In this document: one piece after another, positions 1 to 64,000 of the stretch
Layout of the letters: every line of letters begins with the position of its first letter
Numbering within the stretch: position 1 is the stretch's first letter
Virus record (IMG/VR): IMGVR_UViG_3300029787_005093
Direction: 5' to 3' (one strand)
Length of the DNA: 64,000 nucleotides
Origin: an uncultured virus (IMG/VR IMGVR_UViG_3300029787_005093)
Taxonomy: Duplodnaviria > Heunggongvirae > Uroviricota > Caudoviricetes
The notes under the pieces: model-generated
What the model was told of the DNA's origin: nothing
The model's database searches: none
The model's input: the letters and a program-made list of their open reading frames with translations, nothing else
Position numbers and translations under genes: made by a program

Positions 1-227
1 TGAGGGTTTTTACAATGAACCCAAAGCTTTCTATGATAATCTTCAAATAAAGATATTGGTATATTATATTGAGGTTCATCATGTCCTAATCTAAACTTTC
101 CATCTACAAACCAAACATCAACTTCTACATCATAACCTTGCCTTATAGCTTCCATAATATAATCAGGAGAGTTTTCTCTTTCCGGAATAGCTCCATCAAT
201 ATTACCTCTATGAGATATTAATATCAA
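1..227 (-). CDS. GDPD/PLC-like phosphodiesterase, truncated by the window edge; not in the ORF track
   Basis: Manual translation from TTG at 227: MILISHRGNIDGAIPERENSPDY...YDVEVDVW...LGHD. The HRG, EN, ExDV and HD motifs match the GDPD fold. Confidence 0.7.
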   Translation of the reverse strand, partial: MILISHRGNIDGAIPERENSPDYIMEAIRQGYDVEVDVWFVDGKFRLGHDEPQYNIPISLFEDYHRKLWVHCKNP

Positions 228-730
228 AATTCTTCTTTTATTTTTTCAACCCACTTACTAACTCTTTCTTGAGTAAGTTCATCTTGATTATCTTCATCTA
301 TACATAAACCGTAAAATGTATCTTTATCTACAAAAGCTTTAGAAGGTTTCATCCATCCGAAATCATATGTTTCGTCATTAGCAGTATATCCTACAAGCTT
401 ACCTCCATTTGCTAAAACTACCTTACCTAGTATTCCAATACCGTCACAAAACCATTCTGCATATCCTAACTGGTCTCCTAGTCCTAACATTGCAACTGTC
501 TTATTAGTAAAGTCTATAGTCTTAAATTCTTCGAAATAATCTTCCCAATCACTTTGAAGTTCACCATCATACCAAGTAGGTATTCCTAATATAAACTTAT
601 CATGATCCCAATCTTCAGATGTAAGATCTGAAACAGTAACAACTTCAGTATCTTCAAGTAACTTAGTTAAATCTTCTACTACTAATTCGGTATTACCAGT
701 ATCAGATCCATATATTATTTTTATCTTCAT
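224..730 (-). CDS. fldA: Long-chain flavodoxin
   Basis: YGSDTGNTE FMN-binding loop, PTWYDGELQSDW, GLGDQLGY, DEDNQ. Confidence 0.92.
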   Translation of the reverse strand: MKIKIIYGSDTGNTELVVEDLTKLLEDTEVVTVSDLTSEDWDHDKFILGIPTWYDGELQSDWEDYFEEFKTIDFTNKTVAMLGLGDQLGYAEWFCDGIGILGKVVLANGGKLVGYTANDETYDFGWMKPSKAFVDKDTFYGLCIDEDNQDELTQERVSKWVEKIKEEF

Positions 731-1080
731 AGTTCTTCTATACGTTTAGATTTATCATCAATTACTAAATCAAAATGAGGTTTAGTAGGCCGACAAAAAG
801 GTCCATCTCTGTAACCAGTAATTAAATCATGAAACTTACATCCCCACATTTTAAGTTGATCTCTTGTATATTGCCAATGATCTACTTTAGATACCGATCC
901 TCTAGCTGTCCAATAAGTTACATACCACCCATCATCATACAATTGATTTATTTTAGCTATATTTTCTATAATAGGTTCTGCTAAATCATATTTTCTTTCT
1001 CCTGGGTAAAATGAGATAGTTTCATCTATGTCAACTAATACTTTCTTTTGACCATCTGAAAATCTCTTGCTTGGTTTCAT
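727..1080 (-). CDS. Small HAD-superfamily phosphatase
   Basis: VDIDET (DxDxT), WTARG, KP..DLVIDDK motifs. Confidence 0.75.
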   Translation of the reverse strand: MKPSKRFSDGQKKVLVDIDETISFYPGERKYDLAEPIIENIAKINQLYDDGWYVTYWTARGSVSKVDHWQYTRDQLKMWGCKFHDLITGYRDGPFCRPTKPHFDLVIDDKSKRIEEL

Positions 1081-1631
1081 ATTAAATCTAATGGTTTATT
1101 TTTTCTATATTTCTTTTTTATATCTAAATCTTGTTTTAAAATTTCTCTATCTAAATTTAATCCTATCTTATCAACTGATTTATTAAAAGATACAAAATCT
1201 TTAGTATATAATTCTTCATAAACTAAATAAGGAATATCTAAATCCTTTGATAATTGTTTTATTGCTTCATGTTGCTCAACTGCCCTATCAAATATAGACT
1301 GATCTACAGGTTCCTCTATATCATAATAGTAAGGTTGATGAAATGATACTTCTAAGTTATGTCGAGTATAGTTAAAACTTTCATATACATTCATTATATT
1401 ATTCCTAGTCAATAAAATAACTTTATCATCTTTTTCTATACTCTCTTTTAACTGCTCTGCTCCTCCATAGTCATATAGTATGTGTTTAATTAATTTATTT
1501 TTATAAACGTTACCTTTACCATAATCGTAAGGTTCAAATATAGCTTGCTTTCTTAACTGTTTACCTATAGCTACAGTTAAAGAAGTAGAACCAGATCTAC
1601 CAGAAGCAATAACTATGATATTTTTCCCCAT
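1077..1631 (-). CDS. Sulfotransferase-like protein
   Basis: N-terminal GRSGSTSL PAPS-binding loop, FEP, ILLTR and YEEL motifs. Confidence 0.6.
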   Translation of the reverse strand: MGKNIIVIASGRSGSTSLTVAIGKQLRKQAIFEPYDYGKGNVYKNKLIKHILYDYGGAEQLKESIEKDDKVILLTRNNIMNVYESFNYTRHNLEVSFHQPYYYDIEEPVDQSIFDRAVEQHEAIKQLSKDLDIPYLVYEELYTKDFVSFNKSVDKIGLNLDREILKQDLDIKKKYRKNKPLDLI

Positions 1632-2794
1632 ATGTCTATGGCTTTAAAATATTCGTCTTTGTATTTTTTATCTAAACTCTGTCTCATAGCTTGAGCACCT
1701 GCTAAAGTACCGTTAGGATGTCCATGAATAGCTCCTCCTACATTAGCCATAAAGTCTTTTCCTACTTTTTTAGTTACATAATCAGTTAAGCCAGGATGGA
1801 AGCCGCAACTAAGTGCAGGCATAACATCATACTTATACAACTCCTTCATAGACCCTAATACTTCATCTTCATCCCATTTATAGTAACCACCAATCATTCC
1901 TGCATGTATAAAGTCGACTCCCATCATCCCAGCTAACTTACTGATTACTTTCCATTCTATATAGTAATCATGATTTCTATTTGTTAATATTTTATCTCCA
2001 CTCTTTTGGAAATGTATAAATATAGGAAGGTCTAATTCTCTTATAGATTTATATACTCCTAGACCACACCAGAAATTAACATGCACACTATTACCACCTA
2101 ACTTGTGTACTAACTTAACTCTATCTAAAATACGATGAGGATCAGAATGAATAGATACAGAGTATATAACATTTTTATCTTTTAGATAATCCATGATTAA
2201 AGGTACTCTTTCTTCTATAGAACAAAAAGAAGGATTAGATAATATTTCATCTTCTTTTATAAAATTAACTCCACCTTCTACTAATTCTTTTACCATTTGT
2301 AATAAAGTCTGAGGATCTATACCTGTTTTAGGTTTGACTATAGAACCTAACAAAGGTTTATTTTTTACTCCAGTAAACTTTCTTATACCTTTTATACCAA
2401 ATTTAGGACCTAAGAAATGTTTATGAACCGAAGGAGGAAACTCTATATCTAATACTTGACATTTAGTAATACACTCTATATCCATTTGACCTCCCATAAT
2501 ATTAACCAACATATGAGCAATACCATCAGTAGCAAAATCTATATTAATTATTGGAAATGCTATTTTTACTATACCTTCTTTCTGTTGGATTAAATTTTCT
2601 TCAGTATTTAAAATTATACATGAATGATTATTAAAGAGTTCATCTGTTTCCCATCTATTCCTTACGTTAGGATTACCAACGCTTTGTCCTATAGCTAACT
2701 GCCATGCTGCTTCTTTTAAGTTAGTAGTTGCACCTAATCTATAAGTAACTATAAAATACTTCTTTCTATCTATATTTAATTTAAAAATATCCAC
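1613..2794 (-). CDS. RuBisCO-like protein (form IV, RLP)
   Basis: GPKFGIKGIR, KPKTG, GVNFIKEDE (carbamylated-Lys motif), GVDFIHAG, GGAIHGHPNG. Confidence 0.9.
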   Translation of the reverse strand: MDIFKLNIDRKKYFIVTYRLGATTNLKEAAWQLAIGQSVGNPNVRNRWETDELFNNHSCIILNTEENLIQQKEGIVKIAFPIINIDFATDGIAHMLVNIMGGQMDIECITKCQVLDIEFPPSVHKHFLGPKFGIKGIRKFTGVKNKPLLGSIVKPKTGIDPQTLLQMVKELVEGGVNFIKEDEILSNPSFCSIEERVPLIMDYLKDKNVIYSVSIHSDPHRILDRVKLVHKLGGNSVHVNFWCGLGVYKSIRELDLPIFIHFQKSGDKILTNRNHDYYIEWKVISKLAGMMGVDFIHAGMIGGYYKWDEDEVLGSMKELYKYDVMPALSCGFHPGLTDYVTKKVGKDFMANVGGAIHGHPNGTLAGAQAMRQSLDKKYKDEYFKAIDIWGKIS

Positions 2795-3666
2795 TATACT
2801 AGTTCTTTTATTTGTTTTATTACTTGTTTATCAGTTAAGTAAGGATCTAAAGTTATATGTCCTTCTTTAAAATAATACTTAGGACCTAACTTAGGTTCTT
2901 TTAGTTTTTTTATTACACCATTAGGACCGTATAATTGGTGTACGAAATCTCCTGTAATAATAGTTCTCGTACCAACTCCAGCAGCTAAATTACATAATCC
3001 TCCTTCTGCTCCTACAAAAGCATCACAGTACTTCATTATAGAACATTCAAACAAAATAGACTTTTGATTTTCATCTCCTATACCAACTGTGTTAGCTTGT
3101 GACTTTCCTTTAACTCCTAGTTCTAATATAGTAAAGTCTTTTGAAAGTTCTCTTAATATAGTTTCAATATCTCTATTAGCGCCCCCATATCCTTTATTAG
3201 GTACATCTATACCTGCTTTATATTGTTTTTTATTAAATAAAAAAGTTCTTTCTTTCCAGTTACCCATTACTCCAATTACTTTTTTATTTTTAGGTAAAGT
3301 CATAAATAATTCTCTGACTTTAAGATCATACTCTTTATTAGTATATAATTTATAAGAAGGATCTAAATTTTTTAAACCAACTCTAGCTTTATATTCTGTT
3401 ACTGGTGGCTCTTCAAATCCTAAAGGACCTAAGTTTATTATCTTATCGTACCTAATTGGTACTTGATCTGGTCTAGTTACTGGACCGAAAGGTCTAGAAA
3501 CATAAACTGATCTTATAAATGGGTTATTTTTAATTAAAGATTTCATTTGAGGAAAACCTACTAGGTAGTCTACAGCTCCATACTCTTTGCTTAACTCTTC
3601 AGCTAAACCAGATGCAAATGCTATATCCCCAAAAAAACCGTGCGTTGTTACTAATACTTTACTCAT
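2794..3666 (-). CDS. GT9-like (heptosyltransferase-type) glycosyltransferase
   Basis: GFFGD near the N-terminus, NPFI, CDAFVGAEGGLCNLAAGVG resembling GT9 DSG.MHLAAA. Confidence 0.65.
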   Translation of the reverse strand: MSKVLVTTHGFFGDIAFASGLAEELSKEYGAVDYLVGFPQMKSLIKNNPFIRSVYVSRPFGPVTRPDQVPIRYDKIINLGPLGFEEPPVTEYKARVGLKNLDPSYKLYTNKEYDLKVRELFMTLPKNKKVIGVMGNWKERTFLFNKKQYKAGIDVPNKGYGGANRDIETILRELSKDFTILELGVKGKSQANTVGIGDENQKSILFECSIMKYCDAFVGAEGGLCNLAAGVGTRTIITGDFVHQLYGPNGVIKKLKEPKLGPKYYFKEGHITLDPYLTDKQVIKQIKELV

Positions 3667-4045
3667 AATTTTTATATGATTTTTCTTCTACTAATTGCGA
3701 GTTAGTAAGGATGTTAATTTCTTTTTTTACTTTACTACGTCTATCATTAGTTACATAAACTGAACGTGCAAGTTGTATAAATTCTTCATCGAATCTTTTT
3801 TCTCTTTCACAATCTCTAATCCAATCTTCTATATCCCACAATTGACTATTATATTTTGCTAATTCTAAATATAAATTTTGCATTTTTGATCCATACTCTT
3901 CAAATATTTTAACACATAAAGGATTAAGAGTATAAAATTCTTTTTGAATATTAGATAATTTATCTTTGTCTTCAATCTTAAGCATCTTTAATTCTAAAAT
4001 AGATATTTTATCTAATAATTCTCCAGGTGATACTTCTACTAACAT
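3659..4045 (-). CDS. DUF6165-like protein, often beside GT9 genes
   Basis: SPGELLDKISILELK, LWDIED, NDRR..KKEIN, EEKSY motifs. Confidence 0.65.
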   Translation of the reverse strand: MLVEVSPGELLDKISILELKMLKIEDKDKLSNIQKEFYTLNPLCVKIFEEYGSKMQNLYLELAKYNSQLWDIEDWIRDCEREKRFDEEFIQLARSVYVTNDRRSKVKKEINILTNSQLVEEKSYKNYE

Positions 4046-4755
4046 ATTTTAAAGTTTTTAATTTTTAACCAAGTAGCTTTTTCCCATCCTTCTTCAGAAA
4101 AGTTAAATGTTTTTACTTCTGCTTCTAGCTCTTTAAAACCAATTTGTGGTTTATCTTTATTATATTCATTAAGAAGTTTATGATTATTAATAAAATCTGG
4201 GTCATCCATAGGAGGACAATTATCAGTATGATCTAAAGCATAAAATAATCCTTGTTCATGTCTAAAGCATTGTAAGTTTTTATTAGCTAATCTTAATCTA
4301 GTTTCTTCTTCTTCTTTACCCCATCCAATATATAAAGGATTAAATCCATTTATAGCTTCCATATGAGCTCTTGAAAGCATAAATACTCCTCCCCAGTGAT
4401 TACCTACATCTTGATAAAAGTGCTTGTACCCATCTGGAATATCTTTTAATCTTTTAGGTTTATTATCTTCATCTAAAAATAATACTCTCCTAACTGGATA
4501 GGTAGGTGAGTTATTTATTAATTCATATTTTACATCTTCACTAGGTACATAATCTACGTCATGAAAAATTATTGTATCTCCTTTACTATATTGAAATCCT
4601 ATATTGTAAAGAGAAGATAATCTAAACTTACTATTATCATCTTGTTCAGCTATAATAATTTCATACTCTTTACCTGCAAACCTTTCATGTAGAACTGGCA
4701 TTAGTAGCTCTATATGATTCTTTCTATCTCTATATGGAATAATAATACTATACAT
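4039..4755 (-). CDS. GT7 (beta-1,4-galactosyltransferase-like) glycosyltransferase
   Basis: IIPYRDR, FHDVD, GGV, NGF, GWGKEE motifs. Confidence 0.8.
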   Translation of the reverse strand: MYSIIIPYRDRKNHIELLMPVLHERFAGKEYEIIIAEQDDNSKFRLSSLYNIGFQYSKGDTIIFHDVDYVPSEDVKYELINNSPTYPVRRVLFLDEDNKPKRLKDIPDGYKHFYQDVGNHWGGVFMLSRAHMEAINGFNPLYIGWGKEEEETRLRLANKNLQCFRHEQGLFYALDHTDNCPPMDDPDFINNHKLLNEYNKDKPQIGFKELEAEVKTFNFSEEGWEKATWLKIKNFKIC

Positions 4756-5587
4756 TTAACTCTGGTATTCTATCGTATTGGTGTACAAAAATATATTCTT
4801 TTCCATCATGCGTATAAACTTTACCGTCTTTAATATATGGTTCAGGTTCATTAAGCTTTTTTAAATTATCAGGTTTAGTTTTATCCATAAACGTTCCACA
4901 GTGCATAGCTAATCCTTCTTCAGATTTAGTTGATTTAACTTTATCAAACCAAACAGTCTTTAACATTAAATTCATACCTACTTGATCTGCTACTTGATGT
5001 CCAATACCTAATAAGTAATTAAATAATGCAAAATCTTTAACTGCTTCTGCATATCCTCCTAAAACTCCTACGTTATATATTGTTTCGTTTTGAACTTCTC
5101 TATAAAAGTAAGGACCAAAGTTTTTTAAGAAAGTATTTTTACCCCAAGGTTCATTTTCGAATGTAAGTCCTTCAGAAACAAAAGTTAATAATTTATCTCC
5201 AAGGTTATTATCTAACCATTTGATAGGGTCTCCCTGTAAATAAACGTCTCTAACATCAGTTATAAAGACATACTTATACTTACCTATATTGTCTGCTAAT
5301 AATTGATAGGTATGAAAGAATCTTACATTATGAACTAACGTATAACTATCAGTTACGCTTACATTTCCTGTATTAGGATTAAATTTTTCTACTTTGTTAC
5401 CAAAATGATCATGTTGTATACTGTAGGAAATTATACCTTGATCTTTTATATACTGTTTTACTTCATCTGTACTTCCATAATCTAATAATATAATATCTCC
5501 TTTGAAATGCTCTTTAGTAGATTCAATCCATTTATCAATCTGATTGATATTTAAGTCACAAATAGCACCTAATATTAAATTATTCAT
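4748..5587 (-). CDS. Putative GT-A glycosyltransferase
   Basis: ITDVRDVYLQGDP DxxD-type motif, NVGVLGG, DQ, VHQYDR. Confidence 0.55.
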   Translation of the reverse strand: MNNLILGAICDLNINQIDKWIESTKEHFKGDIILLDYGSTDEVKQYIKDQGIISYSIQHDHFGNKVEKFNPNTGNVSVTDSYTLVHNVRFFHTYQLLADNIGKYKYVFITDVRDVYLQGDPIKWLDNNLGDKLLTFVSEGLTFENEPWGKNTFLKNFGPYFYREVQNETIYNVGVLGGYAEAVKDFALFNYLLGIGHQVADQVGMNLMLKTVWFDKVKSTKSEEGLAMHCGTFMDKTKPDNLKKLNEPEPYIKDGKVYTHDGKEYIFVHQYDRIPELNV

Positions 5588-6129
5588 CCTATTTTAAATT
5601 CTTTTATTATCTGTTCTTTAAAAGATTCGAATCCAAGTTTAGCATATTTAAGCCATTGGTCTTGACTTCCATCATCACTAACCCATTTATATGAATATAC
5701 GATTTTTTCTGCTAAAATACAACTTTGAACTATAGAATAAAGTTCCATTTCTACTATGTCACATTCATTAATTTTATCAGAATAACTATCTAAATGTTTA
5801 TCTGAAGGATCATACATATGATCAGTAGTAAGACATTTTACTCCTTTAAATTTACCAGGTAAAAATAACTCAGGAGGATTATAAAATCCTTTTGTATCTA
5901 TATCGTTAACTACTGAAGTTACTCTTAAAACTTCTCCTAACTCAAAATCTCTTAAATTTCCACAAGAACCAAAATTAATTACTACATCAGGGTCATACTT
6001 TTCTATAAGTCTTGTAGTTTGTACACCAGCATTAATTTTACCTATCCCTGTTAAATGAATAGGAACTCCATTTATTTCTTTACAATTATGTTCATAATCT
6101 GTAGCTGAAAGTAATAAAATATTAAGCAT
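5584..6129 (-). CDS. MTA/SAH nucleosidase-like (PNP/UDP family)
   Basis: TGIGKINA, INFGSCG, VEMEL, KWVSD motifs. Confidence 0.75.
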   Translation of the reverse strand: MLNILLLSATDYEHNCKEINGVPIHLTGIGKINAGVQTTRLIEKYDPDVVINFGSCGNLRDFELGEVLRVTSVVNDIDTKGFYNPPELFLPGKFKGVKCLTTDHMYDPSDKHLDSYSDKINECDIVEMELYSIVQSCILAEKIVYSYKWVSDDGSQDQWLKYAKLGFESFKEQIIKEFKIG

Positions 6130-6610
6130 AGCTAATTACTGATTTTATTTTATCTTCTGTTATTCCTATATCAACTAATGCTATCTTATCTAAAAGTGAA
6201 TAACCTCCTTCTTCTACAAGACGTTCTGCAGCTTTAATTGTTCCTCCAGTAGCGTATACATCATCTACTATTACTACTGTACCTTTTCCTTTTTTCATTT
6301 CAATCATATCAACTCCATATTCTAATTGATAACTAGTATTTACTAAATCTACTCTAGGCAACTTACCCCACTTTCTAATTAATTTAACTCCACCACCAAA
6401 ATGAATTGATAAAGCAGCAGCAAATAAAAATCCTCTTGACTCTATACCTACCCAGTAATCTGGTACCTCTGGAGTTAAAGTTCCTAAATCTATTATAGCT
6501 TGTTGAAATATATTATCATTAGCTAATAGTGGTTGTATATCTCTATATAAAATACCTTCTTGAGGATGGTTAGGTATATCGTCTATATATTTTTTATAAT
6601 GTGCTCTCAT
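6122..6610 (-). CDS. apt: Adenine phosphoribosyltransferase
   Basis: GILYRDI, GIESRGF, RK.GKLP, YQLEYG, VDDVYATGGT. Confidence 0.9.
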   Translation of the reverse strand: MRAHYKKYIDDIPNHPQEGILYRDIQPLLANDNIFQQAIIDLGTLTPEVPDYWVGIESRGFLFAAALSIHFGGGVKLIRKWGKLPRVDLVNTSYQLEYGVDMIEMKKGKGTVVIVDDVYATGGTIKAAERLVEEGGYSLLDKIALVDIGITEDKIKSVISYA

Positions 6611-7263
6611 GTAATATACTTTTTATTAATATAAACAAAATCTTCTTGTATTGGTCTGTAATATTCCATATCAAAATTTTTAAAAAATTGAGATGACTGT
6701 CCTACTTTTAATCCTCTCTGATATCCTATTTCAGTCATATAGTTATCTACTTCTTGAGCTTTAGGAGCTCCTATGTTATAATCAACGTAAGACATTTCTA
6801 AAATAATCATTACAGCTTTTTCTATTAACTTAGTACCTCCTCTCATTATATCAACTTCAGATCCCTGAGTATCCATTTTAATCATATCAAAACCTCCTTC
6901 ATCACCAAATATATTATTTAAAGTATTAGTAGTACGATTTTCAATTATAACATTATCATCATTAAAATACTTAGTTTTTTCTCTATATATTGAATTGCCT
7001 GTGCTAGTTGCTTGATCTTTTTGTTTATAAAATTTAACTTCTTTTATTTCGTCACTTAATAAAGTCATGGCATAAGGAAAGCCTATCTTTTTTAAATGCT
7101 TTTCACATTGAGTAGTCCCTTCAATCATAAAAACATCTACTTCAGGCCAAACTTCTCTACATTCAGCTGCAAATTCTCCAACTTGTGCTCCTACATCTAA
7201 AATAGTTCTAGGATTAAAAGTATAAAAATCTTTTATATTATTTATATCTATTCCTGTAGCCAT
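6607..7263 (-). CDS. FkbM-family methyltransferase
   Basis: LDVGAQVG, IKMDTQGSE motifs. Confidence 0.85.
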   Translation of the reverse strand: MATGIDINNIKDFYTFNPRTILDVGAQVGEFAAECREVWPEVDVFMIEGTTQCEKHLKKIGFPYAMTLLSDEIKEVKFYKQKDQATSTGNSIYREKTKYFNDDNVIIENRTTNTLNNIFGDEGGFDMIKMDTQGSEVDIMRGGTKLIEKAVMIILEMSYVDYNIGAPKAQEVDNYMTEIGYQRGLKVGQSSQFFKNFDMEYYRPIQEDFVYINKKYIT

Positions 7264-7370
7264 TACATTTTAAAAGATTCTAATATATACATTTGCTGCA
7301 ACCAATATTTTATTTCTTTAGGTATTCTAATAAAAATTACTCTAAACCATATTACTATATCTCTAATCAT
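7263..7370 (-). CDS. Small hypothetical protein (35 aa); not in the ORF track
   Basis: MIRDIVIWFRVIFIRIPKEIKYWLQQMYILESFKM fills the gap, with ATGA and TAATG overlaps on both neighbours. Confidence 0.5.
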   Translation of the reverse strand: MIRDIVIWFRVIFIRIPKEIKYWLQQMYILESFKM

Positions 7371-7612
7371 CTCCAAGGTAGCATTGTCATGCCTATTTTA
7401 TTTAATATAAATTCTATTACTACTACAAATAATAATCCTCCTACAATCTGCCAAGCCCAGAACTTCCATCCAGTTAGACCTTCTTGCCATTTCCGGAACT
7501 TACTTTTCTTTGCCCATTCATAAACACCTAACTTAGCATTTATTTTATCAGCATACCATCCTGGGTCGAATAGATTACCAAATGCTATTAGTATTTTTCT
7601 TACTATTTTCAT
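7367..7612 (-). CDS. Small membrane protein
   Basis: C-terminal hydrophobic segment; overlaps neighbours in operon style. Confidence 0.55.
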   Translation of the reverse strand: MKIVRKILIAFGNLFDPGWYADKINAKLGVYEWAKKSKFRKWQEGLTGWKFWAWQIVGGLLFVVVIEFILNKIGMTMLPWR

Positions 7613-7938
7613 TGTTTGAATGCACTTATTGATTTAATTAATCCATCTGAGGTTACTGTGATAAGATCTACTACTTTTAATGTTGCTAAATTATCTATAT
7701 CAATATCTATAACACAAGTAAATTTATCTTTAGCTCCAAAAATATCTTTAACAGTTACATCTATTACTTCTACTGAGGTAAATATTTCATGAAAGGCTTG
7801 TACTGTATCTCTAAAACCTTCTACGTTAATATCCCAATCTTTTAAAGTAATATCTTTATGAAAAAGATCTTCTAATCCATCTAAATCTTTATTAGAAAAT
7901 AATTTAAAATACTTCTCTATAATGTTATAATGTCTCAT
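7609..7938 (-). CDS. SnoaL/NTF2-like protein
   Basis: YFKLFSNKDLDGLEDLF..D..L.DW pattern and size. Confidence 0.65.
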   Translation of the reverse strand: MRHYNIIEKYFKLFSNKDLDGLEDLFHKDITLKDWDINVEGFRDTVQAFHEIFTSVEVIDVTVKDIFGAKDKFTCVIDIDIDNLATLKVVDLITVTSDGLIKSISAFKQ

Positions 7939-8548
7939 AATATTCGTTTTGTTTTTCTTGTCTTGTTATTTCTTTATGATGATATAATGCAGATGCTTCT
8001 TCAGAAGGAAGATGTGCATAGGTTTTATATCCATCTAATTTTTCATGGACTTTTTTAATCCATTTTATCTCAGGTTTATTTTTATAAATTCGCCATTGGT
8101 AATCAGGCCAGTTTATCCAACCTTTATCATCTACATTCCAGTTCCACTTTTGAATATGTTTTTCTGTTAATCCTTTAACTGTGTTAACTCTAGGTACTCT
8201 TAGAATATCTACTGTAGGGTTACCTTGAAGTATAAGGTGTAAACTTTTTATTAATGCTTCGTTAGGTATTTCGTCAGCATCAATCTGAAATATATAATCT
8301 CCAGAGCACATTTTATTCAACTTATTTTTCCAATTGGCAAAGTGACCTTCGAATTCACCTGGCATCCAAGCTATTTCACAATTGACTGACTTAGCTCTAA
8401 GGTATTGTTCTATACCTTCTTCACCATTTGCTATGTCATATAATATAACAATTTCATCCTCGTGTCTTTTATGCTTTAAAAGAAAAGAAACAAGATTTTG
8501 AATTTCTACAAATTCATTACAAACAGTAATTGCATAACTAATTTTCAT
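7925..8548 (-). CDS. GT2 glycosyltransferase
   Basis: ISYAITVCNE, FQIDADE, WPDYQWRI, VHE. Confidence 0.85.
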   Translation of the reverse strand: MKISYAITVCNEFVEIQNLVSFLLKHKRHEDEIVILYDIANGEEGIEQYLRAKSVNCEIAWMPGEFEGHFANWKNKLNKMCSGDYIFQIDADEIPNEALIKSLHLILQGNPTVDILRVPRVNTVKGLTEKHIQKWNWNVDDKGWINWPDYQWRIYKNKPEIKWIKKVHEKLDGYKTYAHLPSEEASALYHHKEITRQEKQNEYYETL

Positions 8549-9014
8549 TTTGTTGTGGTTCTACTTGTATTTGAAAGAAACCTATATACTCTAAAGCATC
8601 CATGAAACCTTTATCCTTATCAAAAGCTTTCATATTTTCCATATCCATTTTAAACTCCTGTCCTTGAGGATACTTACCTGAATCTATTTCTTCTTTAGTT
8701 AATTTTTTAGTTAGAACTCCAGACCATTTCCAATCTTCTTTACCGCTACCGTCAGCAAACACCATTCCTTGACCTGGAAGAGTAATAGTAGCTGGAAACC
8801 ATACTCTACCTTCTTTATCAATATGTTTAATATCTTTGTAAAGCTCTGGGGAAGTTTCAATAGTATCTTTTACTAATTGAGAATCTTCTTTCATTAATGT
8901 AGATGTAGTATAACCACTACCCATACACATCCAAGTAGTAGTATTTGCATCTACTACATTTTCATAACATGCATTACTACCAAAAGGACCTTCTACTAAT
9001 TTATCTTTATTCAT
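8538..9014 (-). CDS. Hypothetical protein
   Basis: ORF tightly packed in the operon; no recognised family. Confidence 0.6.
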   Translation of the reverse strand: MNKDKLVEGPFGSNACYENVVDANTTTWMCMGSGYTTSTLMKEDSQLVKDTIETSPELYKDIKHIDKEGRVWFPATITLPGQGMVFADGSGKEDWKWSGVLTKKLTKEEIDSGKYPQGQEFKMDMENMKAFDKDKGFMDALEYIGFFQIQVEPQQNEN

Positions 9015-9015
9015 A

Positions 9016-10296
9016 TTATTTTAATTTAGGTAATTCTAATGTAGGTAGTTTCAAATCAACTTGCTTAGGAGCTTCTTTTACATATTGTTTAAAATACTTC
9101 TTAAGTAATTCTTCCATACTATTAAAGCTAAATTCTTTTCTATTTTTAAACTTTAATTTTTTAGCATTAACTACCCATTTTTTATAATTTTTTATTACTT
9201 CTTTATAAGCATGATTAGTCTGACCATCGTCAGGCATAAACCAACTAGACTCAGGAATTAAAATTTTATCTTGTACTGATGATTTATCTATCTTTTCTAA
9301 CTTACCTCCAATTAAAATATTTAATTCTTTATCTAAAAAATCAACTTGACCACTCCAACCAGAACAAATAATAGGTTTACCAACTAATGAAAACTCTAAC
9401 AAAGGTCTACCGAACCCTTCTCCTCTAGTATGACTAACCATACATTTTACTTTAGGATGATTATATAAATCATTTACTTCAGCATCTGTCATTTCTCCAT
9501 GAAGTAAGTATATGTTAGGTAACGATCCGCTGATAGTAGACTTAATTGCATCTATTTTTTTAAGTATTTTAGATCTATCCATCATACCAGTTCCTACTTC
9601 TTGTATTTTAAGAATTAAAGCTGGTTTACTCTTTCTATAGTTTTTAAATGTTTCTAAAAAAGATTTTATAGTATAACCAATATTCTTTCTATCATGTCCT
9701 AATTCACCTTGCATCCAGTGACCACAAACTAAAAAACCAAAAGACTCTTTTATATTATTTAATTCTTTTAAAACGTTATTATGCTTAGTCAATATTTTAG
9801 GAAAATATTTCTTTATATCTCCTCCTTCAAATAAGACCTCTACAGGTTTCATAAGAGATATTTTTTCAGCAACTTTATTAGTTTTAGGATCTACTTTTTC
9901 AAAATTAGATTCAGCAAATACTTTCTTACTATGTTCAGAAGAAACTAAATTTAAGTCCATTCTATTTAATCCTTGAATCCAAGTAGCATGACATAAAGTT
10001 GTTTCTATACCTGCTGTAACTCCTATGTTATAATTACCTACTGGTTGAAACTCATTAGGTATAGTAATTTGAACCCATATATCAGGTTTGTTAGTTATTT
10101 GACCTATAATCATACTCTCCATTTCCTCTTGATTATGGTCAGAAAGATAACCAGCTCTACAGTTTCCCCATTTCTGAGCTAGTATCTCAATATCATATTT
10201 ATCTAAATTAATTAAAGCTTGAACAAAATCTCTAGATCTTGCTCCGTAACCACTATAGGTATCTATCGGACAGCTTACTACTACTCTTTGTCTCAT
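9016..10296 (-). CDS. GT4 (GT-B) glycosyltransferase
   Basis: SGYG, DRKN, RGEGFGRPLLE (ExFG..xxE), WSGQVDF. Confidence 0.85.
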   Translation of the reverse strand: MRQRVVVSCPIDTYSGYGARSRDFVQALINLDKYDIEILAQKWGNCRAGYLSDHNQEEMESMIIGQITNKPDIWVQITIPNEFQPVGNYNIGVTAGIETTLCHATWIQGLNRMDLNLVSSEHSKKVFAESNFEKVDPKTNKVAEKISLMKPVEVLFEGGDIKKYFPKILTKHNNVLKELNNIKESFGFLVCGHWMQGELGHDRKNIGYTIKSFLETFKNYRKSKPALILKIQEVGTGMMDRSKILKKIDAIKSTISGSLPNIYLLHGEMTDAEVNDLYNHPKVKCMVSHTRGEGFGRPLLEFSLVGKPIICSGWSGQVDFLDKELNILIGGKLEKIDKSSVQDKILIPESSWFMPDDGQTNHAYKEVIKNYKKWVVNAKKLKFKNRKEFSFNSMEELLKKYFKQYVKEAPKQVDLKLPTLELPKLK

Positions 10297-10297
10297 A

Positions 10298-11737
10298 TTA
10301 ATAACCAGTTAATTTATGTTCTATATACTTTGCTTTTGGAGGTTCAACTAAAGATAAGTCAAATCTTTTACGAGGTACAAACTTATCAAAAGTTTCATCA
10401 ACAGCACTAATTACATTACCAGCCATATTTTCAGCTGTCATCATAGCTTCTTTACTCATAGCAAATAATCTTCCTTTCATTCCTCTTTTATTTCTTTCAT
10501 CTTTACCTAACTTATATACTTTGTATATAGCTTCTGCAATATCTTCAGGTCTACATCTATCATCATATATGTATGGAGTTACAGGAGACCCTGCTAATGA
10601 TATATTAGAAGGATATAAAGGTACTGCCCATATACCATGTTTTTTATATGTACCTCTATGGTTAGAAGGAACATCTTTATTAGGAGTAAACCATTCACCA
10701 TTATCATCTACAAATCTCATTTGATCTTGCATACCACCGGTAGTATTAGCAATAACCATAGTACCGGCCATCATTGATTCAGTTAATGATAATCCCCATC
10801 CTTCATTAGAAGAAGGTAATACCGTTACATCAGCTAAATTATATAATGTATTCATTTGAGCTGAGTTTAGTTTAGCTTGTGAGAATCTTACATCTACATA
10901 TTCAGGATCACATAATGCTTCTTTTACTGCTCTTAAATCAGTACCATTTTTATCTAATGCAGCTGTATGCATTATCATAGCACATTTTTTAGCTTCTTCT
11001 TTAGGTAACATATCACAAAATAGCCTATAACCTAAAACTAAATCATGAGGATGTTTTCTTTGAATATTTCTTGAGTTAAAGAATACAGTAAAGTCTACAT
11101 CTTTGCCTTTGTAAGTATCTAATTTATATTTTTGAAACTCTTCTTCTTGACCTTTAATAGGAAAGAATGCTTGATGATCTATTCCATGAGGAACATATTT
11201 AATAATTTTATTTTTAGCATCTTCTCCTAAAACTATCTCATTAACTAATTTAGTTTGTTTAGATATAGCCATAAGTAAATCAACAGAATTATAAAAGTCT
11301 TTATTATATAATGGAGCTGGAAAGTCATCCCAAATATTTAAAAAGAATATAGGAATTTTAGATCTTATTTCTCTTTCCATTTCAAATAACCACATCCAAT
11401 ATCTAGGATCAGTAAAAATAAATATACCGTCTGGTTTTTCTCTTCTAATTAAGTTCCTTACTAATTGCTGATTACCGTAACCATTATTAGACATTATCTT
11501 TACATCAGCATCATCAATCTTTAGTTTCTTATTTAATTCTTTAGATACATCAAATACTTTACCAGCATCAGGATGATTTAAAGCTGCACCTAATTGAAAC
11601 CAGTTGTAATGATGTGCTGAGTTAGATACTATTTCTCTAGCCATAGTTGCTACACCGGAGTGTAATCTTATATCATCGCAAAGTAATAGTATTTTTTTTC
11701 TATCTGCTTGTGGGATATAACCTTCTACTTTATTCAT
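10298..11737 (-). CDS. GT4 (GT-B) glycosyltransferase
   Basis: SGVA, VPHGID, RNIQRK, SNEGWGLSLTESM, TGGMQDQ. Confidence 0.85.
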   Translation of the reverse strand: MNKVEGYIPQADRKKILLLCDDIRLHSGVATMAREIVSNSAHHYNWFQLGAALNHPDAGKVFDVSKELNKKLKIDDADVKIMSNNGYGNQQLVRNLIRREKPDGIFIFTDPRYWMWLFEMEREIRSKIPIFFLNIWDDFPAPLYNKDFYNSVDLLMAISKQTKLVNEIVLGEDAKNKIIKYVPHGIDHQAFFPIKGQEEEFQKYKLDTYKGKDVDFTVFFNSRNIQRKHPHDLVLGYRLFCDMLPKEEAKKCAMIMHTAALDKNGTDLRAVKEALCDPEYVDVRFSQAKLNSAQMNTLYNLADVTVLPSSNEGWGLSLTESMMAGTMVIANTTGGMQDQMRFVDDNGEWFTPNKDVPSNHRGTYKKHGIWAVPLYPSNISLAGSPVTPYIYDDRCRPEDIAEAIYKVYKLGKDERNKRGMKGRLFAMSKEAMMTAENMAGNVISAVDETFDKFVPRKRFDLSLVEPPKAKYIEHKLTGY

Positions 11738-11942
11738 AAACGTTTTTCCTTTTATTTTTCAATCTAATATTGTTTTGCTCTTGTAGCAATTTCCTAAAAT
11801 CTTTATCAGTAAGATAAAGAAAAATTGCACGGGAGGCAAGCTTTTGAAAAGAAAATTTGTCATTTAGACAACGTAATTTGAACTCTTGAAACAACGTATC
11901 ATCAATTCTAACGGTTGTTAGTCTTTTTTCTATACTTTTCAT
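11730..11942 (-). CDS. Ribbon-helix-helix-like DNA-binding protein
   Basis: TTVRID beta-strand followed by two helices; 70 aa. Confidence 0.5.
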   Translation of the reverse strand: MKSIEKRLTTVRIDDTLFQEFKLRCLNDKFSFQKLASRAIFLYLTDKDFRKLLQEQNNIRLKNKRKNVYE

Positions 11943-11982
11943 AACTATATATCTTTATATATTTATATATAAATAGGCTTTA

Positions 11983-12894
11983 TTATAAATACCTGCAACA
12001 TTCTTGACATTTTCCTAATGGAGAACTACATTCATACTCTCTATCTATAAAGTTTCCATCTTTATCGAAAACATCATCAATATATTTATTCATTGATTCT
12101 AAAACTTGTTTAGTTTTTCTAGGACCAGCATTAGGTCTAAACTCTTGAACTCTTCTTTGCATAGATGCAAACTCAGCTTCTGCAGGTACTCTTCTTTTTA
12201 CAATAAAAAATTCAACATCTATATTTTCTCTATCAATACCAAACTGTTTAGCAAAAAATTCTTTATATAAAACTACCTGAGCGGTTAGATTAGGGTTCTT
12301 TTTTTGATTCTCTCTCCATCCTGCAGTAGAAGTTTTTATATCTACAACAGTCCATCTATCAGTATTAGGGTGATAAAATACTAAATCTACTAATCCTTTA
12401 AATACTACTCCAGGTTTTATTTCTTGATATAATAAAGTTTCTATACCAGCAAGCATACTAGTCTTAGTACTAAAATAAGCTGCTCTTTTCTTTTTTAAGA
12501 AATCAAATATATGCTTACCATCTAACCAGAATTGAGTTAACTCTTCTACAGAAGAAAAATGCGTATGTCCATTTATAGCTTTACCAGATTTATATGCTTT
12601 AATCATATTTTTATAAAGTAAACCTTCTACATCCATTTCCATAGCAGATTTAACTTTATCATGGTACATTACTTCTAACCACTTCTGCATAGTTTCATGC
12701 ATAGCAGTACCAAAGCAAGTATAAATGGTCTGAACAAAAGGTACAGCTTTCTTTCTATATTGCAGATCCCACAACTTAGGACATTTATTATAAGTACTTA
12801 ATGCACTATATGATATATGTCTGTTTTTAGAAGGTCTTTGTTTAATTTTACTTTCCCAAACCTTCTTAACAGGACCTTTAAGCTTTTTAGGCAT
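11983..12894 (-). CDS. PD-(D/E)XK nuclease (RecB/Cas4-like)
   Basis: SYS...CP, GTAMH, GLVDLV, VDIKT, QVVLY, C-terminal Cys cluster. Confidence 0.85.
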   Translation of the reverse strand: MPKKLKGPVKKVWESKIKQRPSKNRHISYSALSTYNKCPKLWDLQYRKKAVPFVQTIYTCFGTAMHETMQKWLEVMYHDKVKSAMEMDVEGLLYKNMIKAYKSGKAINGHTHFSSVEELTQFWLDGKHIFDFLKKKRAAYFSTKTSMLAGIETLLYQEIKPGVVFKGLVDLVFYHPNTDRWTVVDIKTSTAGWRENQKKNPNLTAQVVLYKEFFAKQFGIDRENIDVEFFIVKRRVPAEAEFASMQRRVQEFRPNAGPRKTKQVLESMNKYIDDVFDKDGNFIDREYECSSPLGKCQECCRYL

Positions 12895-12895
12895 A

Positions 12896-13237
12896 TTATT
12901 TATCTTTCCATTTATTATTAAATACTAACTGAGCGATAATTCCATAGTTAGTAATATCTTGGAAAGTATCGATTAGAGTCTCATTTTGAGCTTTACGACC
13001 AGTCAATATCATATTTTTCCATCTGTTTATTTTATCAGATAGTCTATACCATAAACCTGTCATAGCAAATTCTTTCTCTTCATCGTTAATCAATTGAGTA
13101 CCAGCAGATACATTCCCCATACCGTAATCAAGATGTTTTTTAGCAAACAGTTCAAACTGCTCGTCAACTATCTCTTTATATGCGTTGTAAATTGTAGGGT
13201 ACTCTTTTTTTAAAATCTCAATAGACTTTTTGCTCAT
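12896..13237 (-). CDS. DUF1599 / nucleotide-modification-associated domain protein
   Basis: KHLDYG, RLSDKINR, DTFQDITNYGII. Confidence 0.7.
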   Translation of the reverse strand: MSKKSIEILKKEYPTIYNAYKEIVDEQFELFAKKHLDYGMGNVSAGTQLINDEEKEFAMTGLWYRLSDKINRWKNMILTGRKAQNETLIDTFQDITNYGIIAQLVFNNKWKDK

Positions 13238-13260
13238 AACTTTATTTTTTATTTTATAAC

Positions 13261-13500
13261 TTAATCGTTTAATATCTTCGAAGGATTGTCTTCCGGAAAA
13301 TACTTATCAATAGTTTCGATTCTTTCATCTGCTGAAGCTAATAACTTTATGCTTTCAGTAGCATCTTTTAAGAAATCGTTAGCAGTATGATCTCCTATAC
13401 CTACTGCATTATCCGTTAACAACTCTAAAGACATTAAAGCTTTCTCTCTATCAGCTTTAGCTTGAGCTTTTAGAGCTTTTATTACTTTAAATTGTGCCAT
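13261..13500 (-). CDS. Hypothetical protein
   Basis: ORF downstream of a motif promoter; VGIGDH motif. Confidence 0.6.
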   Translation of the reverse strand: MAQFKVIKALKAQAKADREKALMSLELLTDNAVGIGDHTANDFLKDATESIKLLASADERIETIDKYFPEDNPSKILND

Positions 13501-13515
13501 AGTATTATTTATCTA

Positions 13516-13548
13516 TAAATATACGAACTTTATTGCAGAATACCAACT
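13516..13548 (-). promoter_or_regulatory. Repeated promoter AGTTG-N20-TATATTTA
   Basis: One of 12 copies with a 20-nt spacer; resembles the Bacteroidota -33 TTTG / -7 TAnnTTTG consensus. Confidence 0.7.
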
Positions 13549-13567
13549 AAATATATATTTAAAATGA

Positions 13568-14668
13568 TTATAAATAACGAATAGTATTGTCGTCTTTATT
13601 AACCCATTTTTCTTCTCCTTGATCAGTAACTACTCTATTTTTACTAGGACCTTTCTGTAATATTCTAGTAACTTTAGTAACAGTAACTGGTTCTCCTTCT
13701 TCATCATAATGAACTCCTTCATTGCCATTTTGACCTATAATATCCATTCTTTTTTCTGCTGCTTCATCATAATCTTTAGGAAAAGCATTTTTAGCTTCAT
13801 CTAAAGCTTCTTCATATAAATCTTCAGAATCAGATTCTACTTCTCCATATAAGTTTTTTCTATTAGCTTGGTTAAAAGCAAAGTTTGCTGCAACAACTAA
13901 AGAAATAGCTAAAGGATCAAATACAAATATAATAATTAACAGTAACCAATTAATAATTCTATCCATTGGAGTACCTGTAAGTCCTGATAAATATTTTAAT
14001 GGTCCTAACTCTCCGGAAATATCTGCATTATTTTCTAGTTCTAATATTTCTAATTTATATTTCTGTAGACTATCTGCTGCTACAGTCCTTCTTAAATAGA
14101 CGTCTTTCCTATTATTTTCTTCAATTGTGAGTCTATTTTGTGCCAAACGTAAGTCAACCGTGGATATGGTGTTTCGAATGCCTCCAACCACACTGGTGTC
14201 CTTGACTTGTATGGATCTAGACTTGGCATTAGAAAGATTACTAATGTTGTCCAAAATTTGTTGAAGTTCTGAGTCAAATCTTTTAACATCGTTTTCATAA
14301 AATTGTGCTTTATTTTCTAAGAATTCTACTTTATTTTGATTTATAATTAACTTTTGATAGGTATCTTGATAAGCAGCACTTAAAAAACCATATATACCGA
14401 TACTAGTAATTATAACTAATATTACAGTAGCAACAGTCAGATACGTTCTGAGATACTTATTTATAGTGTCCCAATACTGATATAATAGTGAAGCAGTTAC
14501 TAATTTAGCTACTTCTAAAGAACCAGCCATAATTATAACCTCTGTACTTGCTCCTGCAAATAGCTTACTTAGACCAAATACAGAATAAAATGCAGCCGAG
14601 GCTGATACTGATATTGCAGATAAGGCTATTATTCCAGGGAGTAGATTTCTCTTAAACGCTTTAAGCAT
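13568..14668 (-). CDS. Multi-pass membrane protein with a coiled-coil loop
   Basis: Three N-terminal TM segments, a coiled coil, a fourth TM (IIFVFDPLAI) and an acidic tail. Confidence 0.65.
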   Translation of the reverse strand: MLKAFKRNLLPGIIALSAISVSASAAFYSVFGLSKLFAGASTEVIIMAGSLEVAKLVTASLLYQYWDTINKYLRTYLTVATVILVIITSIGIYGFLSAAYQDTYQKLIINQNKVEFLENKAQFYENDVKRFDSELQQILDNISNLSNAKSRSIQVKDTSVVGGIRNTISTVDLRLAQNRLTIEENNRKDVYLRRTVAADSLQKYKLEILELENNADISGELGPLKYLSGLTGTPMDRIINWLLLIIIFVFDPLAISLVVAANFAFNQANRKNLYGEVESDSEDLYEEALDEAKNAFPKDYDEAAEKRMDIIGQNGNEGVHYDEEGEPVTVTKVTRILQKGPSKNRVVTDQGEEKWVNKDDNTIRYL

Positions 14669-14674
14669 GTCTTT

Positions 14675-15082
14675 CTATTTGATTATCAATATTCCTATTG
14701 CAACCCCGCCAACTATAGTTCCTATTTTATATAGTTTAGTTTGGCGTTTTGACTTCTTTAAAGCAACTTCTAATTCTTGAGAAAGCTTTTGAGAAGTGAG
14801 AAACTTTTGGTCTTGTAACGTAATTGCGTTATTAAAGTTTTTGATTTGAAGATTAAGATTACTTATAATAGTATCTTGTTTAGATATAGTAATATTTTTA
14901 TTAGCAATTATATCACTAAGTACTATACTTTCTTCTTTCGCTGCATCTCCAGTAACTAAATCCTTAATTACCAGTTTCACTACTGGTACTTCCAATTGAA
15001 TCGAGGTACTGTCTGTAACGCTCTGCGAAAAACTTGTAAAGCTCAGCATTATTAAGAGTGTCGATACTATTAAGTTTCTCAT
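14675..15082 (-). CDS. Secreted coiled-coil protein with C-terminal hydrophobic anchor (spanin-like partner)
   Basis: Signal peptide from MRNLIV (ATG at 15082); overlaps the upstream gene in another frame. Confidence 0.45.
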   Translation of the reverse strand: MRNLIVSTLLIMLSFTSFSQSVTDSTSIQLEVPVVKLVIKDLVTGDAAKEESIVLSDIIANKNITISKQDTIISNLNLQIKNFNNAITLQDQKFLTSQKLSQELEVALKKSKRQTKLYKIGTIVGGVAIGILIIK

Positions 15083-15356
15083 CTGTTTCTTTTTTAATTG
15101 TCCAAATTCTTCCATTTAGTTGCTTTATTTTACCATTTGCAACTTCTATATCATCTTCTAATAAATAGATTTGATCTTTTAATTTTATATTTTTATATAA
15201 AGTAGAATCAATATGTACCTGTAAACTATCTATAGTTTTTTCATATTTTTGTACATCTACGTTAATTTCTTCACGGCCAAATATAACCCATGATACGAAA
15301 CCTCCTAGAATAATAAAAAATAGGTACGAGTGTAGTTTATTAGTATCTATTGTCAT
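14964..15356 (-). CDS. i-spanin (Rz)-like membrane coiled-coil protein
   Basis: Single N-terminal TM plus a long coiled coil, directly downstream of the putative lysin. Confidence 0.45.
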   Translation of the reverse strand: MTIDTNKLHSYLFFIILGGFVSWVIFGREEINVDVQKYEKTIDSLQVHIDSTLYKNIKLKDQIYLLEDDIEVANGKIKQLNGRIWTIKKETDEKLNSIDTLNNAELYKFFAERYRQYLDSIGSTSSETGN

Positions 15357-15360
15357 AACT

Positions 15361-15393
15361 ATAATTTAACTAAAATTATTCGAAAAAGCAACT
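15361..15393 (-). promoter_or_regulatory. Repeated promoter variant AGTTG-N20-TAAATTAT
   Basis: Same spacing as the other copies. Confidence 0.5.
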
Positions 15394-15397
15394 TTAT

Positions 15398-16018
15398 TTA
15401 AGTTTTTATGTCTGCTGATTCAATTAAAGTGTAAGAAAATGAGTTACCGTGAATATTTTTAGCTTGATTTACTATTTCCATAAACTCTGCAAAGTCATCA
15501 GAAGCTGCAATTACTTGACACCCAGCTGACCATTTGTCAACTCTAGTAGATTTTCTTCCTATTCTAGCAGTTGCTCTATGAATATTAATTCCATAAATAC
15601 CTTCTTGTACATTTTCTTCTAGTAAATCGTACTCTCTATCTTTATCACCATCTCTATATACTTTCAATGGTTTCTTTTGTCTTAATGCTTCGTATTTACC
15701 TTGATGTAACCCAATTTTATGAGAGCCTCTATATTGGCCTGGTTTTAATATTGCTACACCATCTGGGTTCATTAAATTTTCAACCCAATGTGTTCCAGGA
15801 TCTGTTGTACAAGGATAACAATGTGATTTCCAACTTCCATCAAAGTCTTTATATGAAATAGAAATATGATCATCAAAAGCATTTGTTACTCTATCCTTTG
15901 TTGCTGAGTTTCTAATTCCTACTATATTTACGTCATATCCTTTTTCAGCTAAATCATTAAACCATTTATATCCTTTTGATCTAACTGCATATTGTATCTG
16001 TTCTAGTGTGTAACTCAT
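15398..16018 (-). CDS. Putative endolysin, L,D-transpeptidase (YkuD)-like peptidase
   Basis: GINIH...WSAGCQV (H...SxGC catalytic motif); next to spanin-like genes. Confidence 0.6.
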   Translation of the reverse strand: MSYTLEQIQYAVRSKGYKWFNDLAEKGYDVNIVGIRNSATKDRVTNAFDDHISISYKDFDGSWKSHCYPCTTDPGTHWVENLMNPDGVAILKPGQYRGSHKIGLHQGKYEALRQKKPLKVYRDGDKDREYDLLEENVQEGIYGINIHRATARIGRKSTRVDKWSAGCQVIAASDDFAEFMEIVNQAKNIHGNSFSYTLIESADIKT

Positions 16019-16030
16019 ATTGTTATTTTT

Positions 16031-16579
16031 CTAATTAATTAAATAACCGTAAGGGGTAGCTTCTATATCTATTCCTATTGGCATATTCTCTACTCTAAAT
16101 TCTGCTACTTGTACTTCGTCAATATATGGATTATAAAACTCTCCTCCACCTTGAAAACAAATTAAACCATCATGTACATCCATCACCTCTACACTAGCCC
16201 AGTTTACATAATCATTTTCTCCTATGATTTCTAAACCTGCTAATTTATCATCTGTACCTAAGTGGTCAAATGTACCAACATCTAAAAGGTCATCATCCAT
16301 ATCTCCTTCTAAATCGTATAGGAAAAGAGCGAAGTGTTGTCTATCTAATCTTGGCTCTCCATCATCTATTTGAAGATATAAAACAAATATCTTTCTTCTA
16401 AATCCATCAACATCTTTAACAGCACCGAAAGTATTAATTACTGTATACCTTTCATATGGGTCAAATGAAACACCATCTAATGATATTTCAAATACCTGTT
16501 CTAGTACAATTTCTTCTTCTTCTTTATCACAACTTATTAAAACAAAAACGCTTATTAAAAGTAGTAGTAGTTTTTTCAT
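16031..16579 (-). CDS. Acidic lipoprotein
   Basis: MKKLLLLLISVFVLISC lipobox followed by DKEEEE, resembling the Bacteroidota lipoprotein export signal. Confidence 0.7.
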   Translation of the reverse strand: MKKLLLLLISVFVLISCDKEEEEIVLEQVFEISLDGVSFDPYERYTVINTFGAVKDVDGFRRKIFVLYLQIDDGEPRLDRQHFALFLYDLEGDMDDDLLDVGTFDHLGTDDKLAGLEIIGENDYVNWASVEVMDVHDGLICFQGGGEFYNPYIDEVQVAEFRVENMPIGIDIEATPYGYLIN

Positions 16580-16589
16580 TATTGTATAT

Positions 16590-16991
16590 TTAAAATTGTC
16601 CTGCTTTTTTAATTTCTTCTATTGCTTCTTGTAACTCATTTATTTCAACTGGGCATTCTAGGTCCAGTCCTGCTTTAAAATCTTCTTCTTTAACACCATC
16701 CTTAAATATAATTAGAGTTGGTGCCATTCTTACTCTATACTTCTTCTTAGCAGCAGGAGCTTTTGCTAAATCTACTCTATAATATTTTGCTCCTTCTACT
16801 TTATCAAAATCTGCAAAAGCGTTAACTTCATTAAATTCTGCCCAAAATTCTATAATTACTATGCTAGCTTCATCATCACCAAATGCTGATTTTTCGTTTA
16901 TTATATCGTCGAAATTAGAATCATCTGCCCAATTCTGGGAAAATAAACTGAAGGGTAATAAGCATACTAATATAAAAACTAATTGTTTCAT
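16590..16991 (-). CDS. Secreted thioredoxin-fold protein lacking CxxC
   Basis: Signal peptide (MKQLVF...SQ), IIEFWAEFN, YRVRMAPTLIIFKDG. Confidence 0.65.
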   Translation of the reverse strand: MKQLVFILVCLLPFSLFSQNWADDSNFDDIINEKSAFGDDEASIVIIEFWAEFNEVNAFADFDKVEGAKYYRVDLAKAPAAKKKYRVRMAPTLIIFKDGVKEEDFKAGLDLECPVEINELQEAIEEIKKAGQF

Positions 16992-16992
16992 A

Positions 16993-17277
16993 TTATCTAT
17001 TTTTTTGGATCTCATAAAGACGTTCATCTATCTTCTCCAGCTGATCTAATATATCATCTACATCTTCTTGTGTATCCATTATTGTTTGCCGAATTAATTC
17101 ATCTTTTAAATCATATTCGATCCTATCGATTACAGGTTCAGGAAGTTCTTTAGCTTCTTGTATATCAGCTTGTAGTGCAAACCACATACCTACTAAAGAC
17201 GCTATACCTACAGCAATCATTCCTATAGTTTTTAAGTCTAAGGTAACTTTAGTATCTTCGCCTATTTGTTTTGCCAT
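16993..17277 (-). CDS. Small membrane protein with coiled coil
   Basis: One TM segment and an acidic coiled-coil C-terminus. Confidence 0.6.
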   Translation of the reverse strand: MAKQIGEDTKVTLDLKTIGMIAVGIASLVGMWFALQADIQEAKELPEPVIDRIEYDLKDELIRQTIMDTQEDVDDILDQLEKIDERLYEIQKNR

Positions 17278-18521
17278 TATCTAAATGTATAGTTTATTCC
17301 GAAAGTTGAATTGAAAAATTTTGTATCCCACATTTTATTATATTCACCTTCAGCAAATACTCCGAAATTTTTTCCTATTTTCCATCCAAAGTTAATTCCA
17401 AATTGGTAATCTTCCCATTGTTCTCCTTCTGCATCTTTTCTTAATCCACCTTTACCCCAGTTATTTCTATTTAAGTAACTAAAGTCTTGATCTCCTGAAA
17501 CGTATTTATGATATCCTGGTAGCCAGTTTCCATATCCATGAAACCAAAAGTTACCTTTATAATGATAAAAATCAGCTCCTATAATTGGTGATAATACACC
17601 AAAGTCTCCGATTTCATCCCATGCTTCATTATTATATCTGTTAATTAGATCTCTAAATACTGTATTCCTAAAATCTAAATCTGAGTAAGCTACGATATTT
17701 CCTTGTTCATCTCTCCATATCCAATCATTAATTACTTCTCCAGTATTAACGTCTGTATAAGTAGTGTAGTGATCACTGTACCCATATTCAAATCCTAATG
17801 AGTACCAAGGGTTAGCAGGATATTCTATTTCTTCACCTGTAGTAGGGTTAGTCCATATTGCAGTTTCGTTTAACCATATTTCAATTGGATTATATCCGTA
17901 AGCTTTAGTATGTGTTCTATATATTGCTCCAGCTGAGATACTAAATTTCTTACCAATAGGTAGTCTAGCTCTTAGTTCAGCAGACTTATATGAGAAATCA
18001 AAAGCTCCTTGTTCTCTTGATTCTATTTTTGCAATATGATATTTACCTGTATGTCTTAAAAAGTATCTAAAGTTTTCCCATTCTTCTCCTCTTAGTCTTT
18101 CTTTTTCAAAGTGGAAAAGGTACTCAAAACCATCTACTGCTGAAGTAGGTGCTGATAATGCTTGTTGACTTTCTTTATATTGATTACCAGTCCAAAAGTT
18201 ACCTGGTTTTCTTTCGTATCCAAATCTACCTAATTTACGGATACCTACTCCGTATCTGTAATCAAAATCAAAATATTCTGTTACTTCTACTACATTAGGT
18301 ATTGCATATAAATCACCATCTGGTGGTCTTTCTACAAAATAGTCTTTTCTTGAATTTTCATATGCGTTTCTTATATCCCCAGCTGCGTATAGAGTTCCAT
18401 ATTTTAGAAAATCATTATAAATTTCTTTAAAGAAGTTTTTCTTTACTTTATCTTCTTTTTCTTGTGAATAAGTACTAAATGATACTAGAAATACTAGGGT
18501 TAATAAAATTAATTTTTTCAT
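17277..18521 (-). CDS. Putative outer-membrane beta-barrel protein
   Basis: Signal peptide, aromatic/Gly-rich amphipathic strands, C-terminal FGINYTFR resembling a beta-signal. Confidence 0.55.
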   Translation of the reverse strand: MKKLILLTLVFLVSFSTYSQEKEDKVKKNFFKEIYNDFLKYGTLYAAGDIRNAYENSRKDYFVERPPDGDLYAIPNVVEVTEYFDFDYRYGVGIRKLGRFGYERKPGNFWTGNQYKESQQALSAPTSAVDGFEYLFHFEKERLRGEEWENFRYFLRHTGKYHIAKIESREQGAFDFSYKSAELRARLPIGKKFSISAGAIYRTHTKAYGYNPIEIWLNETAIWTNPTTGEEIEYPANPWYSLGFEYGYSDHYTTYTDVNTGEVINDWIWRDEQGNIVAYSDLDFRNTVFRDLINRYNNEAWDEIGDFGVLSPIIGADFYHYKGNFWFHGYGNWLPGYHKYVSGDQDFSYLNRNNWGKGGLRKDAEGEQWEDYQFGINFGWKIGKNFGVFAEGEYNKMWDTKFFNSTFGINYTFR

Positions 18522-18541
18522 AATTGTGTATTAAGGTGTTT

Positions 18542-18763
18542 TTACTTGCCAAAAACTTTACCTGCTTCAGCTATTCCAAAGGAACCGAGCGTTACTATAA
18601 CAAAAGAATTGTAGATTACATCGTTAATTACTAGATCTTGCCCTATTACCCCTGATACTAGGTCAGCAACTGCAAAAATAACCATTATTCCGAAAGAAAT
18701 AAATCCTATTACAGCTTTTTCGTTGATGTCGTTCTTGTCTTTAAATAAGTCTGAGAGTGCCAT
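18542..18763 (-). CDS. Small 2-TM membrane protein (holin-like)
   Basis: Two hydrophobic segments; probable start MALSDLF at 18763. Confidence 0.45.
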   Translation of the reverse strand: MALSDLFKDKNDINEKAVIGFISFGIMVIFAVADLVSGVIGQDLVINDVIYNSFVIVTLGSFGIAEAGKVFGK

Positions 18764-18791
18764 GGTATTATATTTTAAATATAAATAGCAC

Positions 18792-18826
18792 AAAAAAAAA
18801 GAGAATAGACATAAAATCTACTCTCT
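18792..18826 (-). terminator. Rho-independent terminator
   Basis: Minus strand AGAGAGTAGAT-loop-GTCTATTCTCT followed by a T-run. Confidence 0.75.
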
Positions 18827-18879
18827 AATTAAAATAATTTTACTGATATATCCTGTCTTGTAGACCTGAATATATTTTC

Positions 18880-19104
18880 CTACTCAACTCCTTGAGACTC
18901 CTTGGGAAGGAATTCTTTGTTGACATGCCCGCAGTTCTTACAAGCGAAGACTGGGATGGGGATGTAACTTGGTTTTCCGGTTCCTGTGAGGAGTCCAGAG
19001 GCTTTACGAAGGTGGACGACTTGTTCGAAATAGATTCCATTGCACTGTTCACATTTGACTGCAACAGTTTGACTATAATCCAAGTTAGTAGGCGCCTGCA
19101 TCAA
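18880..19104 (-). CDS. Zinc-ribbon protein
   Basis: CEQC and CKNCGH pairs. Confidence 0.7.
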   Translation of the reverse strand: MMQAPTNLDYSQTVAVKCEQCNGIYFEQVVHLRKASGLLTGTGKPSYIPIPVFACKNCGHVNKEFLPKESQGVE

Positions 19105-19113
19105 TAAACTTGT

Positions 19114-19419
19114 TTACAACTTCTTTTTTCTTCCTCTACGAGGCTTTCCTTTAGCAGCTGCTGAGATATCTTTTGATTGTTCTACAACATCCTTGATAGC
19201 TCCTTTTACGTCAGATAGCTCCTCTTTAACTCTTTTGACTCTTCTTTTAGTTTCGGCTACCGTATCGTTGATATCTTCTTTGATATCATCGACTTTGTCT
19301 TCTACTACATCAGGAATATAGTCTTTGTCTCTATCTGCGATAGATCCTTTACTCCAAAAATAGTAATAAACACCTGCTCCAATTGCTAGAATTGCTAGAA
19401 TAATTAAAACTGTTTGCAT
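19114..19419 (-). CDS. Membrane-anchored helical protein
   Basis: N-terminal TM, amphipathic helices, basic tail KGKPRRGRKKK. Confidence 0.6.
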   Translation of the reverse strand: MQTVLIILAILAIGAGVYYYFWSKGSIADRDKDYIPDVVEDKVDDIKEDINDTVAETKRRVKRVKEELSDVKGAIKDVVEQSKDISAAAKGKPRRGRKKKL

Positions 19420-19465
19420 AATTAAAAATATTAAAGGTTATTATTATATATATAAATATACGGAT

Positions 19466-19654
19466 TTAAAGTTCCGTATCAAACTTTTTATTGTAAATTG
19501 CAGTAAGCTTCTTTTTTCTCTTAATCTCACTTGGTTTCATGAAAGCTTGTCTTCTACGACATTCTTTTACAAGGCCAACATTTTTAACTTTTTTCTTAAG
19601 TCTTTTGAGTGCTTGATTAATATTTTCCTTCTTACCTAGTTTTACAATTAGCAT
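19466..19654 (-). CDS. rpsU: Ribosomal protein bS21 (Bacteroidota type)
   Basis: ENINQALKRLKKK, RRRQAFMKPS..KR, Tyr at position 54. Confidence 0.9.
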   Translation of the reverse strand: MLIVKLGKKENINQALKRLKKKVKNVGLVKECRRRQAFMKPSEIKRKKKLTAIYNKKFDTEL

Positions 19655-19659
19655 ATATT

Positions 19660-19692
19660 ATAATATAAGAAGAAATATTCGAACTACCAACT
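19660..19692 (-). promoter_or_regulatory. Repeated promoter upstream of rpsU
   Basis: AGTTG-N20-TATATTAT. Confidence 0.7.
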
Positions 19693-19702
19693 ATTTTTAA
19701 AT

Positions 19703-20395
19703 TTATATTCCTAATCTGTTTAATTTAATCTCATCCGATACCATATGAGAATTGTATTTTATAGAATGTATTATAAAATTAACAAATTCTTTTGGAGAAA
19801 TAAACTTACTATACTCTTCTTTATTTATAGCTCTTCCCATTGGAGTTTGCATACCACCTGGTGAGAAACAATATGTTCTAATTCCATCAACTTTAAGTTC
19901 TTGTTGTAATGAACGTGATATTCCTAAAATAGCATGTTTAGTAGCACAATAAAGAGTATTTTTCGAAGTACCTACATATGCTGAGTTAGATCCTATATTA
20001 ATTATTCTACCCCATTTATGTTTTTTCATATCCTTTGAAAATTCTTTCATTAACAAAAAAGGTGCTTTAACATTTACGTTAAATATTTTATCAAAATCTT
20101 CATTTGATAGTTCATTAAGATTATCTGAGATAAATATTCCTGCACAATTTACTAAAACATCAATAGTACCAATTGTATTTCTAATATGAGATGTTAATAC
20201 TTTAATTCCTGTATTGAAATCATTTTCTATATATTCACATTCTAGTTCTTCTCCAAGTAATTCCAACTTATCTATATCTTTACTTGTTATAAATAAATTT
20301 GAACCTTGTTCTTTGAATTGTAAGCATAGTTCTCTTCCTACACCTCCAGTTGCTCCTGTAATTAATATATTTTTGTTTTTTAGAATATTAACCAT
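19703..20395 (-). CDS. Short-chain dehydrogenase/reductase
   Basis: TGATGGVG, VNCAG, YCATK (YxxxK), PGGMQT. Confidence 0.9.
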   Translation of the reverse strand: MVNILKNKNILITGATGGVGRELCLQFKEQGSNLFITSKDIDKLELLGEELECEYIENDFNTGIKVLTSHIRNTIGTIDVLVNCAGIFISDNLNELSNEDFDKIFNVNVKAPFLLMKEFSKDMKKHKWGRIINIGSNSAYVGTSKNTLYCATKHAILGISRSLQQELKVDGIRTYCFSPGGMQTPMGRAINKEEYSKFISPKEFVNFIIHSIKYNSHMVSDEIKLNRLGI

Positions 20396-20858
20396 TTTTT
20401 TTAAAACCTACTTTTTTAAACATTTTTTGAGCTCCTATATTCCAATCATCACAATGTAAGTGAATATTATTTATATCTAAATCTAATGAGTGGCATGCTG
20501 AGGAGACAAATTGTACTGTATGACCTTTTATTCTACCTTTAGTCATAAACATATTATATAGATAATCATTATCAAACCAAACATAACCTATAGGATCTTC
20601 TTTTATTTTTTTAACTTTAGCATAAACAAACATAATATGACCTTGTTCAAAGCGAGTTAGTGCATCTTGAAAGTCCCACATACCGTCCCATTCTACTTGC
20701 TTGTTAAATGCATCAATACATTTTTGAATTAATTCATGCCACTTATGGGCATTACCGCTTGTTAACTTTAAAAGACAGTAACCGGTTGGAGGTATACTAC
20801 TCTTAATATCTTTTAAGTTAGCTGAATAATATAATTTAGAGGATTTCATCGCAAGCAA
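20388..20858 (-). CDS. GNAT-like acetyltransferase
   Basis: IGYVWF, WNIGAQKMFKKVGF (N..A..FY.K.GF motif). Confidence 0.55.
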   Translation of the reverse strand: MLAMKSSKLYYSANLKDIKSSIPPTGYCLLKLTSGNAHKWHELIQKCIDAFNKQVEWDGMWDFQDALTRFEQGHIMFVYAKVKKIKEDPIGYVWFDNDYLYNMFMTKGRIKGHTVQFVSSACHSLDLDINNIHLHCDDWNIGAQKMFKKVGFKKNG

Positions 20859-21063
20859 CCTGTAAACCTAATAATAGAGAGTGGGAACGATATTCTTTCA
20901 TTACCTCAGCTGCTCTAGTTTGTATTTCTACTATTTTTCCTGCTTTCGTAGCACGAGTCATTAATGCATATATTTGATCATCCCTTCTATCCTCAGGACT
21001 TTTATCTAGTCCAAAGTTTTCATCTTCTATTAACTCATAATACTTTTTAACTGAATCTGACAT
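20836..21063 (-). CDS. Hypothetical protein
   Basis: ORF in operon context. Confidence 0.5.
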   Translation of the reverse strand: MSDSVKKYYELIEDENFGLDKSPEDRRDDQIYALMTRATKAGKIVEIQTRAAEVMKEYRSHSLLLGLQVACDEIL

Positions 21064-21193
21064 TCTTGTGTTTTTCTTTGCGGTTATACTTATTTTTATC
21101 TCCGTGATCTTTTTGTATCATCCTACGTCTCGCGAGTTGAGAGAGTTCTCCTATCGAGTATTTTTCCGATCCTATATTATCACTCTTTTTCAT
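21047..21193 (-). CDS. Small basic protein (48 aa) with ArfA-like C-terminus; not in the ORF track
   Basis: MKKSDNIGSEKYSIGELSQLARRRMIQKDHGDKNKYNRKEKHKNVRFS; starts directly after a motif promoter. Confidence 0.55.
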   Translation of the reverse strand: MKKSDNIGSEKYSIGELSQLARRRMIQKDHGDKNKYNRKEKHKNVRFS

Positions 21194-21199
21194 TATTAA

Positions 21200-21231
21200 T
21201 AAATATACGAAAAATATCAATGAGAAGCAAA
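21200..21231 (-). promoter_or_regulatory. Repeated promoter TTTG-N20-TATATTTA
   Basis: Close match to the Bacteroidota consensus. Confidence 0.7.
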
Positions 21232-21250
21232 TTTGTACGTATTTATTATC

Positions 21251-21640
21251 ATGAAACAGCTCCTATTTTTATTATTACTTCCTGTTGTATCATACTCACA
21301 ATTTTCATTTCCTAACTTTAAAGAACAAGATAAGCAATTACATTTTGCTGCAGGCATGATTACCGGGGCTGCTGGTTATTCTTTTATCTACAATAAAACT
21401 AATAATAAAAAACACGCTATATTGGGTGGTATTGCAACTTCTTTAGCTGCCGGTATTGGTAAAGAACTTTTTGATTCTGCTATTATGGGCAATAAAATAG
21501 ATGATCAAGATCTTATAGCAACCGTTTTGGGAGGTATAACTATAAATGTAACTATACCTTTATTTAAAAAAAGAAAATCGAAATATAAACAATTAGATAA
21601 GGTAATTGGAGGATATAAGTATTGGTTAGGAGACAAATAG
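21251..21640 (+). CDS. YfiM/DUF2279-like membrane protein
   Basis: Signal peptide from ATG at 21251, DKQLHF, GKEL.D, DL.A...GG motifs. Confidence 0.55.
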   Translation: MKQLLFLLLLPVVSYSQFSFPNFKEQDKQLHFAAGMITGAAGYSFIYNKTNNKKHAILGGIATSLAAGIGKELFDSAIMGNKIDDQDLIATVLGGITINVTIPLFKKRKSKYKQLDKVIGGYKYWLGDK

Positions 21641-21654
21641 TTAACTTTCCAATA

Positions 21655-21692
21655 TTAAGAGAAGTTTAAGAGAAGTTTAAGGAATTATTACC
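21655..21692 (+). repeat. 11-bp-period direct repeats (TTAAG x3, TTACC)
   Basis: ttaagagaagt ttaagagaagt ttaaggaatta ttacc. Confidence 0.75.
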
Positions 21693-21722
21693 TATTTATA
21701 ATAGATATAAATAATTCCCACT

Positions 21723-21959
21723 ATGAAGAGAGCACTAATATTAGGCTTGCTGTTATTCGGGATGAATGCTCAAGCCGATCCAAAGAGCGATCCGCTCACG
21801 GAAACTAAAAAAAAGCAATTAGAACTTCTTAAAAAAGCAAAGTACTATGAGATTCAAGCAAAACTTGTCGCTGAACAAATTACTTTAAAAGAAGCTCAAG
21901 AGCTATGGAGTAAAAATCTTAAACGTTTAGAACGTAAAGTAAAGAAAGAGGCAGTTTAG
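21723..21959 (+). CDS. Small secreted protein
   Basis: Signal peptide ending AQA; helical and basic. Confidence 0.55.
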   Translation: MKRALILGLLLFGMNAQADPKSDPLTETKKKQLELLKKAKYYEIQAKLVAEQITLKEAQELWSKNLKRLERKVKKEAV

Positions 21960-21973
21960 CCTCTTTTTTTTTT
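21945..21973 (+). terminator. Rho-independent terminator
   Basis: AAAGAGGC-AGTTTA-GCCTCTTT followed by a T-run. Confidence 0.8.
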
Positions 21974-22039
21974 GTTTTTTAGAATTCGCGCGTGGCAGAA
22001 AGAAAAACGCCCCCTCACAGCAGCGCACTTGCTATTAAT

Positions 22040-22741
22040 CTAAATAAAATCACTACCGTTATATAAAGTTTTAGTAGGGTAAGTATCAAAATCTAGAGGT
22101 TTTAAATCTTCTTTAAAATGTTTCCAAAAAGCGATTGTAAATTCTTCATTACTATACCAATGATTACGTATAGGAGATCTTATAAAAGACCATAGAAATT
22201 CATCATCTTTATCTGGGAATTTATTTTTTAAGTAATTCCAAGTAAAACTATGTATTGGTTTTGCGTCCATATTATAATCATTCCATATAGAAGGTATAAT
22301 AGCTATTTTTTTAGTAGGAACTTCTTTAAATAATTTATTTATAATTAAATAGATTAAAGCTTCTCCTTTTATTTTTTGCTCTTCATCATTATACAAATAT
22401 GTTATATAATCCTTATAAGCTTTTGTTTGTTCTGGGGTCTGGAGGTTCATTGGAATAATTTTCATTTCATCTGCTATTTTCATAACATTAAAGAAATTAC
22501 CGTTAAACCTATCTCTAGTATAGCTAGTAACACAGAAAAGGATCCTATCATTTTCTTTAATAAGATCCTTAACTTTTATAATCTGATAGTAAGTTTGCAG
22601 TAACGATGATCCTCCTTGTCCGAGAGAACCTAAATCTAAGTTACAATGTTTTCTAATAGTAGAAATCCAGTTGGAGTCATACTCACAGTAACTATCGCCG
22701 AAGCACCATAATTTAGATCGCTGCATTGGCATATTTTTCAA
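22040..22741 (-). CDS. SGNH/GDSL-like protein
   Basis: FGDSY block I, G.GGSS block II, late NH motif. Confidence 0.45.
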   Translation of the reverse strand: MKNMPMQRSKLWCFGDSYCEYDSNWISTIRKHCNLDLGSLGQGGSSLLQTYYQIIKVKDLIKENDRILFCVTSYTRDRFNGNFFNVMKIADEMKIIPMNLQTPEQTKAYKDYITYLYNDEEQKIKGEALIYLIINKLFKEVPTKKIAIIPSIWNDYNMDAKPIHSFTWNYLKNKFPDKDDEFLWSFIRSPIRNHWYSNEEFTIAFWKHFKEDLKPLDFDTYPTKTLYNGSDFI

Positions 22742-23186
22742 GTAGCCAAGAAGACGATTGAACTTTTTTACCTAAGTTCCAAATCAAGCCGATATTCATA
22801 GAATCACAATAGTCCTCTTCCGGAACTTTGCCTTGAATTCTATCACCACCGTTACCAAATACCATTTCTCCTTTTTCAGGAGCTTTATTATGCTGTCTCA
22901 TAAACTCATTATGTGCAGCATAAATACCATCGGTTACGGTCATATCACCAGCTATTCTTGGATAACAAATAAAAGTTTTGGTAACGCCTTGAATTTGAGA
23001 CATAATATACTCTCTTTCACTCTCCTTCATGAACTTTTTACCTTTTTTTCGTTCGAGCCATCTATCATTATTTAAGATAACCCATACCTCTTCTCCTACT
23101 TCTCTAGCAGCTTCAATCATCTGAAGGTGACCTTTATGTACTGGATCAAAACCTCCGCTAACTAATACTACCTTATGCTTTTTCAT
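22713..23186 (-). CDS. Cytidylyltransferase-family (HIGH) nucleotidyltransferase
   Basis: SGGFDPVHKGH, KKG, NGGDR, KVQSSS. Confidence 0.85.
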   Translation of the reverse strand: MKKHKVVLVSGGFDPVHKGHLQMIEAAREVGEEVWVILNNDRWLERKKGKKFMKESEREYIMSQIQGVTKTFICYPRIAGDMTVTDGIYAAHNEFMRQHNKAPEKGEMVFGNGGDRIQGKVPEEDYCDSMNIGLIWNLGKKVQSSSWLLEKYANAAI

Positions 23187-23356
23187 TACACTTTATCTGC
23201 TGATACTGATGCTTTTCTATAATCGGTTACTAATTTTTTAACTTCTCCGATAGCAGCTCTAGCTCTTCTTTGAGAAGCTTTAGTTGTACCGTTGTGTTCG
23301 CTTTCGAATGTTTCAAAATGTGAAACAATTTGTTCAAATAATTCTTGTTTATTCAT
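23186..23356 (-). CDS. Histone H1-like (Hc1-family) protein, 56 aa; not in the ORF track
   Basis: MNKQELFEQIVSHFETFESEHNGTTKASQRRARAAIGEVKKLVTDYRKASVSADKV; KA..RAR.....K....RK.S pattern. Confidence 0.7.
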   Translation of the reverse strand: MNKQELFEQIVSHFETFESEHNGTTKASQRRARAAIGEVKKLVTDYRKASVSADKV

Positions 23357-23374
23357 AATTTAAATTTAAGTTTA

Positions 23375-25030
23375 TTATTGCATCATCATACTTGGATCAA
23401 TTCCAGGTACGGCTGGTGCGTTTTCTTCTTTAATATTAGTTACTAATGCTTCGGTAGTTAACATTGTACCTGCTACACTAGCAGCATTTTCTAAAGCTAA
23501 TCTAGTAACTTTAGTAGGATCTATCAACCCTTCTTTAAACATATCTACATATTGGTTAGTTCTAGTATTAAAACCTAACCATTTATTTTTATTAGTTTCT
23601 ACTTCTTTTCTATATGCGTTAATATCTACTTCCATTATACCAGCATTTTCTAATATCTGTTCGAATGGTTTAGCACAAGATTCTAATAATGTAGTAAAAC
23701 CTATAGCTTCATTTTCGTTTTCAGTATAACTCCATAGTTCTGGATCGTCGTATAGTTTTTTACTAGCTTTTAGTAATGCTATACCTCCTCCAGGTAAAAA
23801 TCCTTCTTCTAAAGCAGCTTTAGTAGCATGTAGAGCATCATCAACTCTATCTTTTCTTTCTTTCATTTCAACTTCTGTCATACCTCCTACATAAACTATA
23901 GCTACTCCTCCAATAAATTTAGCTAATCTATCTTGTAAAGTTTCTTTTTCATAAGGTGAAGTAGTATTATCTACTTGATTCTGTATTTCTTTTACTCTAT
24001 TTTCAATCTTTTCTTGATCTCCATTAGCATCTATTATAGTAGTACTCTCTTTTCCTACTGTAACTTTTTTAGCTGATCCTAACCAGTCAGGTTGAAACTT
24101 ATCTAATCTCATTCCTTTTTCAGAAGAAACTACAGTACCGTTAGTTAAAATTGCAATATCTTCAAGCATTGCTTTTTTTCTATCACCAAATTGAGGTGCT
24201 TTTACTGCTACACATCCTAATATACCTCTCATCTTATTAACTACTAAAGTAGAAAGAGCTTCTCCATCTATATCATCTGCAATAATTAATAATGATTTAT
24301 TTTGATTAGAACAACCTTCTAATATAGGAAGTAATTCTTTTACTTGAGTTAGCTTTTTATCTGTAATTAATATTAACGGATTTTGAAGAACAGCCTGCAT
24401 AGAACTATTATCAGTAACAAAATATGGAGATTTATAACCTCTGTCGAATTGCATACCTTCAACTGTTTCTAAATATGTATCTCCTGTTTTAGACTCTTCA
24501 ATCGTAACGACACCATCACGACCTACTTTATCCATGGCTGTGGAAATTAACTCCCCTACTTCGGGGTCATTGTTAGCTGAAATAGTAGCTATTTGCTTTA
24601 GCTGCTCTTCATCCGTAATTTCTTTAGATACTTCTTCTAATGTATCTATAACTTTAGTTGTTGCTTTATCAATTCCTCTTTTTAAATCTACTAAGTTAAC
24701 TGTAGGTTCTTTAGATGCTTCAAGTCCTTTTTTGTATATAGATGAAGCTAATAAAGTAGAAGTAGTAGTACCATCTCCAGCTGCATCAGCAGTCTTAATG
24801 GATGCTTGTTTAACTAACTGTGCTCCTATATTTTCTTCTATATCTTCTAACTCAATGCTCTTAGCTACGGTTACTCCATCTTTAGTAGATTGAGGAAAGC
24901 CTTGTTTTTGCTCTATAATAACATTTCTACCTGAAGGTCCTAATGTTGCTGTAACTGCTTTCGATAACTTATCAACGCCAGTAACTAATTTTTCTCTAGC
25001 GTCATTTGAAAAACTTATTTTATTACTCAT
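23375..25030 (-). CDS. groL: Chaperonin GroEL
   Basis: TLGPSGRNV, TKDGVTVAK, GDGTTT, EGMQFDRGY, IDPTKVTR. Confidence 0.97.
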   Translation of the reverse strand: MSNKISFSNDAREKLVTGVDKLSKAVTATLGPSGRNVIIEQKQGFPQSTKDGVTVAKSIELEDIEENIGAQLVKQASIKTADAAGDGTTTSTLLASSIYKKGLEASKEPTVNLVDLKRGIDKATTKVIDTLEEVSKEITDEEQLKQIATISANNDPEVGELISTAMDKVGRDGVVTIEESKTGDTYLETVEGMQFDRGYKSPYFVTDNSSMQAVLQNPLILITDKKLTQVKELLPILEGCSNQNKSLLIIADDIDGEALSTLVVNKMRGILGCVAVKAPQFGDRKKAMLEDIAILTNGTVVSSEKGMRLDKFQPDWLGSAKKVTVGKESTTIIDANGDQEKIENRVKEIQNQVDNTTSPYEKETLQDRLAKFIGGVAIVYVGGMTEVEMKERKDRVDDALHATKAALEEGFLPGGGIALLKASKKLYDDPELWSYTENENEAIGFTTLLESCAKPFEQILENAGIMEVDINAYRKEVETNKNKWLGFNTRTNQYVDMFKEGLIDPTKVTRLALENAASVAGTMLTTEALVTNIKEENAPAVPGIDPSMMMQ

Positions 25031-25032
25031 AT

Positions 25033-25338
25033 TTATTTTTTTGATTCTTTAATTACTGCTAAAATTTCTTTATCTTGTGCGATTAAGTATTCTTCTCCTT
25101 CAAAGTCAATACGTAAAGTACCTATTTTAGGTATTAGTACTACATCTCCTACTTTACAAGATCTAACCGTAATCATTTGACCGAATTCAGATAATCGGCC
25201 TGGTCCTATTGATACTACAGTTCCCATTTCAGGTTTTTCTTTACCCATATCAGGCACTACTATAGAACCGTACATTTGCTCTCCATCGTCAATAGGTTTT
25301 ATTATTATCCTATCGTTACAAGGGTTTAATTTTTTCAT
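25033..25338 (-). CDS. groS: Co-chaperonin GroES
   Basis: P..DRIII, KEKP..GTVVSIGPG, KVGDVV, EILAVI. Confidence 0.93.
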   Translation of the reverse strand: MKKLNPCNDRIIIKPIDDGEQMYGSIVVPDMGKEKPEMGTVVSIGPGRLSEFGQMITVRSCKVGDVVLIPKIGTLRIDFEGEEYLIAQDKEILAVIKESKK

Positions 25339-25359
25339 ATTTAGATAACTTTTATTTAA

Positions 25360-25392
25360 TTAATATAATAAAAATAAATGAGGGATCCAACT
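25360..25392 (-). promoter_or_regulatory. Repeated promoter upstream of groES
   Basis: AGTTG-N20-TATATTAA. Confidence 0.7.
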
Positions 25393-25407
25393 CCAGAATG
25401 GATTATT

Positions 25408-25818
25408 TTAGCTAATTTTCAAAGTTTTTGGCTCTGATCCTTTAGCAAAAGGGATTATAACTTGCAACAAGCCGTTTTTAAATTCAGCAGTTGCTTTTGA
25501 AAGGTTAAACTTACTATCAATCTTCCAACCTAAGTTAAAAGAACGTTTAGCAATACCTTTATGGATAAACTCTCCTCTATCCTCTTCTTCTGGTTTGTCG
25601 TAATTTACGCGAATAATATTACCCTCTATTTGTATTTCAATATCTTCTTTTGAGATCCCGGTACAGGCAATGTCGAGGCCTAGACCGCTTTCTTTTTCGT
25701 AAATATCTACTGGGTGGGGTAATTTGGATTCTGCCAACGGTCGGTATGTGTTGGCTTCTTGGAAAAAATTCCTAACTAAAATGTCGAACGGATTACGTTC
25801 ATAAAATAATGTACTCAT
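25408..25818 (-). CDS. Small heat-shock protein Hsp20
   Basis: PVDIYE, HKGIAKRSF, A.FKNGLL alpha-crystallin motifs. Confidence 0.9.
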   Translation of the reverse strand: MSTLFYERNPFDILVRNFFQEANTYRPLAESKLPHPVDIYEKESGLGLDIACTGISKEDIEIQIEGNIIRVNYDKPEEEDRGEFIHKGIAKRSFNLGWKIDSKFNLSKATAEFKNGLLQVIIPFAKGSEPKTLKIS

Positions 25819-25896
25819 ATCATTAAAATTTGTGATGCCCTAAGGTCATCGGTTAAACAATTTTGAAAAATCTCTCTGGAGTCGATCCTTCATATA

Positions 25897-25929
25897 TAAA
25901 TATAGGTAAAAAACCTTTTATAGGCAACT
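25897..25929 (-). promoter_or_regulatory. Repeated promoter upstream of hsp20
   Basis: AGTTG-N20-TATATTTA. Confidence 0.7.
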
Positions 25930-26881
25930 ATTCCCAAGAAAAGTTTTGACCCATATGACCCCATTCGGCTGTTTTACTAAATTTAGGTTTCTTTAAATCT
26001 AATAATTTAACAATACCTTTAGGGGATAAATCATAATCAGAAATAATCGTCTCTTTACCGTCAACTAATGCTGTAGCTTGTAAAGGTTGATCATATCCAA
26101 TTGCATAAGCTAAAGTTACATATACTTCTTTAGCATTAAATTTTTTTAAATAGTCAACTGCTACTTTTCTAGCAGCATATGCAGCAGACCTATCTACTTT
26201 CGAACTATCTTTTCCGGAAAAAGCACCTCCTCCTAATGGAATTCTAGGACCATAATTATCTACTGCTAATTTTCTACCAGTTAATCCTGTATCAGCAGTA
26301 AAACCTCCTATATCCCAATCACCAGCAGGATTACAATGAACATCTAAAACTGAATACATAGTAGGCATAAAGAAGTTAGTAATTATTTTTCCTAATTCAG
26401 CTGCTGGAGCATTTTGAAAAGAAGCTACTACCCTAACTTGATTATGTTGATTCAATGTAATTTGGGTTTTGCCATCATAAGGATACTTTTTGTATATCTC
26501 CTTACATAATTTTCTAGCCAAGTAGTACTCTTGAGGTACCATTTCATCGTTGTCGTTACATGCATAACCTATCATAATACCTTGATCGCCAGCACCTCCA
26601 GTATCTACTCCTTGAGATATTTCTGGTGATTGCTTAACTATATTAACTTGAACACCAATATCTTCATCTTTATATACTGATCTAACTATATCAGGTATTT
26701 CTACATATGCTTTTGTAGTTAATTCTCCAGTGACCGAAATAATTCCATGGCCACCCATTGTTTCTACTGCTACTCTTGAATCTGGGTCTTGTTCTAAACA
26801 AGCATCTAAAATAGCATCAGATATCCTATCACATATTTTATCAGGATGTTTTGGTGTAATACACTCTGCTGTTCTTATCAT
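25928..26881 (-). CDS. metK: S-adenosylmethionine synthetase (compact)
   Basis: HPDKICDRISD, GAGDQG, DGKTQ, GLTGRK, GGGAFSGKD.SKVDRS. Confidence 0.95.
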   Translation of the reverse strand: MIRTAECITPKHPDKICDRISDAILDACLEQDPDSRVAVETMGGHGIISVTGELTTKAYVEIPDIVRSVYKDEDIGVQVNIVKQSPEISQGVDTGGAGDQGIMIGYACNDNDEMVPQEYYLARKLCKEIYKKYPYDGKTQITLNQHNQVRVVASFQNAPAAELGKIITNFFMPTMYSVLDVHCNPAGDWDIGGFTADTGLTGRKLAVDNYGPRIPLGGGAFSGKDSSKVDRSAAYAARKVAVDYLKKFNAKEVYVTLAYAIGYDQPLQATALVDGKETIISDYDLSPKGIVKLLDLKKPKFSKTAEWGHMGQNFSWE

Positions 26882-26891
26882 ATTATCATTT

Positions 26892-29213
26892 TTAATGTCC
26901 GTCTCTCCAGTTATCAGATATTTCAGGAGGAGCTTTTAAAGTAACTCCTTCTAGCTTCGTAGTATTCTCCATTATCTCTTGAACTATAGGAGCAAACTCA
27001 TCAGCTTGATCTTCCTTAACATTTATTAATAACTGATCATGTACTTGTGCTTGAACTATAGCGTCTATGCCAAGTTCTTTTGCTTTTCTATTAATCTGTA
27101 CTGCTGCTCTATTAACTACCGCAGCTGCTAAAGACTGAAGTTGAAAATTAAGACAGTTATTAAGACCATTACGAAAATCTCTATATACTTGAAGTACTTG
27201 AGCTCTTCCATATTGAGGTTCTAACTGCTTTCTAAATCTCCAATCTAAAAACCTATCTTGATATTTAGCATAAATTTTATGCACTTTAGGTAAATGTCTT
27301 ATTCTACCTACATGGTTCTTTATCCAACCATGAGCTTTAACTTGCAATCTAGAATTTTCTCTCCACTCTTTAAGTTGAGGAAAACCATCTAAATAACCTT
27401 TAATTAAGTCTTCAGCAGTTCTTTGATCTACTCCTAAAGTCATTTTTAATGCAAAAGCTTCCATTCCGTATGCAACTCCTAATGAATATGCTTTAGCTTT
27501 ATTTCTCTTAACAGGATCTAATTTTTTAAGATAGTTATCAGCTTTTTTATCAGCAGATACTCCTTCTAATCCTTCAGTCTGTATAGCTACATAAGAATAA
27601 AAATCTAAACCGTTATTAAAGATTTCTTGTAGTTTTTTATCTCCAGTTACCGAAGCAAAACAATGAGGTTCTAAAGATTCGTAATCTGAGTCAATAACCT
27701 TTCTACCGTCACCAGCAACTAAAAACCCTCTTACCAAATTATTATATTTAACTATAACAGGAGCATCTTCTCCTTCTTCTTTAGGTTTAGGCAGCTGTTG
27801 AGCATCAGATCCATATCTACCAGAAACAGTACCATTCTGCTTAAAGTAAAAATAGTACCTTCCATCTTCATTTCTATCTATAAACCTATCAACATAAGTA
27901 GATTTTATTTTAAGTAGTTTATTATATATTCTTAAATTTTCAGCCCAAGCATAAGTTTTAGATAATTCATCTAACATTTTCATATCAAATTGATCTTGAC
28001 CTTTTCTAGTTTGAGACTTGGCTTTTATACCCATATACTTAAAGCAGATTTCTCCTAAATGCTTTTTAGACTGAATATTAATATGATCACCATCATTAGA
28101 CTCTTTCCACATAGACATAGAGATACGAGCTACTTCAACAGGATCTAATAATTCAATATCACCAGTTTTAAGAAACTCTTTTTGAATACTATCATCTAAA
28201 GCATCTATATTTTTAGCTGTTATAGAGTATTTACCAGTTTTTTCACTTTTAGGTAAGTTTAACGAATATCTAATTACTAACTGCTGAGCCCAGTTACCTT
28301 TATGAGAAGGAGGATAAGTACTCATAGCAGTATCCATAACCCATTTCTTAGCTTCAGAAGTATCTAATAAACTTTTCATTACTATTCCTTTATTCTTTTC
28401 TAAGTCTTCAGTAATATTTTTATGAGTTTCATATAATAAGTCCATATCTAAATCAACTCCACATGCTTCCATAGGTATAGTTACTTCTCTATATACAGGC
28501 ATTACTTCCTCTTCAAAGAAAAACTTTTCTAATCCTTCTTCTTTTAATTTTTCAAGATATAAATTACATATACGTAAAGTAAGATCGGTATCGGCAGAAG
28601 CATATTTAGATAGTATATCTAAGTCAGCTTTATAAATCTCAAACTTTAATTTAGTAGTTTCACCGCCATTCTTCTTAATACTTTCTTTTAGTTCTATCTG
28701 CTCTTCGTTTGCTGCTTTTTCCACATCTAAACCTAAAGCTTTTTGATTCATAATAGCAATAGATTTCAAACCAAAAGGATTACCATATCCAAAAGCGCCT
28801 TCTTCATAAACAGTATGAACTAATAAACCAGTATCAACCCATATATCATCTATAAGATCTATACCAAAATAATTTTTTATAAACTGAACGTCAAAAGAAG
28901 CATTATGAAATACTAATTTTTTACCTTTTAACGCTTTAAATAAATTTTTAGAAATAGTTTCAGTAGAAGTATTATCTATAGTTTGAAGTTCTAACTCATC
29001 TTTTTCAAAATTCCATAATAAAGTAGGAATATAAAAACCTATACCTTCATCACCGGAAACAGACCATCCAACTATCTTATCTTTTCTAGGATTAAGACCA
29101 GACGTCTCTGTATCCACAGCAAGAACATCACAATCATTTATATGCTGATACATTAGTTTAAGCGTATCAGAATCTTGAACAGTATAATACTTTTTTTCTA
29201 TTTGCATAACCAT
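26892..29213 (-). CDS. polA: Family-A DNA polymerase with 3'-5' exonuclease
   Basis: DTETSGL, HNASFD, YASAD (exonuclease); DYESLE, KAYSLGVAYG, QVHDQ (polymerase motifs A, B, C). Confidence 0.95.
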   Translation of the reverse strand: MVMQIEKKYYTVQDSDTLKLMYQHINDCDVLAVDTETSGLNPRKDKIVGWSVSGDEGIGFYIPTLLWNFEKDELELQTIDNTSTETISKNLFKALKGKKLVFHNASFDVQFIKNYFGIDLIDDIWVDTGLLVHTVYEEGAFGYGNPFGLKSIAIMNQKALGLDVEKAANEEQIELKESIKKNGGETTKLKFEIYKADLDILSKYASADTDLTLRICNLYLEKLKEEGLEKFFFEEEVMPVYREVTIPMEACGVDLDMDLLYETHKNITEDLEKNKGIVMKSLLDTSEAKKWVMDTAMSTYPPSHKGNWAQQLVIRYSLNLPKSEKTGKYSITAKNIDALDDSIQKEFLKTGDIELLDPVEVARISMSMWKESNDGDHINIQSKKHLGEICFKYMGIKAKSQTRKGQDQFDMKMLDELSKTYAWAENLRIYNKLLKIKSTYVDRFIDRNEDGRYYFYFKQNGTVSGRYGSDAQQLPKPKEEGEDAPVIVKYNNLVRGFLVAGDGRKVIDSDYESLEPHCFASVTGDKKLQEIFNNGLDFYSYVAIQTEGLEGVSADKKADNYLKKLDPVKRNKAKAYSLGVAYGMEAFALKMTLGVDQRTAEDLIKGYLDGFPQLKEWRENSRLQVKAHGWIKNHVGRIRHLPKVHKIYAKYQDRFLDWRFRKQLEPQYGRAQVLQVYRDFRNGLNNCLNFQLQSLAAAVVNRAAVQINRKAKELGIDAIVQAQVHDQLLINVKEDQADEFAPIVQEIMENTTKLEGVTLKAPPEISDNWRDGH

Positions 29214-29224
29214 TTTATATTATA

Positions 29225-29257
29225 TTAATATACGAAAAATAACTATAAGAAACAACT
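29225..29257 (-). promoter_or_regulatory. Repeated promoter upstream of polA
   Basis: AGTTG-N20-TATATTAA. Confidence 0.7.
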
Positions 29258-29270
29258 AATTCGGGTAGTT

Positions 29271-29528
29271 TTATGATTCTCCATATAAATCCCATACTTC
29301 AGGTTCTGGTTCTGGCAGATTTACTTCTTCTTCTATAATTGCAAATAATTTACCATTTAAAGGTTCTAATCTATAGTGACCTTTAAATTTAGTTTTACGC
29401 ATATATTGAGTTAAAGTTTGAACTAAACCTTCAACAATATTTTCTTTATCTATTACTAACTCCCAGTTATCTCCTGGAGGAACTCTTTCAGCTATTAGTT
29501 TTAAATTTTCTATTTTTTCTTTTCCCAT
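29271..29528 (-). CDS. Hypothetical protein
   Basis: ORF in operon; IAERVPPGDNW. Confidence 0.55.
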   Translation of the reverse strand: MGKEKIENLKLIAERVPPGDNWELVIDKENIVEGLVQTLTQYMRKTKFKGHYRLEPLNGKLFAIIEEEVNLPEPEPEVWDLYGES

Positions 29529-29942
29529 TTAATAGTCTTTATCTGTATAACTACTTCTTTTTATAAATAACCAAGCTTGACCTGGTCCTTCATTTTCAGG
29601 TTTCATTACTATTAAGTGTATTCCTTTTAAAAAGAATAATAATCTATATTCTTCATTATATTTTTGAACATATAGATATTCATCTTCTACTGTAAAACTT
29701 CCTTCTACTGTAATGTTTCCTGATTTTCTTTTAAAAGTATCTCCTTCATTAGAATAATACATATAAAGAATCTGTTCATTATCAAAACTTACAAAAGTTC
29801 CATAAATATCTTCAGTTGGAGTAGCAAATCCAATCTTCCTTTCTTGACTATAACATGTAGTTGAGTACATAAAAGCTAGAAGAGCTATAATAACTAATAA
29901 TACTTTACCAAAAGCATTCATATCTTTATCATTTATAATCAT
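29529..29942 (-). CDS. Hypothetical exported protein
   Basis: N-terminal hydrophobic signal. Confidence 0.55.
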   Translation of the reverse strand: MIINDKDMNAFGKVLLVIIALLAFMYSTTCYSQERKIGFATPTEDIYGTFVSFDNEQILYMYYSNEGDTFKRKSGNITVEGSFTVEDEYLYVQKYNEEYRLLFFLKGIHLIVMKPENEGPGQAWLFIKRSSYTDKDY

Positions 29943-30154
29943 AATCCACCTAATTTAGTTATTTCATCAGTTAACGTATTTAAAGCTTCTGTAATTTCTT
30001 TTTCAGCTTCATTTACTGTATTATTTACTTTATTTAAAGTAGGTTCAGTTTCTGCTATAGTTTCTTCTATATATTCTTTTACTATACTGTAAGGAATCAT
30101 ATCAGTTTTTAATGATTCTACATAAACAACATGTTCTTCTAATTTTAATGCCAT
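29939..30154 (-). CDS. Hypothetical protein
   Basis: ORF in operon. Confidence 0.5.
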   Translation of the reverse strand: MALKLEEHVVYVESLKTDMIPYSIVKEYIEETIAETEPTLNKVNNTVNEAEKEITEALNTLTDEITKLGGL

Positions 30155-30156
30155 AA

Positions 30157-30681
30157 TTATATTCCTATATGTTCTTGTGGTCTAGTTCTACTTATATCTC
30201 TGTCAGTAAAAAATTTTCTAAGATCAGGTCTAAAATAGTTTATAGATTTCATAACTTTGTTATCCCTTGATCTATAGACAATGTACCGTCCCTCCTCAAT
30301 TTTTTCAAAATGACAGGCCTCACCTTGTTCCTCAGCTCTTTGGCTGACGGTCTGTATGGCTTCTTCTTCAGTTTTGCAAGCTTTACTAAGATTACTTGCT
30401 TGTACCTCCATATATGCTGGCCATATCTTATCCTTAAGGCCATGTAACATAGTACCGTTCCCAACGGAAACATAAGCAATGTCGCACAAAGCGTCCAAAA
30501 CTTCCACAATGTCGCCCCTCTCGCAAGCTTCTCTATATTCTTCGAGTTCTTCGAGAATAAAATCATAGACGAATTTCCATTCTTTTTCTTCAGGGATAGT
30601 AGGTTCATAATTATTTGGTTTATTAAATGTATCGTTAAACTCTTCAACCTCTGATACAAAAGGTACATACTCTTTTTTCAT
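30157..30681 (-). CDS. MazG/PRA-PH-like nucleoside-triphosphate pyrophosphohydrolase
   Basis: ILEELEEY...EVLDALCDIAYV, EVQASNLSK, KVMKS. Confidence 0.8.
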   Translation of the reverse strand: MKKEYVPFVSEVEEFNDTFNKPNNYEPTIPEEKEWKFVYDFILEELEEYREACERGDIVEVLDALCDIAYVSVGNGTMLHGLKDKIWPAYMEVQASNLSKACKTEEEAIQTVSQRAEEQGEACHFEKIEEGRYIVYRSRDNKVMKSINYFRPDLRKFFTDRDISRTRPQEHIGI

Positions 30682-30682
30682 A

Positions 30683-31576
30683 TTATTGTCTTAAAGTTTT
30701 CTTAATAATAAATTCTGGGTTATCAAAAAATTCTGGTATTAAAGAGGTATGAGAAGCTCTAATTGGATTAATATCTATCCCTCCTCTTCTAGTATATAAA
30801 CAGGCTACCATTAATTGATCAGGTTCATAAGCATCGACTAAATGTTTATATACCATTTCACATATTTCTTCATGAAAGTGACTTACTGTTCTATGACTAA
30901 CTATATATTTAGCTAAAGATTCAGCAGTAGGTAATTTTTTACCTTTTAATCTAATAAATACATCACCCCAATCAGGTTGATTAGTTACTCTACAATTAGA
31001 TCTAAGTAAATTAGAAGTAAATTTAACTTCTCCATCTTCTTCATTAACTTCCAATTGAGAAGAATCAGATTTAAAAGCAGTAAAGTCTATTGCATCTAGA
31101 TTAGCTTCTTCTGCTATATCTACATACCCCTGAAAGCTCATAGGTTCTGTTTCTATATCACTAGCATAAAAAGTTATAGTAGTATTAGTTTCTAATAACT
31201 CATCTAAATCTCTTTTAACTCTAGATTCTATACCTTTAATACAATCAGCTGCAGTGTCTCCAATCTTAGTCATATTAAATGAATTAAGATATAGTTTTAT
31301 TGACTTAGATTCTACGTGAAACTCACTCGAAGCAGGACATACTATTTTTAACATCCCAGCTACAGGCTGACCCTTAGTAGTAATAGCAGATACTTCATAT
31401 GCATTCCATGTATCTACTCCTACAAATTCTTTTCCAGTAAGATTATAAGTTTCTCTATTTAATACTCTAGGTACTTTAACTAATAGGTCTCTATTATATT
31501 GATCGCTATACCCGTCACCTCCTACTTTACCTAAATGCTTACCAGCAATTTCTTTTACTTTATTTTGATTATCCAT
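30683..31576 (-). CDS. queF: NADPH-dependent preQ0 reductase (two-domain type)
   Basis: DTWNAYE, VESKSIKLYLNSF, LRSNCRVTNQPDWG, FHEEICE, YTRRGGIDINP; probable start MDNQ at 31576. Confidence 0.93.
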   Translation of the reverse strand: MDNQNKVKEIAGKHLGKVGGDGYSDQYNRDLLVKVPRVLNRETYNLTGKEFVGVDTWNAYEVSAITTKGQPVAGMLKIVCPASSEFHVESKSIKLYLNSFNMTKIGDTAADCIKGIESRVKRDLDELLETNTTITFYASDIETEPMSFQGYVDIAEEANLDAIDFTAFKSDSSQLEVNEEDGEVKFTSNLLRSNCRVTNQPDWGDVFIRLKGKKLPTAESLAKYIVSHRTVSHFHEEICEMVYKHLVDAYEPDQLMVACLYTRRGGIDINPIRASHTSLIPEFFDNPEFIIKKTLRQ

Positions 31577-31934
31577 TAAATATTTGTTTTTTACCACCCT
31601 CATAAACATAAGCGTGACCATTTTCGATTAATAACTGATTTAACGATTTATCTTCACCATCAATAAATATTTCAGCTAATACTCTACCGTATTTACCTTT
31701 TCCATATGATTGAATAGTAAAATTACCATCGTTTAATTCTAGATAAGTTGCAGTAAAAGCAGTAGCTGCTAAACCTTTAATTTTTTCTGCCTTATCTCTA
31801 GTTCTTTTCTCCCAGGTATCAACACCTTTGAACCTTAACCTAGCTTTAACCCAGGTATCGAATCCTAGATCGATCATAACATCTGCTGTATCACCGTCTA
31901 CGACTCTTACTAATTTTGCTTTATACTTATACAT
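31569..31934 (-). CDS. Thermonuclease (SNase-like)
   Basis: RVVDGDT, RLRFKGVDTWE, GKYGRVLA, LNQLLIENGHA. Confidence 0.88.
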   Translation of the reverse strand: MYKYKAKLVRVVDGDTADVMIDLGFDTWVKARLRFKGVDTWEKRTRDKAEKIKGLAATAFTATYLELNDGNFTIQSYGKGKYGRVLAEIFIDGEDKSLNQLLIENGHAYVYEGGKKQIFNG

Positions 31935-32448
31935 CTATAAATTTTAATATCTGTTCTACCCTTTGCATAGGTGAACCTGTTATCGTCAAATAAGGTTGAC
32001 GTACACCTGTTAATACTGCTTCGAATTCATTATCAATTTTAGTTCTCCATTCTTCGTCTATACTTCTTACTCCATCATCTACTGATTCGAATTCTATAGG
32101 AAAGTAAATATAATGAGTATATTCATTTTTAATTCTATTCCAAATATCTTCTATATAATTATACGTTCTAGGTTTTATTTTTTTCATAAACTTAGAGTAA
32201 ACTAATACATCCATATAGCATCTATCTAATACTTGGTTATACGGTTGAAGTAAAGCTTCTAAATGAAAACTACTAATAGCTAATTGAGTAGCATCTGTTC
32301 CTTTTTCGTTTATAGGAAAACCATAATTACCTACAGTTCTAGTAGATTCATTTACAAATTCGTACTTAGGTAACTTATTTTTAAGTAACTCATATACAGT
32401 AGTCTTACCAGTACTGCTTGCTCCTACTAATGCTACTCTTTTTATCAT
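31927..32448 (-). CDS. P-loop nucleotide kinase (NadR/AAA_28-like)
   Basis: GASSTGKTT, LDRCYMD, DDGVR. Confidence 0.75.
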   Translation of the reverse strand: MIKRVALVGASSTGKTTVYELLKNKLPKYEFVNESTRTVGNYGFPINEKGTDATQLAISSFHLEALLQPYNQVLDRCYMDVLVYSKFMKKIKPRTYNYIEDIWNRIKNEYTHYIYFPIEFESVDDGVRSIDEEWRTKIDNEFEAVLTGVRQPYLTITGSPMQRVEQILKFIDV

Positions 32449-32981
32449 AAAACCTTTTTTAATAAACTAATCCACATAGACAATGCTCTATCTCTTAATA
32501 TACGAAATAAACCGTTAAGATCCAAACCATAAGTATTAAATTCTTCTGATAATATTATCTCTCCTTCGTCTACTCCTCCGCTAACTTTATGAAGAACTGC
32601 TCCTGCAGTTTTATATTTACCTTCAAAAGCTCTTATTTGAGGATCTTTACCTTTAAGCTCTGGGTATTTAGTAATTAATCCAGGATGTCCATTATAAATG
32701 TTAGATCTTTCACAAACATATTCCGGAACTATTCTTAACCATCCATGTAAAGTAACTATTGCCTTAGAATTAGCTTCTAATAATTCTATATAATCCTCTT
32801 CAGACGGTTTATTAGCCCAGGTAAAGTAACCTTGCTTTTCTATTCTAGGATCTATCGTTCTTAAATCTTCTGGTCTTTCATTAGTAATAATGATATCAGG
32901 CCATCTTCCTAAAGCTTCTGAAAGATCTGCTATTTCAGAACCTGTCTGACTAAAAAATGTTATCCAACGCGTGTTTGCCAT
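32445..32981 (-). CDS. PurN-like formyltransferase; candidate preQ1 formyltransferase (DpdN-like)
   Basis: HGWLRI, NGHPGL, HKV...VDEG formyl-THF motifs; inside the deazaguanine cluster. Confidence 0.8.
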   Translation of the reverse strand: MANTRWITFFSQTGSEIADLSEALGRWPDIIITNERPEDLRTIDPRIEKQGYFTWANKPSEEDYIELLEANSKAIVTLHGWLRIVPEYVCERSNIYNGHPGLITKYPELKGKDPQIRAFEGKYKTAGAVLHKVSGGVDEGEIILSEEFNTYGLDLNGLFRILRDRALSMWISLLKKVL

Positions 32982-33771
32982 TAGTAATCCATCTAAATTT
33001 TTGTATATTATTTTTTATTATATCTAATTGATCTATATTAATATCTGAGTTTATTAATTCAAATAATTTTTGAGATTCTTTAGACCAAAGTCCTTCTGAT
33101 CTATAACTAATTTTTTTTATTCCATGCACAACAGGATTAGAGGTATCTAAAGAATATAACCAATTATAATCTGAATGTTTATAAAAAGCAAATTCTTGAG
33201 GTAAACTACAGCCTAACAAATGATGCGGCTTTTTTTTATTTATAATACCGTCTTTAAGTAAATCTCCTAGTAACTTAACACGTCCTAGCATCCAACTAAC
33301 ATATTTATTAGCATGAGGAACTGATTTAGTATAATACGAATAATCGAATGATATAGCAATCATATCTACTTTTGCTACTTTATCCATATATGAATAGCAA
33401 TCTACTATTTCATTATAAGTTTTACCTTGAACAACTCCTATTTTTTTACCTGGTACATTGAAATATTTTCTATTCCAATCCGACATTTTATTTATAGTGC
33501 CTTCTGCATCCTCTAAAACGTCGGGAACTATATACCAGGAGGGTCTAAGATCATCAACCCAATATTTAAACTTTTCTGCATCGAAAGCTTCTTCTAATTC
33601 AAATATAGAATTATCTAATATAATTTCTCTACCTTTAGAAGCTGCAGTTTTAAATTGCTTTAAGTATTCCTCATCTTCTTCAAATAAATGAACTAAAGCA
33701 TAATCATAATCAGTAAATCTTTGAACTTCTTCAAATATACTCTTAGGACTTTCATGTGCTATTTTAATCAT
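32950..33771 (-). CDS. dpdA: Divergent TGT-fold protein; candidate DpdA (7-deazaguanine insertion)
   Basis: ILDNS, PDV, GVVQG, HLLG and SLDTS occur in TGT motif order; lies between folE and the formyltransferase. Confidence 0.65.
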   Translation of the reverse strand: MIKIAHESPKSIFEEVQRFTDYDYALVHLFEEDEEYLKQFKTAASKGREIILDNSIFELEEAFDAEKFKYWVDDLRPSWYIVPDVLEDAEGTINKMSDWNRKYFNVPGKKIGVVQGKTYNEIVDCYSYMDKVAKVDMIAISFDYSYYTKSVPHANKYVSWMLGRVKLLGDLLKDGIINKKKPHHLLGCSLPQEFAFYKHSDYNWLYSLDTSNPVVHGIKKISYRSEGLWSKESQKLFELINSDINIDQLDIIKNNIQKFRWITNGKHALDNIF

Positions 33772-33774
33772 ACC

Positions 33775-34488
33775 TTAATGTTTACAAACTCCTGCGAGTT
33801 CAATATTTTTATAAAATTCAGCTTTTGCTGATGCTTCGTTTAAGAATGCTCCAGTAAGTTTAGCTGTTTGCATAGAAGCACCTCCATGCTTTACTCCTCT
33901 ACATGATACACATGCATGAGTTGCATTAACTTGTACTGCTACTCCTAAATTACCTTCACATATTTTATCTACTGCATTATGAATAGCTACGGTTAACTGC
34001 TCTTGTATAGCTCCTCTTCTACCAAACTGCTCTACTATTCTATTTAGTTTAGATAATCCTACTACCTTCCCATCTTCTGAAGCAATATAAGCAATACTTA
34101 CTGTACCTCTAATGGCTTGATGGTGATGCGAACACATAGAAGTTACTGGTATGTTACTCTCTTGTACTATGCCGTCATAACCATCTGAAGGAAATGCTGT
34201 AATACGGTCTAATGGGTTATACCTTCCTGCCCATAAATCATTAACATAAGCTTTAGCTACTCTAAAAGGAGTATCAGAAGAGTTAGGATCGTCTTTATAA
34301 TCACATCCTAAAGCAGTTAAGAAATCTGCATATGCTTTAGCAGCATTTTCTATAATAACTTCTTTCTCTTCTTTAGTTAACTTTGCTTCAGGTCCTTCTA
34401 CTTCTTGTTTTTTTGCTAATTGACTTGAAATACCGTTTGCAAAACCGGCTCGTACTAATTCAGTACCTTCTATAAACTTCTTTGCCAT
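33775..34488 (-). CDS. folE: GTP cyclohydrolase I
   Basis: TPFRVAK, SMCSHH, GLSKLNR, QEQLT, HACVSCRGV. Confidence 0.95.
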   Translation of the reverse strand: MAKKFIEGTELVRAGFANGISSQLAKKQEVEGPEAKLTKEEKEVIIENAAKAYADFLTALGCDYKDDPNSSDTPFRVAKAYVNDLWAGRYNPLDRITAFPSDGYDGIVQESNIPVTSMCSHHHQAIRGTVSIAYIASEDGKVVGLSKLNRIVEQFGRRGAIQEQLTVAIHNAVDKICEGNLGVAVQVNATHACVSCRGVKHGGASMQTAKLTGAFLNEASAKAEFYKNIELAGVCKH

Positions 34489-34493
34489 ATAAT

Positions 34494-34525
34494 ATAATAT
34501 AAGAATTTTAAATTAATTTTCCAAA
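34494..34525 (-). promoter_or_regulatory. Repeated promoter upstream of folE
   Basis: TTTG-N20-TATATTAT. Confidence 0.6.
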
Positions 34526-34935
34526 TAATTTTGTATCGTTTTTGAATCTTTTTTCTCCCAAGGGTAAACTATCCATCCATAATTTTTAGATATTTCTTTT
34601 GCAAAAACATCTGGTTTAAAAGATGAAATTTCTTTATAATGTAATGCTCCAGTTATACCATTATATACTTCTTTTCTTAAATTTTCAAAAGTCTTACCTG
34701 AATCTGCTATATCATCTATAATTAATAGATCTGGGTAATGATTACTTGTATGTTCTAGATAAGTTACATTAAATCTATGTGAATAAAGTATTGCTAAAAT
34801 AGTACCTCCTCTTGGTATACCAGTTACAAAACCTACTTTATCTTTTACTTGTTCATGAATATTATCTAAAAGTTCATAAACATCATCCCATGTTAAATAT
34901 ATTTTTTTTATTCCCATGAATGGTTCATTGTCCAA
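34513..34935 (-). CDS. Type I phosphoribosyltransferase (Gpt/xanthine PRT-like)
   Basis: LTWDD, GIPRGG, IIDDIADSGKT, WIVYPWE. Confidence 0.85.
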   Translation of the reverse strand: MDNEPFMGIKKIYLTWDDVYELLDNIHEQVKDKVGFVTGIPRGGTILAILYSHRFNVTYLEHTSNHYPDLLIIDDIADSGKTFENLRKEVYNGITGALHYKEISSFKPDVFAKEISKNYGWIVYPWEKKDSKTIQNYLEN

Positions 34936-34998
34936 AAGGTATCATCTATTTCTATTGTACCTATAATAACTGTATTGTCCATCGTTTAAATTTATTAA

Positions 34999-35778
34999 TT
35001 AGACTTCTCTTTGATCTTCGAAAGCTATAATATGAGGCCTCCAAGTCATTCTATAACCATTATCTCTAACCCAATCAAATAATACTGGGTAAGATTTATA
35101 TAATGCTTCTCTACTATCACCTGCTGGCATAAACCAGACTTTTTCCTTAGGTGCTTTCAATATACCTAAACATTGCATAATTTCATCTAAAGCTGTTTCA
35201 TCTTTACCATCCCATACAGGTTTAATATGATAATCTGAGTGATAATCTATGCTTTGTTTTATAGCAGAATAATTTAATCTAAATTTATTATGCTTTCTAA
35301 TCATATTTTCATCTGTTATACCACCTTGAGGTGTTTCAACACCAAGTACGGGGACGCTATTACTAAACTTGGGACTAATAGAAAGCAAGTTAATAGGGTA
35401 ATCAGTAGGAAGAAAATGGCTACCTTCAGTCTCAATAGTAATAAAAATATTTCTTTCATTTGCAAAATGTGTTAGTTCGTTTACTAGTTTTTTATGCATG
35501 GTTGGAGATCCTCCAGTAAGCATCATTTCTGATATCTGAGGATTATCATCATACATTTTTATTATATCGTTAAAGCTATATTTACCTTTTTCAGGATGTA
35601 TACTTGTATACCAAGAATCACACCAACCTCCTTCACCGAAATAACATCTATGCGTACAACCTGTAGTTCTAATTACTACGGTAGGATAACCTGCTCTTGA
35701 TCCTTCTGATTGAACTGCAGTATAAACTTCGACTATAGGTAAATTTTTATCGTAATCTTGAATTCTACCTAGGCTCAT
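34999..35778 (-). CDS. queE: 7-carboxy-7-deazaguanine synthase (radical SAM)
   Basis: VQSEG..AG.P.V.IR..GC, CTHRC...WCDS, LTGG.P, IETEG, ISPK; probable start MSLG at 35778. Confidence 0.9.
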   Translation of the reverse strand: MSLGRIQDYDKNLPIVEVYTAVQSEGSRAGYPTVVIRTTGCTHRCYFGEGGWCDSWYTSIHPEKGKYSFNDIIKMYDDNPQISEMMLTGGSPTMHKKLVNELTHFANERNIFITIETEGSHFLPTDYPINLLSISPKFSNSVPVLGVETPQGGITDENMIRKHNKFRLNYSAIKQSIDYHSDYHIKPVWDGKDETALDEIMQCLGILKAPKEKVWFMPAGDSREALYKSYPVLFDWVRDNGYRMTWRPHIIAFEDQREV

Positions 35779-36232
35779 ATATTGCTGTGTTTTTACTATG
35801 TTCTCTAAATTCAACTTTTGCTATTTTTACCCTCCCTTCGGTTTCTTCTTGTATAAAAGGGTTAAGTTTATCGAATAAAAATTGTGCAAATCTTTCTCCT
35901 CCTGTTGCTGGTATAACTCTAACTTGAGCTACTCCTGCTTCAGACATTTTTAAGAAAGAATCTTTAAAAGGATCATCTTCTGCTACAATAAATGTATGAT
36001 CAAACATATGATCCATCCATGCTTTAGGAGACATACCATCAATAGTTCCTTTAGCTCTCTTCATTCCTCCGAAATCCCAGACCCAATTACGATCGTCTAG
36101 TTTTCCTTCAAACCAAATTTTAAATGAAATACCATACCCATGTAGATATTTGCAGTGGGTAGTTTCTGCACGCCACTGTCGGAAGACAGTAGAAAAGCCA
36201 TCAAAGACTTTAGTAGATTGAAATTTACTCAT
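35765..36232 (-). CDS. queD: 6-carboxy-tetrahydropterin synthase
   Basis: HCKYLHGY, WVWDFG, FDH, E...NTA.Y. Confidence 0.85.
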   Translation of the reverse strand: MSKFQSTKVFDGFSTVFRQWRAETTHCKYLHGYGISFKIWFEGKLDDRNWVWDFGGMKRAKGTIDGMSPKAWMDHMFDHTFIVAEDDPFKDSFLKMSEAGVAQVRVIPATGGERFAQFLFDKLNPFIQEETEGRVKIAKVEFREHSKNTAIYEPR

Positions 36233-36263
36233 TTTGTGTTTTTAAGTGGTGCTACGACACTAT
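36233..36263 (-). ncRNA. Candidate preQ1-I-like riboswitch in the queD 5' leader
   Basis: AGUG-UCGUAGCAC-CACU stem-loop plus the A-rich tail UAAAAACACAAA abutting the AUG. Confidence 0.45.
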
Positions 36264-36277
36264 AGTCAATAATAATA

Positions 36278-36310
36278 TAAATATAAGAACTTTTTGATTA
36301 ATAAACAACT
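36278..36310 (-). promoter_or_regulatory. Repeated promoter upstream of queD
   Basis: AGTTG-N20-TATATTTA. Confidence 0.7.
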
Positions 36311-36314
36311 ATTA

Positions 36315-36425
36315 CTAAAAGTTTTTATAAGTAAAAGGATCTCTTTTTTTAAGTTCCTTAATTTTCTTTTGATAAGCTTTTTCTCTTTTATAATCAGCGA
36401 TTTTACGCTTTATCCATTTTATCAT
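36315..36425 (-). CDS. Small basic protein (36 aa); not in the ORF track
   Basis: MIKWIKRKIADYKREKAYQKKIKELKKRDPFTYKNF; ATGA overlap with the carbamoyltransferase stop. Confidence 0.55.
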   Translation of the reverse strand: MIKWIKRKIADYKREKAYQKKIKELKKRDPFTYKNF

Positions 36426-38083
36426 TTTTTTAATATTAAATAGTTATCAATTACTAGTGCATCCATTTCACTAGATAAAAATCTTTGCAATGCTCTTTCT
36501 GGTTCCATAGTAATTACTTGATCTTTTAAATTAAAAGAAGTATTTAAAACTACTGGATGACCAGATACAGCTTTCATTTGTTTAAGTAGTTTATAATACT
36601 TAGGATTAAATTTTTTATTAACTGTTTGTACTCTTGCAGTATCATTAACGTGAGTAATTGCTTTTAATTTTTTATTTTTTACTGGGACTACTAAGCTCAT
36701 ATAAGGTGAAGGTTCTTTCATATCAAAATACTTATCGGCTTCTTCTTCAACTATAGAAGGTGCAAATGGTCTAAATCCTTCTCTTTTCTTTATTATAGCA
36801 TTTAGTTTAGTAGTCATATTAGGATCTAAAGGAGTTGCTAAAATACTTCTATTTCCTAATGCTCTTGCTCCAAATTCCATTTTACCTTGAAACCATGATA
36901 CTATCCTTCCGGAATTTATTATTTCTGCTACTCTTTTAAGTAACTTATCTTCTCTTAATTTATAAACTTTAGTTTCATTAATATGATATCTTAAAGCTTC
37001 TTCTACTTTTTCATTATCGTAAGAAGGACCTAAAAAAGGAGAAGTATTATCTCTTCTTATTTTATTATTACTATATAAACATGCTCCTATTGCAGATCCA
37101 GCATCTGAAGGAGCATAAGGTACATGTATAGATTTAAAGTAAGTATATGCTTTTCCATTTGCTACTCCATTATACGCACAACCTCCACTCAAACATAAAT
37201 TTTCTGATTGAGTAAGTTCTTTAGTAATTTTAACTAACTTTAAAAAATATACTTGATATAAAAACTGAACAGTAGCTGCTAAATCTTTATGATCTTGAGT
37301 TAATTCATCTTCTGGTAATCTGTTAGGAAGTTGTAAGATTCTAGATAATCTCTTATTAAACATAATTTGATCTGTATACTCCCAAGGAAAGTATTTTAAA
37401 TCAATTTCAAATCCACCTGGTTTATCAATAAAAACTTGGCCTAACTTATCTAAAAATTTAGTATGATCTCCCCAAGCAGCTAAACCCATAACTTTATACT
37501 CTCCTTCATTAGGTTTAAATCCTAAAAACGAAGTCATAGCTGAGTAGTACATTCCTAATGAGTTAGGAAAGTTAATTTCTTTTAATAAAGTGATATTCTT
37601 TCCAGTACCTTTGCTAATAGTTATTGTCTGCTCTTCTCCTACTCCGTCTACTGTAAGAATTCCTGCATCTTTATACTTTGATGTATAGTAAGAAAATGCT
37701 GCATGAGAGACGTGATGAGGAATATACTTAATCTTACCTTCATAATTAAAATGATGCCTTAGTAAGTATTTTGGATCATTTAATTTAAATTCTTTTTTAA
37801 ATTTTCTTCTAAGGAAAAAAGTCTTAAACCAATGCTTATTAAACATTTTAAGAACTCTTTTTTCTTTATCCTCAGGACGTTCATACCAACAAACTTCATC
37901 TACGTCGTTAATATCTTTAATACCTGCTTCTACTAATGCAAAAGCTATAGCATTAACTGGAAATGATCTGTCATGTTTAGTTTGTGTAAACCTTTCTTCT
38001 TCTGCTGCTGCTATTACTTTACCGTCTATTAATATACAAGCAGCGGAATCATGATAAAATGCTGATATTCCTAATTGTATCAT
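36422..38083 (-). CDS. NodU/CmcH-family carbamoyltransferase
   Basis: YHDSAA, EEERF, HHVSHAA, DGVGE, GEYKVMGLA, EFGARALGNRS, FRPFAP, TARVQTV, LNTSFN. Confidence 0.95.
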   Translation of the reverse strand: MIQLGISAFYHDSAACILIDGKVIAAAEEERFTQTKHDRSFPVNAIAFALVEAGIKDINDVDEVCWYERPEDKEKRVLKMFNKHWFKTFFLRRKFKKEFKLNDPKYLLRHHFNYEGKIKYIPHHVSHAAFSYYTSKYKDAGILTVDGVGEEQTITISKGTGKNITLLKEINFPNSLGMYYSAMTSFLGFKPNEGEYKVMGLAAWGDHTKFLDKLGQVFIDKPGGFEIDLKYFPWEYTDQIMFNKRLSRILQLPNRLPEDELTQDHKDLAATVQFLYQVYFLKLVKITKELTQSENLCLSGGCAYNGVANGKAYTYFKSIHVPYAPSDAGSAIGACLYSNNKIRRDNTSPFLGPSYDNEKVEEALRYHINETKVYKLREDKLLKRVAEIINSGRIVSWFQGKMEFGARALGNRSILATPLDPNMTTKLNAIIKKREGFRPFAPSIVEEEADKYFDMKEPSPYMSLVVPVKNKKLKAITHVNDTARVQTVNKKFNPKYYKLLKQMKAVSGHPVVLNTSFNLKDQVITMEPERALQRFLSSEMDALVIDNYLILKK

Positions 38084-38286
38084 TTTTTTATACCAAATTT
38101 AGAAAATTTATACCAAGTTCGTTCGTGTAGGTAGTAAAGCACCATTTTGGAAAAAACCTCTATTCCCCCTATAGCCAAACCTACTTCCCAAGAACCCGTT
38201 ATTAGTCCTGAAATTATTATTGTATCTAATGTTCCTACTATACGCCATGTAACTGATTTTAATATATGTCTTTTATGTGCAACCAT
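38080..38286 (-). CDS. DUF2061-like small membrane protein
   Basis: KSVTWRIVGT, YYLHERTW. Confidence 0.75.
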   Translation of the reverse strand: MVAHKRHILKSVTWRIVGTLDTIIISGLITGSWEVGLAIGGIEVFSKMVLYYLHERTWYKFSKFGIKK

Positions 38287-38795
38287 TATGTAAGAGTTTT
38301 TTGTTGTTTTACAAATAAACGTTCTTTATGTTTTGGATGTAAAAACTTATTATATAATTCTTTATTATAAATATTTAAATCTCTTAAATAAGGTTCACTA
38401 AGTATATCTTCATAATATAATAAATTTTTATCATATTTCAAACTTAATCCTATTAAAACTTTAGAATGATCTTCAAAATATCTTTTACATTCATTAACTA
38501 CATTACTATCTAAATTATCGTAATATTCTTTATAGTGGTAATGCTTATAGTTATCTTCGTATTTTATTTTTCTAAAAGCTAGTGATTCTGCTTGAGCTTG
38601 TTTATCCTTTCTATCTAATAAAAAAGAATTAGGAAAACGTTTTAAAATATACTCTCCATATTCCCACATATTATCATAATTTTTAGGAAATTGGTGTATA
38701 AGAACTTTTTTAACATTCTCTAAAGGCATTAGTTCTTGCAAATATTTTTCAAATGCAGAAGAACCTGATCTAGCAGAAGCTATTAAGTATTTCAC
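38286..38795 (-). CDS. Sulfotransferase-like protein
   Basis: ARSGSS loop, LDRKD..AQA.S, YYEDI; resembles 1077..1631. Confidence 0.55.
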   Translation of the reverse strand: MKYLIASARSGSSAFEKYLQELMPLENVKKVLIHQFPKNYDNMWEYGEYILKRFPNSFLLDRKDKQAQAESLAFRKIKYEDNYKHYHYKEYYDNLDSNVVNECKRYFEDHSKVLIGLSLKYDKNLLYYEDILSEPYLRDLNIYNKELYNKFLHPKHKERLFVKQQKTLT

Positions 38796-39145
38796 AACTT
38801 ACCTTCTTTTCTCATCTGCTCTCTAATTTTCGTAGCAGATACTTCTTTAATATCAGTTGGAGGTACATGTTCTATAACTTCATACCCAACTCCTCTTCCA
38901 TAATTTATAGATTCGATGTCTGGGATAATAATAATTTTAATTCTACCTTCATGTAATAAATCTTCTAATTCTTTAGAAAGATTCATTAAAATTTCTTGAG
39001 GTGTCCAAGGTTGATTTTCGTCTGGTTCTACATCTCTAATGCATATCAAAACGTTTTTACCTTCTTTTAATCTTTGATCAATTAACCACCGGTGACCTTT
39101 GTGCCAAGGTTGCCAACGACCTATAAACATACTATACTTTTTCAT
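38792..39145 (-). CDS. Small HIGH-family nucleotidyltransferase
   Basis: FIGRWQPWHKGH and VSATKIR motifs. Confidence 0.75.
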   Translation of the reverse strand: MKKYSMFIGRWQPWHKGHRWLIDQRLKEGKNVLICIRDVEPDENQPWTPQEILMNLSKELEDLLHEGRIKIIIIPDIESINYGRGVGYEVIEHVPPTDIKEVSATKIREQMRKEGKL

Positions 39146-39483
39146 AATATTCCTTTATCTCTAATTAAATTCATTCCAATTGCTCTTTCACCTGGGTTTT
39201 TAGGATCCATATCGTTAATTAAGTAACGAGGACCTCTTTCAATACCCATAATTAATTTATCGTAAGGTATATCATTAGTTTCTAATTCCCATTCAGTATG
39301 TACTCTAAGATCATGAGGTCGAGCAGTAGTTAAAATAATCATATGACCTTCACTTTTTCTTTCTCTTAAAAATTTTTTAGAAGATTCAAGTACTTCTACG
39401 TCAGTTTCTAAATAAGTTTCAAATTTTCTATATTTAAAAATAGTACCATCTATATCACAAAAATATGTATTTTTTTTCTCCAT
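39142..39483 (-). CDS. Small HAD-superfamily phosphatase
   Basis: CDIDGT, TTAR, LIND. Confidence 0.75.
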   Translation of the reverse strand: MEKKNTYFCDIDGTIFKYRKFETYLETDVEVLESSKKFLRERKSEGHMIILTTARPHDLRVHTEWELETNDIPYDKLIMGIERGPRYLINDMDPKNPGERAIGMNLIRDKGIL

Positions 39484-39917
39484 TATATTTTAATATTATT
39501 TAGTGATTGTTCTGGTATGTCGTCTGTAGTATTTATACTAGTATATTTTTCTTTAGGTGCTTGATATTCTTTTACATGATAATGTTCTCTTCCTCTTTCA
39601 ACTTTACTGATATCATAATGAACGAAAAATTCTTTTATTGCCCAATCTAAATTAGTTTTAAATTCTTCTCTTTGATCCCTGTAAGGAGATACTAAAGACA
39701 CTATAACATCTTTACCTTGATTATGTAAATAATGAGCTATTTTTTGAGCTGCATCTATATTAGCTCTTCTACCTTTTTCTGAATAATCTTTATTAGCAAA
39801 TAATTCTCTCATTTCATCTCCATCTATTCTGAATGCATGAGGAAGTTTTTTTTCTTTAAATAAGTCAGCTAAGACAGTTTTGCCTGAGCCGGGTTGACCT
39901 GTAAACCAGTATATCAT
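39483..39917 (-). CDS. cysC: Adenylyl-sulfate (APS) kinase
   Basis: WFTGQPGSGKT, IDGDEMR, DYSEKGRRAN, SLVSPY, YQAP. Confidence 0.88.
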   Translation of the reverse strand: MIYWFTGQPGSGKTVLADLFKEKKLPHAFRIDGDEMRELFANKDYSEKGRRANIDAAQKIAHYLHNQGKDVIVSLVSPYRDQREEFKTNLDWAIKEFFVHYDISKVERGREHYHVKEYQAPKEKYTSINTTDDIPEQSLNNIKI

Positions 39918-40477
39918 AATAAACTTTTATTAATTTTTACGTTTGATGCATCAGTAAAAAATACTAATGACTTTCTTTCACCGCTAGTTAATTCTGTAAT
40001 TTGGTGAACTAAATCACTACCCCATAAAACAGTATTCCCTATTTCTCTACTAATAGTTTTTCTAGTATCTAATCGACTATTTTCAACTACTATGTTTCCT
40101 CCTTTATAATCATCTGAATTAGATAGTTGAATACTCATAGTAAAATACCTTTTTTTACCATCTCCGTTAGATACATTATCTTTATGTCTTATAAAATAAT
40201 CTCCTTTTTCATAACTACGAAAACCACCATGAGGTGGGTTAATATATTCTATATCTAATAAAGATTTACTCCATTCTACAACTCTATCAAAAAACCATTT
40301 TGTATCGTCGTTATAGTATTCATATAAATCTTGATACTTTAAAGAACACCCTATTTCGTTATATTTACCTTCCAGCTGGACAGACCAATTTGTCTGAGTT
40401 AAATCAGTACAGTACTTAAGAATTTTATTACACTCTTCTTCAGTAAATAAGATTTTCTCAGACAAATGTCTTTCCAT
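39914..40477 (-). CDS. 2OG-Fe(II) oxygenase (prolyl-4-hydroxylase-like)
   Basis: Y..GDYF..HKD, YKGG, H......GERKSLV. Confidence 0.85.
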   Translation of the reverse strand: MERHLSEKILFTEEECNKILKYCTDLTQTNWSVQLEGKYNEIGCSLKYQDLYEYYNDDTKWFFDRVVEWSKSLLDIEYINPPHGGFRSYEKGDYFIRHKDNVSNGDGKKRYFTMSIQLSNSDDYKGGNIVVENSRLDTRKTISREIGNTVLWGSDLVHQITELTSGERKSLVFFTDASNVKINKSLL

Positions 40478-40483
40478 ATTGCT

Positions 40484-41278
40484 CTATTGTGCGTACTCTG
40501 CAAGTACCTTGGATACTGAAGCTTTTGCTACTTCATAATCCACCGGACCAGTTTCGTCTTCATATTGAACAGGGTCTTTCCTACCCAAAGCAATGAATGC
40601 TTCAATTCGTTCAACAGATGAAGCAGACTTATAATCACTGTTCCCACTAGGAAAAGGCTTATAACTAGTATTAGTTCTAGAATAGACTTCATCGAAATCA
40701 ATATTTAAATTTTTACATAATCCTTCTCCGTCTTTTAAGATACCTAACTTATCAGTATCTAAATAAGGCGTGAAGTAACCAACTCTTTCAGCCTCCCAAT
40801 TACCAATTCTAAAAGCTGCATCATCTGCATCTCTAAATTCTTGTCTACAATCAGGATATACTGCATGATCACCAGCATGTATTCCTAAACAAATATCAAC
40901 ATTTTCTTCTGTATCATTAGCTTTTGATAAAGCTACTGCTTGAGTAATAGAAGCGAACATCTTATTTCTATTAGGTACTACTGTTTCTTTCATATTGTCT
41001 TGCTCATAATGCCCTTCTGGAACGTCATCACCTCCTTGTACTAAAGAAGAATTTAATAAGTCAACTAAACCATCAAGTTTAATCTGCTTATACGTTACAT
41101 TGTGACCTTTACTTGCCAAATAATCTATAAGAGCTTGTGCTCTTTCTAATTCAACTCTATGTTTTTGACCGTAATCAAAAGATAAAGCTGTTACTGAATT
41201 GTACTCAGATAACGCTCTGAGTAAAAGTGTAGAACTATCCATTCCTCCACTTAGCGAAACAACTGCATGTTTATTCAT
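40484..41278 (-). CDS. queC: 7-cyano-7-deazaguanine synthase
   Basis: SGGMDS, FDYGQKH..E, VPNRN, YPDCR. Confidence 0.95.
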   Translation of the reverse strand: MNKHAVVSLSGGMDSSTLLLRALSEYNSVTALSFDYGQKHRVELERAQALIDYLASKGHNVTYKQIKLDGLVDLLNSSLVQGGDDVPEGHYEQDNMKETVVPNRNKMFASITQAVALSKANDTEENVDICLGIHAGDHAVYPDCRQEFRDADDAAFRIGNWEAERVGYFTPYLDTDKLGILKDGEGLCKNLNIDFDEVYSRTNTSYKPFPSGNSDYKSASSVERIEAFIALGRKDPVQYEDETGPVDYEVAKASVSKVLAEYAQ

Positions 41279-41327
41279 AATTAAAAAATATTAAATTTGC
41301 CAGGTATTATGCGTATAGGCTAACGCT

Positions 41328-41630
41328 TTATATTTCTAACTTCATTAAGCTTTTGTTTATTTTTTCCCATTTAGTAAAATACTCTTCTAAAGTACTAAAT
41401 TTAGTTTGATCTTTAAAATCTAGTAATTCTTTCATTACCATTTTTAATGCTCTTCTAAACTGAGAAGGATATCCTAATGTTCTTAGATAAGGAGTATTAT
41501 TTTCTCCTTTAATTACTCTTTCGAATACTGTATATTCGTGATTTTGTGATCTCGTAATAAAATACGGTTCCATAGCAGGATCTTCTATTATTGTATCTCC
41601 ACTAGGTAATGAATCTGGGTTTCTTAACAT
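41328..41630 (-). CDS. Hypothetical protein
   Basis: ORF in operon. Confidence 0.55.
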   Translation of the reverse strand: MLRNPDSLPSGDTIIEDPAMEPYFITRSQNHEYTVFERVIKGENNTPYLRTLGYPSQFRRALKMVMKELLDFKDQTKFSTLEEYFTKWEKINKSLMKLEI

Positions 41631-41633
41631 AAC

Positions 41634-41888
41634 TTACTTATTTATTAAATTTATTAGTTGTTGCTTTTGCAACAATCCTACTTCCTTAGTAATATTATCA
41701 CCATCTATAATTACAGTAAGAGGAATAGATCTTACGCTATACTCTGCTGCTAATCCTGTAGTATCTTTATCAACATCAATTACTATAAATTCTACTCCGT
41801 CTACTTCTTTTTCTACTTCTTCAAAAATAGGAGCATATGCCTTACAAGGACCGCACCAATCTGCTGTGAATCTTATTACTTTTTTCAT
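41634..41888 (-). CDS. trxA: Thioredoxin
   Basis: WCGPC, VRSIP. Confidence 0.92.
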   Translation of the reverse strand: MKKVIRFTADWCGPCKAYAPIFEEVEKEVDGVEFIVIDVDKDTTGLAAEYSVRSIPLTVIIDGDNITKEVGLLQKQQLINLINK

Positions 41889-41893
41889 ATATT

Positions 41894-41926
41894 ATAATAT
41901 AGTGATTTTTTATTGATTTTACAACT
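41894..41926 (-). promoter_or_regulatory. Repeated promoter upstream of the trx-queC operon
   Basis: AGTTG-N20-TATATTAT. Confidence 0.7.
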
Positions 41927-41932
41927 ATTTTA

Positions 41933-43642
41933 CTAGTTTTCTCTTCTTTCTTCAGGTTTATAATACTTTATTCTATCATGCCAAATAGGAGAAGCTAGTA
42001 ATACTGCAGCATGAATATCTCCTTCTACTTGTTTTTGATAAACGTGAGACATCCAAGTTTGTTCATAAGGATGTTTATATTTAATATCTATAAACATTTT
42101 TTTATTTCCTTTTTTACTTACTATTTGTGGCCAGTTAGCATAATAAACTTGACCATCAATATACGATACTCCATCGAAATTTCTTATTTTATTAAAAATA
42201 GTATCAGGTGAATTTTTATCTAATCCCGAAACTGGTAATTGATCATATTCCGGCCAGTCTCTAGTTCTTATATTTTGAGGAACATTATACCAAGCACATT
42301 GTTTATTATTATCCATATAAACTTCAGTAAATGATAATTTTAGAAAATCAAAGTCTTCCAATATCATTATTCTATGTAATTTATCGTATAATTGAGGAAC
42401 ATATCTATTAAATCCATTTCTACATAATCTACCTTGATATTCAGGAGGATTAACTGTCATATCATCTTCAAAAAAGAACATATAATCAGCATCTGATTTA
42501 TGAAAATGTTCAGCTGCATACTGTCTACCTCCGCATATACCTGTATTCTTTTCAAGATCAATATAGTTAAAATTATACTCTAAACATATCTTTTCGTTTT
42601 TAACTTTAGCTTTTTTATCTGTGGAGTTATCTAATAAAAACAAATTAGGTTTTAGTAACCATTCTTTTGCTTTTTCCATAGTCTTTATAGTATGTATAAC
42701 TTGTTCTGGAAAATTAAAAGTTAGCATATATAAATTAGTTTTTACATCATTGAGTTGTTTATCGGTAACTATACGTTTTTCAGTGGCATTCTTTATATCT
42801 ACTTCTTCTAATTCAACTTTATCATTTTCAAGATGATTATACCATTTATAAATGTGTCCTGATTCCTCTAATCCGAATCTTCTATATATTTGAGGAGACG
42901 TATAACTCATAATAGTGAATAAACTCTCTTCAGTCCCCATATACCCTTGGCTTAATGTACTTTCTACTAAACCGTAATACATAGCATTAGCTTCAGATAT
43001 TTGTTTTTTATGTCCTCCAAAGAATCCTCCTCTACAACAATAAGACGGTAATGTCCTACATAATCCTTTCAGTAAATCTGCTTTAAACCCATGAAGTTCA
43101 TCTTGATTTTGATAAGGAAATGATAAAAATAAGAATGGATTACCATAGTCTGCAAATTTTTCAATTATATCTGCTCTAGTTAATAATCTTTTATCTACAG
43201 TCATAGTTAAACCTGCATCAACCCAAAAATAAAACTCAGTTTCAAAAGTATTATATATAGATGCATCGTGAAGAAGAAACATTTTAGACATTACGATAGG
43301 ATTATAATATTCGTAAGTACGTTGAGGTGATTTAGTTAACCAACCATGTTCTCCTGTAATATTAATCCATTCTTCGCTATTTCTAATTCCTTGACATTTA
43401 TCCCAATGAGGAGCAAAATAATTATGTCTAATTCCTTCTAAATCTAAAGTAACTACCTGAGTATTTTTAATATCTCTTATTTCCCATACTATATCATGTA
43501 AGTATTCTGGTAAGAATAGGATAAGATTAGCATCCATTTCCAAAAACTCTTTAAATCTAGGTATATAAATTTCTTCGAAACCTCTATCTTTTCTACCAAT
43601 ATCCCATAACCCGGATACTATTGTTACATTTGATCTACTCAT
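41933..43642 (-). CDS. HtrL/WlaTC-like domain fused to a GT2-like domain
   Basis: TIVSGLWDIGR, FWVDAG, GGFFGG, GTEES; C-terminal LDNS, GICGGR, FFEDD. Confidence 0.7.
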   Translation of the reverse strand: MSRSNVTIVSGLWDIGRKDRGFEEIYIPRFKEFLEMDANLILFLPEYLHDIVWEIRDIKNTQVVTLDLEGIRHNYFAPHWDKCQGIRNSEEWINITGEHGWLTKSPQRTYEYYNPIVMSKMFLLHDASIYNTFETEFYFWVDAGLTMTVDKRLLTRADIIEKFADYGNPFLFLSFPYQNQDELHGFKADLLKGLCRTLPSYCCRGGFFGGHKKQISEANAMYYGLVESTLSQGYMGTEESLFTIMSYTSPQIYRRFGLEESGHIYKWYNHLENDKVELEEVDIKNATEKRIVTDKQLNDVKTNLYMLTFNFPEQVIHTIKTMEKAKEWLLKPNLFLLDNSTDKKAKVKNEKICLEYNFNYIDLEKNTGICGGRQYAAEHFHKSDADYMFFFEDDMTVNPPEYQGRLCRNGFNRYVPQLYDKLHRIMILEDFDFLKLSFTEVYMDNNKQCAWYNVPQNIRTRDWPEYDQLPVSGLDKNSPDTIFNKIRNFDGVSYIDGQVYYANWPQIVSKKGNKKMFIDIKYKHPYEQTWMSHVYQKQVEGDIHAAVLLASPIWHDRIKYYKPEERREN

Positions 43643-43645
43643 CTT

Positions 43646-44299
43646 TTATTGTATTATTACTGGGTGATATCTACCTTCGACTAGGTTTAAGTTATACTGC
43701 TTCGCTGTTTTTATTAATTCTGGTTCAAATATACCGTTTACAAGTTCAGGTTTATAATAAGTGCTGTTTTCCCCAACTAAGTACCCAGGAGAACCTCCAA
43801 GATCTTCTATAAAGTACCTTCCTCCTTTTTTAAGAAATTGTACTAAATTTTTAAAAGTCAGTAATTGGCTTAATGAAAGATGGCTTCCATCATCGATTAT
43901 TATATCATATTCAAAACCTTTTAAATTTTCATAGCATTTTTTCCAATCTGTTGAATCAAATATAAAAGTTTTTAATCTTTCTTCGTCAAATTTACAATCG
44001 GTACCAATATCAATACCGTGTATTGTTGCATTAGGAAAATAATCTCTCCAAGCTCTTAATGAACCTCCTGGTTTGTAATAAGGATACATTGTACGTATAC
44101 CATTAAAGTTATCCGGTACATGTTCAAAGCTTCCGATACCTACTTCTAATACTCTCTTAACTTCCAATCTAGAATCTTTATACAATTCACCGTATGTTAT
44201 ATGGTACTCACTCCAAACTTTATCTGTCCCCCATTTTAACAGTACTTCATCTAAATAAGGATCTATAGATTTACGGTATTCTTTAGTTCTTACTGTCAT
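43646..44299 (-). CDS. Class I SAM-dependent methyltransferase
   Basis: GTDK, LEVGIG, GIDI, DIIIDDGSH, GGRYFIED. Confidence 0.85.
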   Translation of the reverse strand: MTVRTKEYRKSIDPYLDEVLLKWGTDKVWSEYHITYGELYKDSRLEVKRVLEVGIGSFEHVPDNFNGIRTMYPYYKPGGSLRAWRDYFPNATIHGIDIGTDCKFDEERLKTFIFDSTDWKKCYENLKGFEYDIIIDDGSHLSLSQLLTFKNLVQFLKKGGRYFIEDLGGSPGYLVGENSTYYKPELVNGIFEPELIKTAKQYNLNLVEGRYHPVIIQ

Positions 44300-45941
44300 A
44301 CTGATTCGCGTTTTCTAAAGTAATAATCTTCTATTATTAATGCATCTAATTCTTTTCTCCAAAATATATCAAATGCATCTCTTACTGTATTTAATATTGG
44401 TTTACCAGCAACATTAAATGAAGTATTTAATAAAACACCAATACCTGTTTCTTTATCCATTTTAGTTAATATTTCATATAACCATGGATTTTGTTCTGAT
44501 GTTATAGTTTGAACTCTTGCTGTTCCATCAATATGTGTTATTCCAGATAATTTATCTCTGTATTCTTTTCTTACTTTAGGACAAAAAGACATCCACCTAG
44601 CTTCTCCTTCAAATTCAAAATACTTATTTACATCTTCTAGTCTAACTACGGGTGCAAATGGTCTATAGTATTCTCTACCTTTAACTTTTGCATTAAGTAT
44701 ATCTTTCATATCAGGTATTTGAGGATTACATAATACACTTCTATTGCCTAAAGCTCTAGGTCCGTGTTCTGATCTTCCTCTTGCTACTCCTACTATTTTA
44801 CCTTTTACTAAATCTTCTACTACTTTATCATTATCTAAAAAACTACTTAAGCAGTAATGAGCATTTTGAATATATTCTGATATAGTATCAATATCTAATA
44901 ATTTTAGTCCTGAGTAAGTTAAATCAGCTGGTTCCTCTGGTCTTATATTATTCAATAACATTCCTGCTGCTAACCCGCAATCGTTAGGATTTGGTCCTAT
45001 AAAAACTTCTTTATTAAATTCTTCTTTGATTCTTGTATTCAAAATAATATTTAATGCACATCCTCCAGTTAGTATAATCGGATAATCAGGCCAATCCTTC
45101 ATAAAAGGTTTTGCATAAGATAAAAATACTTCTTCCCATGCTTTTTGTACAGAAGCTGCTAAATCTTGACCATCTTTCCCATTAATTCTGTTTTTACTAT
45201 CAAAAACTAATCCAATTTCATCACCTAAAATTGCTAATGGTTTTTGATAAGTTAATCCGTTCATTTGAGTTAAGAAAAATTTAGTTAGAGGTTCTAACCA
45301 TTCTTCTCTAACATTACCATATGATGCTAATCCCATCATCTTTCCTGGGTAGGTTAGGTTACCAGCTGATACGTCTATTTCTTGTCTTATTTCACCTAAA
45401 TAATGTCCGAATAACATGTAAGGTAGTCCTAAATCTAAATATTCATGAGGCGAATCACTAGCAGGATGTGTTACTTGCTTTAATAACTGTAATTCTTTAC
45501 CTCTTTTAGCAAGATAAATATTAANNNNNNNNNNATATTAAAACATCCATCGTTACCTCCTCCATCAAAAGAAAAAATTAATGCTTTATCGTAAGGTGAT
45601 TGATAAAATGCACCGGCAGCATGCGAATGATGATGTTTACAATGTATATAAGTTTTAGCAGGAAAATCTTTTTCTAAATGAAACTTTTCTTCTCCTATAT
45701 TTACATCAGTATTTTGATATAATACATTATCGAATTCACTTACATTAAATTTATCACAAACCCATTTAGATAAAAACTTACTATAAAATAGAATATCATC
45801 AGCTTTAAAAGTTTTATATTGAGAAAGACCTTGATTTTTTTCATTAACAATCCTTTCAAGTTCAGTTACTAAAACAACTTTACCATCTATTTCTACAGCA
45901 AGAGCTGAATTATGAGAACCGTATAATGCTAAATTAATCAT
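44296..45941 (-). CDS. Second NodU/CmcH-family carbamoyltransferase; one gene split only by the N gap
   Basis: N-half: SHNS, ELER, HHHSHAA, DGGG. C-half: GKMMGLA, GPRALGNRS, RPFAP, LNTSFN. The gap flanks share TTAATAT, so merging them restores the frame (CFNIYLAKRG). Confidence 0.85.
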
Positions 45942-47232
45942 CTAATAAATTTACTTCTTTTCTTTCTGCCCAACCACGTTTTTCACTATGACCCCAATAT
46001 ACTACTCTTGCTGGGGTTTTAGCACTTAATATTGCTTTTTCGAAATGTATAGGTTTACCTAATGTAAAGAACTCTTCTATTTCTTCTTTTTCAATATATT
46101 GACTGTCTATATTTTCTCCTTTTTCATCATCAAAAGCTACTAGTATAAAATTATAATCTTTTTTTGGTAGATCATCTGGTGTAATATGTACTAAATGGTA
46201 GGTTGATCTCATAAAAGAATCTAACCATTTTTGTTCATCTAATATTACAGGATTAGGAGGTAAATTATCATGAGCAGTATACTTTTGAACTGCTCTTAAT
46301 TTAAAATTAATACCAGCATAATATTCATAATCTCTCAACGACCTCACTTTACCTAAATCGTATCCAGTAAGATCAAATCCATTATTTTCAGTTCTTAATA
46401 ATTGTCTTATTTTTGCTCTTCCGATATCTTGTTGAGTAAACCAAGAATTATCACCTCTTTTATGTTGATCATCCCATGCTAATATTCCTTGTCTCTCTTC
46501 TCTCATAGTAGCATGCCATATTACAATTTTATGCGGATGGAATAAATCATATCCATGAGTATAGCTTCTAACAGTTAAATTTAACTCTTCTCCTGCAAAC
46601 CATATATCAGTATCATGCTTTATTTCTTTAGCCCATCTATTTCTTCCAAAACAAAAATGACCAGAACAAAATCTAGCAGGTACAGGTTTTTTCTTACTTT
46701 TCCAATCTCTTAATAATGTAGGTTGAATAAAAATAGTACCGTGAGGATAAAAACTATTAAATCTAGTCATCCAAGGTTCTTTGGTTCTACCATGTGGTTC
46801 TTCGAAAGGCTTATATTCTGGTAAGTACCCTGTTAGTAGTGGTTTATAACCATCATTTTCCAGGTTAGAATGCATGTCTATAAGCTCTTTATCCCAGTTT
46901 TTTATAAATCTATGATGAGAATCTAACTGTAGTACGTAATCTTCTTTTTCTAATAGTTTTTCATTTATAATTGCTCTAGCATAAGGTAAGCCTTTTGCTT
47001 CTTCATGAGGCATATCATAAATTTTAAATCTTTTATCTTTTCTATATTTATCTAAATTATCAAATTTATCATCAGGATGAAATTGTCTACAAATACCAAA
47101 TACTACTCTTTTAGGATTAGTTGCTTGTTTAAGTGCATCTTCGATAGTCGGTATTAGTTCAGGTTCCCTATAAGCTGGTAAATGAACAAATATTTTAGAC
47201 TGTATTAAATCGGTGCTCGTATCTATCGACAT
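45934..47232 (-). CDS. GT60-like (Skp1-type polypeptide GlcNAc-transferase) glycosyltransferase
   Basis: IFV..PAYREPEL, AKG..YAR, LQLDSHHRF..NWD, F.GEE....R.YTHGYDL. Confidence 0.8.
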   Translation of the reverse strand: MSIDTSTDLIQSKIFVHLPAYREPELIPTIEDALKQATNPKRVVFGICRQFHPDDKFDNLDKYRKDKRFKIYDMPHEEAKGLPYARAIINEKLLEKEDYVLQLDSHHRFIKNWDKELIDMHSNLENDGYKPLLTGYLPEYKPFEEPHGRTKEPWMTRFNSFYPHGTIFIQPTLLRDWKSKKKPVPARFCSGHFCFGRNRWAKEIKHDTDIWFAGEELNLTVRSYTHGYDLFHPHKIVIWHATMREERQGILAWDDQHKRGDNSWFTQQDIGRAKIRQLLRTENNGFDLTGYDLGKVRSLRDYEYYAGINFKLRAVQKYTAHDNLPPNPVILDEQKWLDSFMRSTYHLVHITPDDLPKKDYNFILVAFDDEKGENIDSQYIEKEEIEEFFTLGKPIHFEKAILSAKTPARVVYWGHSEKRGWAERKEVNLLDD

Positions 47233-48475
47233 ATCCGTGTTTTTTAGAATTAGGCCATATTACTACTTTAGTAGGCATTGGTCCGTGGAACTCTTTCCAT
47301 ATATGAACAAAACTATCTGAAGGAGTTTCACTTAATAGTCTTTCTATTTCTTCTTTAGATAAATCTTCTCTAAATATTACGTCATCTGGTTCTTCTCCTT
47401 CAAAGGAAACTACACAGAAAATATAATCATCATACTTAAAATGACTTCTATGAAGATCTACACAAAATTTTTGATAATTTAATAATGTTTGCGACCATTC
47501 TTCACCATCACCTGGAGGTGGATTTGGTGGAGTTTTATGTTTTAGAGTATATCCTTGTAATTTTTTACTACTAAAATCTATTCCAGCATATCTTTCATAG
47601 TCTGTGAATTTTCTTTCTTTACCAAAAGCATAAGGTTTTAACTGCCTTAGTTGGCATGGTCTACATTTTGCTCTTCCTATACTTAATAACATTCTTACTC
47701 TAGAGAAAGATAATTGATCTCTTTCGTTAAAATTTTTATGATCTCCCCAGTGTTTTTTATCAAAGTCTCTACCATAATGATGCCATGCATAAACTTTATG
47801 TGGCGATAATAAATCGTACCCATTAGTGTATGCTCTGACTGCCATCGTAATTTCTTCTCCGTGAAAATATAAAGAAGGATCGTATAATACTTCTCTATTA
47901 AATTCACCCATAGTAAAAGCAAAGTGAGCTGAAAAGAATCTAGCAGGTATAGGTAAACTACATTCTTTGTAATTATCTATTGTATGAGGTCTAGTATGTA
48001 ATGGACCTTCTGGTGCAAATCTATCAAATGTTAAATACCATGGTTCATTAACTCTTCCTTTAGGGTCATTTTCAGGATCATAAGAAGGTATATAAGAAGT
48101 AATTAACGGCTTTTGGTAACCTGCCTTTACACATTCAATAAAAGTATTTATAAGTTCAGCATCCCAATGCTTTATAAACCTATGATGAGAATCTAATTGA
48201 AGGGTAAACATTTCATCTTCCCATAGCTTTTGTATTTCCGCTCTAGCATAACAAACTCCTTTAGCATCTTTATAGTCCATATCGATGATCCTAAATCTCT
48301 CATCATTTTCATACTTTTCTAAAGTATCCCATTTATCATCTTTACTATGTTGATGACATATACCAAAAACTAATCTTTCAGGGTATTTAGCATTACTTAT
48401 AGCATCTTCTATAGTAGGTATCAATTCTGGGTCTCTATAACTTGCTATATTAATAAAAATATAATTTTCTTTCAT
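47195..48475 (-). CDS. GT60-like glycosyltransferase (tandem paralogue)
   Basis: IASYRDPEL, AKGVCYAR, LQLDSHHRF, YDP.LYFHGEE, R.YTNGYDL. Confidence 0.8.
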   Translation of the reverse strand: MKENYIFINIASYRDPELIPTIEDAISNAKYPERLVFGICHQHSKDDKWDTLEKYENDERFRIIDMDYKDAKGVCYARAEIQKLWEDEMFTLQLDSHHRFIKHWDAELINTFIECVKAGYQKPLITSYIPSYDPENDPKGRVNEPWYLTFDRFAPEGPLHTRPHTIDNYKECSLPIPARFFSAHFAFTMGEFNREVLYDPSLYFHGEEITMAVRAYTNGYDLLSPHKVYAWHHYGRDFDKKHWGDHKNFNERDQLSFSRVRMLLSIGRAKCRPCQLRQLKPYAFGKERKFTDYERYAGIDFSSKKLQGYTLKHKTPPNPPPGDGEEWSQTLLNYQKFCVDLHRSHFKYDDYIFCVVSFEGEEPDDVIFREDLSKEEIERLLSETPSDSFVHIWKEFHGPMPTKVVIWPNSKKHGYVDRYEHRFNTV

Positions 48476-48483
48476 AACTTTAT

Positions 48484-50202
48484 TTATCCATCACAACTTA
48501 AACAATCTTCAGATGTTCTTGAACCAATATCTCCATTGATTACAGAATCTGTTCTTAAATAATATAATGTTTTTATTCCTAACTTCCAAGCAGTTTGGTG
48601 AACTAAATTGATAAATTTTGGACTATCATTAGGATCAAATGCTAAATTTAATGATTGAGTTTGATCTATATACTTTTGTCTAGCAGCTGCTTGTTCTACT
48701 AACCCTAATTGATTTATTTCAGAAAATGTAAGAAATATCTTTTTATCTCCATTTGGACAAACACTATCTGGTAAGTTTGCTACAGATCCTCTATCTTTCA
48801 TTATTTGATCCCATACTTCTTCTGTATTAGCTCCTTTTTCTTCTAAATACTGCTCTAAAGCAGGATTCTTTCTTATAAAAGTACCTTTAGCAGAATTAAA
48901 AGTATAAACGTTAGCAGGTAAAGGTTCAATACCAGCAGAGATACCTCCTGTAATAGTAGAATTAGAAACTGTTGGTGCTATTGCTAATACATGAGTATTT
49001 CTCATACCTGTACCTCTACACCAAACCGGTTCTCCGTATTCATCTGCTAATTTTCTTGATGCTGCATTAGCTTGTTCTCTAATCTGAGAAAATATTTTAT
49101 GAGTCCATGAAGTTGCTTCTATAGATACAAAAGGAATTCTTTTATTTTGTAAAAATGTTTGCCATCCTAAAACACCTAATCCTATTGCTCTACCTTTTTT
49201 AGCTGATCTATGAGCTCTAACTAAAGACTCTCTACCAGAAGTTTTATTTAAAAACTCTTCCATTACACCGTCTAAAAAGTATACTCCTGTTTCAACTAAA
49301 TCTGTATTTTTCCATTCTTCATATTTAGCTAAATTTAATGAACTTAAACAGCATATAAATGAATGTTCCTCATCTGTAAATAATGTAATTTCTGAGCATA
49401 TATTAGTCATGGTTACATCTAAGTTATTTTTTACATAAGCTTGAGGATTAGCATTATTAACGTTATCCTTATACATTATATAAGGTTCTCCAGTTTCCAT
49501 TCTAGACTTAAGTATTTGTATCCATAAATCTCTTGCTTCAGTATTATTTCTCTCAAGTTTTTGCATAAACTCGTCATCTACTACTACACATTGGTGAAGA
49601 TTAAGACATTGTCTATTAGGATCTCCTTTTGGTCTTCTAATTTGTAAAAATTCTTCTATATCTGGGTGATTAATATCTAAATTTACTGATGCTGCACCTC
49701 TTCTTACTGCACCTTGATTAGTAGCTATAATTGTTGAATCATATATTTTAGCCCAAGGTACAACTCCTTCAGAATTACCTAAATTTTCATGTCCTCCAAT
49801 ATTAGCTCCTCTACCTCTAATTTTAGATAAACCAATACCTACTCCTCCTCCTAAAGAAGTTAATCTCATTAATTCAGCATTAGTTAACCCTATTCCTCTT
49901 ATAGAATCTGGTGTATCTATACCGAAGCAAGAAATAGGTAAACCTCTATCAGTACCAGTATTAGATAATACCGGAGATGCTAGGTTTAACCATCCTTTCC
50001 ACATATACCTAAAAAATTTATTAGCTAAATCTACTCTATCTAATCGCTGTGCTATTCGATTAGCTACTCTTCTATAAGCAGTTTTAGGAGTTTCATCTGG
50101 TAGTAAATAACCTTTAGAAATTGTGGCTAAAGAGACATCTGTCATCCACTCAGGATAATCTTTGCCTTTTTCCCACTGGGAAATATCGGTTGTATATGAC
50201 AT
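48484..50202 (-). CDS. nrdA: Class I ribonucleotide reductase alpha subunit (short, no ATP cone evident)
   Basis: ASPVLSN, ISCF, NICSE, CCLSSLN, APTVSNS, DQTQS, KTLYY, C-terminal CLSCDG. Confidence 0.93.
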   Translation of the reverse strand: MSYTTDISQWEKGKDYPEWMTDVSLATISKGYLLPDETPKTAYRRVANRIAQRLDRVDLANKFFRYMWKGWLNLASPVLSNTGTDRGLPISCFGIDTPDSIRGIGLTNAELMRLTSLGGGVGIGLSKIRGRGANIGGHENLGNSEGVVPWAKIYDSTIIATNQGAVRRGAASVNLDINHPDIEEFLQIRRPKGDPNRQCLNLHQCVVVDDEFMQKLERNNTEARDLWIQILKSRMETGEPYIMYKDNVNNANPQAYVKNNLDVTMTNICSEITLFTDEEHSFICCLSSLNLAKYEEWKNTDLVETGVYFLDGVMEEFLNKTSGRESLVRAHRSAKKGRAIGLGVLGWQTFLQNKRIPFVSIEATSWTHKIFSQIREQANAASRKLADEYGEPVWCRGTGMRNTHVLAIAPTVSNSTITGGISAGIEPLPANVYTFNSAKGTFIRKNPALEQYLEEKGANTEEVWDQIMKDRGSVANLPDSVCPNGDKKIFLTFSEINQLGLVEQAAARQKYIDQTQSLNLAFDPNDSPKFINLVHQTAWKLGIKTLYYLRTDSVINGDIGSRTSEDCLSCDG

Positions 50203-50213
50203 TAATATATAAT

Positions 50214-51191
50214 TTAAAATGCGTTACCCCAATCTACTGTACCCTTAGAGTAATTAGTAACTCTATTAGCAAAGAAATCGGTTTGTTGCTTACCTGCAAT
50301 AACTGCGTCAAACCATTTCATAGTTTTTAAAGCTCCTTTATCTATATCAGATGAAGGCACAATAGGTTCTAATCCTAAGTCGCTCATTTTGGTGTTAACT
50401 CTATGTTTAATAAAATTCTTTAATTCGTCCTTAGTAAGATTTTCTAAATCTCCTAATTCAAATACTTTATCAATGAAGTCAAATTCTAATTTTAAAGCAA
50501 GATCAGCAGCTTCTGCTATTTCTTTCTGTAATTTTTTTGTTTTAAATTCAGGATGTTCTTTCATTAAAGTCCTAAATAACCAACAGCCTGCATCTGAATG
50601 TAGTGATTCATCTCTTACAGACCATTCTACTATTTGACCAATACCTTTAAGTTTATTTCTCATTTTAAATGATAATAAAACTGCAAAAGAAGAAAATAAA
50701 TTAACTCCTTCGGTAAAAGCAGAAAAAATTGCTAAAGATTTAGCTCTTTCTTTCCAATTAGGTTTACCGTCATGAGAATCTCTTACTTCCATCAAAGATT
50801 CAATTTTATTCATTGTAGCTTCATCTTCTAAAAACTCAGCAAAGTCATCTAGACCTAACTGCTCATTTAATAATGAATAAGCTTCAGCATGAATAGTTTC
50901 AAATGCTCCAAAAGTAGTAGCCATTGCAATAACTTCTGGTTTTCTAAACCATTTAGTAACTAACCCTGTCCAGTAATCATTTACTACTGTTTCAGTTTGT
51001 GCGAAACCTTTAAGAATAGCTCCTACTAAATTCTTTTCCGAATCAGTTAAAGTCGATTTCCAATCAGTAACATCTTGTGCCATAGGTACTTCTGTATGTA
51101 ACCAATGTGCTTGTTGTTGTTTCATCCAATAATCAAAAGCTTTTGGATATTCAAACGGCTTATAAACTATTCTTTCTTTTAATAAACTCAT
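50214..51191 (-). CDS. nrdB: Class I ribonucleotide reductase beta subunit
   Basis: ETIHAEAYS, EGVNLFSSF, RDESLH, DFFANRVTNY. Confidence 0.93.
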   Translation of the reverse strand: MSLLKERIVYKPFEYPKAFDYWMKQQQAHWLHTEVPMAQDVTDWKSTLTDSEKNLVGAILKGFAQTETVVNDYWTGLVTKWFRKPEVIAMATTFGAFETIHAEAYSLLNEQLGLDDFAEFLEDEATMNKIESLMEVRDSHDGKPNWKERAKSLAIFSAFTEGVNLFSSFAVLLSFKMRNKLKGIGQIVEWSVRDESLHSDAGCWLFRTLMKEHPEFKTKKLQKEIAEAADLALKLEFDFIDKVFELGDLENLTKDELKNFIKHRVNTKMSDLGLEPIVPSSDIDKGALKTMKWFDAVIAGKQQTDFFANRVTNYSKGTVDWGNAF

Positions 51192-51267
51192 ATTTTAATT
51201 TTAAATAATTCTAGACAGCAAAATCTCCTAAAGTACAAAGGAGATCTAGAATAAATAGCATATATAT

Positions 51268-52614
51268 TTAGGTTTTTCCAAATAAATCTGCCATTTTTTC
51301 TGGTGAAAGATTAAAGTTAGGAGAATTATCGTCTTTTACTAATTCGTCTAAATCTGTTTTACCTTCAATCTCAATATGTCCGTTGTTAGTATTCATTTTT
51401 ATATTATAGGTCATTCCGTCTTGTCCATAACGATTTTTCATTATATGAAAACGTCCAGTACCTAGTACTTTATCTTCTTTCATTCTTGAAAGTGATATAC
51501 AAATATCTGCGACCATCATTTTATCATATGATCCTGCAGCTTTATCACCTTCAATAATACTATCTCTTGCTCCCATTCTATTTACCTGGGAAGGAGTAAG
51601 GATAGGTATATTTAATTCTTTAGCTAATCCTTTTGCAGCAATAAAACTATCATCTATTTCATCTTTCCTTTCACTATACTTACCTCTAGATGGTGCTTTT
51701 AAATAATCAACATAATCAACTATGATTAAATCTGGTTTATGCTCTAAATCCATACATCTTTGTATATGAGCTTTTATTGTACTCATACTAGCTTGTTTAG
51801 GAGCATATTCTTTAACAATTAATCTACCTTTAAGGTTATCTATATAAGTTTCTACATCTTTACGATGCTTATTTACTTCTTCTATACCATACCCTGTAAA
51901 ATAACAGTCAAAACGTTTACCTACGTAGTCTTCACCTAATTCCAAAGTATAATAATTAACCTTATACCCAAGCTGAACAGCATGAGCGGCAATAGCAACC
52001 ATAGTCCAACTTTTACCGCCACCAGGGCTACCAAAAACGATACCCAAATCCCCAGGACCGAACCCACCTTGGATACCATCATTAAGGATAGGCCAAGGAG
52101 TAGGAATAGTAGGACGGTAGTCCACACGATAACGTGATTCAATATCTTTATTGTATTCATGACCAATACTTTTATCCATACCGGCTTTTATAGCCTTTTC
52201 TACTAGGTTTCTAATACCATCAAAGTCACCACCTTTAAGTAAATCAGCAGATTCTAATATAGCAGATTTCATTTCCTGATTACGACAAAAAGAAGTAAAT
52301 TCTTCTTCTACATAGTCTAAATCGTCTTGAGAAGCAGCATAAGAGTTTCTTAACTCTTCTTTAAGTGCTGTCATTAATACGTCATTATCTACTTTTTGGA
52401 GTTCTGCTTTAAGAACATCCATAGTAATGGTAGTATTATATTTATCAAAATATTTTAGTACTTTATCAACTACCCATTTATGAGTATCAGTATCAAAATA
52501 TTCTGATTTTAGGGTATCTCTAACATTAATTAAGAAATCTTTCTGGGTAAGTAACGCTCCTAGTACTTTTATTTGAAATCCTTTACCGTAAGCTGATAAT
52601 TTCTGTAATGTCAT
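51268..52614 (-). CDS. Replicative SF4 (DnaB/gp41-like) helicase
   Basis: GSPGGGKS, TLEL, IVDYVD, SQVNR, KNRYG. Confidence 0.9.
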   Translation of the reverse strand: MTLQKLSAYGKGFQIKVLGALLTQKDFLINVRDTLKSEYFDTDTHKWVVDKVLKYFDKYNTTITMDVLKAELQKVDNDVLMTALKEELRNSYAASQDDLDYVEEEFTSFCRNQEMKSAILESADLLKGGDFDGIRNLVEKAIKAGMDKSIGHEYNKDIESRYRVDYRPTIPTPWPILNDGIQGGFGPGDLGIVFGSPGGGKSWTMVAIAAHAVQLGYKVNYYTLELGEDYVGKRFDCYFTGYGIEEVNKHRKDVETYIDNLKGRLIVKEYAPKQASMSTIKAHIQRCMDLEHKPDLIIVDYVDYLKAPSRGKYSERKDEIDDSFIAAKGLAKELNIPILTPSQVNRMGARDSIIEGDKAAGSYDKMMVADICISLSRMKEDKVLGTGRFHIMKNRYGQDGMTYNIKMNTNNGHIEIEGKTDLDELVKDDNSPNFNLSPEKMADLFGKT

Positions 52615-52619
52615 ATAAC

Positions 52620-53648
52620 CTATCTTTTATAAACTGTTAACTTTCTGAAAGTTTCTAACCATCCTTCAGTATTTTTCGTAATTCCTTCTATTTTATCATT
52701 ATCTAATAAATGAAGAAATGCTCCTGCTTGAAGATCAGGTATTGGACCTTTCATTACTTCTAATATATGATTTTTTTCTTTATCATCCAACACTGATTCA
52801 TGTAAATTCATAAGTTCAAAATTATTTTCTACTTTATGCCAGTCATTAATAATTTTAGAAAATATTTTTTTACCTTCAATATTTTTTTCACATACCTTAA
52901 ATACATAATCTAAATTAGTATTAGGGTCATTTACTACTTTAGGAAATTCAGATAGTATAGTCTTAATACCTAACCCTTTTACTCCTTTTAAATTATCTGA
53001 GTTATCACCTAGTAGTGCTTTTACTAAATTATAGTTTTCAGGTATAACTTGTAAAGCTTCTTTTATATTATCTTTTGTATAAAGAGTTTTTTTAATAGGA
53101 GCATATACTTCAATAGTATCATCTACTAATTGCATAAAATCTTTATCTGACGATATAATAGTTAATTTCTTAACATTAGAAATAGAAGCTTGCTTACCTA
53201 TATAAGCCATAATATCATCTGCCTCCAGTTTTTCCATCATTATTTGTTGAACTGGTAAGCAATCAAGGTAGTCTCTTAATCTATTTAACTGCCCTATTAA
53301 TGCTTCTGTTTCTTCTGCTTTAGTATCATAAAGACCCCAATGTGTTATTCTGGTATTAGCTCTTTGAGCTTTATAATCAGGATTTATATTCTGTCTATTA
53401 GCAGAACCTCCTTTTCCGTCCCATATAATTAATACTCTACTAGGTTCAAATGTTCTAACTAAAAATCCTAAAGAGCGTAAGAACCCCACTAGCCCACCAA
53501 TATGATAGCCATCAGGGTTCATCGCTTTTAGTAATGAAAAACTACGGATTAAAGTATTCATGGCATCAATTACCATGATATTATCATTTAATTCTTGAGG
53601 AGGTTTTTCTTTAAGGTTACTAAGAATATTATTATATTTAGAGCTCAT
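52620..53648 (-). CDS. 5'-3' exonuclease / RNase H (FEN-like)
   Basis: IDAMN, WDG, YKAQR, EADD, SSDKDF.Q, GDNSDNLKGV.G.G. Confidence 0.92.
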   Translation of the reverse strand: MSSKYNNILSNLKEKPPQELNDNIMVIDAMNTLIRSFSLLKAMNPDGYHIGGLVGFLRSLGFLVRTFEPSRVLIIWDGKGGSANRQNINPDYKAQRANTRITHWGLYDTKAEETEALIGQLNRLRDYLDCLPVQQIMMEKLEADDIMAYIGKQASISNVKKLTIISSDKDFMQLVDDTIEVYAPIKKTLYTKDNIKEALQVIPENYNLVKALLGDNSDNLKGVKGLGIKTILSEFPKVVNDPNTNLDYVFKVCEKNIEGKKIFSKIINDWHKVENNFELMNLHESVLDDKEKNHILEVMKGPIPDLQAGAFLHLLDNDKIEGITKNTEGWLETFRKLTVYKR

Positions 53649-54721
53649 TAGTCTAGTAGATTAGTAGTAATTTTTTCTTCTTCTAAATCTCCTTCTTCTA
53701 CAAGATCAAAATCTACGCTTCCTACTAACTTTAACCAATGCTGTTTATATTTATCTCTATACTTATCTATAGCTTTTTTATCATCTGGTATAAATCCATG
53801 AGATGTCATTACTACTCTACCTCTAGATTGTACTCCTCCTATATGGTTCTTTTCTACCTGTACGTTAGTTCTTTTAGCAAACTCTACCTGTAGTCCATCT
53901 TTAATAGCTTTTATTTTAGATGTACCTGGGTTAGTAATATTACCAAAAGTAACTACCAATGTAGCATCGTACCACATCGACATCCCTCCTTTATTCTGTA
54001 ATTTAGGTTGTCCCATTGGATGCTCAGGTTTTTGAGTCCATACTTTATTAATAGCTACTAATGTATTAGTATAAGGATTACCTAATTTTCTAGAAAGTAA
54101 TATCTTTTGATTAAGATTATTACCAAATTGAGTAGACATAGCACCTGCATTCCATTCATTATTATTCTTATTAGAACGTATTGAAAGATCACAAGGTACA
54201 GAACCTACTGAATCCCAAAAGAAACACATATCATAAGGTAAGTTACCTTTAGTTTGTTCATCCATTAGATCAGCCATATATGCTGCTACATCTTCTATAC
54301 TATTAAGAGTACCTCTATCTGCATACAAGAAGAAACCTTCATAATCTGTTATATCTCCATCTGCATCTTTAAGTTCGTTTAACTCTAAACCCATTTCTTT
54401 AGCATGATCCCAAGACCATTTCATCTCTGTAATAATAAAAACAGGTAGAATACCTCTTTTCTGAGCATTTACTGCAGCTTCTATTAATGCTGTAGTTTTA
54501 CCAGTATCACTATGACCACGTAATAACGTGATATGCCCGGTAGGAATACCAGGTAATGATGTGATATCCTGAAATGCTTTAGATAAAGGTATCCACCCTT
54601 GCTCTTTAAATTTTACAGATGCATTAGAAAATCCTTTCTTCTTTTTAAACTTACCTAAGTCAAAATTCTTCTTGACTACCGCAGATGCGGCTTCTATAAC
54701 TTGCTTTTTAGTTTTTGCCAT
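53648..54721 (-). CDS. RecA/UvsX-like recombinase
   Basis: GIPTGHIT, GHSDTGKTT (Walker A), WDSVG, KGG, VEKNH. Confidence 0.8.
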   Translation of the reverse strand: MAKTKKQVIEAASAVVKKNFDLGKFKKKKGFSNASVKFKEQGWIPLSKAFQDITSLPGIPTGHITLLRGHSDTGKTTALIEAAVNAQKRGILPVFIITEMKWSWDHAKEMGLELNELKDADGDITDYEGFFLYADRGTLNSIEDVAAYMADLMDEQTKGNLPYDMCFFWDSVGSVPCDLSIRSNKNNNEWNAGAMSTQFGNNLNQKILLSRKLGNPYTNTLVAINKVWTQKPEHPMGQPKLQNKGGMSMWYDATLVVTFGNITNPGTSKIKAIKDGLQVEFAKRTNVQVEKNHIGGVQSRGRVVMTSHGFIPDDKKAIDKYRDKYKQHWLKLVGSVDFDLVEEGDLEEEKITTNLLD

Positions 54722-54726
54722 ACTTT

Positions 54727-55503
54727 TTATTCGTTAAATAAATCGTCGAATTTACTAACCTTATCATTTCCACTACCTGCCGTACTTAATGTAAAGTCAG
54801 ACTTAGTAGTTTCTGTTGGTTGTGCCGGAGGAGTATTAGTTTCCTCAGCATTAGGGTTAAGATAACTCTGTAGTTGTTTCTTAATAAACTCGTAATCATA
54901 TTGTGTAAACGCATCATTAGGATCTGGTTGTTCTTTTAACCAAGTCTGTACTAAATCGTTATTATCTGATAACGGAGTTTGTTTAGGTTTAATTCTTACG
55001 GTAGTAGTAGGATAAGGATTACCTTGTTGCTGTTCAACTACTAAATCCCAACCATTAATTACATCAGTATAGTCACCTACGTCTTCATCTTCAGCTAATG
55101 CTAGAAGCGCTTTATAGATAGTTACACCGAATCCCCATAATCTTACTCCTTGGTCTTCTTGACCTCTTACTACAACAGGAGCAAATACTCTAGTTTTAGG
55201 GGTTAATTTACCTGCTAACGACCAGTTATCTTTATCAGACGTCTTTTTTAATTCGTTAACAAATTCTTCTACCGGATCTTGTTTACCAAAATTCGATAAT
55301 GCTACCATAGGATACTTACCTACACCATAATGGAATTTTAATTCCTTAAATGGAAATGTAGGATCATAATGTGATGGTAGAATTCTAACTACTTGTTTAC
55401 CTATTTCAGGTTTCCAAAAAATCTTTGAGTAGTCTTTTTTTTCTCGGTCTCCAGAGGAGTTATTTAGCTCACCGAGCTTAGCTTTTATAGCTTTTAAATC
55501 CAT
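54727..55503 (-). CDS. Single-stranded DNA-binding protein (gp32-like)
   Basis: FWKP..G...VRILP, GVRLWGFG, GWDL, acidic C-terminus FDDLFNE; beside the recombinase. Confidence 0.75.
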   Translation of the reverse strand: MDLKAIKAKLGELNNSSGDREKKDYSKIFWKPEIGKQVVRILPSHYDPTFPFKELKFHYGVGKYPMVALSNFGKQDPVEEFVNELKKTSDKDNWSLAGKLTPKTRVFAPVVVRGQEDQGVRLWGFGVTIYKALLALAEDEDVGDYTDVINGWDLVVEQQQGNPYPTTTVRIKPKQTPLSDNNDLVQTWLKEQPDPNDAFTQYDYEFIKKQLQSYLNPNAEETNTPPAQPTETTKSDFTLSTAGSGNDKVSKFDDLFNE

Positions 55504-55530
55504 AACTTTATTGTTTTATAACTTATTTAA

Positions 55531-55563
55531 TTAATATAAGAAAAAAAGATCAATTATCCAACT
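55531..55563 (-). promoter_or_regulatory. Repeated promoter upstream of ssb
   Basis: AGTTG-N20-TATATTAA. Confidence 0.7.
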
Positions 55564-56008
55564 CTATTATACGAAAAAGTTTAGTATTAATCCTTTTTAA
55601 TTCCGGGCCTTTAGTTAACAAAACACAATTTCTATAATCAGCCCAATCTACTTTATAATTTGTATCTAATACTCCACCGTTAAGTTGTTTAATTAACGTA
55701 TTTAAAGCATTGATAGTATAAAGTGTGTTTGTTTCTTTTTTTCTATGTACTAGAATAGTATTTTCAAGGAATGCAGAGACATTACCAAAATCTACATTAT
55801 AAGTACAAATGTATTCATCTTGACTTTTTGAATAAAGTACAAAGATTTTATTATATATAATTTTGTACTTATCTTTGATCTGGTTTAAATTTTCTTCCAA
55901 ATCAGCTTCTGTTGAGAAAGTACAGAAAAGCTTGTTATTCATATCTCCAGTTAAGTTTGTTATGTCGATATCATAATCAAATACCGGCTTCACCAAAACA
56001 TTTTCCAT
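55550..56008 (-). CDS. Conserved-looking phage hypothetical protein
   Basis: LFCTF, HRKKETNTLYTINALN motif block; in the replication module. Confidence 0.65.
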   Translation of the reverse strand: MENVLVKPVFDYDIDITNLTGDMNNKLFCTFSTEADLEENLNQIKDKYKIIYNKIFVLYSKSQDEYICTYNVDFGNVSAFLENTILVHRKKETNTLYTINALNTLIKQLNGGVLDTNYKVDWADYRNCVLLTKGPELKRINTKLFRIIELDN

Positions 56009-56030
56009 TTGTTATAAATATTATATTATT

Positions 56031-57353
56031 TTATAAAACTAGGTTCTCTGAAAACTTGAACTTAACTGGATACTTACCATCCTCGCTGAGAACGTTCTCT
56101 AGGTCTTCTAATATATTTTTTTCTTCTTTACTAAAATCGAATAATACTGAATCATACGTGTATAATGCGATTTTTGTCTTTTTATCCTTTAAAAACCGTA
56201 ATACTTCTTTTAATATAAGGATATTTCTTGAAGTTTCCAAACTTTGCATAGAATAATTCATTAATTTAGCAGGATTCATCCTTTTAAGTTGTTCAGTAAA
56301 GGGTTTATTTGATATAGGATCTAAAATCATTCCTTTTCCTTCAAAGTTCGACCATAATGAATCTATGTATTGTTTAATAAGTTTAAATACTTCTAAATTT
56401 TTATGCTTTTTAGGTATTTTACCATAAATTGCATGAAAGTTAATCTGTTTTGCTTCTTTGTACTGATCTTCAGTGATATCTTCAGTACCGAAATAGTGTT
56501 TAGCTAGTTGTTTATGAGCAGATTCTACAGTAAGTGGGTAATTAATCTGGTCGCAAAGTAACCGCAAGTGATACCCGTCAAAGTCAAACTCCACAAAGTA
56601 ATCGTTCTGCGGCGTGAAGGTTCTTCTATGGCTATCATTGTGAGGAATAGCAGCGAAATTAATACTATTATAAGAATTAGTGGGTCTAGATGTAGCATTG
56701 TATAAATTATATGATGTTAGTACTTTATTATCTTTAATATTAAAAATAGGGTTTCTAGGATTAAATAAATCTACAAAAGCATTATAAATTATTCCTAATC
56801 CTTGCTGTTCTATTAAATAAAATACATTAGTAGCAGTAGTATTATAAAAATCATAACCTGAAGGTACTTTATATTTAGTAACTGGTAGTATTTTATCAAA
56901 TACGTTTTCGTAGTGCTCATATATTTTACTAATAGGTATTATTTTATTTATATTTTTATTATTTTCAAATTTATTATAAAAATTATGAATTGTCCTGTTA
57001 TAATCAGGTAATTCTAATCTATCGTATTCAGTCATTGAATATAATAAGGAAATATCTTTGCTATTAAGTAAATTAAAGTGATATAGCAAGTTTTTTCTGT
57101 TTGTTGTATATAGACTACCGTATTCCTTAAGAATATCGTAGACACGAGTTTTATCTACATTTAAACCTTCTTCATGATCTATAGGAATAATATAACCTTT
57201 ACTAAAATCTAAAGGTCTAATATATAAGGCTGTAGTTGAAGTAAGTTTAGGATGAAAATAAAAATTAGAAGGTATAGCCTCAATATAGCAAGGCTTATCT
57301 TTGTAAGTTCTTAATCTCTGTAACTGTAGGTCGCTTTCGACTATATAAAACAT
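56031..57353 (-). CDS. Second, divergent and shortened family-A polymerase-like protein
   Basis: TSRP.N..NSINFAA, EFDFDGYHLRL (A), KQINFHAIYG (B), NY.MQ, YTYDSVLFD (C). Confidence 0.8.
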   Translation of the reverse strand: MFYIVESDLQLQRLRTYKDKPCYIEAIPSNFYFHPKLTSTTALYIRPLDFSKGYIIPIDHEEGLNVDKTRVYDILKEYGSLYTTNRKNLLYHFNLLNSKDISLLYSMTEYDRLELPDYNRTIHNFYNKFENNKNINKIIPISKIYEHYENVFDKILPVTKYKVPSGYDFYNTTATNVFYLIEQQGLGIIYNAFVDLFNPRNPIFNIKDNKVLTSYNLYNATSRPTNSYNSINFAAIPHNDSHRRTFTPQNDYFVEFDFDGYHLRLLCDQINYPLTVESAHKQLAKHYFGTEDITEDQYKEAKQINFHAIYGKIPKKHKNLEVFKLIKQYIDSLWSNFEGKGMILDPISNKPFTEQLKRMNPAKLMNYSMQSLETSRNILILKEVLRFLKDKKTKIALYTYDSVLFDFSKEEKNILEDLENVLSEDGKYPVKFKFSENLVL

Positions 57354-57372
57354 TTTTATAACCTATTTTAAT

Positions 57373-57405
57373 TTAATATAGGAAAAATAATAACTAAAAG
57401 CAACT
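57373..57405 (-). promoter_or_regulatory. Repeated promoter upstream of the second polA-like gene
   Basis: AGTTG-N20-TATATTAA. Confidence 0.7.
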
Positions 57406-57442
57406 GTTTTACAGTCTTTCTATATGTATAATTAAAGTCTGT

Positions 57443-58081
57443 ATGAAAAAAATAGTAAGTTTCGGTTGCTCTTTCACTGAATATAGTCATAACCACGAAA
57501 ACTCAAAAAGAAAAAATAAAGCAGTTATTAAATCATATATTATACCTGGTGAGCCTAAGGGTGAGACATCGTTTACCTTTGTAGCGGCTAATAATCTTAA
57601 TACTACATATGAAAATTATGCGTACGGTGGTAGTGGAGTGAGATCGTCTATTTACAAAATGCTTTATTACGCAAAAACTAACCCTATCGATAATTTATAC
57701 TTTGTTGTGGGTGTAAGCCTTTTTAGTAGATTCGATTTTATTAAACCTTTTTCTAATATTAGAACTTATCCAAGTTTTCCTATAGAAGAGTATGCTAAAT
57801 ATTATGATGAAAAATCTGCTGAGTTTGAATTATTAACGTTAATTGAGATGGCTGGTATTTATTTAACTAAGAAAAATATTCCCCATGTGTTTATTAATAC
57901 ATGCAATGACTATTATAGTATTAAAGATATAGTTAACACCTTAATTTTTCCTAATAACGATGAATATTGGAAAAAGTATATACCATCCTATGATGATAGT
58001 TATAAAAGTGAACATCCTAACTTTAATGACCACGTTATACTAGGTAAATTATTAGCAGATTATATGAAACCTATGATATAA
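57443..58081 (+). CDS. SGNH-like protein
   Basis: FGCSFT, NYAYGGSG, HPN...H motifs. Confidence 0.55.
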   Translation: MKKIVSFGCSFTEYSHNHENSKRKNKAVIKSYIIPGEPKGETSFTFVAANNLNTTYENYAYGGSGVRSSIYKMLYYAKTNPIDNLYFVVGVSLFSRFDFIKPFSNIRTYPSFPIEEYAKYYDEKSAEFELLTLIEMAGIYLTKKNIPHVFINTCNDYYSIKDIVNTLIFPNNDEYWKKYIPSYDDSYKSEHPNFNDHVILGKLLADYMKPMI

Positions 58082-60040
58082 CTATCCGTCACTATAATTA
58101 CTACCTCCACGGGCTTTACCAGAAATTACTGCTCCACCTCCTCTTTGTCTACCCCTTCTTCCTTTGGGTGCTGAGCTTCCGGTTACTCTTCCACCTCTTC
58201 TTCTTCTTTCTTTTCCTGCTCTTACTGGTGTATTTCCTCTTCCTCTTCTACCTCCTGATCTTGGAGTAGATGAAGTATCATCTGACATACTAGTTCCAGA
58301 ATCATTAGAATATGTAGATTGTTCAGCAGCTGGTGCATCTACTGCTCCTTCAGTAAAGTCTCCACCGTCGTCTCCTCCTCTTTTACTCCATTCTGTATTC
58401 CCAGCATTAGCTTCTTTATACGCAGCAAATCTTCTTCTTACGCTAGTTCTAGCTTTACGTATTTTAAATGTTGTACTTTCTTGTTGGCTTGCTAATACCT
58501 CATCTTTCATCATGTTTATTACTACTTCTCTTAAATTAGGTACTTGGTTTCTTTCTCTAGCAGTCAATGCACTTAATGCTGCATCTCTTTGTCTAGTAGT
58601 TAGAGTAACTTGACTATAATCAGTACTATCAGCATTCGAATTAGGATTAGTAGCAGCTGGGGATGGGTCATCGTACAGTCTAGCATGCTCTCCAGTTGCT
58701 GTATATACTCCGTTTTTTGCAGATTTAGAACTAGCATAGCCATTAGCAGGATCGTCAAAGTTATTTCTACTCCATCTAGCATCTATTCTTTGTTTGTTAC
58801 TTCCTAATTGAACTAAATTAAGTCTAACTCTAGATCTTAATGAACTACCGTTGGCAGCTATTACAGTTTCTTGGGCAGTATAAATTGCAGGATATGTAGA
58901 ACCGTTAAGTACTATGCCTACTAACGTTTTAATCTTCTTTTCATCTCTTTCTTGATCTAATCGTCTTCTTTTTTTCTTTCTTCTTGCCTTAGAACTCCAA
59001 TTGATAATACTTTGACTCATATTCATTTCATCAACATCAATTATCATTTTAATTGCATTTATTCTTTCCTGTCTTTCTTGATCATCTTCTAGAGCTTGTA
59101 TTCTAGACTCGGTATCTGCAATTTCGTCTTCTAATTCAGACGTAATCTGGTCTTGTTGCTCTTCTACTGACTCAACTAAGTCATCTATATCATCTAGTCC
59201 TGCTGAAGCTGATATTAATCCTGATGCCAGATCATCTAATAAGTCCATATTAGGAGGATCAGGTAATTCAGCTACTAAATCAGTTGGAGTTAAATCTTCT
59301 TCTTCTTCAATTTCTTCTTCAGTAGGAGGAGGTGGTGGATCTTCTAAAGGTTCAATTACTTCTACTGCTCCATCATATTCTGATATGTCAGATAGTAAAT
59401 GTTCTGTAAATCCTCTATAGTTTTTAAAGAATTCAGTTATTCCAGGTATAATACTTTCGGCTTGTATTAGTACGTCTTTATTATTATTCTCTACACCGGG
59501 GTATATGTAACCTTCCAACTGATAGTCATCTGCTTCTCCTAATATATACCAAGATATTACAGTAGTTCTTTTATATCTTAAATCTCTATATTTAATATAA
59601 TCTCTTTCGCTAACTTCTTTTACTCTTTTGGTTCTAATATCAAAAAACATATATCTATCATAAAAACCTCTTTGATAATCATCTAAATAAGGTCTAGAAT
59701 AGTGTCTTTTAATATCAGGTTCTTTTTCTGGGTCTGCGGTTACTGAATTACTAACAGTAACTACATTGGAGTAGTTTCCTAAATCAAAATCAGCCTTAGT
59801 TAATGCTATCACTTGATTATTTCTGGTTTGTAGTAAAACTATATCAGCTGGAGTAGGTCTAGTGTTTTGAACTCTTCCATCATCAGGAGGTGTTCCTTTA
59901 CTATCGTCTAACTTTAGTCCTTTTCTGAAAAGTTTTTCCATAGCATTCCTAAATAAACCTTCGAAACCAGCAAAGTCACCAGAAAGTAAGTCAATACCTG
60001 GTTGAAGTTTTTTAATCATTGATTTAGGATAGAATGCCAT
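58082..60040 (-). CDS. Large hypothetical, probably virion-associated, protein
   Basis: In the structural operon; poly-Pro/acidic linker, coiled coil, RG-rich C-terminus. Confidence 0.6.
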   Translation of the reverse strand: MAFYPKSMIKKLQPGIDLLSGDFAGFEGLFRNAMEKLFRKGLKLDDSKGTPPDDGRVQNTRPTPADIVLLQTRNNQVIALTKADFDLGNYSNVVTVSNSVTADPEKEPDIKRHYSRPYLDDYQRGFYDRYMFFDIRTKRVKEVSERDYIKYRDLRYKRTTVISWYILGEADDYQLEGYIYPGVENNNKDVLIQAESIIPGITEFFKNYRGFTEHLLSDISEYDGAVEVIEPLEDPPPPPTEEEIEEEEDLTPTDLVAELPDPPNMDLLDDLASGLISASAGLDDIDDLVESVEEQQDQITSELEDEIADTESRIQALEDDQERQERINAIKMIIDVDEMNMSQSIINWSSKARRKKKRRRLDQERDEKKIKTLVGIVLNGSTYPAIYTAQETVIAANGSSLRSRVRLNLVQLGSNKQRIDARWSRNNFDDPANGYASSKSAKNGVYTATGEHARLYDDPSPAATNPNSNADSTDYSQVTLTTRQRDAALSALTARERNQVPNLREVVINMMKDEVLASQQESTTFKIRKARTSVRRRFAAYKEANAGNTEWSKRGGDDGGDFTEGAVDAPAAEQSTYSNDSGTSMSDDTSSTPRSGGRRGRGNTPVRAGKERRRRGGRVTGSSAPKGRRGRQRGGGAVISGKARGGSNYSDG

Positions 60041-60042
60041 AA

Positions 60043-62337
60043 TTAAATATCGTTTTGTGAAGCGTTTTCTGTATCTGGGTTAATTTTCTCTGCTACTACT
60101 GGGTTAAGAGCTTTGTTTAAAGTTTCGTCTTTTATTTCTGCAAATCTTTCTCCTGAGGGACCTTGAGAAATACCGGGCATACTAGTAATAGATGTAGTCC
60201 ATCTGTTATCTTTTATATCATGACTTATTCCTATAATAGTATAAGTACTTCTTTCTGTTAAATAAGAAGGTAATAATCCAGGAGATATTTTAAATTTTTC
60301 ATTCATTTTAAATCCTGCAATTCCGTCCATAGTTAAAGATAACTCGAAAGGTAATTTACCGAAAGGATATTTACCAAATAATCTAACAAATTCTTTTCTT
60401 ACATAACTACCAAAATTAGTAGTCCCAGTTTCAAAGTCTTTTGGATCTCTTTGAAGATCTCCTACAAAACTATTTACCAAATCTTCAAATTCAGCAACCT
60501 CTTCGGGTGGTGGAGGTGGTGGATCATCTTGTTCTACATCCTCGCCTATTGCATCACCAGTAGTATCATCTACTTTTACTTTAAACCTATCTACAACAGA
60601 GCCTAAAGAACTTAAAATAGATCCATCAGCTGCTGTTTTACCAGAAGTATCACGAGATAAAATTGCATTTTGAGCTGCTAATTTTCCGCTAACTTTAGTT
60701 TCTAATTTAATATCATCAATATTAGATTCTAATCCCTGTACTTGTATTTCAGATCGATTTATATTTCTAGCAGTATGTAATTTATCGTCTATAAATACAA
60801 ATGAACTATTTTTTTCTAAATAAGATATTTTTATATCATTAAATCCTCCTAAATTTTGGTTTACCTTACCTAATACAGTATCTATATAGTCAGCTAAATC
60901 TACTGTATATTCTGCTGCTGAAGCGTACATTTCTTGTAATGTGTCTTTTAACATATTTACGTTAAGCCAAAGATCATATATATTATTACCAGTACCTGTT
61001 GCAAATATATCTTTTTTTCTCCATGCTGAATATAAATTTTCATTTTGAGGTAGCTTAGGTAAAATACATATACCAGGATCTAATGCAAAGTGATTAGAAT
61101 AAGTAGCATATGCTGAAAATATATTATATCCATATACCATCTTAACAAGTTTTTCTCCTTTATTACCGGTAGGTAGTAAAGTATCATTCATTATTTTTAC
61201 CCAAGTTTCAAATCTAATATAAGTATATTCAGGCTGTTCAGTTTGTTTAGAAGCTGCTTTTTGCAAAAATATAGGAATATCTCTTTTTTTATCCCATTCA
61301 CATGCATATCCTTTTTCTTGAACTAATGCCAGAGCCTCAATAGGTGTTTGCCCTTTTTGTTGAAAAATTGATAAAATATCAGTCACAGGTGATAAGTCGG
61401 TAGCTGTTTTAGAGGATTCTATCTGTTTATCTTGTATTTCTTTTACTTTTGCGATTTCATCCGGAGTTAAATCTGCAGCTATTGCCCTTTCACCAAGGAT
61501 AGCTTTAATATCTTTTTGGAACTGTTCGTTGACACCTGGTGAGGCTAATAAAGGTAGTGGTTTACCAGATGCTTTTAATGCTTCAAGTATAGTACCTTTA
61601 CCAATTAACGAAACTTTAATAGTATAAACACCATCTTTAGTAAGCCCTATATTATAATTTGTTACTTTAGCTAAGACTCCTTTATAATTAAAATCAGAGC
61701 TTTCAGTAATTCTTCTTATTTCATCTTCTATTTCAATTTGAGCCTTATCGTTTTCGAAAAATATATTAACTGTTTCACCATCATTTCTTATTGTACCTGA
61801 GTTATCTACAAAAGTACTATTTCCAAATTCTAATAATTGGTAACTTCCTAATTTAAGATAAAGTTCTTCAAATAATTCATACTGGTTAAGATCATAAACT
61901 TGAAAGCCTACGTCTATCATTACAGTTGCACCTACACCTGCTCCTTTAACTGAGTATTTAAATTCTGTAATTCCAGGTAATGGTACAATCCCTTTATCTG
62001 CAGGATTACTAGTATATGCTGATTTATCTGGGTTGGATAGGTCAAAACCTTGTCTTAACCTAAAAGCTGTTTCTTCTTGAAACATGGTACCACCAAATAG
62101 TATATTTTTTTTAGCTAAATCAGATGAACCATTAATATTAGAACTAGAAGATAATTTTATCCACGCAGTTTTACTATTTAAAAATGATATTTCATCATCA
62201 TTCTTATTTTTTTTAGCTTTTATAAAACTACGAGCTCTAAGTTGTTCTATAATCCTAGGTGATATAGCTGAACCAAAAGCATTACCGCCAAACTGATTTG
62301 CTTTAGCGCCTCCACCTGAAAAGCTGAATAAAGCCAT
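60043..62337 (-). CDS. Putative baseplate hub/tail protein
   Basis: Follows the LysM/tail-X-like gene; PLPGIT and LPFELSLTMDGIAG...ISHDI....WTT patterns. Confidence 0.55.
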   Translation of the reverse strand: MALFSFSGGGAKANQFGGNAFGSAISPRIIEQLRARSFIKAKKNKNDDEISFLNSKTAWIKLSSSSNINGSSDLAKKNILFGGTMFQEETAFRLRQGFDLSNPDKSAYTSNPADKGIVPLPGITEFKYSVKGAGVGATVMIDVGFQVYDLNQYELFEELYLKLGSYQLLEFGNSTFVDNSGTIRNDGETVNIFFENDKAQIEIEDEIRRITESSDFNYKGVLAKVTNYNIGLTKDGVYTIKVSLIGKGTILEALKASGKPLPLLASPGVNEQFQKDIKAILGERAIAADLTPDEIAKVKEIQDKQIESSKTATDLSPVTDILSIFQQKGQTPIEALALVQEKGYACEWDKKRDIPIFLQKAASKQTEQPEYTYIRFETWVKIMNDTLLPTGNKGEKLVKMVYGYNIFSAYATYSNHFALDPGICILPKLPQNENLYSAWRKKDIFATGTGNNIYDLWLNVNMLKDTLQEMYASAAEYTVDLADYIDTVLGKVNQNLGGFNDIKISYLEKNSSFVFIDDKLHTARNINRSEIQVQGLESNIDDIKLETKVSGKLAAQNAILSRDTSGKTAADGSILSSLGSVVDRFKVKVDDTTGDAIGEDVEQDDPPPPPPEEVAEFEDLVNSFVGDLQRDPKDFETGTTNFGSYVRKEFVRLFGKYPFGKLPFELSLTMDGIAGFKMNEKFKISPGLLPSYLTERSTYTIIGISHDIKDNRWTTSITSMPGISQGPSGERFAEIKDETLNKALNPVVAEKINPDTENASQNDI

Positions 62338-62642
62338 TATCTATTACTGTTTATGGATCTATACAGTTGTAATACTCTTTGTTTGCTTAAAGGAATTCGT
62401 AACTGTACTCCTGGTTTAACTACTAAATTATCTCTTACAGAAGTGTTTGCTGATGCAATAGCCCACCATAGTGAACTATCTTTATAAAATTGTTGTGCTA
62501 AAGTATCATACCTATCACCACCTGTTGTAATAACATATATATCTTCTTCAGTTTCTGGGATATCTGGGTATATTGGATTAAGATAATACTGTTCATTATC
62601 TTCCGTAGAAATCTTTTTTATGTTTTTATATCTATCTATCAT
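62337..62642 (-). CDS. LysM/tail-X-like baseplate protein
   Basis: GDRYDTLAQQFYKDSSLWWAIA.AN....PG.QLRIP. Confidence 0.75.
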   Translation of the reverse strand: MIDRYKNIKKISTEDNEQYYLNPIYPDIPETEEDIYVITTGGDRYDTLAQQFYKDSSLWWAIASANTSVRDNLVVKPGVQLRIPLSKQRVLQLYRSINSNR

Positions 62643-64000
62643 TATGATGCTGTTCCTACGTCAGCAGATGCATCAGCAGTATTTAAATCAAAATCTCCAA
62701 ATAACGCTGATCTAGCTATACCTAGTTCAGGTCCATTTACAGTGACTTCTTCACCTGAGGAGAAGTATTTATTTTCATTAGGATTAGTAGAGTAGTGGTA
62801 TAAACCTGTTTGTGGTGCAAATTTATGTATTGGAGTAAATTCTACTTCACAGTTTAAAAGATGAGGTAATTGTTGAACTGGTTCATTATTTTTTAATTTT
62901 ATTTCCCATGGATACCCTTGTTCCCAACTAAAATTTACTGCTGAAAAGAATCCTGGTTGAGATACAAGATAATCTCCTATAGTAATATTACATAATGTAC
63001 CTCTCATAAAACTTTGATTAGTATCGTATGTTGGAGCTGTAGTAGATGCTAAATAATTTAATTTTTGATACATAGGTTTTAATGCATCTCTAGTATCTGC
63101 ATATGCTTTAAAACCGAAACTGATAGATCTTTCGAAACCACCGTAAGTATAGAATTTTTCAGCTCTACCATAATAAGTATGATCTGACCAAGTACCTGTA
63201 TAGGAATCTGAGAAAGCATCTAAATAAGCTCTAAAATATAAAAATACATTTTGTTCTCCTTCATCTTGACTAATAACTTCAAAATTAAATTTTATAAAAT
63301 CATTTGCATCTTCATTTTCACCTAGTTGAGGACCTAACATTCCAATTTTATCCGAAGCTTCTAAATTAAGTGCTTCTGAATAATTTGATGTATATCTAGT
63401 TTTTCCTCTTCCCCCAGTTTGAGGTAATCCTAATCTTTTTTCTTTTTGTATTTTAGCATCTATTTCTTTATAAGTATTACTAGTAAAGTCATATAGTTTT
63501 CTTTCACTACCACCAACAGTTTCTGCAGAAAAAACATTAAGTTGATTAGCTATAACATCTAAAGGGTTTGGAACTCCATTTCTACCTTGATCATAAGAAA
63601 ATTTTGCTGCATCGTACCTATTAGGAAATTTTAGTTTAGTTTGTATAAAGGTTTTAGAATCACCGTTTGCTAATTCACTTACAAAATCAACTGGAATAGG
63701 TACTTCACCACCTTCTGAGGATATAACATGTCCTTGTACTCTTCTTAAATAACCTTGTTTACCTTTAAAACCTAGTACTAAATGTGTTCCTGTACCAGAA
63801 AGACCTGCTTGAGATATTGTTGATGCTGTTACTGCTACTGCATTCGCAGCCGATACAGCTACTCCAGATATTAAAGTACCTAAAAATGCGAGTACATCAC
63901 CAACTGTTGAACCAGTTCCTCCACCATCATTTTTTCTATCTCTCTGCGGGGGTGCTGCTGCTCTACCTCTATCTATTGCATTTAATGCTGCTGTATTACC
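62642..64000 (-). CDS. Putative tail-tube initiator/baseplate protein, truncated by the window edge
   Basis: The frame of 62642..63340 appears open to position 64000; FRAYL..FSD.Y...W....YGRAE.FYTY.GF.RSISF.F. Confidence 0.6.
   Translation of the reverse strand, partial: GNTAALNAIDRGRAAAPPQRDRKNDGGGTGSTVGDVLAFLGTLISGVAVSAANAVAVTASTISQAGLSGTGTHLVLGFKGKQGYLRRVQGHVISSEGGEVPIPVDFVSELANGDSKTFIQTKLKFPNRYDAAKFSYDQGRNGVPNPLDVIANQLNVFSAETVGGSERKLYDFTSNTYKEIDAKIQKEKRLGLPQTGGRGKTRYTSNYSEALNLEASDKIGMLGPQLGENEDANDFIKFNFEVISQDEGEQNVFLYFRAYLDAFSDSYTGTWSDHTYYGRAEKFYTYGGFERSISFGFKAYADTRDALKPMYQKLNYLASTTAPTYDTNQSFMRGTLCNITIGDYLVSQPGFFSAVNFSWEQGYPWEIKLKNNEPVQQLPHLLNCEVEFTPIHKFAPQTGLYHYSTNPNENKYFSSGEEVTVNGPELGIARSALFGDFDLNTADASADVGTAS

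Follow-up and report, generated by a model that had tools for sequence, protein, structure and literature searches.

A phage-encoded RuBisCO-like protein of a conserved nucleotidyltransferase/cupin/GDPD-like module, its apparent exchange with HAD phosphatases, and its probable part in sugar-donor supply

The stretch of DNA analysed here – the window – makes up the opening 64 kb of a virus record of 121,152 bp, 73% complete. The record carries T4-like major head, portal, terminase and sheath genes, and its capsid protein shares 68% identity with the one encoded by Flavobacterium phage vB_FspM_immuto, a likeness that suggests a Bacteroidota host. At 1613..2794 on the minus strand lies a gene for a RuBisCO-like protein (RLP) of 393 aa: a stop-free reading frame with a GTG start, across which the plus strand is closed. 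Pfam recognises both RuBisCO_large (PF00016, E 1.4e-35) and RuBisCO_large_N (PF02788), and the domain layout of the RuBisCO superfamily – an N-terminal domain plus a beta/alpha barrel – is present. An AlphaFold model built from a 58-sequence alignment (pLDDT 94.5) is about as close to form III Rubisco as to MtnW (VIA Z 44.6 versus 44.5; Foldseek TM 0.89 versus 0.85), the superposition on 2CWX covering 379 residues with an rmsd of 2.4 at Z 44.6. Form III Rubiscos are the best matches in sequence as well as in fold; the protein scores below every NCBIfam cut-off, whether for form III (TIGR03326, 199 against 497), mtnW (147 against 514 and 165 against 409) or OiaX (162 against 700). Comparison with four relatives gives dN/dS values of 0.107, 0.136, 0.116 and 0.070, a sign of purifying selection on the gene. 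Three RNA libraries yield contigs that span parts of it, one of them from a relative about 95% identical, and make it a candidate for expression; promoter and terminator counts show no excess over shuffles.

The RLP gene overlaps the gene upstream (2794-3666) by 1 nt and the gene downstream (1077-1631) by 19 nt, and each of the next three junctions is a 4-nt overlap. A first-pass annotation, made from the letters of the DNA, had described a full-length RuBisCO-fold gene tightly coupled to its neighbours; the intact frame, the two Pfam domains, the confident model and the run of overlaps bear out both points. Its labels for those neighbours, all on the minus strand, fared unevenly. The long-chain flavodoxin (224..730) stands, with TIGR01752 above cut-off. 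The GDPD-like mini-phosphodiesterase (1..227) is supported: a profile search of the PDB gives E 5e-6, and the top Foldseek rows, weak but consistent, are GDPDs at E of at least 1e-3. The small HAD-like phosphatase of 117 aa (727..1080) matches only phrog_1238 and a HAD profile built in the present analysis. The putative sulfotransferase-like gene (1077..1631) and the putative glycosyltransferase upstream (2794..3666; GT9-like by eye only) carry labels based on motifs read by eye, and neither finds confirmation in Pfam, NCBIfam, PHROGs or the PDB. Further upstream on the same strand (3659..8548) is a variable glycan island with DUF6165, GT7, a putative glycosyltransferase, an MTA/SAH-nucleosidase-like gene, APRT, an FkbM methyltransferase, SnoaL and GT2. 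A metagenome contig (L298), 99.7% identical over 8,794 bases, runs past the contig end that cuts the GDPD-like gene; it holds that gene complete (149 aa), followed by a DUF7796-like gene, an NAD-dependent epimerase and a GT2. By BLAST over 80 viral RLP loci the GT9-like gene recurs in three and the small HAD in one (it is also present in L298 and in a further contig, L299), while none contains the flavodoxin gene, which is lineage-specific, or the genes labelled sulfotransferase-like, nucleosidase-like and APRT. The sulfotransferase-like gene is missing even from close relatives – from L299, and from a relative whose contig skips 1082-1610 – which points to a recent indel.

What the protein may do is constrained by its active site, to which we take spinach Rubisco numbering and residue roles to apply; conservation was counted over 289 unique family sequences. 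The equivalents of K175 and K177 (K154, K156) and of K201 and D203 (K180, D182) are invariant, E183 (E204) is found in 288, H297 (H327) in 287, S329 (S379) in 288 and G353/G354 in 287 of the 289, and G331 is likewise retained in the phage protein. H238, Q263 and Y304 are each invariant, and further polar residues – Q37, R45, E49 and D105, with H238 – are conserved in 288 or 289. With its Mg/carbamate and P1-phosphate residues conserved, the RLP probably still enolises a ketose phosphate. E60, N123 and K334, however, have become G36, G102 and Y304 in 288, 289 and 289 sequences respectively, replacements that argue against carboxylation. Where H294 and R295 fall depends on the register of strand beta-6: three of four profile alignments, free of gaps relative to form III, equate them with Q263 and K264, whereas MAFFT and the MtnW/DeepYkr profile give H261 and F262. 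Under neither register is the pair His plus Arg. Q263 and K264 (289 and 287 of 289, with one Arg at the latter) are better conserved than H261, which is replaced by Phe in seven sequences, and the equivalents are therefore most likely Q263 and K264. The lysines, the KEDE residues and the histidine that the first-pass annotation had read by eye are all kept, as is its loop-6 tyrosine; its IHFQK motif marks the correct region, within which the H294/R295 pair most likely falls on the last two letters and not on the His and Phe. With K264, H297 and S329 in place a second anion site is probably retained, and this apparent retention fits a bisphosphate or an acid better than a monophosphate as substrate.

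Homologues of the RLP are numerous: 2,698 of 4,456 candidates match at E <= 0.001, the best 120 being 72-96% identical. Relatives are encoded on 105 viral stretches, of which 80 were kept for analysis (nine of these are giant-virus, GVMAG, records), and at eight genome loci that include Beckwithbacteria, Saccharibacteria and Planctomycetales MAGs; a search of 50,697 GenBank phage records found no match. In a FastTree phylogeny of 54 rows, which includes form I, one MtnW, five OiaX-type, one DeepYkr-type and 28 CPR proteins, 17 family members including Beckwithbacteria L084 form a single clade (support 100, with a long-branch warning). Phylogeny against the other RuBisCO forms had been put forward as a check on the first reading, and on this tree the single MtnW reference lies apart from the RLP. 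Within the phylum of the Beckwithbacteria MAG 28 of 401 genomes have a RuBisCO-family match, and none of the 28 other proteins placed in the tree falls inside the RLP clade. Host range and placement match those of the 'Form IV-like' RuBisCO-related proteins, a clade that Jaffe et al. (bioRxiv 10.1101/386292) described from phages and Beckwithbacteria; the accessible text of that preprint assigns no function and names no partner genes. The likeness to that clade lies in a divergent phage-encoded RLP, shared with CPR bacteria and widespread in IMG/VR; what our analysis adds is a module of partner genes and its exchange with HAD phosphatases. The clade itself was already published.

Evidence for the module comes from 94 loci, dereplicated at 90%, drawn from 230 RLP loci, 167 of which extend at least 3 kb to either side. 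None of the 230 RLP reading frames is longer than 470 aa, in searches that favour relatives of near-equal length. Counted up to 3 kb from the RLP gene, a nucleotidyltransferase is found in 88 of the 94, a cupin in 82 and a GDPD-like gene in 82; less regular companions are DUF7796-like genes (40), NAD-dependent epimerase/dehydratases (23), WavE-like genes (16) and any HAD (10). Inspection by eye of the 28 largest neighbour clusters revealed no recognisable kinase or phosphatase. The 80 viral loci, scored with profiles built from those same loci, give 79 with the nucleotidyltransferase, 72 with the cupin (106 aa) and 70 with the GDPD-like gene (150 aa). Of the eight genome loci, four from CPR or unclassified MAGs carry the module and a Planctomycetales one carries it minus the cupin; in the CPR and Planctomycetales MAGs it lies, as judged by eye, among GT2/GT4 and membrane genes. 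The nearest solved relative of the module nucleotidyltransferase is an NDP-sugar pyrophosphorylase of V. cholerae (4EVW, E 5e-31), with no NCBIfam model above cut-off; the cupin assignment draws on weak Pfam and PDB matches.

The first-pass annotation had placed the RLP in a glycan-synthesis operon with GT9, sulfotransferase and flavodoxin partners, had suggested a biosynthetic role in supplying a donor to the neighbouring transferases, and had recommended neighbourhood analysis of homologues. That analysis finds the glycan-synthesis setting again and again, in phages, in giant-virus bins and in CPR bacteria, but these three partners do not travel with it. Donor supply is still the best reading of the RLP; its link to those particular transferases (GT9-like in 3 of 80 loci, sulfotransferase-like in none) is lost. 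The open-access literature searched, with accessible text of PMC8858990, PMC10919079, PMC12409901 and PMC11641403 among it, yielded no description of the module or of the RLP substrate. No RLP locus is tied to a glycan structure. Three fragments of RLP-free modules, compared as DNA with E. coli genomes, gave no match, and hence no known polysaccharide structure to tie to the module.

Measured against its relatives the present phage is an atypical, broken-up example of the module. In the sister phages L001, L303 and L304 the gene order is glycosyltransferase–nucleotidyltransferase–RLP; in the window, as in L298 and L299, the middle nucleotidyltransferase is missing. No cupin match was found in the 121-kb record (73% complete), an absence shared by L001, L002 and L071 and by L030, L032, L033 and L035. 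The GDPD-like gene is still within the run of overlapping genes, and two nucleotidyltransferases of the same family lie elsewhere in the record, 70-80 kb away (G000 71775-73151 and 82715-83446), both on the HAD side of the nucleotidyltransferase tree. The RLP remains under selection and so probably functions with a partner encoded far away or outside the sequenced part.

RLP-free versions of the module, with a HAD, come from two cyanophages (S-CAM9 and B3) and from plasmids of proteobacteria. On four plasmids they adjoin WavE, ABC transporter, flippase or O-antigen ligase genes; WavE is present on four of the five plasmids with an RLP-free module that were examined. Anchoring the search on genes linked to the RLP, and keeping the best 80 of 592 and of 539 relatives, we found that RLP and HAD phosphatases nearly exclude each other within the module. 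Around GDPD anchors 56 of 80 viral loci have only a HAD, 10 only an RLP, one both and 13 neither; around cupin anchors 54 of 80 have only an RLP, 15 only a HAD, four both and seven neither. After dereplication at 70%, with both HAD types counted, the corresponding figures for HAD only, RLP only, both and neither are 33, 7, 1 and 7 (GDPD, n=48, p 3.2e-4) and 7, 22, 3 and 2 (cupin, n=34, p 6.5e-4), p values that refer to loci neither random nor phylogenetically independent. Viewed from the RLP, five of the 80 viral loci also hold a HAD, as do 11 of 80 RLP loci from metagenomes. The cupin tracks the RLP (72 of 80 loci) over the HAD (8 of 57 GDPD-anchored HAD loci), and the two versions alike come with DUF7796- or WavE-like genes (in 105 of 152 and in 39 of 56 loci, without dereplication).

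Judged by their sequences, RLP-free loci fill the RLP slot with ketose-phosphate enzymes. In several loci that score as neither, the slot is taken by a different, C-terminal HAD fused to the nucleotidyltransferase, by an RpiB fusion (L196, E 1.7e-33) or by a transketolase, a PfkB-like protein and a HAD together (L116). A FastTree phylogeny of 133 of 258 nucleotidyltransferase domains (dereplicated at 80%) places the 11 C-terminal-HAD fusions inside the RLP/cupin clade, whereas nucleotidyltransferases fused to an N-terminal HAD form a clade of their own, apart from most RLP-linked ones. That separate clade, together with the presence of that HAD in 11 of 80 metagenome RLP loci, means that the exclusion may instead reflect two modules with different products. 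The nesting of the C-terminal-HAD fusions, for its part, speaks for a one-for-one swap. The present phage is itself an exception to the pattern, with a small HAD adjoining the RLP, no adjacent nucleotidyltransferase and no cupin in the 121-kb record.

We consider it probable that the RLP, as the module's first step, supplies a ketose phosphate for an NDP-sugar donor, and likely that a nucleotide-activated keto-sugar so formed is destined for a glycan. If the other versions of the module yield a ketose monophosphate by way of a phosphatase, or of a kinase plus a phosphatase, the RLP version, in which both are mostly missing, should do so without them. The exact chemistry is a tentative proposal, the likeliest of those weighed here but with clearly less than an even chance: a pentulose 5-phosphate would be isomerised to a ketose 1-phosphate. 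K180, carbamylated, would enolise the ketose phosphate, and two successive proton shifts would carry the carbonyl from C2 to C4, converting xylulose or ribulose 5-phosphate to a pentulose 1-phosphate without ATP and without a phosphatase. The nucleotidyltransferase would form the NDP-ketose; GDPD chemistry passes through a cyclic phosphate, and the GDPD-like protein could shift the phosphate to the anomeric O2 via a 1,2-cyclic phosphate; the DUF7796- or WavE-like proteins would transfer the sugar. In the present phage the RLP would rely on one of the two remote nucleotidyltransferases, or on one encoded in the missing part of the genome.

A variant of this proposal keeps the module and changes the substrate. 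A ketose bisphosphate, such as fructose 1,6-bisphosphate or RuBP, might undergo elimination of the C1 phosphate or skeletal rearrangement, giving a deoxy-diulose or a branched unit of the hamamelose or apiose type to be finished by the cupin and the nucleotidyltransferase. Both anion sites appear to be kept (K264/H297/S329 and G331/G353/G354), the cupin follows the RLP more than the HAD, and elimination would likewise spare a phosphatase. RibB performs elimination/rearrangement chemistry, and in cyanophage S-SKS1 a nucleotidyltransferase of the family is fused to RibB (TIGR00506 above cut-off). That locus, however, has no GDPD-like gene, cupin or RLP; the record, 73% complete, gives no PRK match, the present phage and the seven loci named above lack the cupin, and a branched aldose would still need phosphorylation at C1, for which the module holds no conserved kinase. 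On balance we think a bisphosphate substrate rather unlikely, if a serious contender. Simpler chemistry within the same module – C3 epimerisation, or (de)carboxylation or transcarboxylation of a keto-acid phosphate in the manner of OiaX – is unlikely. The Mg/carbamate site and K154 are kept, the R295 site is kept in OiaX-type RLPs too, and 23 of 94 loci have an NAD-dependent epimerase/dehydratase within 3 kb. OiaX-type RLPs are also alike in serving sugar-phosphate metabolism, but they are catabolic, are encoded beside four-carbon acid sugar kinases and form a separate clade; all five references keep K334, where the phage RLP has Tyr, and the phage protein falls far below the OiaX cut-off. A lone epimerase would, moreover, leave the exchange with phosphatases unexplained. 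That the activated unit serves DNA or protein modification in place of a surface glycan we hold to be quite improbable. The phage does encode many modification genes elsewhere (FolE/QueD/radical SAM/QueC/QueF and a carbamoyltransferase), but in the CPR and Planctomycetales MAGs the module's neighbours, judged by eye, are GT2/GT4 and membrane genes, and on four plasmids its RLP-free versions adjoin genes for WavE, an ABC transporter, a flippase or an O-antigen ligase.

Two familiar RuBisCO-superfamily reactions also call for comment. An MtnW-like enolase acting on DK-MTP-1-P in methionine salvage would accord with the MTA/SAH-nucleosidase-like gene and APRT that lie 2.8-3.8 kb upstream, with the HAD downstream, with the cupins of relatives and with a structural match that ties with form III; MtnW enolases (2OEM, 2ZVI) share with the phage RLP the fold (Z 44.5), the KxDE carbamate site and Gly at position 60. 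The MtnW lysine at the N123 position is catalytic, and this position, K in the MtnW of B. velezensis, is G in the phage RLP, which keeps K177 and H327 and falls outside the MtnW group in another context. Neither mtnW model reaches its cut-off, the nucleosidase and APRT genes recur in none of 80 related loci, matches to the MtnA, MtnB and ARD families are absent from the 73%-complete record, and no linked mtnA, mtnB or mtnD was recognisable by eye among the RLP neighbour clusters. An MtnW-like role is accordingly very improbable. Still more so is a divergent RuBP carboxylase: form III Rubiscos are the best matches, and the phage protein retains the carbamate site, the equivalents of K175/K177, H327 and S379 and, probably, a basic side chain at position 295, but 288-289 of the 289 sequences have Gly, Gly and Tyr for E60, N123 and K334, TIGR03326 scores less than half its cut-off and no PRK is found in the record. 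We reject both methionine salvage and carboxylation on residues, tree and context.

For the preferred reading, a module that supplies a keto-sugar donor, two known systems offer partial precedents. The DeepYkr RLP of Rhodospirillum rubrum isomerises MTRu-1P to MTXu-5P (PMC4958253), and the shift that we propose would be the reverse of that reaction. The likeness lies in the carbonyl shift between a ketose 1-phosphate and a 5-phosphate, and in being encoded with a cupin; the DeepYkr enzyme, as described in the accessible part of that report, serves catabolic sulfur salvage and has no nucleotidyltransferase or GDPD-like partner. In our tree it belongs to a separate clade from the phage RLP, as represented by one reference on a long branch (L260), assigned to the DeepYkr type by its mtnA/transketolase-like context. 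That reference is without the second anion site: it has P, I and G where the phage RLP keeps K264, H297 and S329, an observation that counts against a monophosphate isomerase. The BcbE/BcbF/BcbG system may resemble the module in that BcbE is genetically required for adding a ketose, the fructose side chain of the type B capsule in Pasteurella multocida (PMC13552107); it differs in that the accessible text reports no RLP or GDPD and gives no enzyme activity.

This clade of phage RLPs was published in 2018, and the accessible account proposes no substrate for it; the characterised RLPs act, so far as the sources available describe them, in salvage pathways. The module and its exchange with phosphatases now give a short list of substrates. 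A wider claim is more speculative, and we regard it as doubtful: that this RLP is the first anabolic RuBisCO-fold enzyme, an ATP-free isomerase of ketose 5-phosphates to 1-phosphates or a skeleton-rearranger, heading a new GDPD-fold cyclic-phosphate route to nucleotide-activated ketofuranoses that is common to tailed phages, giant viruses and CPR bacteria, with the phosphatase-using variant accounting for keto-sugar donors without assigned genes in bacterial polysaccharides. 'RuBisCO' annotations on viral contigs of this kind should not be counted as carbon-fixation genes. If true, a role in sugar-donor supply would extend the chemistry of the RuBisCO fold, and it may bear on how ketofuranose donors arise – for example the xylulose of the E. 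coli O95 and O97 O-antigens, in whose clusters, according to the accessible part of an E. coli O-antigen review (PMC7685785), genes for the xylulose precursor were not found.

The architecture of the module is uniform among the giant-virus records: in all nine of the GVMAG records counted (loci L045, L054, L057, L058, L062–L064, L072 and L073) the nucleotidyltransferase is fused to the cupin, with the RLP and the GDPD-like protein encoded by separate genes. A third type of module, which lacks the RLP, adjoins a GDPD-like gene and combines an HAD with a PfkB-like kinase (L196:9019-11828, L116:3435-7813 and L122:4177-8438); the first of these loci carries a nucleotidyltransferase–RpiB fusion, and the other two carry transketolase halves.

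Also free of the RLP is the locus of Synechococcus phage S-SKS1 (L297:6001-9539), where a full RibB domain is fused to a relative of the module nucleotidyltransferase, and where an APH-like gene (a weak match), a small HAD and a transaldolase lie 3′ of the fusion. This small HAD bears the annotation 'phosphoheptose isomerase', which is the label given to phrog_1238; contrary to that family label, the phrog_1238 members encountered in this analysis look like small HAD phosphatases. Nucleotidyltransferases recur in the phage record itself (G000), beyond the window: an HAD–nucleotidyltransferase fusion is found at 71775-73151, and another nucleotidyltransferase occupies 82715-83760 together with the small HAD that comes after it, both within an island of approximately 30 kb composed of glycan-like and unknown genes.

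Two loci from CPR genomes (L293 and L294; G405 and G353) define a further, very divergent RLP clade with the motif FIKEDENLF and a branch of 1.95. This clade falls outside both the Form IV-like clade and every reference used in the tree. A divergent short RLP (351 aa; L165:1350-2405) is flanked by a GDPD-like gene on one side and a nucleotidyltransferase on the other; this locus has no cupin.

Elsewhere in the window, GroEL-like, GroES-like and small heat-shock-like genes, assigned by eye, lie at 23375-25818. Inside the glycan island an MTA/SAH-nucleosidase-like gene adjoins APRT (5584-6610), with an FkbM methyltransferase neighbouring; the pair possibly plays a role in SAH clean-up. The region 30683-41278 holds a 7-deazaguanine/queuosine-type set (QueF, GTP cyclohydrolase I, radical SAM, PTPS and QueC). 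Genes for a carbamoyltransferase and an APS kinase accompany it, as does a small CTP-transferase-like gene: a possible function of these genes is the modification of DNA or tRNA.

What the first reader, a model, noticed from the sequence alone, without database searches (positions are those of the whole stretch)
30157..36232. Full 7-deazaguanine pathway with extra enzymes suggesting precursor-level (pre-replicative) G replacement
Seen: contiguous queD, queE, PRTase, folE, TGT-fold gene, formyltransferase, P-loop kinase, SNase, queF and MazG-like gene, with queC at 40484. QueF has the reductase motif and catalytic Cys/Asp. Known: FolE-QueD-QueE-QueC-QueF makes preQ1, and DpdA proteins put deazaguanines into DNA. 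From recall, formylated preQ1 with near-complete G replacement was reported in a Flavobacterium phage with a divergent DpdA and a formyltransferase. Inference: the Gpt-like PRTase, kinase and MazG-like enzyme are not needed for post-replicative base exchange. They fit a route of base to nucleotide to dNTP with dGTP depletion, analogous to PurZ/MazZ in Z-genomes. The SNase could then destroy unmodified host DNA.
Basis: partly seen in the sequence, partly recalled or inferred. Interest (0 to 1): 0.85.

Follow-up and report, generated by a model that had tools for sequence, protein, structure and literature searches.

The report
Phage gene cluster replacing guanine in DNA
A marine phage carries the full gene set for swapping the guanine in its DNA for a formylated 7-deazaguanine, and the extra kinase, phosphoribosyltransferase and nucleotide-cleaving genes that travel with it hint that the swap may begin on free nucleotides rather than on finished DNA.

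Summary
Window 30157-36232 (minus strand) encodes, tightly packed, QueD, QueE, a small Gpt-like PRTase, FolE, a TGT-fold DpdA3, a PurN-like formyltransferase (DpdN), a P-loop kinase, an SNase, QueF and a MazG-like hydrolase. QueC lies at 40484-41278.

[quoted passage not shown] It is therefore a new member of a known kind.

That paper concludes that insertion is post-replicative. In the text I searched it has no occurrence of "phosphoribosyl" or "kinase".

Comparative genomics here:
- An AAA_28 kinase, nearest in fold to nucleoside kinases, accompanies DpdA3 in 34 of 34 well-flanked viral loci. It is also adjacent to DpdA3 in Campylobacter phage CP220.
- All three phages with proven complete replacement (immuto, CP220, phiST) carry DpdA3, the small PRTase and a nucleos(t)ide kinase. 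Phage 9g (DpdA1) and the deoxyinosine phage NCTC12673 carry none of them.
- The PRTase is absent from two complete DpdA3 phage genomes and is replaced by a canonical HGPRT in other lineages. It is therefore not an obligatory entry step and fits guanine salvage better.
- SNase is accessory (12 of 34 loci).

A nucleos(t)ide-level, pre-replicative step is plausible (about 0.5) but unproven.

The parts
35765..36232 (-). QueD (6-carboxytetrahydropterin synthase)
   Evidence: Pfam PTPS 1.4e-14; PHROG QueD-like 7.6e-40
34999..35814 (-). QueE (radical-SAM 7-carboxy-7-deazaguanine synthase)
   Evidence: Pfam Radical_SAM; PHROG QueE-like 4.6e-52; NCBIfam QueE models below cut-off
34513..34935 (-). Small Gpt-like 6-oxopurine phosphoribosyltransferase (likely start 34917)
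   Evidence: PHROG PRTase 6e-15. PDB 1vdm 9e-8 and Sulfolobus GpT-1/GpT-2. NCBIfam xanthine PRTase 1.1e-8, below cut-off. PRPP-motif residues D68, D69, D72, G74 and T76 are invariant in 32 sequences.
33775..34488 (-). FolE (GTP cyclohydrolase I)
   Evidence: Pfam 7.8e-42
32950..33771 (-). DpdA3-family transglycosylase (TGT fold)
   Evidence: 74% identical to the immuto DpdA and 43% to CP220 gp056. AF2 pLDDT 96.7. TGT/DpdA are the top structural matches. D53, D84, H184 and D209 are invariant in 72 sequences.
32445..32981 (-). DpdN-like formyltransferase (PurN family); overlaps the DpdA3 gene by 32 nt
   Evidence: Pfam Formyl_trans_N 2.4e-8. NCBIfam PurN 3.3e-10, below cut-off. 54% identical to immuto DpdN. 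Fused to DpdA3 in P0179, P0202 and L126.
31927..32448 (-). AAA_28 P-loop kinase of NadR-RNK/deoxynucleoside-kinase type
   Evidence: Pfam AAA_28 7.1e-18. Profile against PDB: NadR 4.8e-6, dNK 7.1e-6, dGK 1.3e-4, TMPK 6.6e-3. AF2 pLDDT 91.6. Foldseek: NadR TMq 0.80, then dAK, dNK, dCK and dGK.
31569..31934 (-). Staphylococcal-nuclease-like nuclease (accessory)
   Evidence: Pfam SNase 1.3e-9; PHROG endonuclease 9.7e-39; present in 12 of 34 related loci
30683..31621 (-). Bimodular QueF (preQ0 reductase; likely start 31576)
   Evidence: Pfam QueF_N 3.1e-27 and QueF 1.2e-18; TIGR03138 4.6e-69, below cut-off
30157..30681 (-). MazG/PRA-PH-like all-alpha nucleoside-triphosphate pyrophosphohydrolase
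   Evidence: Pfam PRA-PH 3.4e-10; PHROG nucleotide pyrophosphohydrolase 7.3e-29; 71% identical to the immuto 'hydrolase'
40484..41278 (-). QueC (preQ0 synthase), 4.2 kb upstream of the block
   Evidence: Pfam QueC 2e-38
48484..51191 (-). Class I ribonucleotide reductase large and small subunits (context)
   Evidence: Pfam Ribonuc_red_lgC 1.8e-103 and Ribonuc_red_sm 1.7e-66
26892..29213 (-). Family A DNA polymerase (context)
   Evidence: Pfam DNA_pol_A 6.9e-57

Best explanation
The block is an immuto-type fdPreQ1 system. FolE, QueD, QueE and QueC make preQ0. QueF reduces it to preQ1. The PurN-like DpdN formylates the aminomethyl group, and the product ends up replacing G in the phage DNA.

My best reading is that at least one essential step happens on a free nucleoside or nucleotide, before polymerisation:
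- DpdA3, a TGT-fold enzyme with all catalytic residues, puts the deazaguanine onto a (deoxy)guanosine monomer in exchange for guanine.
- The always-linked nucleoside-kinase-like AAA_28 kinase phosphorylates the product towards the dNTP.
- The MazG-like enzyme converts dGTP to dGMP, which clears the competitor and perhaps feeds the exchange.
- The Gpt-like PRTase recycles the released guanine to GMP and GTP for FolE.
- The phage polymerase then incorporates the modified dNTP.

Shown: gene content, folds, conserved catalytic residues, and gene linkage across lineages. Inferred: every substrate and the order of steps.

For: (1) Kinase linkage.
- 34 of 34 non-redundant viral loci with at least 8 kb on both sides have the AAA_28 kinase within 10 kb of DpdA3. 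The comparison figures are FormylT 33, QueF 33, FolE 31, MazG 28, PRTase 23 and SNase 12.
- The DpdA3-kinase pair is kept in phages with different polymerases: L106 (PolB), L078, L108 and L030; L126 and L122.
- It is also adjacent in CP220, gp056-gp057. CP220 has no formyltransferase in that neighbourhood, so the kinase goes with DpdA3 and not with DpdN.

(2) Kinase type. Its nearest relatives by profile and by fold phosphorylate a nucleoside 5'-OH.

(3) Whole-record profile searches.
- Immuto, CP220 and phiST, the three phages with measured complete replacement (PMC10516641), all have DpdA3 and the small PRTase.
- Immuto (tblastn) and CP220 (two copies) have the AAA_28 kinase.
- phiST and Brevundimonas phage StAshley instead have a T4-type dNMP-kinase-like gene next to the PRTase and RNR.
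- 9g (DpdA1; for its cluster) and the deoxyinosine phage NCTC12673 have none of the three.

(4) An NTP-cleaving enzyme recurs beside DpdA3 in different folds.
- MazG-like in the window, L030 and L120.
- An HD domain fused to a P-loop in CP220 gp055.
- A dUTPase/DCD-like gene inside the cluster in lineages without MazG. No locus with a hit carried both.
- A MazG/dUTPase-like CGPG_00068 in phiST (PMC10516641).

(5) PMC10516641 (passages) reports three relevant points. Free ADG nucleoside was detected in CP220-infected cells. DpdA3 could not be made to work in their E. coli DNA-modification model. DpdA3 phages are the only ones with complete replacement.

(6) TGT-fold enzymes already use non-nucleic-acid acceptors: the entry title of Cap10 describes an NDG-modified CdnD complex, and it scores Z 15.0.
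Against: - Every characterised DpdA acts on polymeric DNA, and DpdA3 keeps the same catalytic set. I know of no TGT-fold enzyme acting on a mononucleotide.
- The authors who measured the modification conclude that it is post-replicative.
- The kinase family also occurs in 89 Streptomyces phage records, and the one neighbourhood I inspected (Samisti12) shows no deazaguanine genes. The family is therefore not specific to this pathway.
- MazG-like and dUTPase genes are common in phages generally.
- The PRTase is missing from two complete DpdA3 genomes.
- phiST and StAshley lack the AAA_28 kinase, so the kinase step is not uniform.
- Absence of the Zn subdomain and an acidic pI do not discriminate, because the DNA-acting DpdA1 of 9g shares both.
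- The loci are phylogenetically related, so 34 of 34 is not 34 independent events.
Confidence: 0.5

Rival explanations
1. Post-replicative exchange, as published. DpdA3 is an unusually efficient DNA transglycosylase that replaces every G in replicated phage DNA with (f)preQ1.

The PRTase, kinase and MazG only manage pools. Each exchange costs one GTP (for FolE) and frees one guanine. Guanine goes to GMP (PRTase), then to GDP (kinase) and GTP, which closes the loop.

Alternatively the P-loop protein could be an ATPase partner of DpdA3, as DpdB is for bacterial DpdA.
For: - Homology and conserved catalytic residues with DNA-acting DpdA: profile hit to 7ui4 over the HLLG...D motif; Z 17.4; residue roles from PMC10164549.
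- bDpdA needs the ATPase DpdB.
- A canonical HGPRT fills the PRTase slot in some lineages, as expected for plain guanine salvage.
- The conclusion of PMC10516641.
Against: - A nucleoside-kinase-like fold is a poor fit both for a GMP kinase and for a DNA-remodelling ATPase.
- The kinase persists in complete genomes that have no PRTase, so the salvage loop is not intact there.
- An NTP pyrophosphatase has no role in this scheme.
- DpdA3 alone gave no DNA modification in E. coli.
Confidence: 0.38
2. The Gpt-like PRTase couples preQ0, preQ1 or fpreQ1 to PRPP. The kinase makes the diphosphate, phage RNR makes the deoxy form, and MazG removes dGTP. DpdA3 is a back-up, acts on DNA as a polisher, or has another function.

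This overlaps the lower-weight variant inside the best explanation. The confidence given here is for this being the main route.
For: - In phiST the order is PRTase, DNMK-like gene, one hypothetical gene, RNR. In StAshley it is RNR, DNMK, FolE, PRTase.
- The window encodes its own class I RNR.
- From recall only, with no call behind it: HPRT-like PRTases act on 7-deazaguanine bases in toyocamycin and tubercidin biosynthesis.
Against: - There is no PRTase of any type in two complete DpdA3 + kinase genomes.
- The kinase looks like a nucleoside kinase, not an NMP kinase.
- The route leaves the invariant DpdA3 unexplained.
Confidence: 0.15
3. The extra genes are generic auxiliary nucleotide-metabolism genes of large phages, and their position in the cluster has no pathway meaning.
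For: - The kinase family is present in many Streptomyces phages, and the one neighbourhood inspected (Samisti12) is a replication module.
- MazG relatives are found in jumbo phages.
- The window holds many other metabolic genes.
Against: - The cluster-internal position of the kinase, between DpdN and QueF, is conserved across distant lineages.
- The small PRTase is restricted to DpdA3 lineages in 50,697 phage records.
Confidence: 0.07

Closest known systems
[quoted passage not shown]
   Same: Same gene set: QueF, kinase, formyltransferase, DpdA3, MazG-like, FolE, PRTase, QueE and QueD, all on one strand. Identities: DpdA3 74%, kinase 67%, MazG 71%, FolE 77%, QueE 80%.
   Different: - The order is rearranged: MazG lies at the end of the block here, but between DpdA3 and FolE in immuto.
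- An SNase is inserted here and is absent in immuto.
- The PRTase is only 39% identical.
- DNA identity is about 77% over 14% of the block.
- The DNA chemistry of this phage has not been measured.
Bacterial DpdA/DpdB and phage DpdA1/DpdA2 DNA-guanine transglycosylases
   Same: TGT TIM-barrel fold. The Asp/Asp/His/Asp set is invariant in DpdA3 and corresponds by position to D95, D130, H181 and D256 of Salmonella DpdA. This correspondence is an inference from a partial profile alignment.
   Different: - No Pfam TGT hit, and a profile E-value of only 0.11 to 7ui4.
- About 64 residues follow the putative nucleophile, against the 128-residue Ins8/Zn region of bDpdA.
- No DpdB-like gene is present; the linked partner is a kinase-like P-loop protein.
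- Associated with complete rather than partial replacement.
- The 9g DpdA1 cluster has no kinase, PRTase or MazG.
Pre-replicative base-replacement systems (T4 hmC: dCTPase, dCMP hydroxymethylase, dNMP kinase; Z-genome phages: MazZ, DatZ, PurZ). Roles are recalled; the S-2L abstract was seen in the listing.
   Same: The same logic of parts is present: an NTP pyrophosphatase, a dedicated kinase, a monomer-modifying candidate, and the phage's own RNR and polymerase.
   Different: None of the enzymes is homologous to PurZ or to dCMP hydroxymethylase. The proposed monomer-level enzyme would be a TGT-fold base exchanger, which has no precedent. No specificity has been shown.
Deazapurine nucleoside antibiotic pathways (toyocamycin, tubercidin); recalled only, not retrieved
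   Same: FolE, QueD, QueE and QueC are followed by a PRTase that attaches a 7-deazaguanine base to PRPP.
   Different: Not tested here and no sequences were compared. Those pathways have no TGT-fold enzyme and do not feed DNA.

Membership tests
DpdA3 subfamily of the TGT/DpdA superfamily | Sequence relationship to the published DpdA3 proteins (immuto, CP220, phiST CGPG_00065) | tested here: met
   74% identity to the immuto DpdA and 43% to CP220 gp056. The profile built around the window protein finds phiST at 2.5e-23.
DpdA3 subfamily of the TGT/DpdA superfamily | TGT-type TIM barrel | tested here: met
   AF2 pLDDT 96.7. Foldseek TGT E 2.8e-8. VIA-align: ArcTGT 18.5, DpdA 17.4, TGT 16.9.
DpdA3 subfamily of the TGT/DpdA superfamily | Catalytic Asp (acid/base), Asp (base recognition), His, Asp (nucleophile) | tested here: met
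   D53, D84, H184 and D209 are invariant in 72 sequences. D209 aligns with the SIDS motif region of 7ui4. Residue roles are taken from PMC10164549. The mapping of the first three is inferred by order, not by superposition.
DpdA3 subfamily of the TGT/DpdA superfamily | Structural Zn site / Ins8 nucleic-acid-contacting subdomain of TGT and bDpdA | tested here: not met
   Only 2 Cys and about 64 residues after D209. The DNA-acting 9g DpdA1 also lacks a CxCxxC motif. The feature therefore defines TGT and bDpdA, not phage DpdAs.
DpdA3 subfamily of the TGT/DpdA superfamily | Guanine/7-deazaguanine exchange in DNA | not testable with these tools
   Needs an enzyme assay. The authors' E. coli test of DpdA3 failed.
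fdPreQ1 pathway (FolE, QueD, QueE, QueC, QueF, DpdN, DpdA3) | All seven genes present | tested here: met
fdPreQ1 pathway (FolE, QueD, QueE, QueC, QueF, DpdN, DpdA3) | fdPreQ1 in virion DNA with loss of dG | not testable with these tools
   Measured only for immuto_2-6A
Pre-replicative base replacement (T4 hmC / Z-genome type) | Enzyme that removes the canonical dNTP | tested here: inconclusive
   A MazG/PRA-PH domain is present, but its specificity is unknown. There is no detectable similarity to solved MazG-type structures beyond E 0.5.
Pre-replicative base replacement (T4 hmC / Z-genome type) | Dedicated kinase for the modified monomer | tested here: inconclusive
   A kinase is always linked to DpdA3 and has a nucleoside-kinase-like fold. 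Its substrate is unknown.
Pre-replicative base replacement (T4 hmC / Z-genome type) | Modification made on a free nucleotide and incorporated by the polymerase | not testable with these tools
   Needs pool analysis and polymerase assays
6-oxopurine PRTase (Gpt/Hpt type I PRTases) | PRPP-binding acidic motif and type I PRTase core | tested here: met
   The DDIxDxGxT residues are invariant. PDB purine PRTases match at 9e-8 to 3.8e-6.
6-oxopurine PRTase (Gpt/Hpt type I PRTases) | Reaches the curated family cut-off | tested here: not met
   Pfam 21.5 against 26.3. NCBIfam xanthine PRTase 34.8 against 138. It is a divergent phage subfamily.
NadR-RNK / deoxynucleoside kinase P-loop kinases (Pfam AAA_28) | Walker A motif, DR motif, LID arginine, and fold | tested here: met
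   AAA_28 65.8 bits against 27. G9, G14, K15, T17, D75, R76 and R128 are invariant. NadR TMq 0.80.
Staphylococcal nuclease | SNase domain above cut-off | tested here: met
   38.9 bits against 21

The most novel reading that the evidence does not exclude
DpdA3 is not a DNA-modifying enzyme. It is the first TGT-fold (deoxy)nucleoside or nucleotide base-exchange enzyme. Together with a dedicated nucleoside-type kinase and a dGTP-cleaving hydrolase it builds a 7-deaza-dGTP analogue that the phage polymerase uses in place of dGTP. Complete G replacement in immuto-like, Firehammervirus and phiST-like phages would then be pre-replicative, contrary to the published conclusion. The Gpt/Hpt-type PRTase would close a guanine-to-GTP-to-preQ0 recycling loop.
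Probability: 0.3. Interest if true: 0.88.

Novelty: new member of a known kind. Interest (0 to 1): 0.62.

Why it matters
7-Deazaguanine DNA is the only known complete purine replacement besides 2-aminoadenine and deoxyinosine, and how it reaches 100% is unsettled.

If a nucleotide-level route exists, several things follow:
- It would overturn the view that these marks are post-replicative.
- It would define a new reaction for the TGT fold.
- It would explain why DpdA3 failed in heterologous tests.
- It would give enzymes for making 7-substituted 7-deaza-dGTPs.

The family is abundant:
- 4316 proteins at E <= 0.001 in the 90%-clustered collection.
- 1508 cluster representatives at 50% identity.
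- At least 536 IMG/VR stretches.

The mechanism would therefore apply to a large group of marine and gut phages. If the published model is right, the window is simply another immuto-like phage.

Tried and rejected
- **Zn subdomain and acidic pI as a clue to a small substrate.** Rejected. The DNA-acting 9g DpdA1 also lacks a Cys cluster and has pI 5.6. The DpdA3 family median is 5.5 (n = 72, 5 above pH 7).
- **Promoter and terminator scan of 29000-42000.** Uninformative: 69 promoter-like sites against 71.6 expected, and 4 terminator-like against 3.2.
- **MazG against solved structures.** Nothing better than E 0.47, so no link to characterised MazZ or MazG specificity.
- **Kinase as pathway-specific.** Weakened. 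89 Streptomyces phage records carry a relative, and the one neighbourhood inspected (Samisti12) is a replication module without deazaguanine genes. The Bacteroides DAC phage neighbourhood is all hypothetical proteins.
- **PRTase as a universal partner.** Rejected: two complete genomes have none.
- **Literature.** Six searches found no paper in the held library describing a PRTase, a kinase or a nucleotide-level route for phage 7-deazaguanines. Subscription-only papers are not covered, including the original Campylobacter phage study cited as reference 6 of PMC10516641, which I could not read. The supplements of PMC10516641 were not opened.
- **Whole genome of the window.** Not held.
- **Earlier findings.** Not open.
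- **Complex prediction.** Not used. A DpdA3-kinase contact would not separate the rival readings.

Full report
**What is there.**
All genes in the window lie on the minus strand of a DNA with about 30% G+C. From 36232 down to 30157 the ORFs overlap or are at most 81 nt apart. A 189-nt gap lies upstream of the first gene.

Pfam, PHROGs and NCBIfam identify the following:

| Gene | Coordinates |
|---|---|
| QueD | 35765-36232 |
| QueE | 34999-35814 |
| Small phosphoribosyltransferase | 34513-34935 |
| FolE | 33775-34488 |
| 273-aa protein with no Pfam match | 32950-33771 |
| PurN-like formyltransferase | 32445-32981 |
| AAA_28 P-loop kinase | 31927-32448 |
| SNase | 31569-31934 |
| Bimodular QueF | 30683-31621 |
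| MazG/PRA-PH-like hydrolase | 30157-30681 |
| QueC | 40484-41278 |

The stretch between QueD and QueC holds a carbamoyltransferase, DUF2061, a split kinase/cytidylyltransferase/HAD set and a 2OG oxygenase. Only two start codons probably need moving: QueF to 31576 and the PRTase to 34917.

**The TGT-fold protein.**
[quoted passage not shown] That makes it a DpdA3 in the sense of PMC10516641.

- An alignment of 72 representatives at 37-60% identity has D53, D84, H184 and D209 invariant.
- The AlphaFold model is confident, pLDDT 96.7.
- Its best structural matches are ArcTGT (Z 18.5, rmsd 3.1, 243 aligned), Salmonella DpdA 7ui4 (Z 17.4), bacterial TGT (Z 16.9) and QTRT2 (Z 16.0). Unrelated TIM barrels score about 13 (Foldseek).
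- By sequence profile the only PDB hit is 7ui4 at E 0.11, over the HLLG...D segment.
- PMC10164549 (passages) gives D95, D130, H181 and D256 as the active-site set of bacterial DpdA. The four invariant DpdA3 residues occur in the same order. I take them as equivalent, by inference.
- DpdA3 ends about 64 residues after the putative nucleophile and has two cysteines, so it lacks the Zn/Ins8 region. The DNA-acting DpdA1 of phage 9g also has no such cysteine cluster and is equally acidic. This says nothing about the substrate.

**Relation to the known system.**
The immuto_2-6A record carries QueF, 'thymidylate kinase', formyltransferase, DpdA, 'hydrolase', FolE, phosphoribosyltransferase, QueE and QueD on one strand. 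Each gene matches its window counterpart at 39-80% identity.

PMC10516641 (passages read) reports the following:
- 345,000 fdPreQ1 per 10^6 nucleotides and no dG peak in that phage.
- The formyltransferase is named DpdN.
- DpdA3 phages (CP220, phiST, immuto) are completely modified.
- All these modifications are concluded to be post-replicative.
- DpdA3 could not be made to work in their E. coli model.
- Free ADG nucleoside had been detected in CP220-infected cells.

In the text I searched the paper has no occurrence of 'phosphoribosyl' or 'kinase'. The window is thus a new member of a described kind.

**Are the extra genes linked to DpdA3?**
In 50,697 phage records the small PRTase is found by tblastn in 19: immuto (4), phiST-like Cellulophaga phages, Campylobacter phages, two Brevundimonas phages and one 4-kb fragment. 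I ran the DpdA3 profile on one record from each of the four named lineages, and it found a DpdA3 in each: immuto 5.9e-116, CP220 9.7e-85, phiST 2.5e-23, StAshley 9.1e-11.

Profile searches of whole records give this table (immuto kinase and PRTase):

| Phage | DpdA3 | AAA_28 kinase | Small PRTase |
|---|---|---|---|
| immuto | + | + | + |
| CP220 | + | + (two copies) | + |
| phiST | + | - | + |
| StAshley | + | - | + |
| NCTC12673 (deoxyinosine phage) | - | - | - |
| 9g (DpdA1) | - | - | - |

phiST and StAshley have a T4-type dNMP-kinase-like gene instead (PF21448, 3.2e-5 and 1.8e-11). It lies next to the PRTase and close to RNR. In CP220 the order is HD-domain/P-loop fusion, then DpdA3, then AAA_28 kinase.

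**Metagenomic relatives.**
Two scans of IMG/VR gave 98 loci with a DpdA3 at 51-98% identity to the window protein. Of these, 41 have at least 8 kb on both sides, and 34 remain after dropping rows with identical identity profiles.

Genes found within 10 kb of DpdA3 in those 34 loci:

| Gene | Loci of 34 |
|---|---|
| Kinase | 34 |
| Formyltransferase | 33 |
| QueF | 33 |
| FolE | 31 |
| QueD | 29 |
| MazG | 28 |
| QueE | 27 |
| PRTase | 23 (one of them Hpt-type) |
| QueC | 19 |
| SNase | 12 |

These loci are related to one another, so the counts are not independent events. Even so, the DpdA3 - (DpdN) - kinase - QueF order recurs in phages with other replication modules:
- L106: PolB, then DpdA3, a small ORF, DpdN, kinase, QueF.
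- L078 and L108.
- L122, with UvsY/UvsW.
- L126: split PolA, kinase, a DpdA3::DpdN fusion, a dUTPase-like gene and a YhhQ-type transporter.

DpdA3::formyltransferase fusions were seen three times: P0179 and P0202 and L126. The two enzymes therefore act on neighbouring steps.

- **The PRTase is not universal.** The small-PRTase profile and Pfam PF00156 both find nothing in two complete genomes (direct terminal repeats, CheckV 100%) that carry DpdA3 and the kinase (G001 and G005).
- **The PRTase can be swapped.** Three incomplete relatives, and L064 in the same cluster slot, carry instead a canonical HGPRT (TIGR01203, 153.6 bits against a cut-off of 150). Two different 6-oxopurine PRTases filling one slot is most simply read as a need for the ordinary activity, guanine to GMP. 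Each base exchange frees one guanine and each deazaguanine costs one GTP.
- **The kinase looks like a nucleoside kinase.**
  - By profile: NadR 4.8e-6, deoxynucleoside kinase 7.1e-6, dGK 1.3e-4, thymidylate kinase 6.6e-3.
  - By fold: NadR with nicotinamide riboside TMq 0.80, then dAK, dNK, dCK and dGK, with TMPKs lower.
  - The fold families are related, so the acceptor (5'-OH or phosphate) is not settled.
- **The kinase family is not pathway-specific.** It also occurs in 89 Streptomyces phage records. The one neighbourhood inspected (Samisti12) shows no deazaguanine genes.
- **SNase is accessory.** Nothing links it to discrimination of modified from plain DNA.

**What supports a monomer-level step.**
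- The kinase follows DpdA3 rather than DpdN. CP220 makes dADG and has no formyltransferase near gp056, yet it keeps the pair.
- An NTP-cleaving enzyme recurs next to DpdA3 in unrelated folds:
  - MazG-like in the window, L030 and L120.
  - HD domain in CP220.
  - MazG/dUTPase-like CGPG_00068 in phiST.
  - A dUTPase/DCD-like gene inside the cluster in lineages that lack MazG. Every locus with a hit had one or the other, never both.
  - dUTPases and MazG are common in phages, so this is suggestive only.
- The window has its own class I RNR.
- The TGT fold is already known to take a non-nucleic-acid acceptor: Cap10, whose entry title describes an NDG-modified CdnD complex, scores Z 15.0.

**Reading.**
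I put about 0.5 on a pathway with an essential nucleoside- or nucleotide-level step. Within that, the version that uses every conserved gene is as follows:
- DpdA3 exchanges guanine on a deoxyguanosine monomer.
- The kinase phosphorylates the product.
- MazG converts dGTP to dGMP.
- The PRTase recycles guanine.

The published DNA-level exchange, with the extra genes serving GTP supply or with the P-loop protein acting as a DpdB-like partner, gets about 0.38. No tool here can show a substrate, so these are odds and not findings.

**Literature coverage.**
Six full-text searches found no paper in the held library proposing a PRTase, a kinase or a nucleotide-level route for phage 7-deazaguanines. 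The 2026 gp119 paper states only that dI in Fletcherviruses 'likely' arises through dITP. The original Campylobacter phage study and the supplements of PMC10516641 were not seen and may bear on this.

Noticed in passing
window 1613-2794, 5584-6129, 6122-6610, 25928-26881: A RuBisCO-like protein (type III/MtnW-like, below cut-offs), an MTA/SAH-nucleosidase-like protein, an adenine PRTase (NF002636, 141.5 bits against a cut-off of 125) and a SAM synthetase. Together they look like a SAM / 5'-deoxyadenosine / adenine salvage set in a phage that runs a radical-SAM enzyme.
   Followed up: partly
window 36422-39917 and 41933-48475: Between QueD and QueC, and beyond QueC, lie two or three carbamoyltransferase genes (one apparently split, 44296-45417 and 45480-45941), several glycosyltransferases, and a split kinase / cytidylyltransferase / HAD set that matches one PHROG 'kinase' family in two pieces. 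This looks like a sugar-nucleotide module. Whether it touches DNA is unknown.
   Followed up: no
window about 33679-33718: A 39-40 nt stretch inside the DpdA3 gene is 97% identical to the DpdA3 genes of Campylobacter Firehammerviruses, although the proteins are only about 43% identical.
   Followed up: no
P0179, P0202; L126:8001-9365: Natural fusions of DpdA3 with the formyltransferase domain (447-454 aa). In the window the two genes overlap by 32 nt.
   Followed up: partly
L126:7438-10826: A phage-like contig from a gut MAG carries an AAA_28 kinase, a DpdA3::DpdN fusion, a dUTPase/DCD-like gene and a Vut_1 (YhhQ-type) transporter. No synthesis genes lie within 5 kb. This suggests import of the base rather than synthesis.
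   Followed up: no
L030:6093-10861 (complete 188-kb viral record G005): DpdA3 sits with MazG-like, an AAA_28 kinase and a GNAT acetyltransferase. There is no formyltransferase or QueF within 10 kb and no PRTase in the genome. It may make a different derivative.
   Followed up: partly
L132:3422-8519; L134:3061-9766: Actinobacterial contigs (an Actinoplanes MAG and a Longispora isolate) have a distant DpdA3-like ORF (26-29% identity) beside an HhH-GPD glycosylase-superfamily gene, an FAD protein, a thymidylate-kinase-like gene, a PfkB kinase and a radical-SAM gene. This is a different and undescribed context.
   Followed up: no
L034:7862-8893 and W02:5419-5925 (CP220): CP220 has an HD-domain + AAA_33 P-loop fusion directly upstream of DpdA3, and a second AAA_28 kinase copy elsewhere in the genome.
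   Followed up: partly
window 56031-57353: A second ORF (440 aa) has a weak DNA_pol_A match (32.1 bits, below the cut-off of 34.3), in addition to the full PolA at 26892-29213.
   Followed up: no
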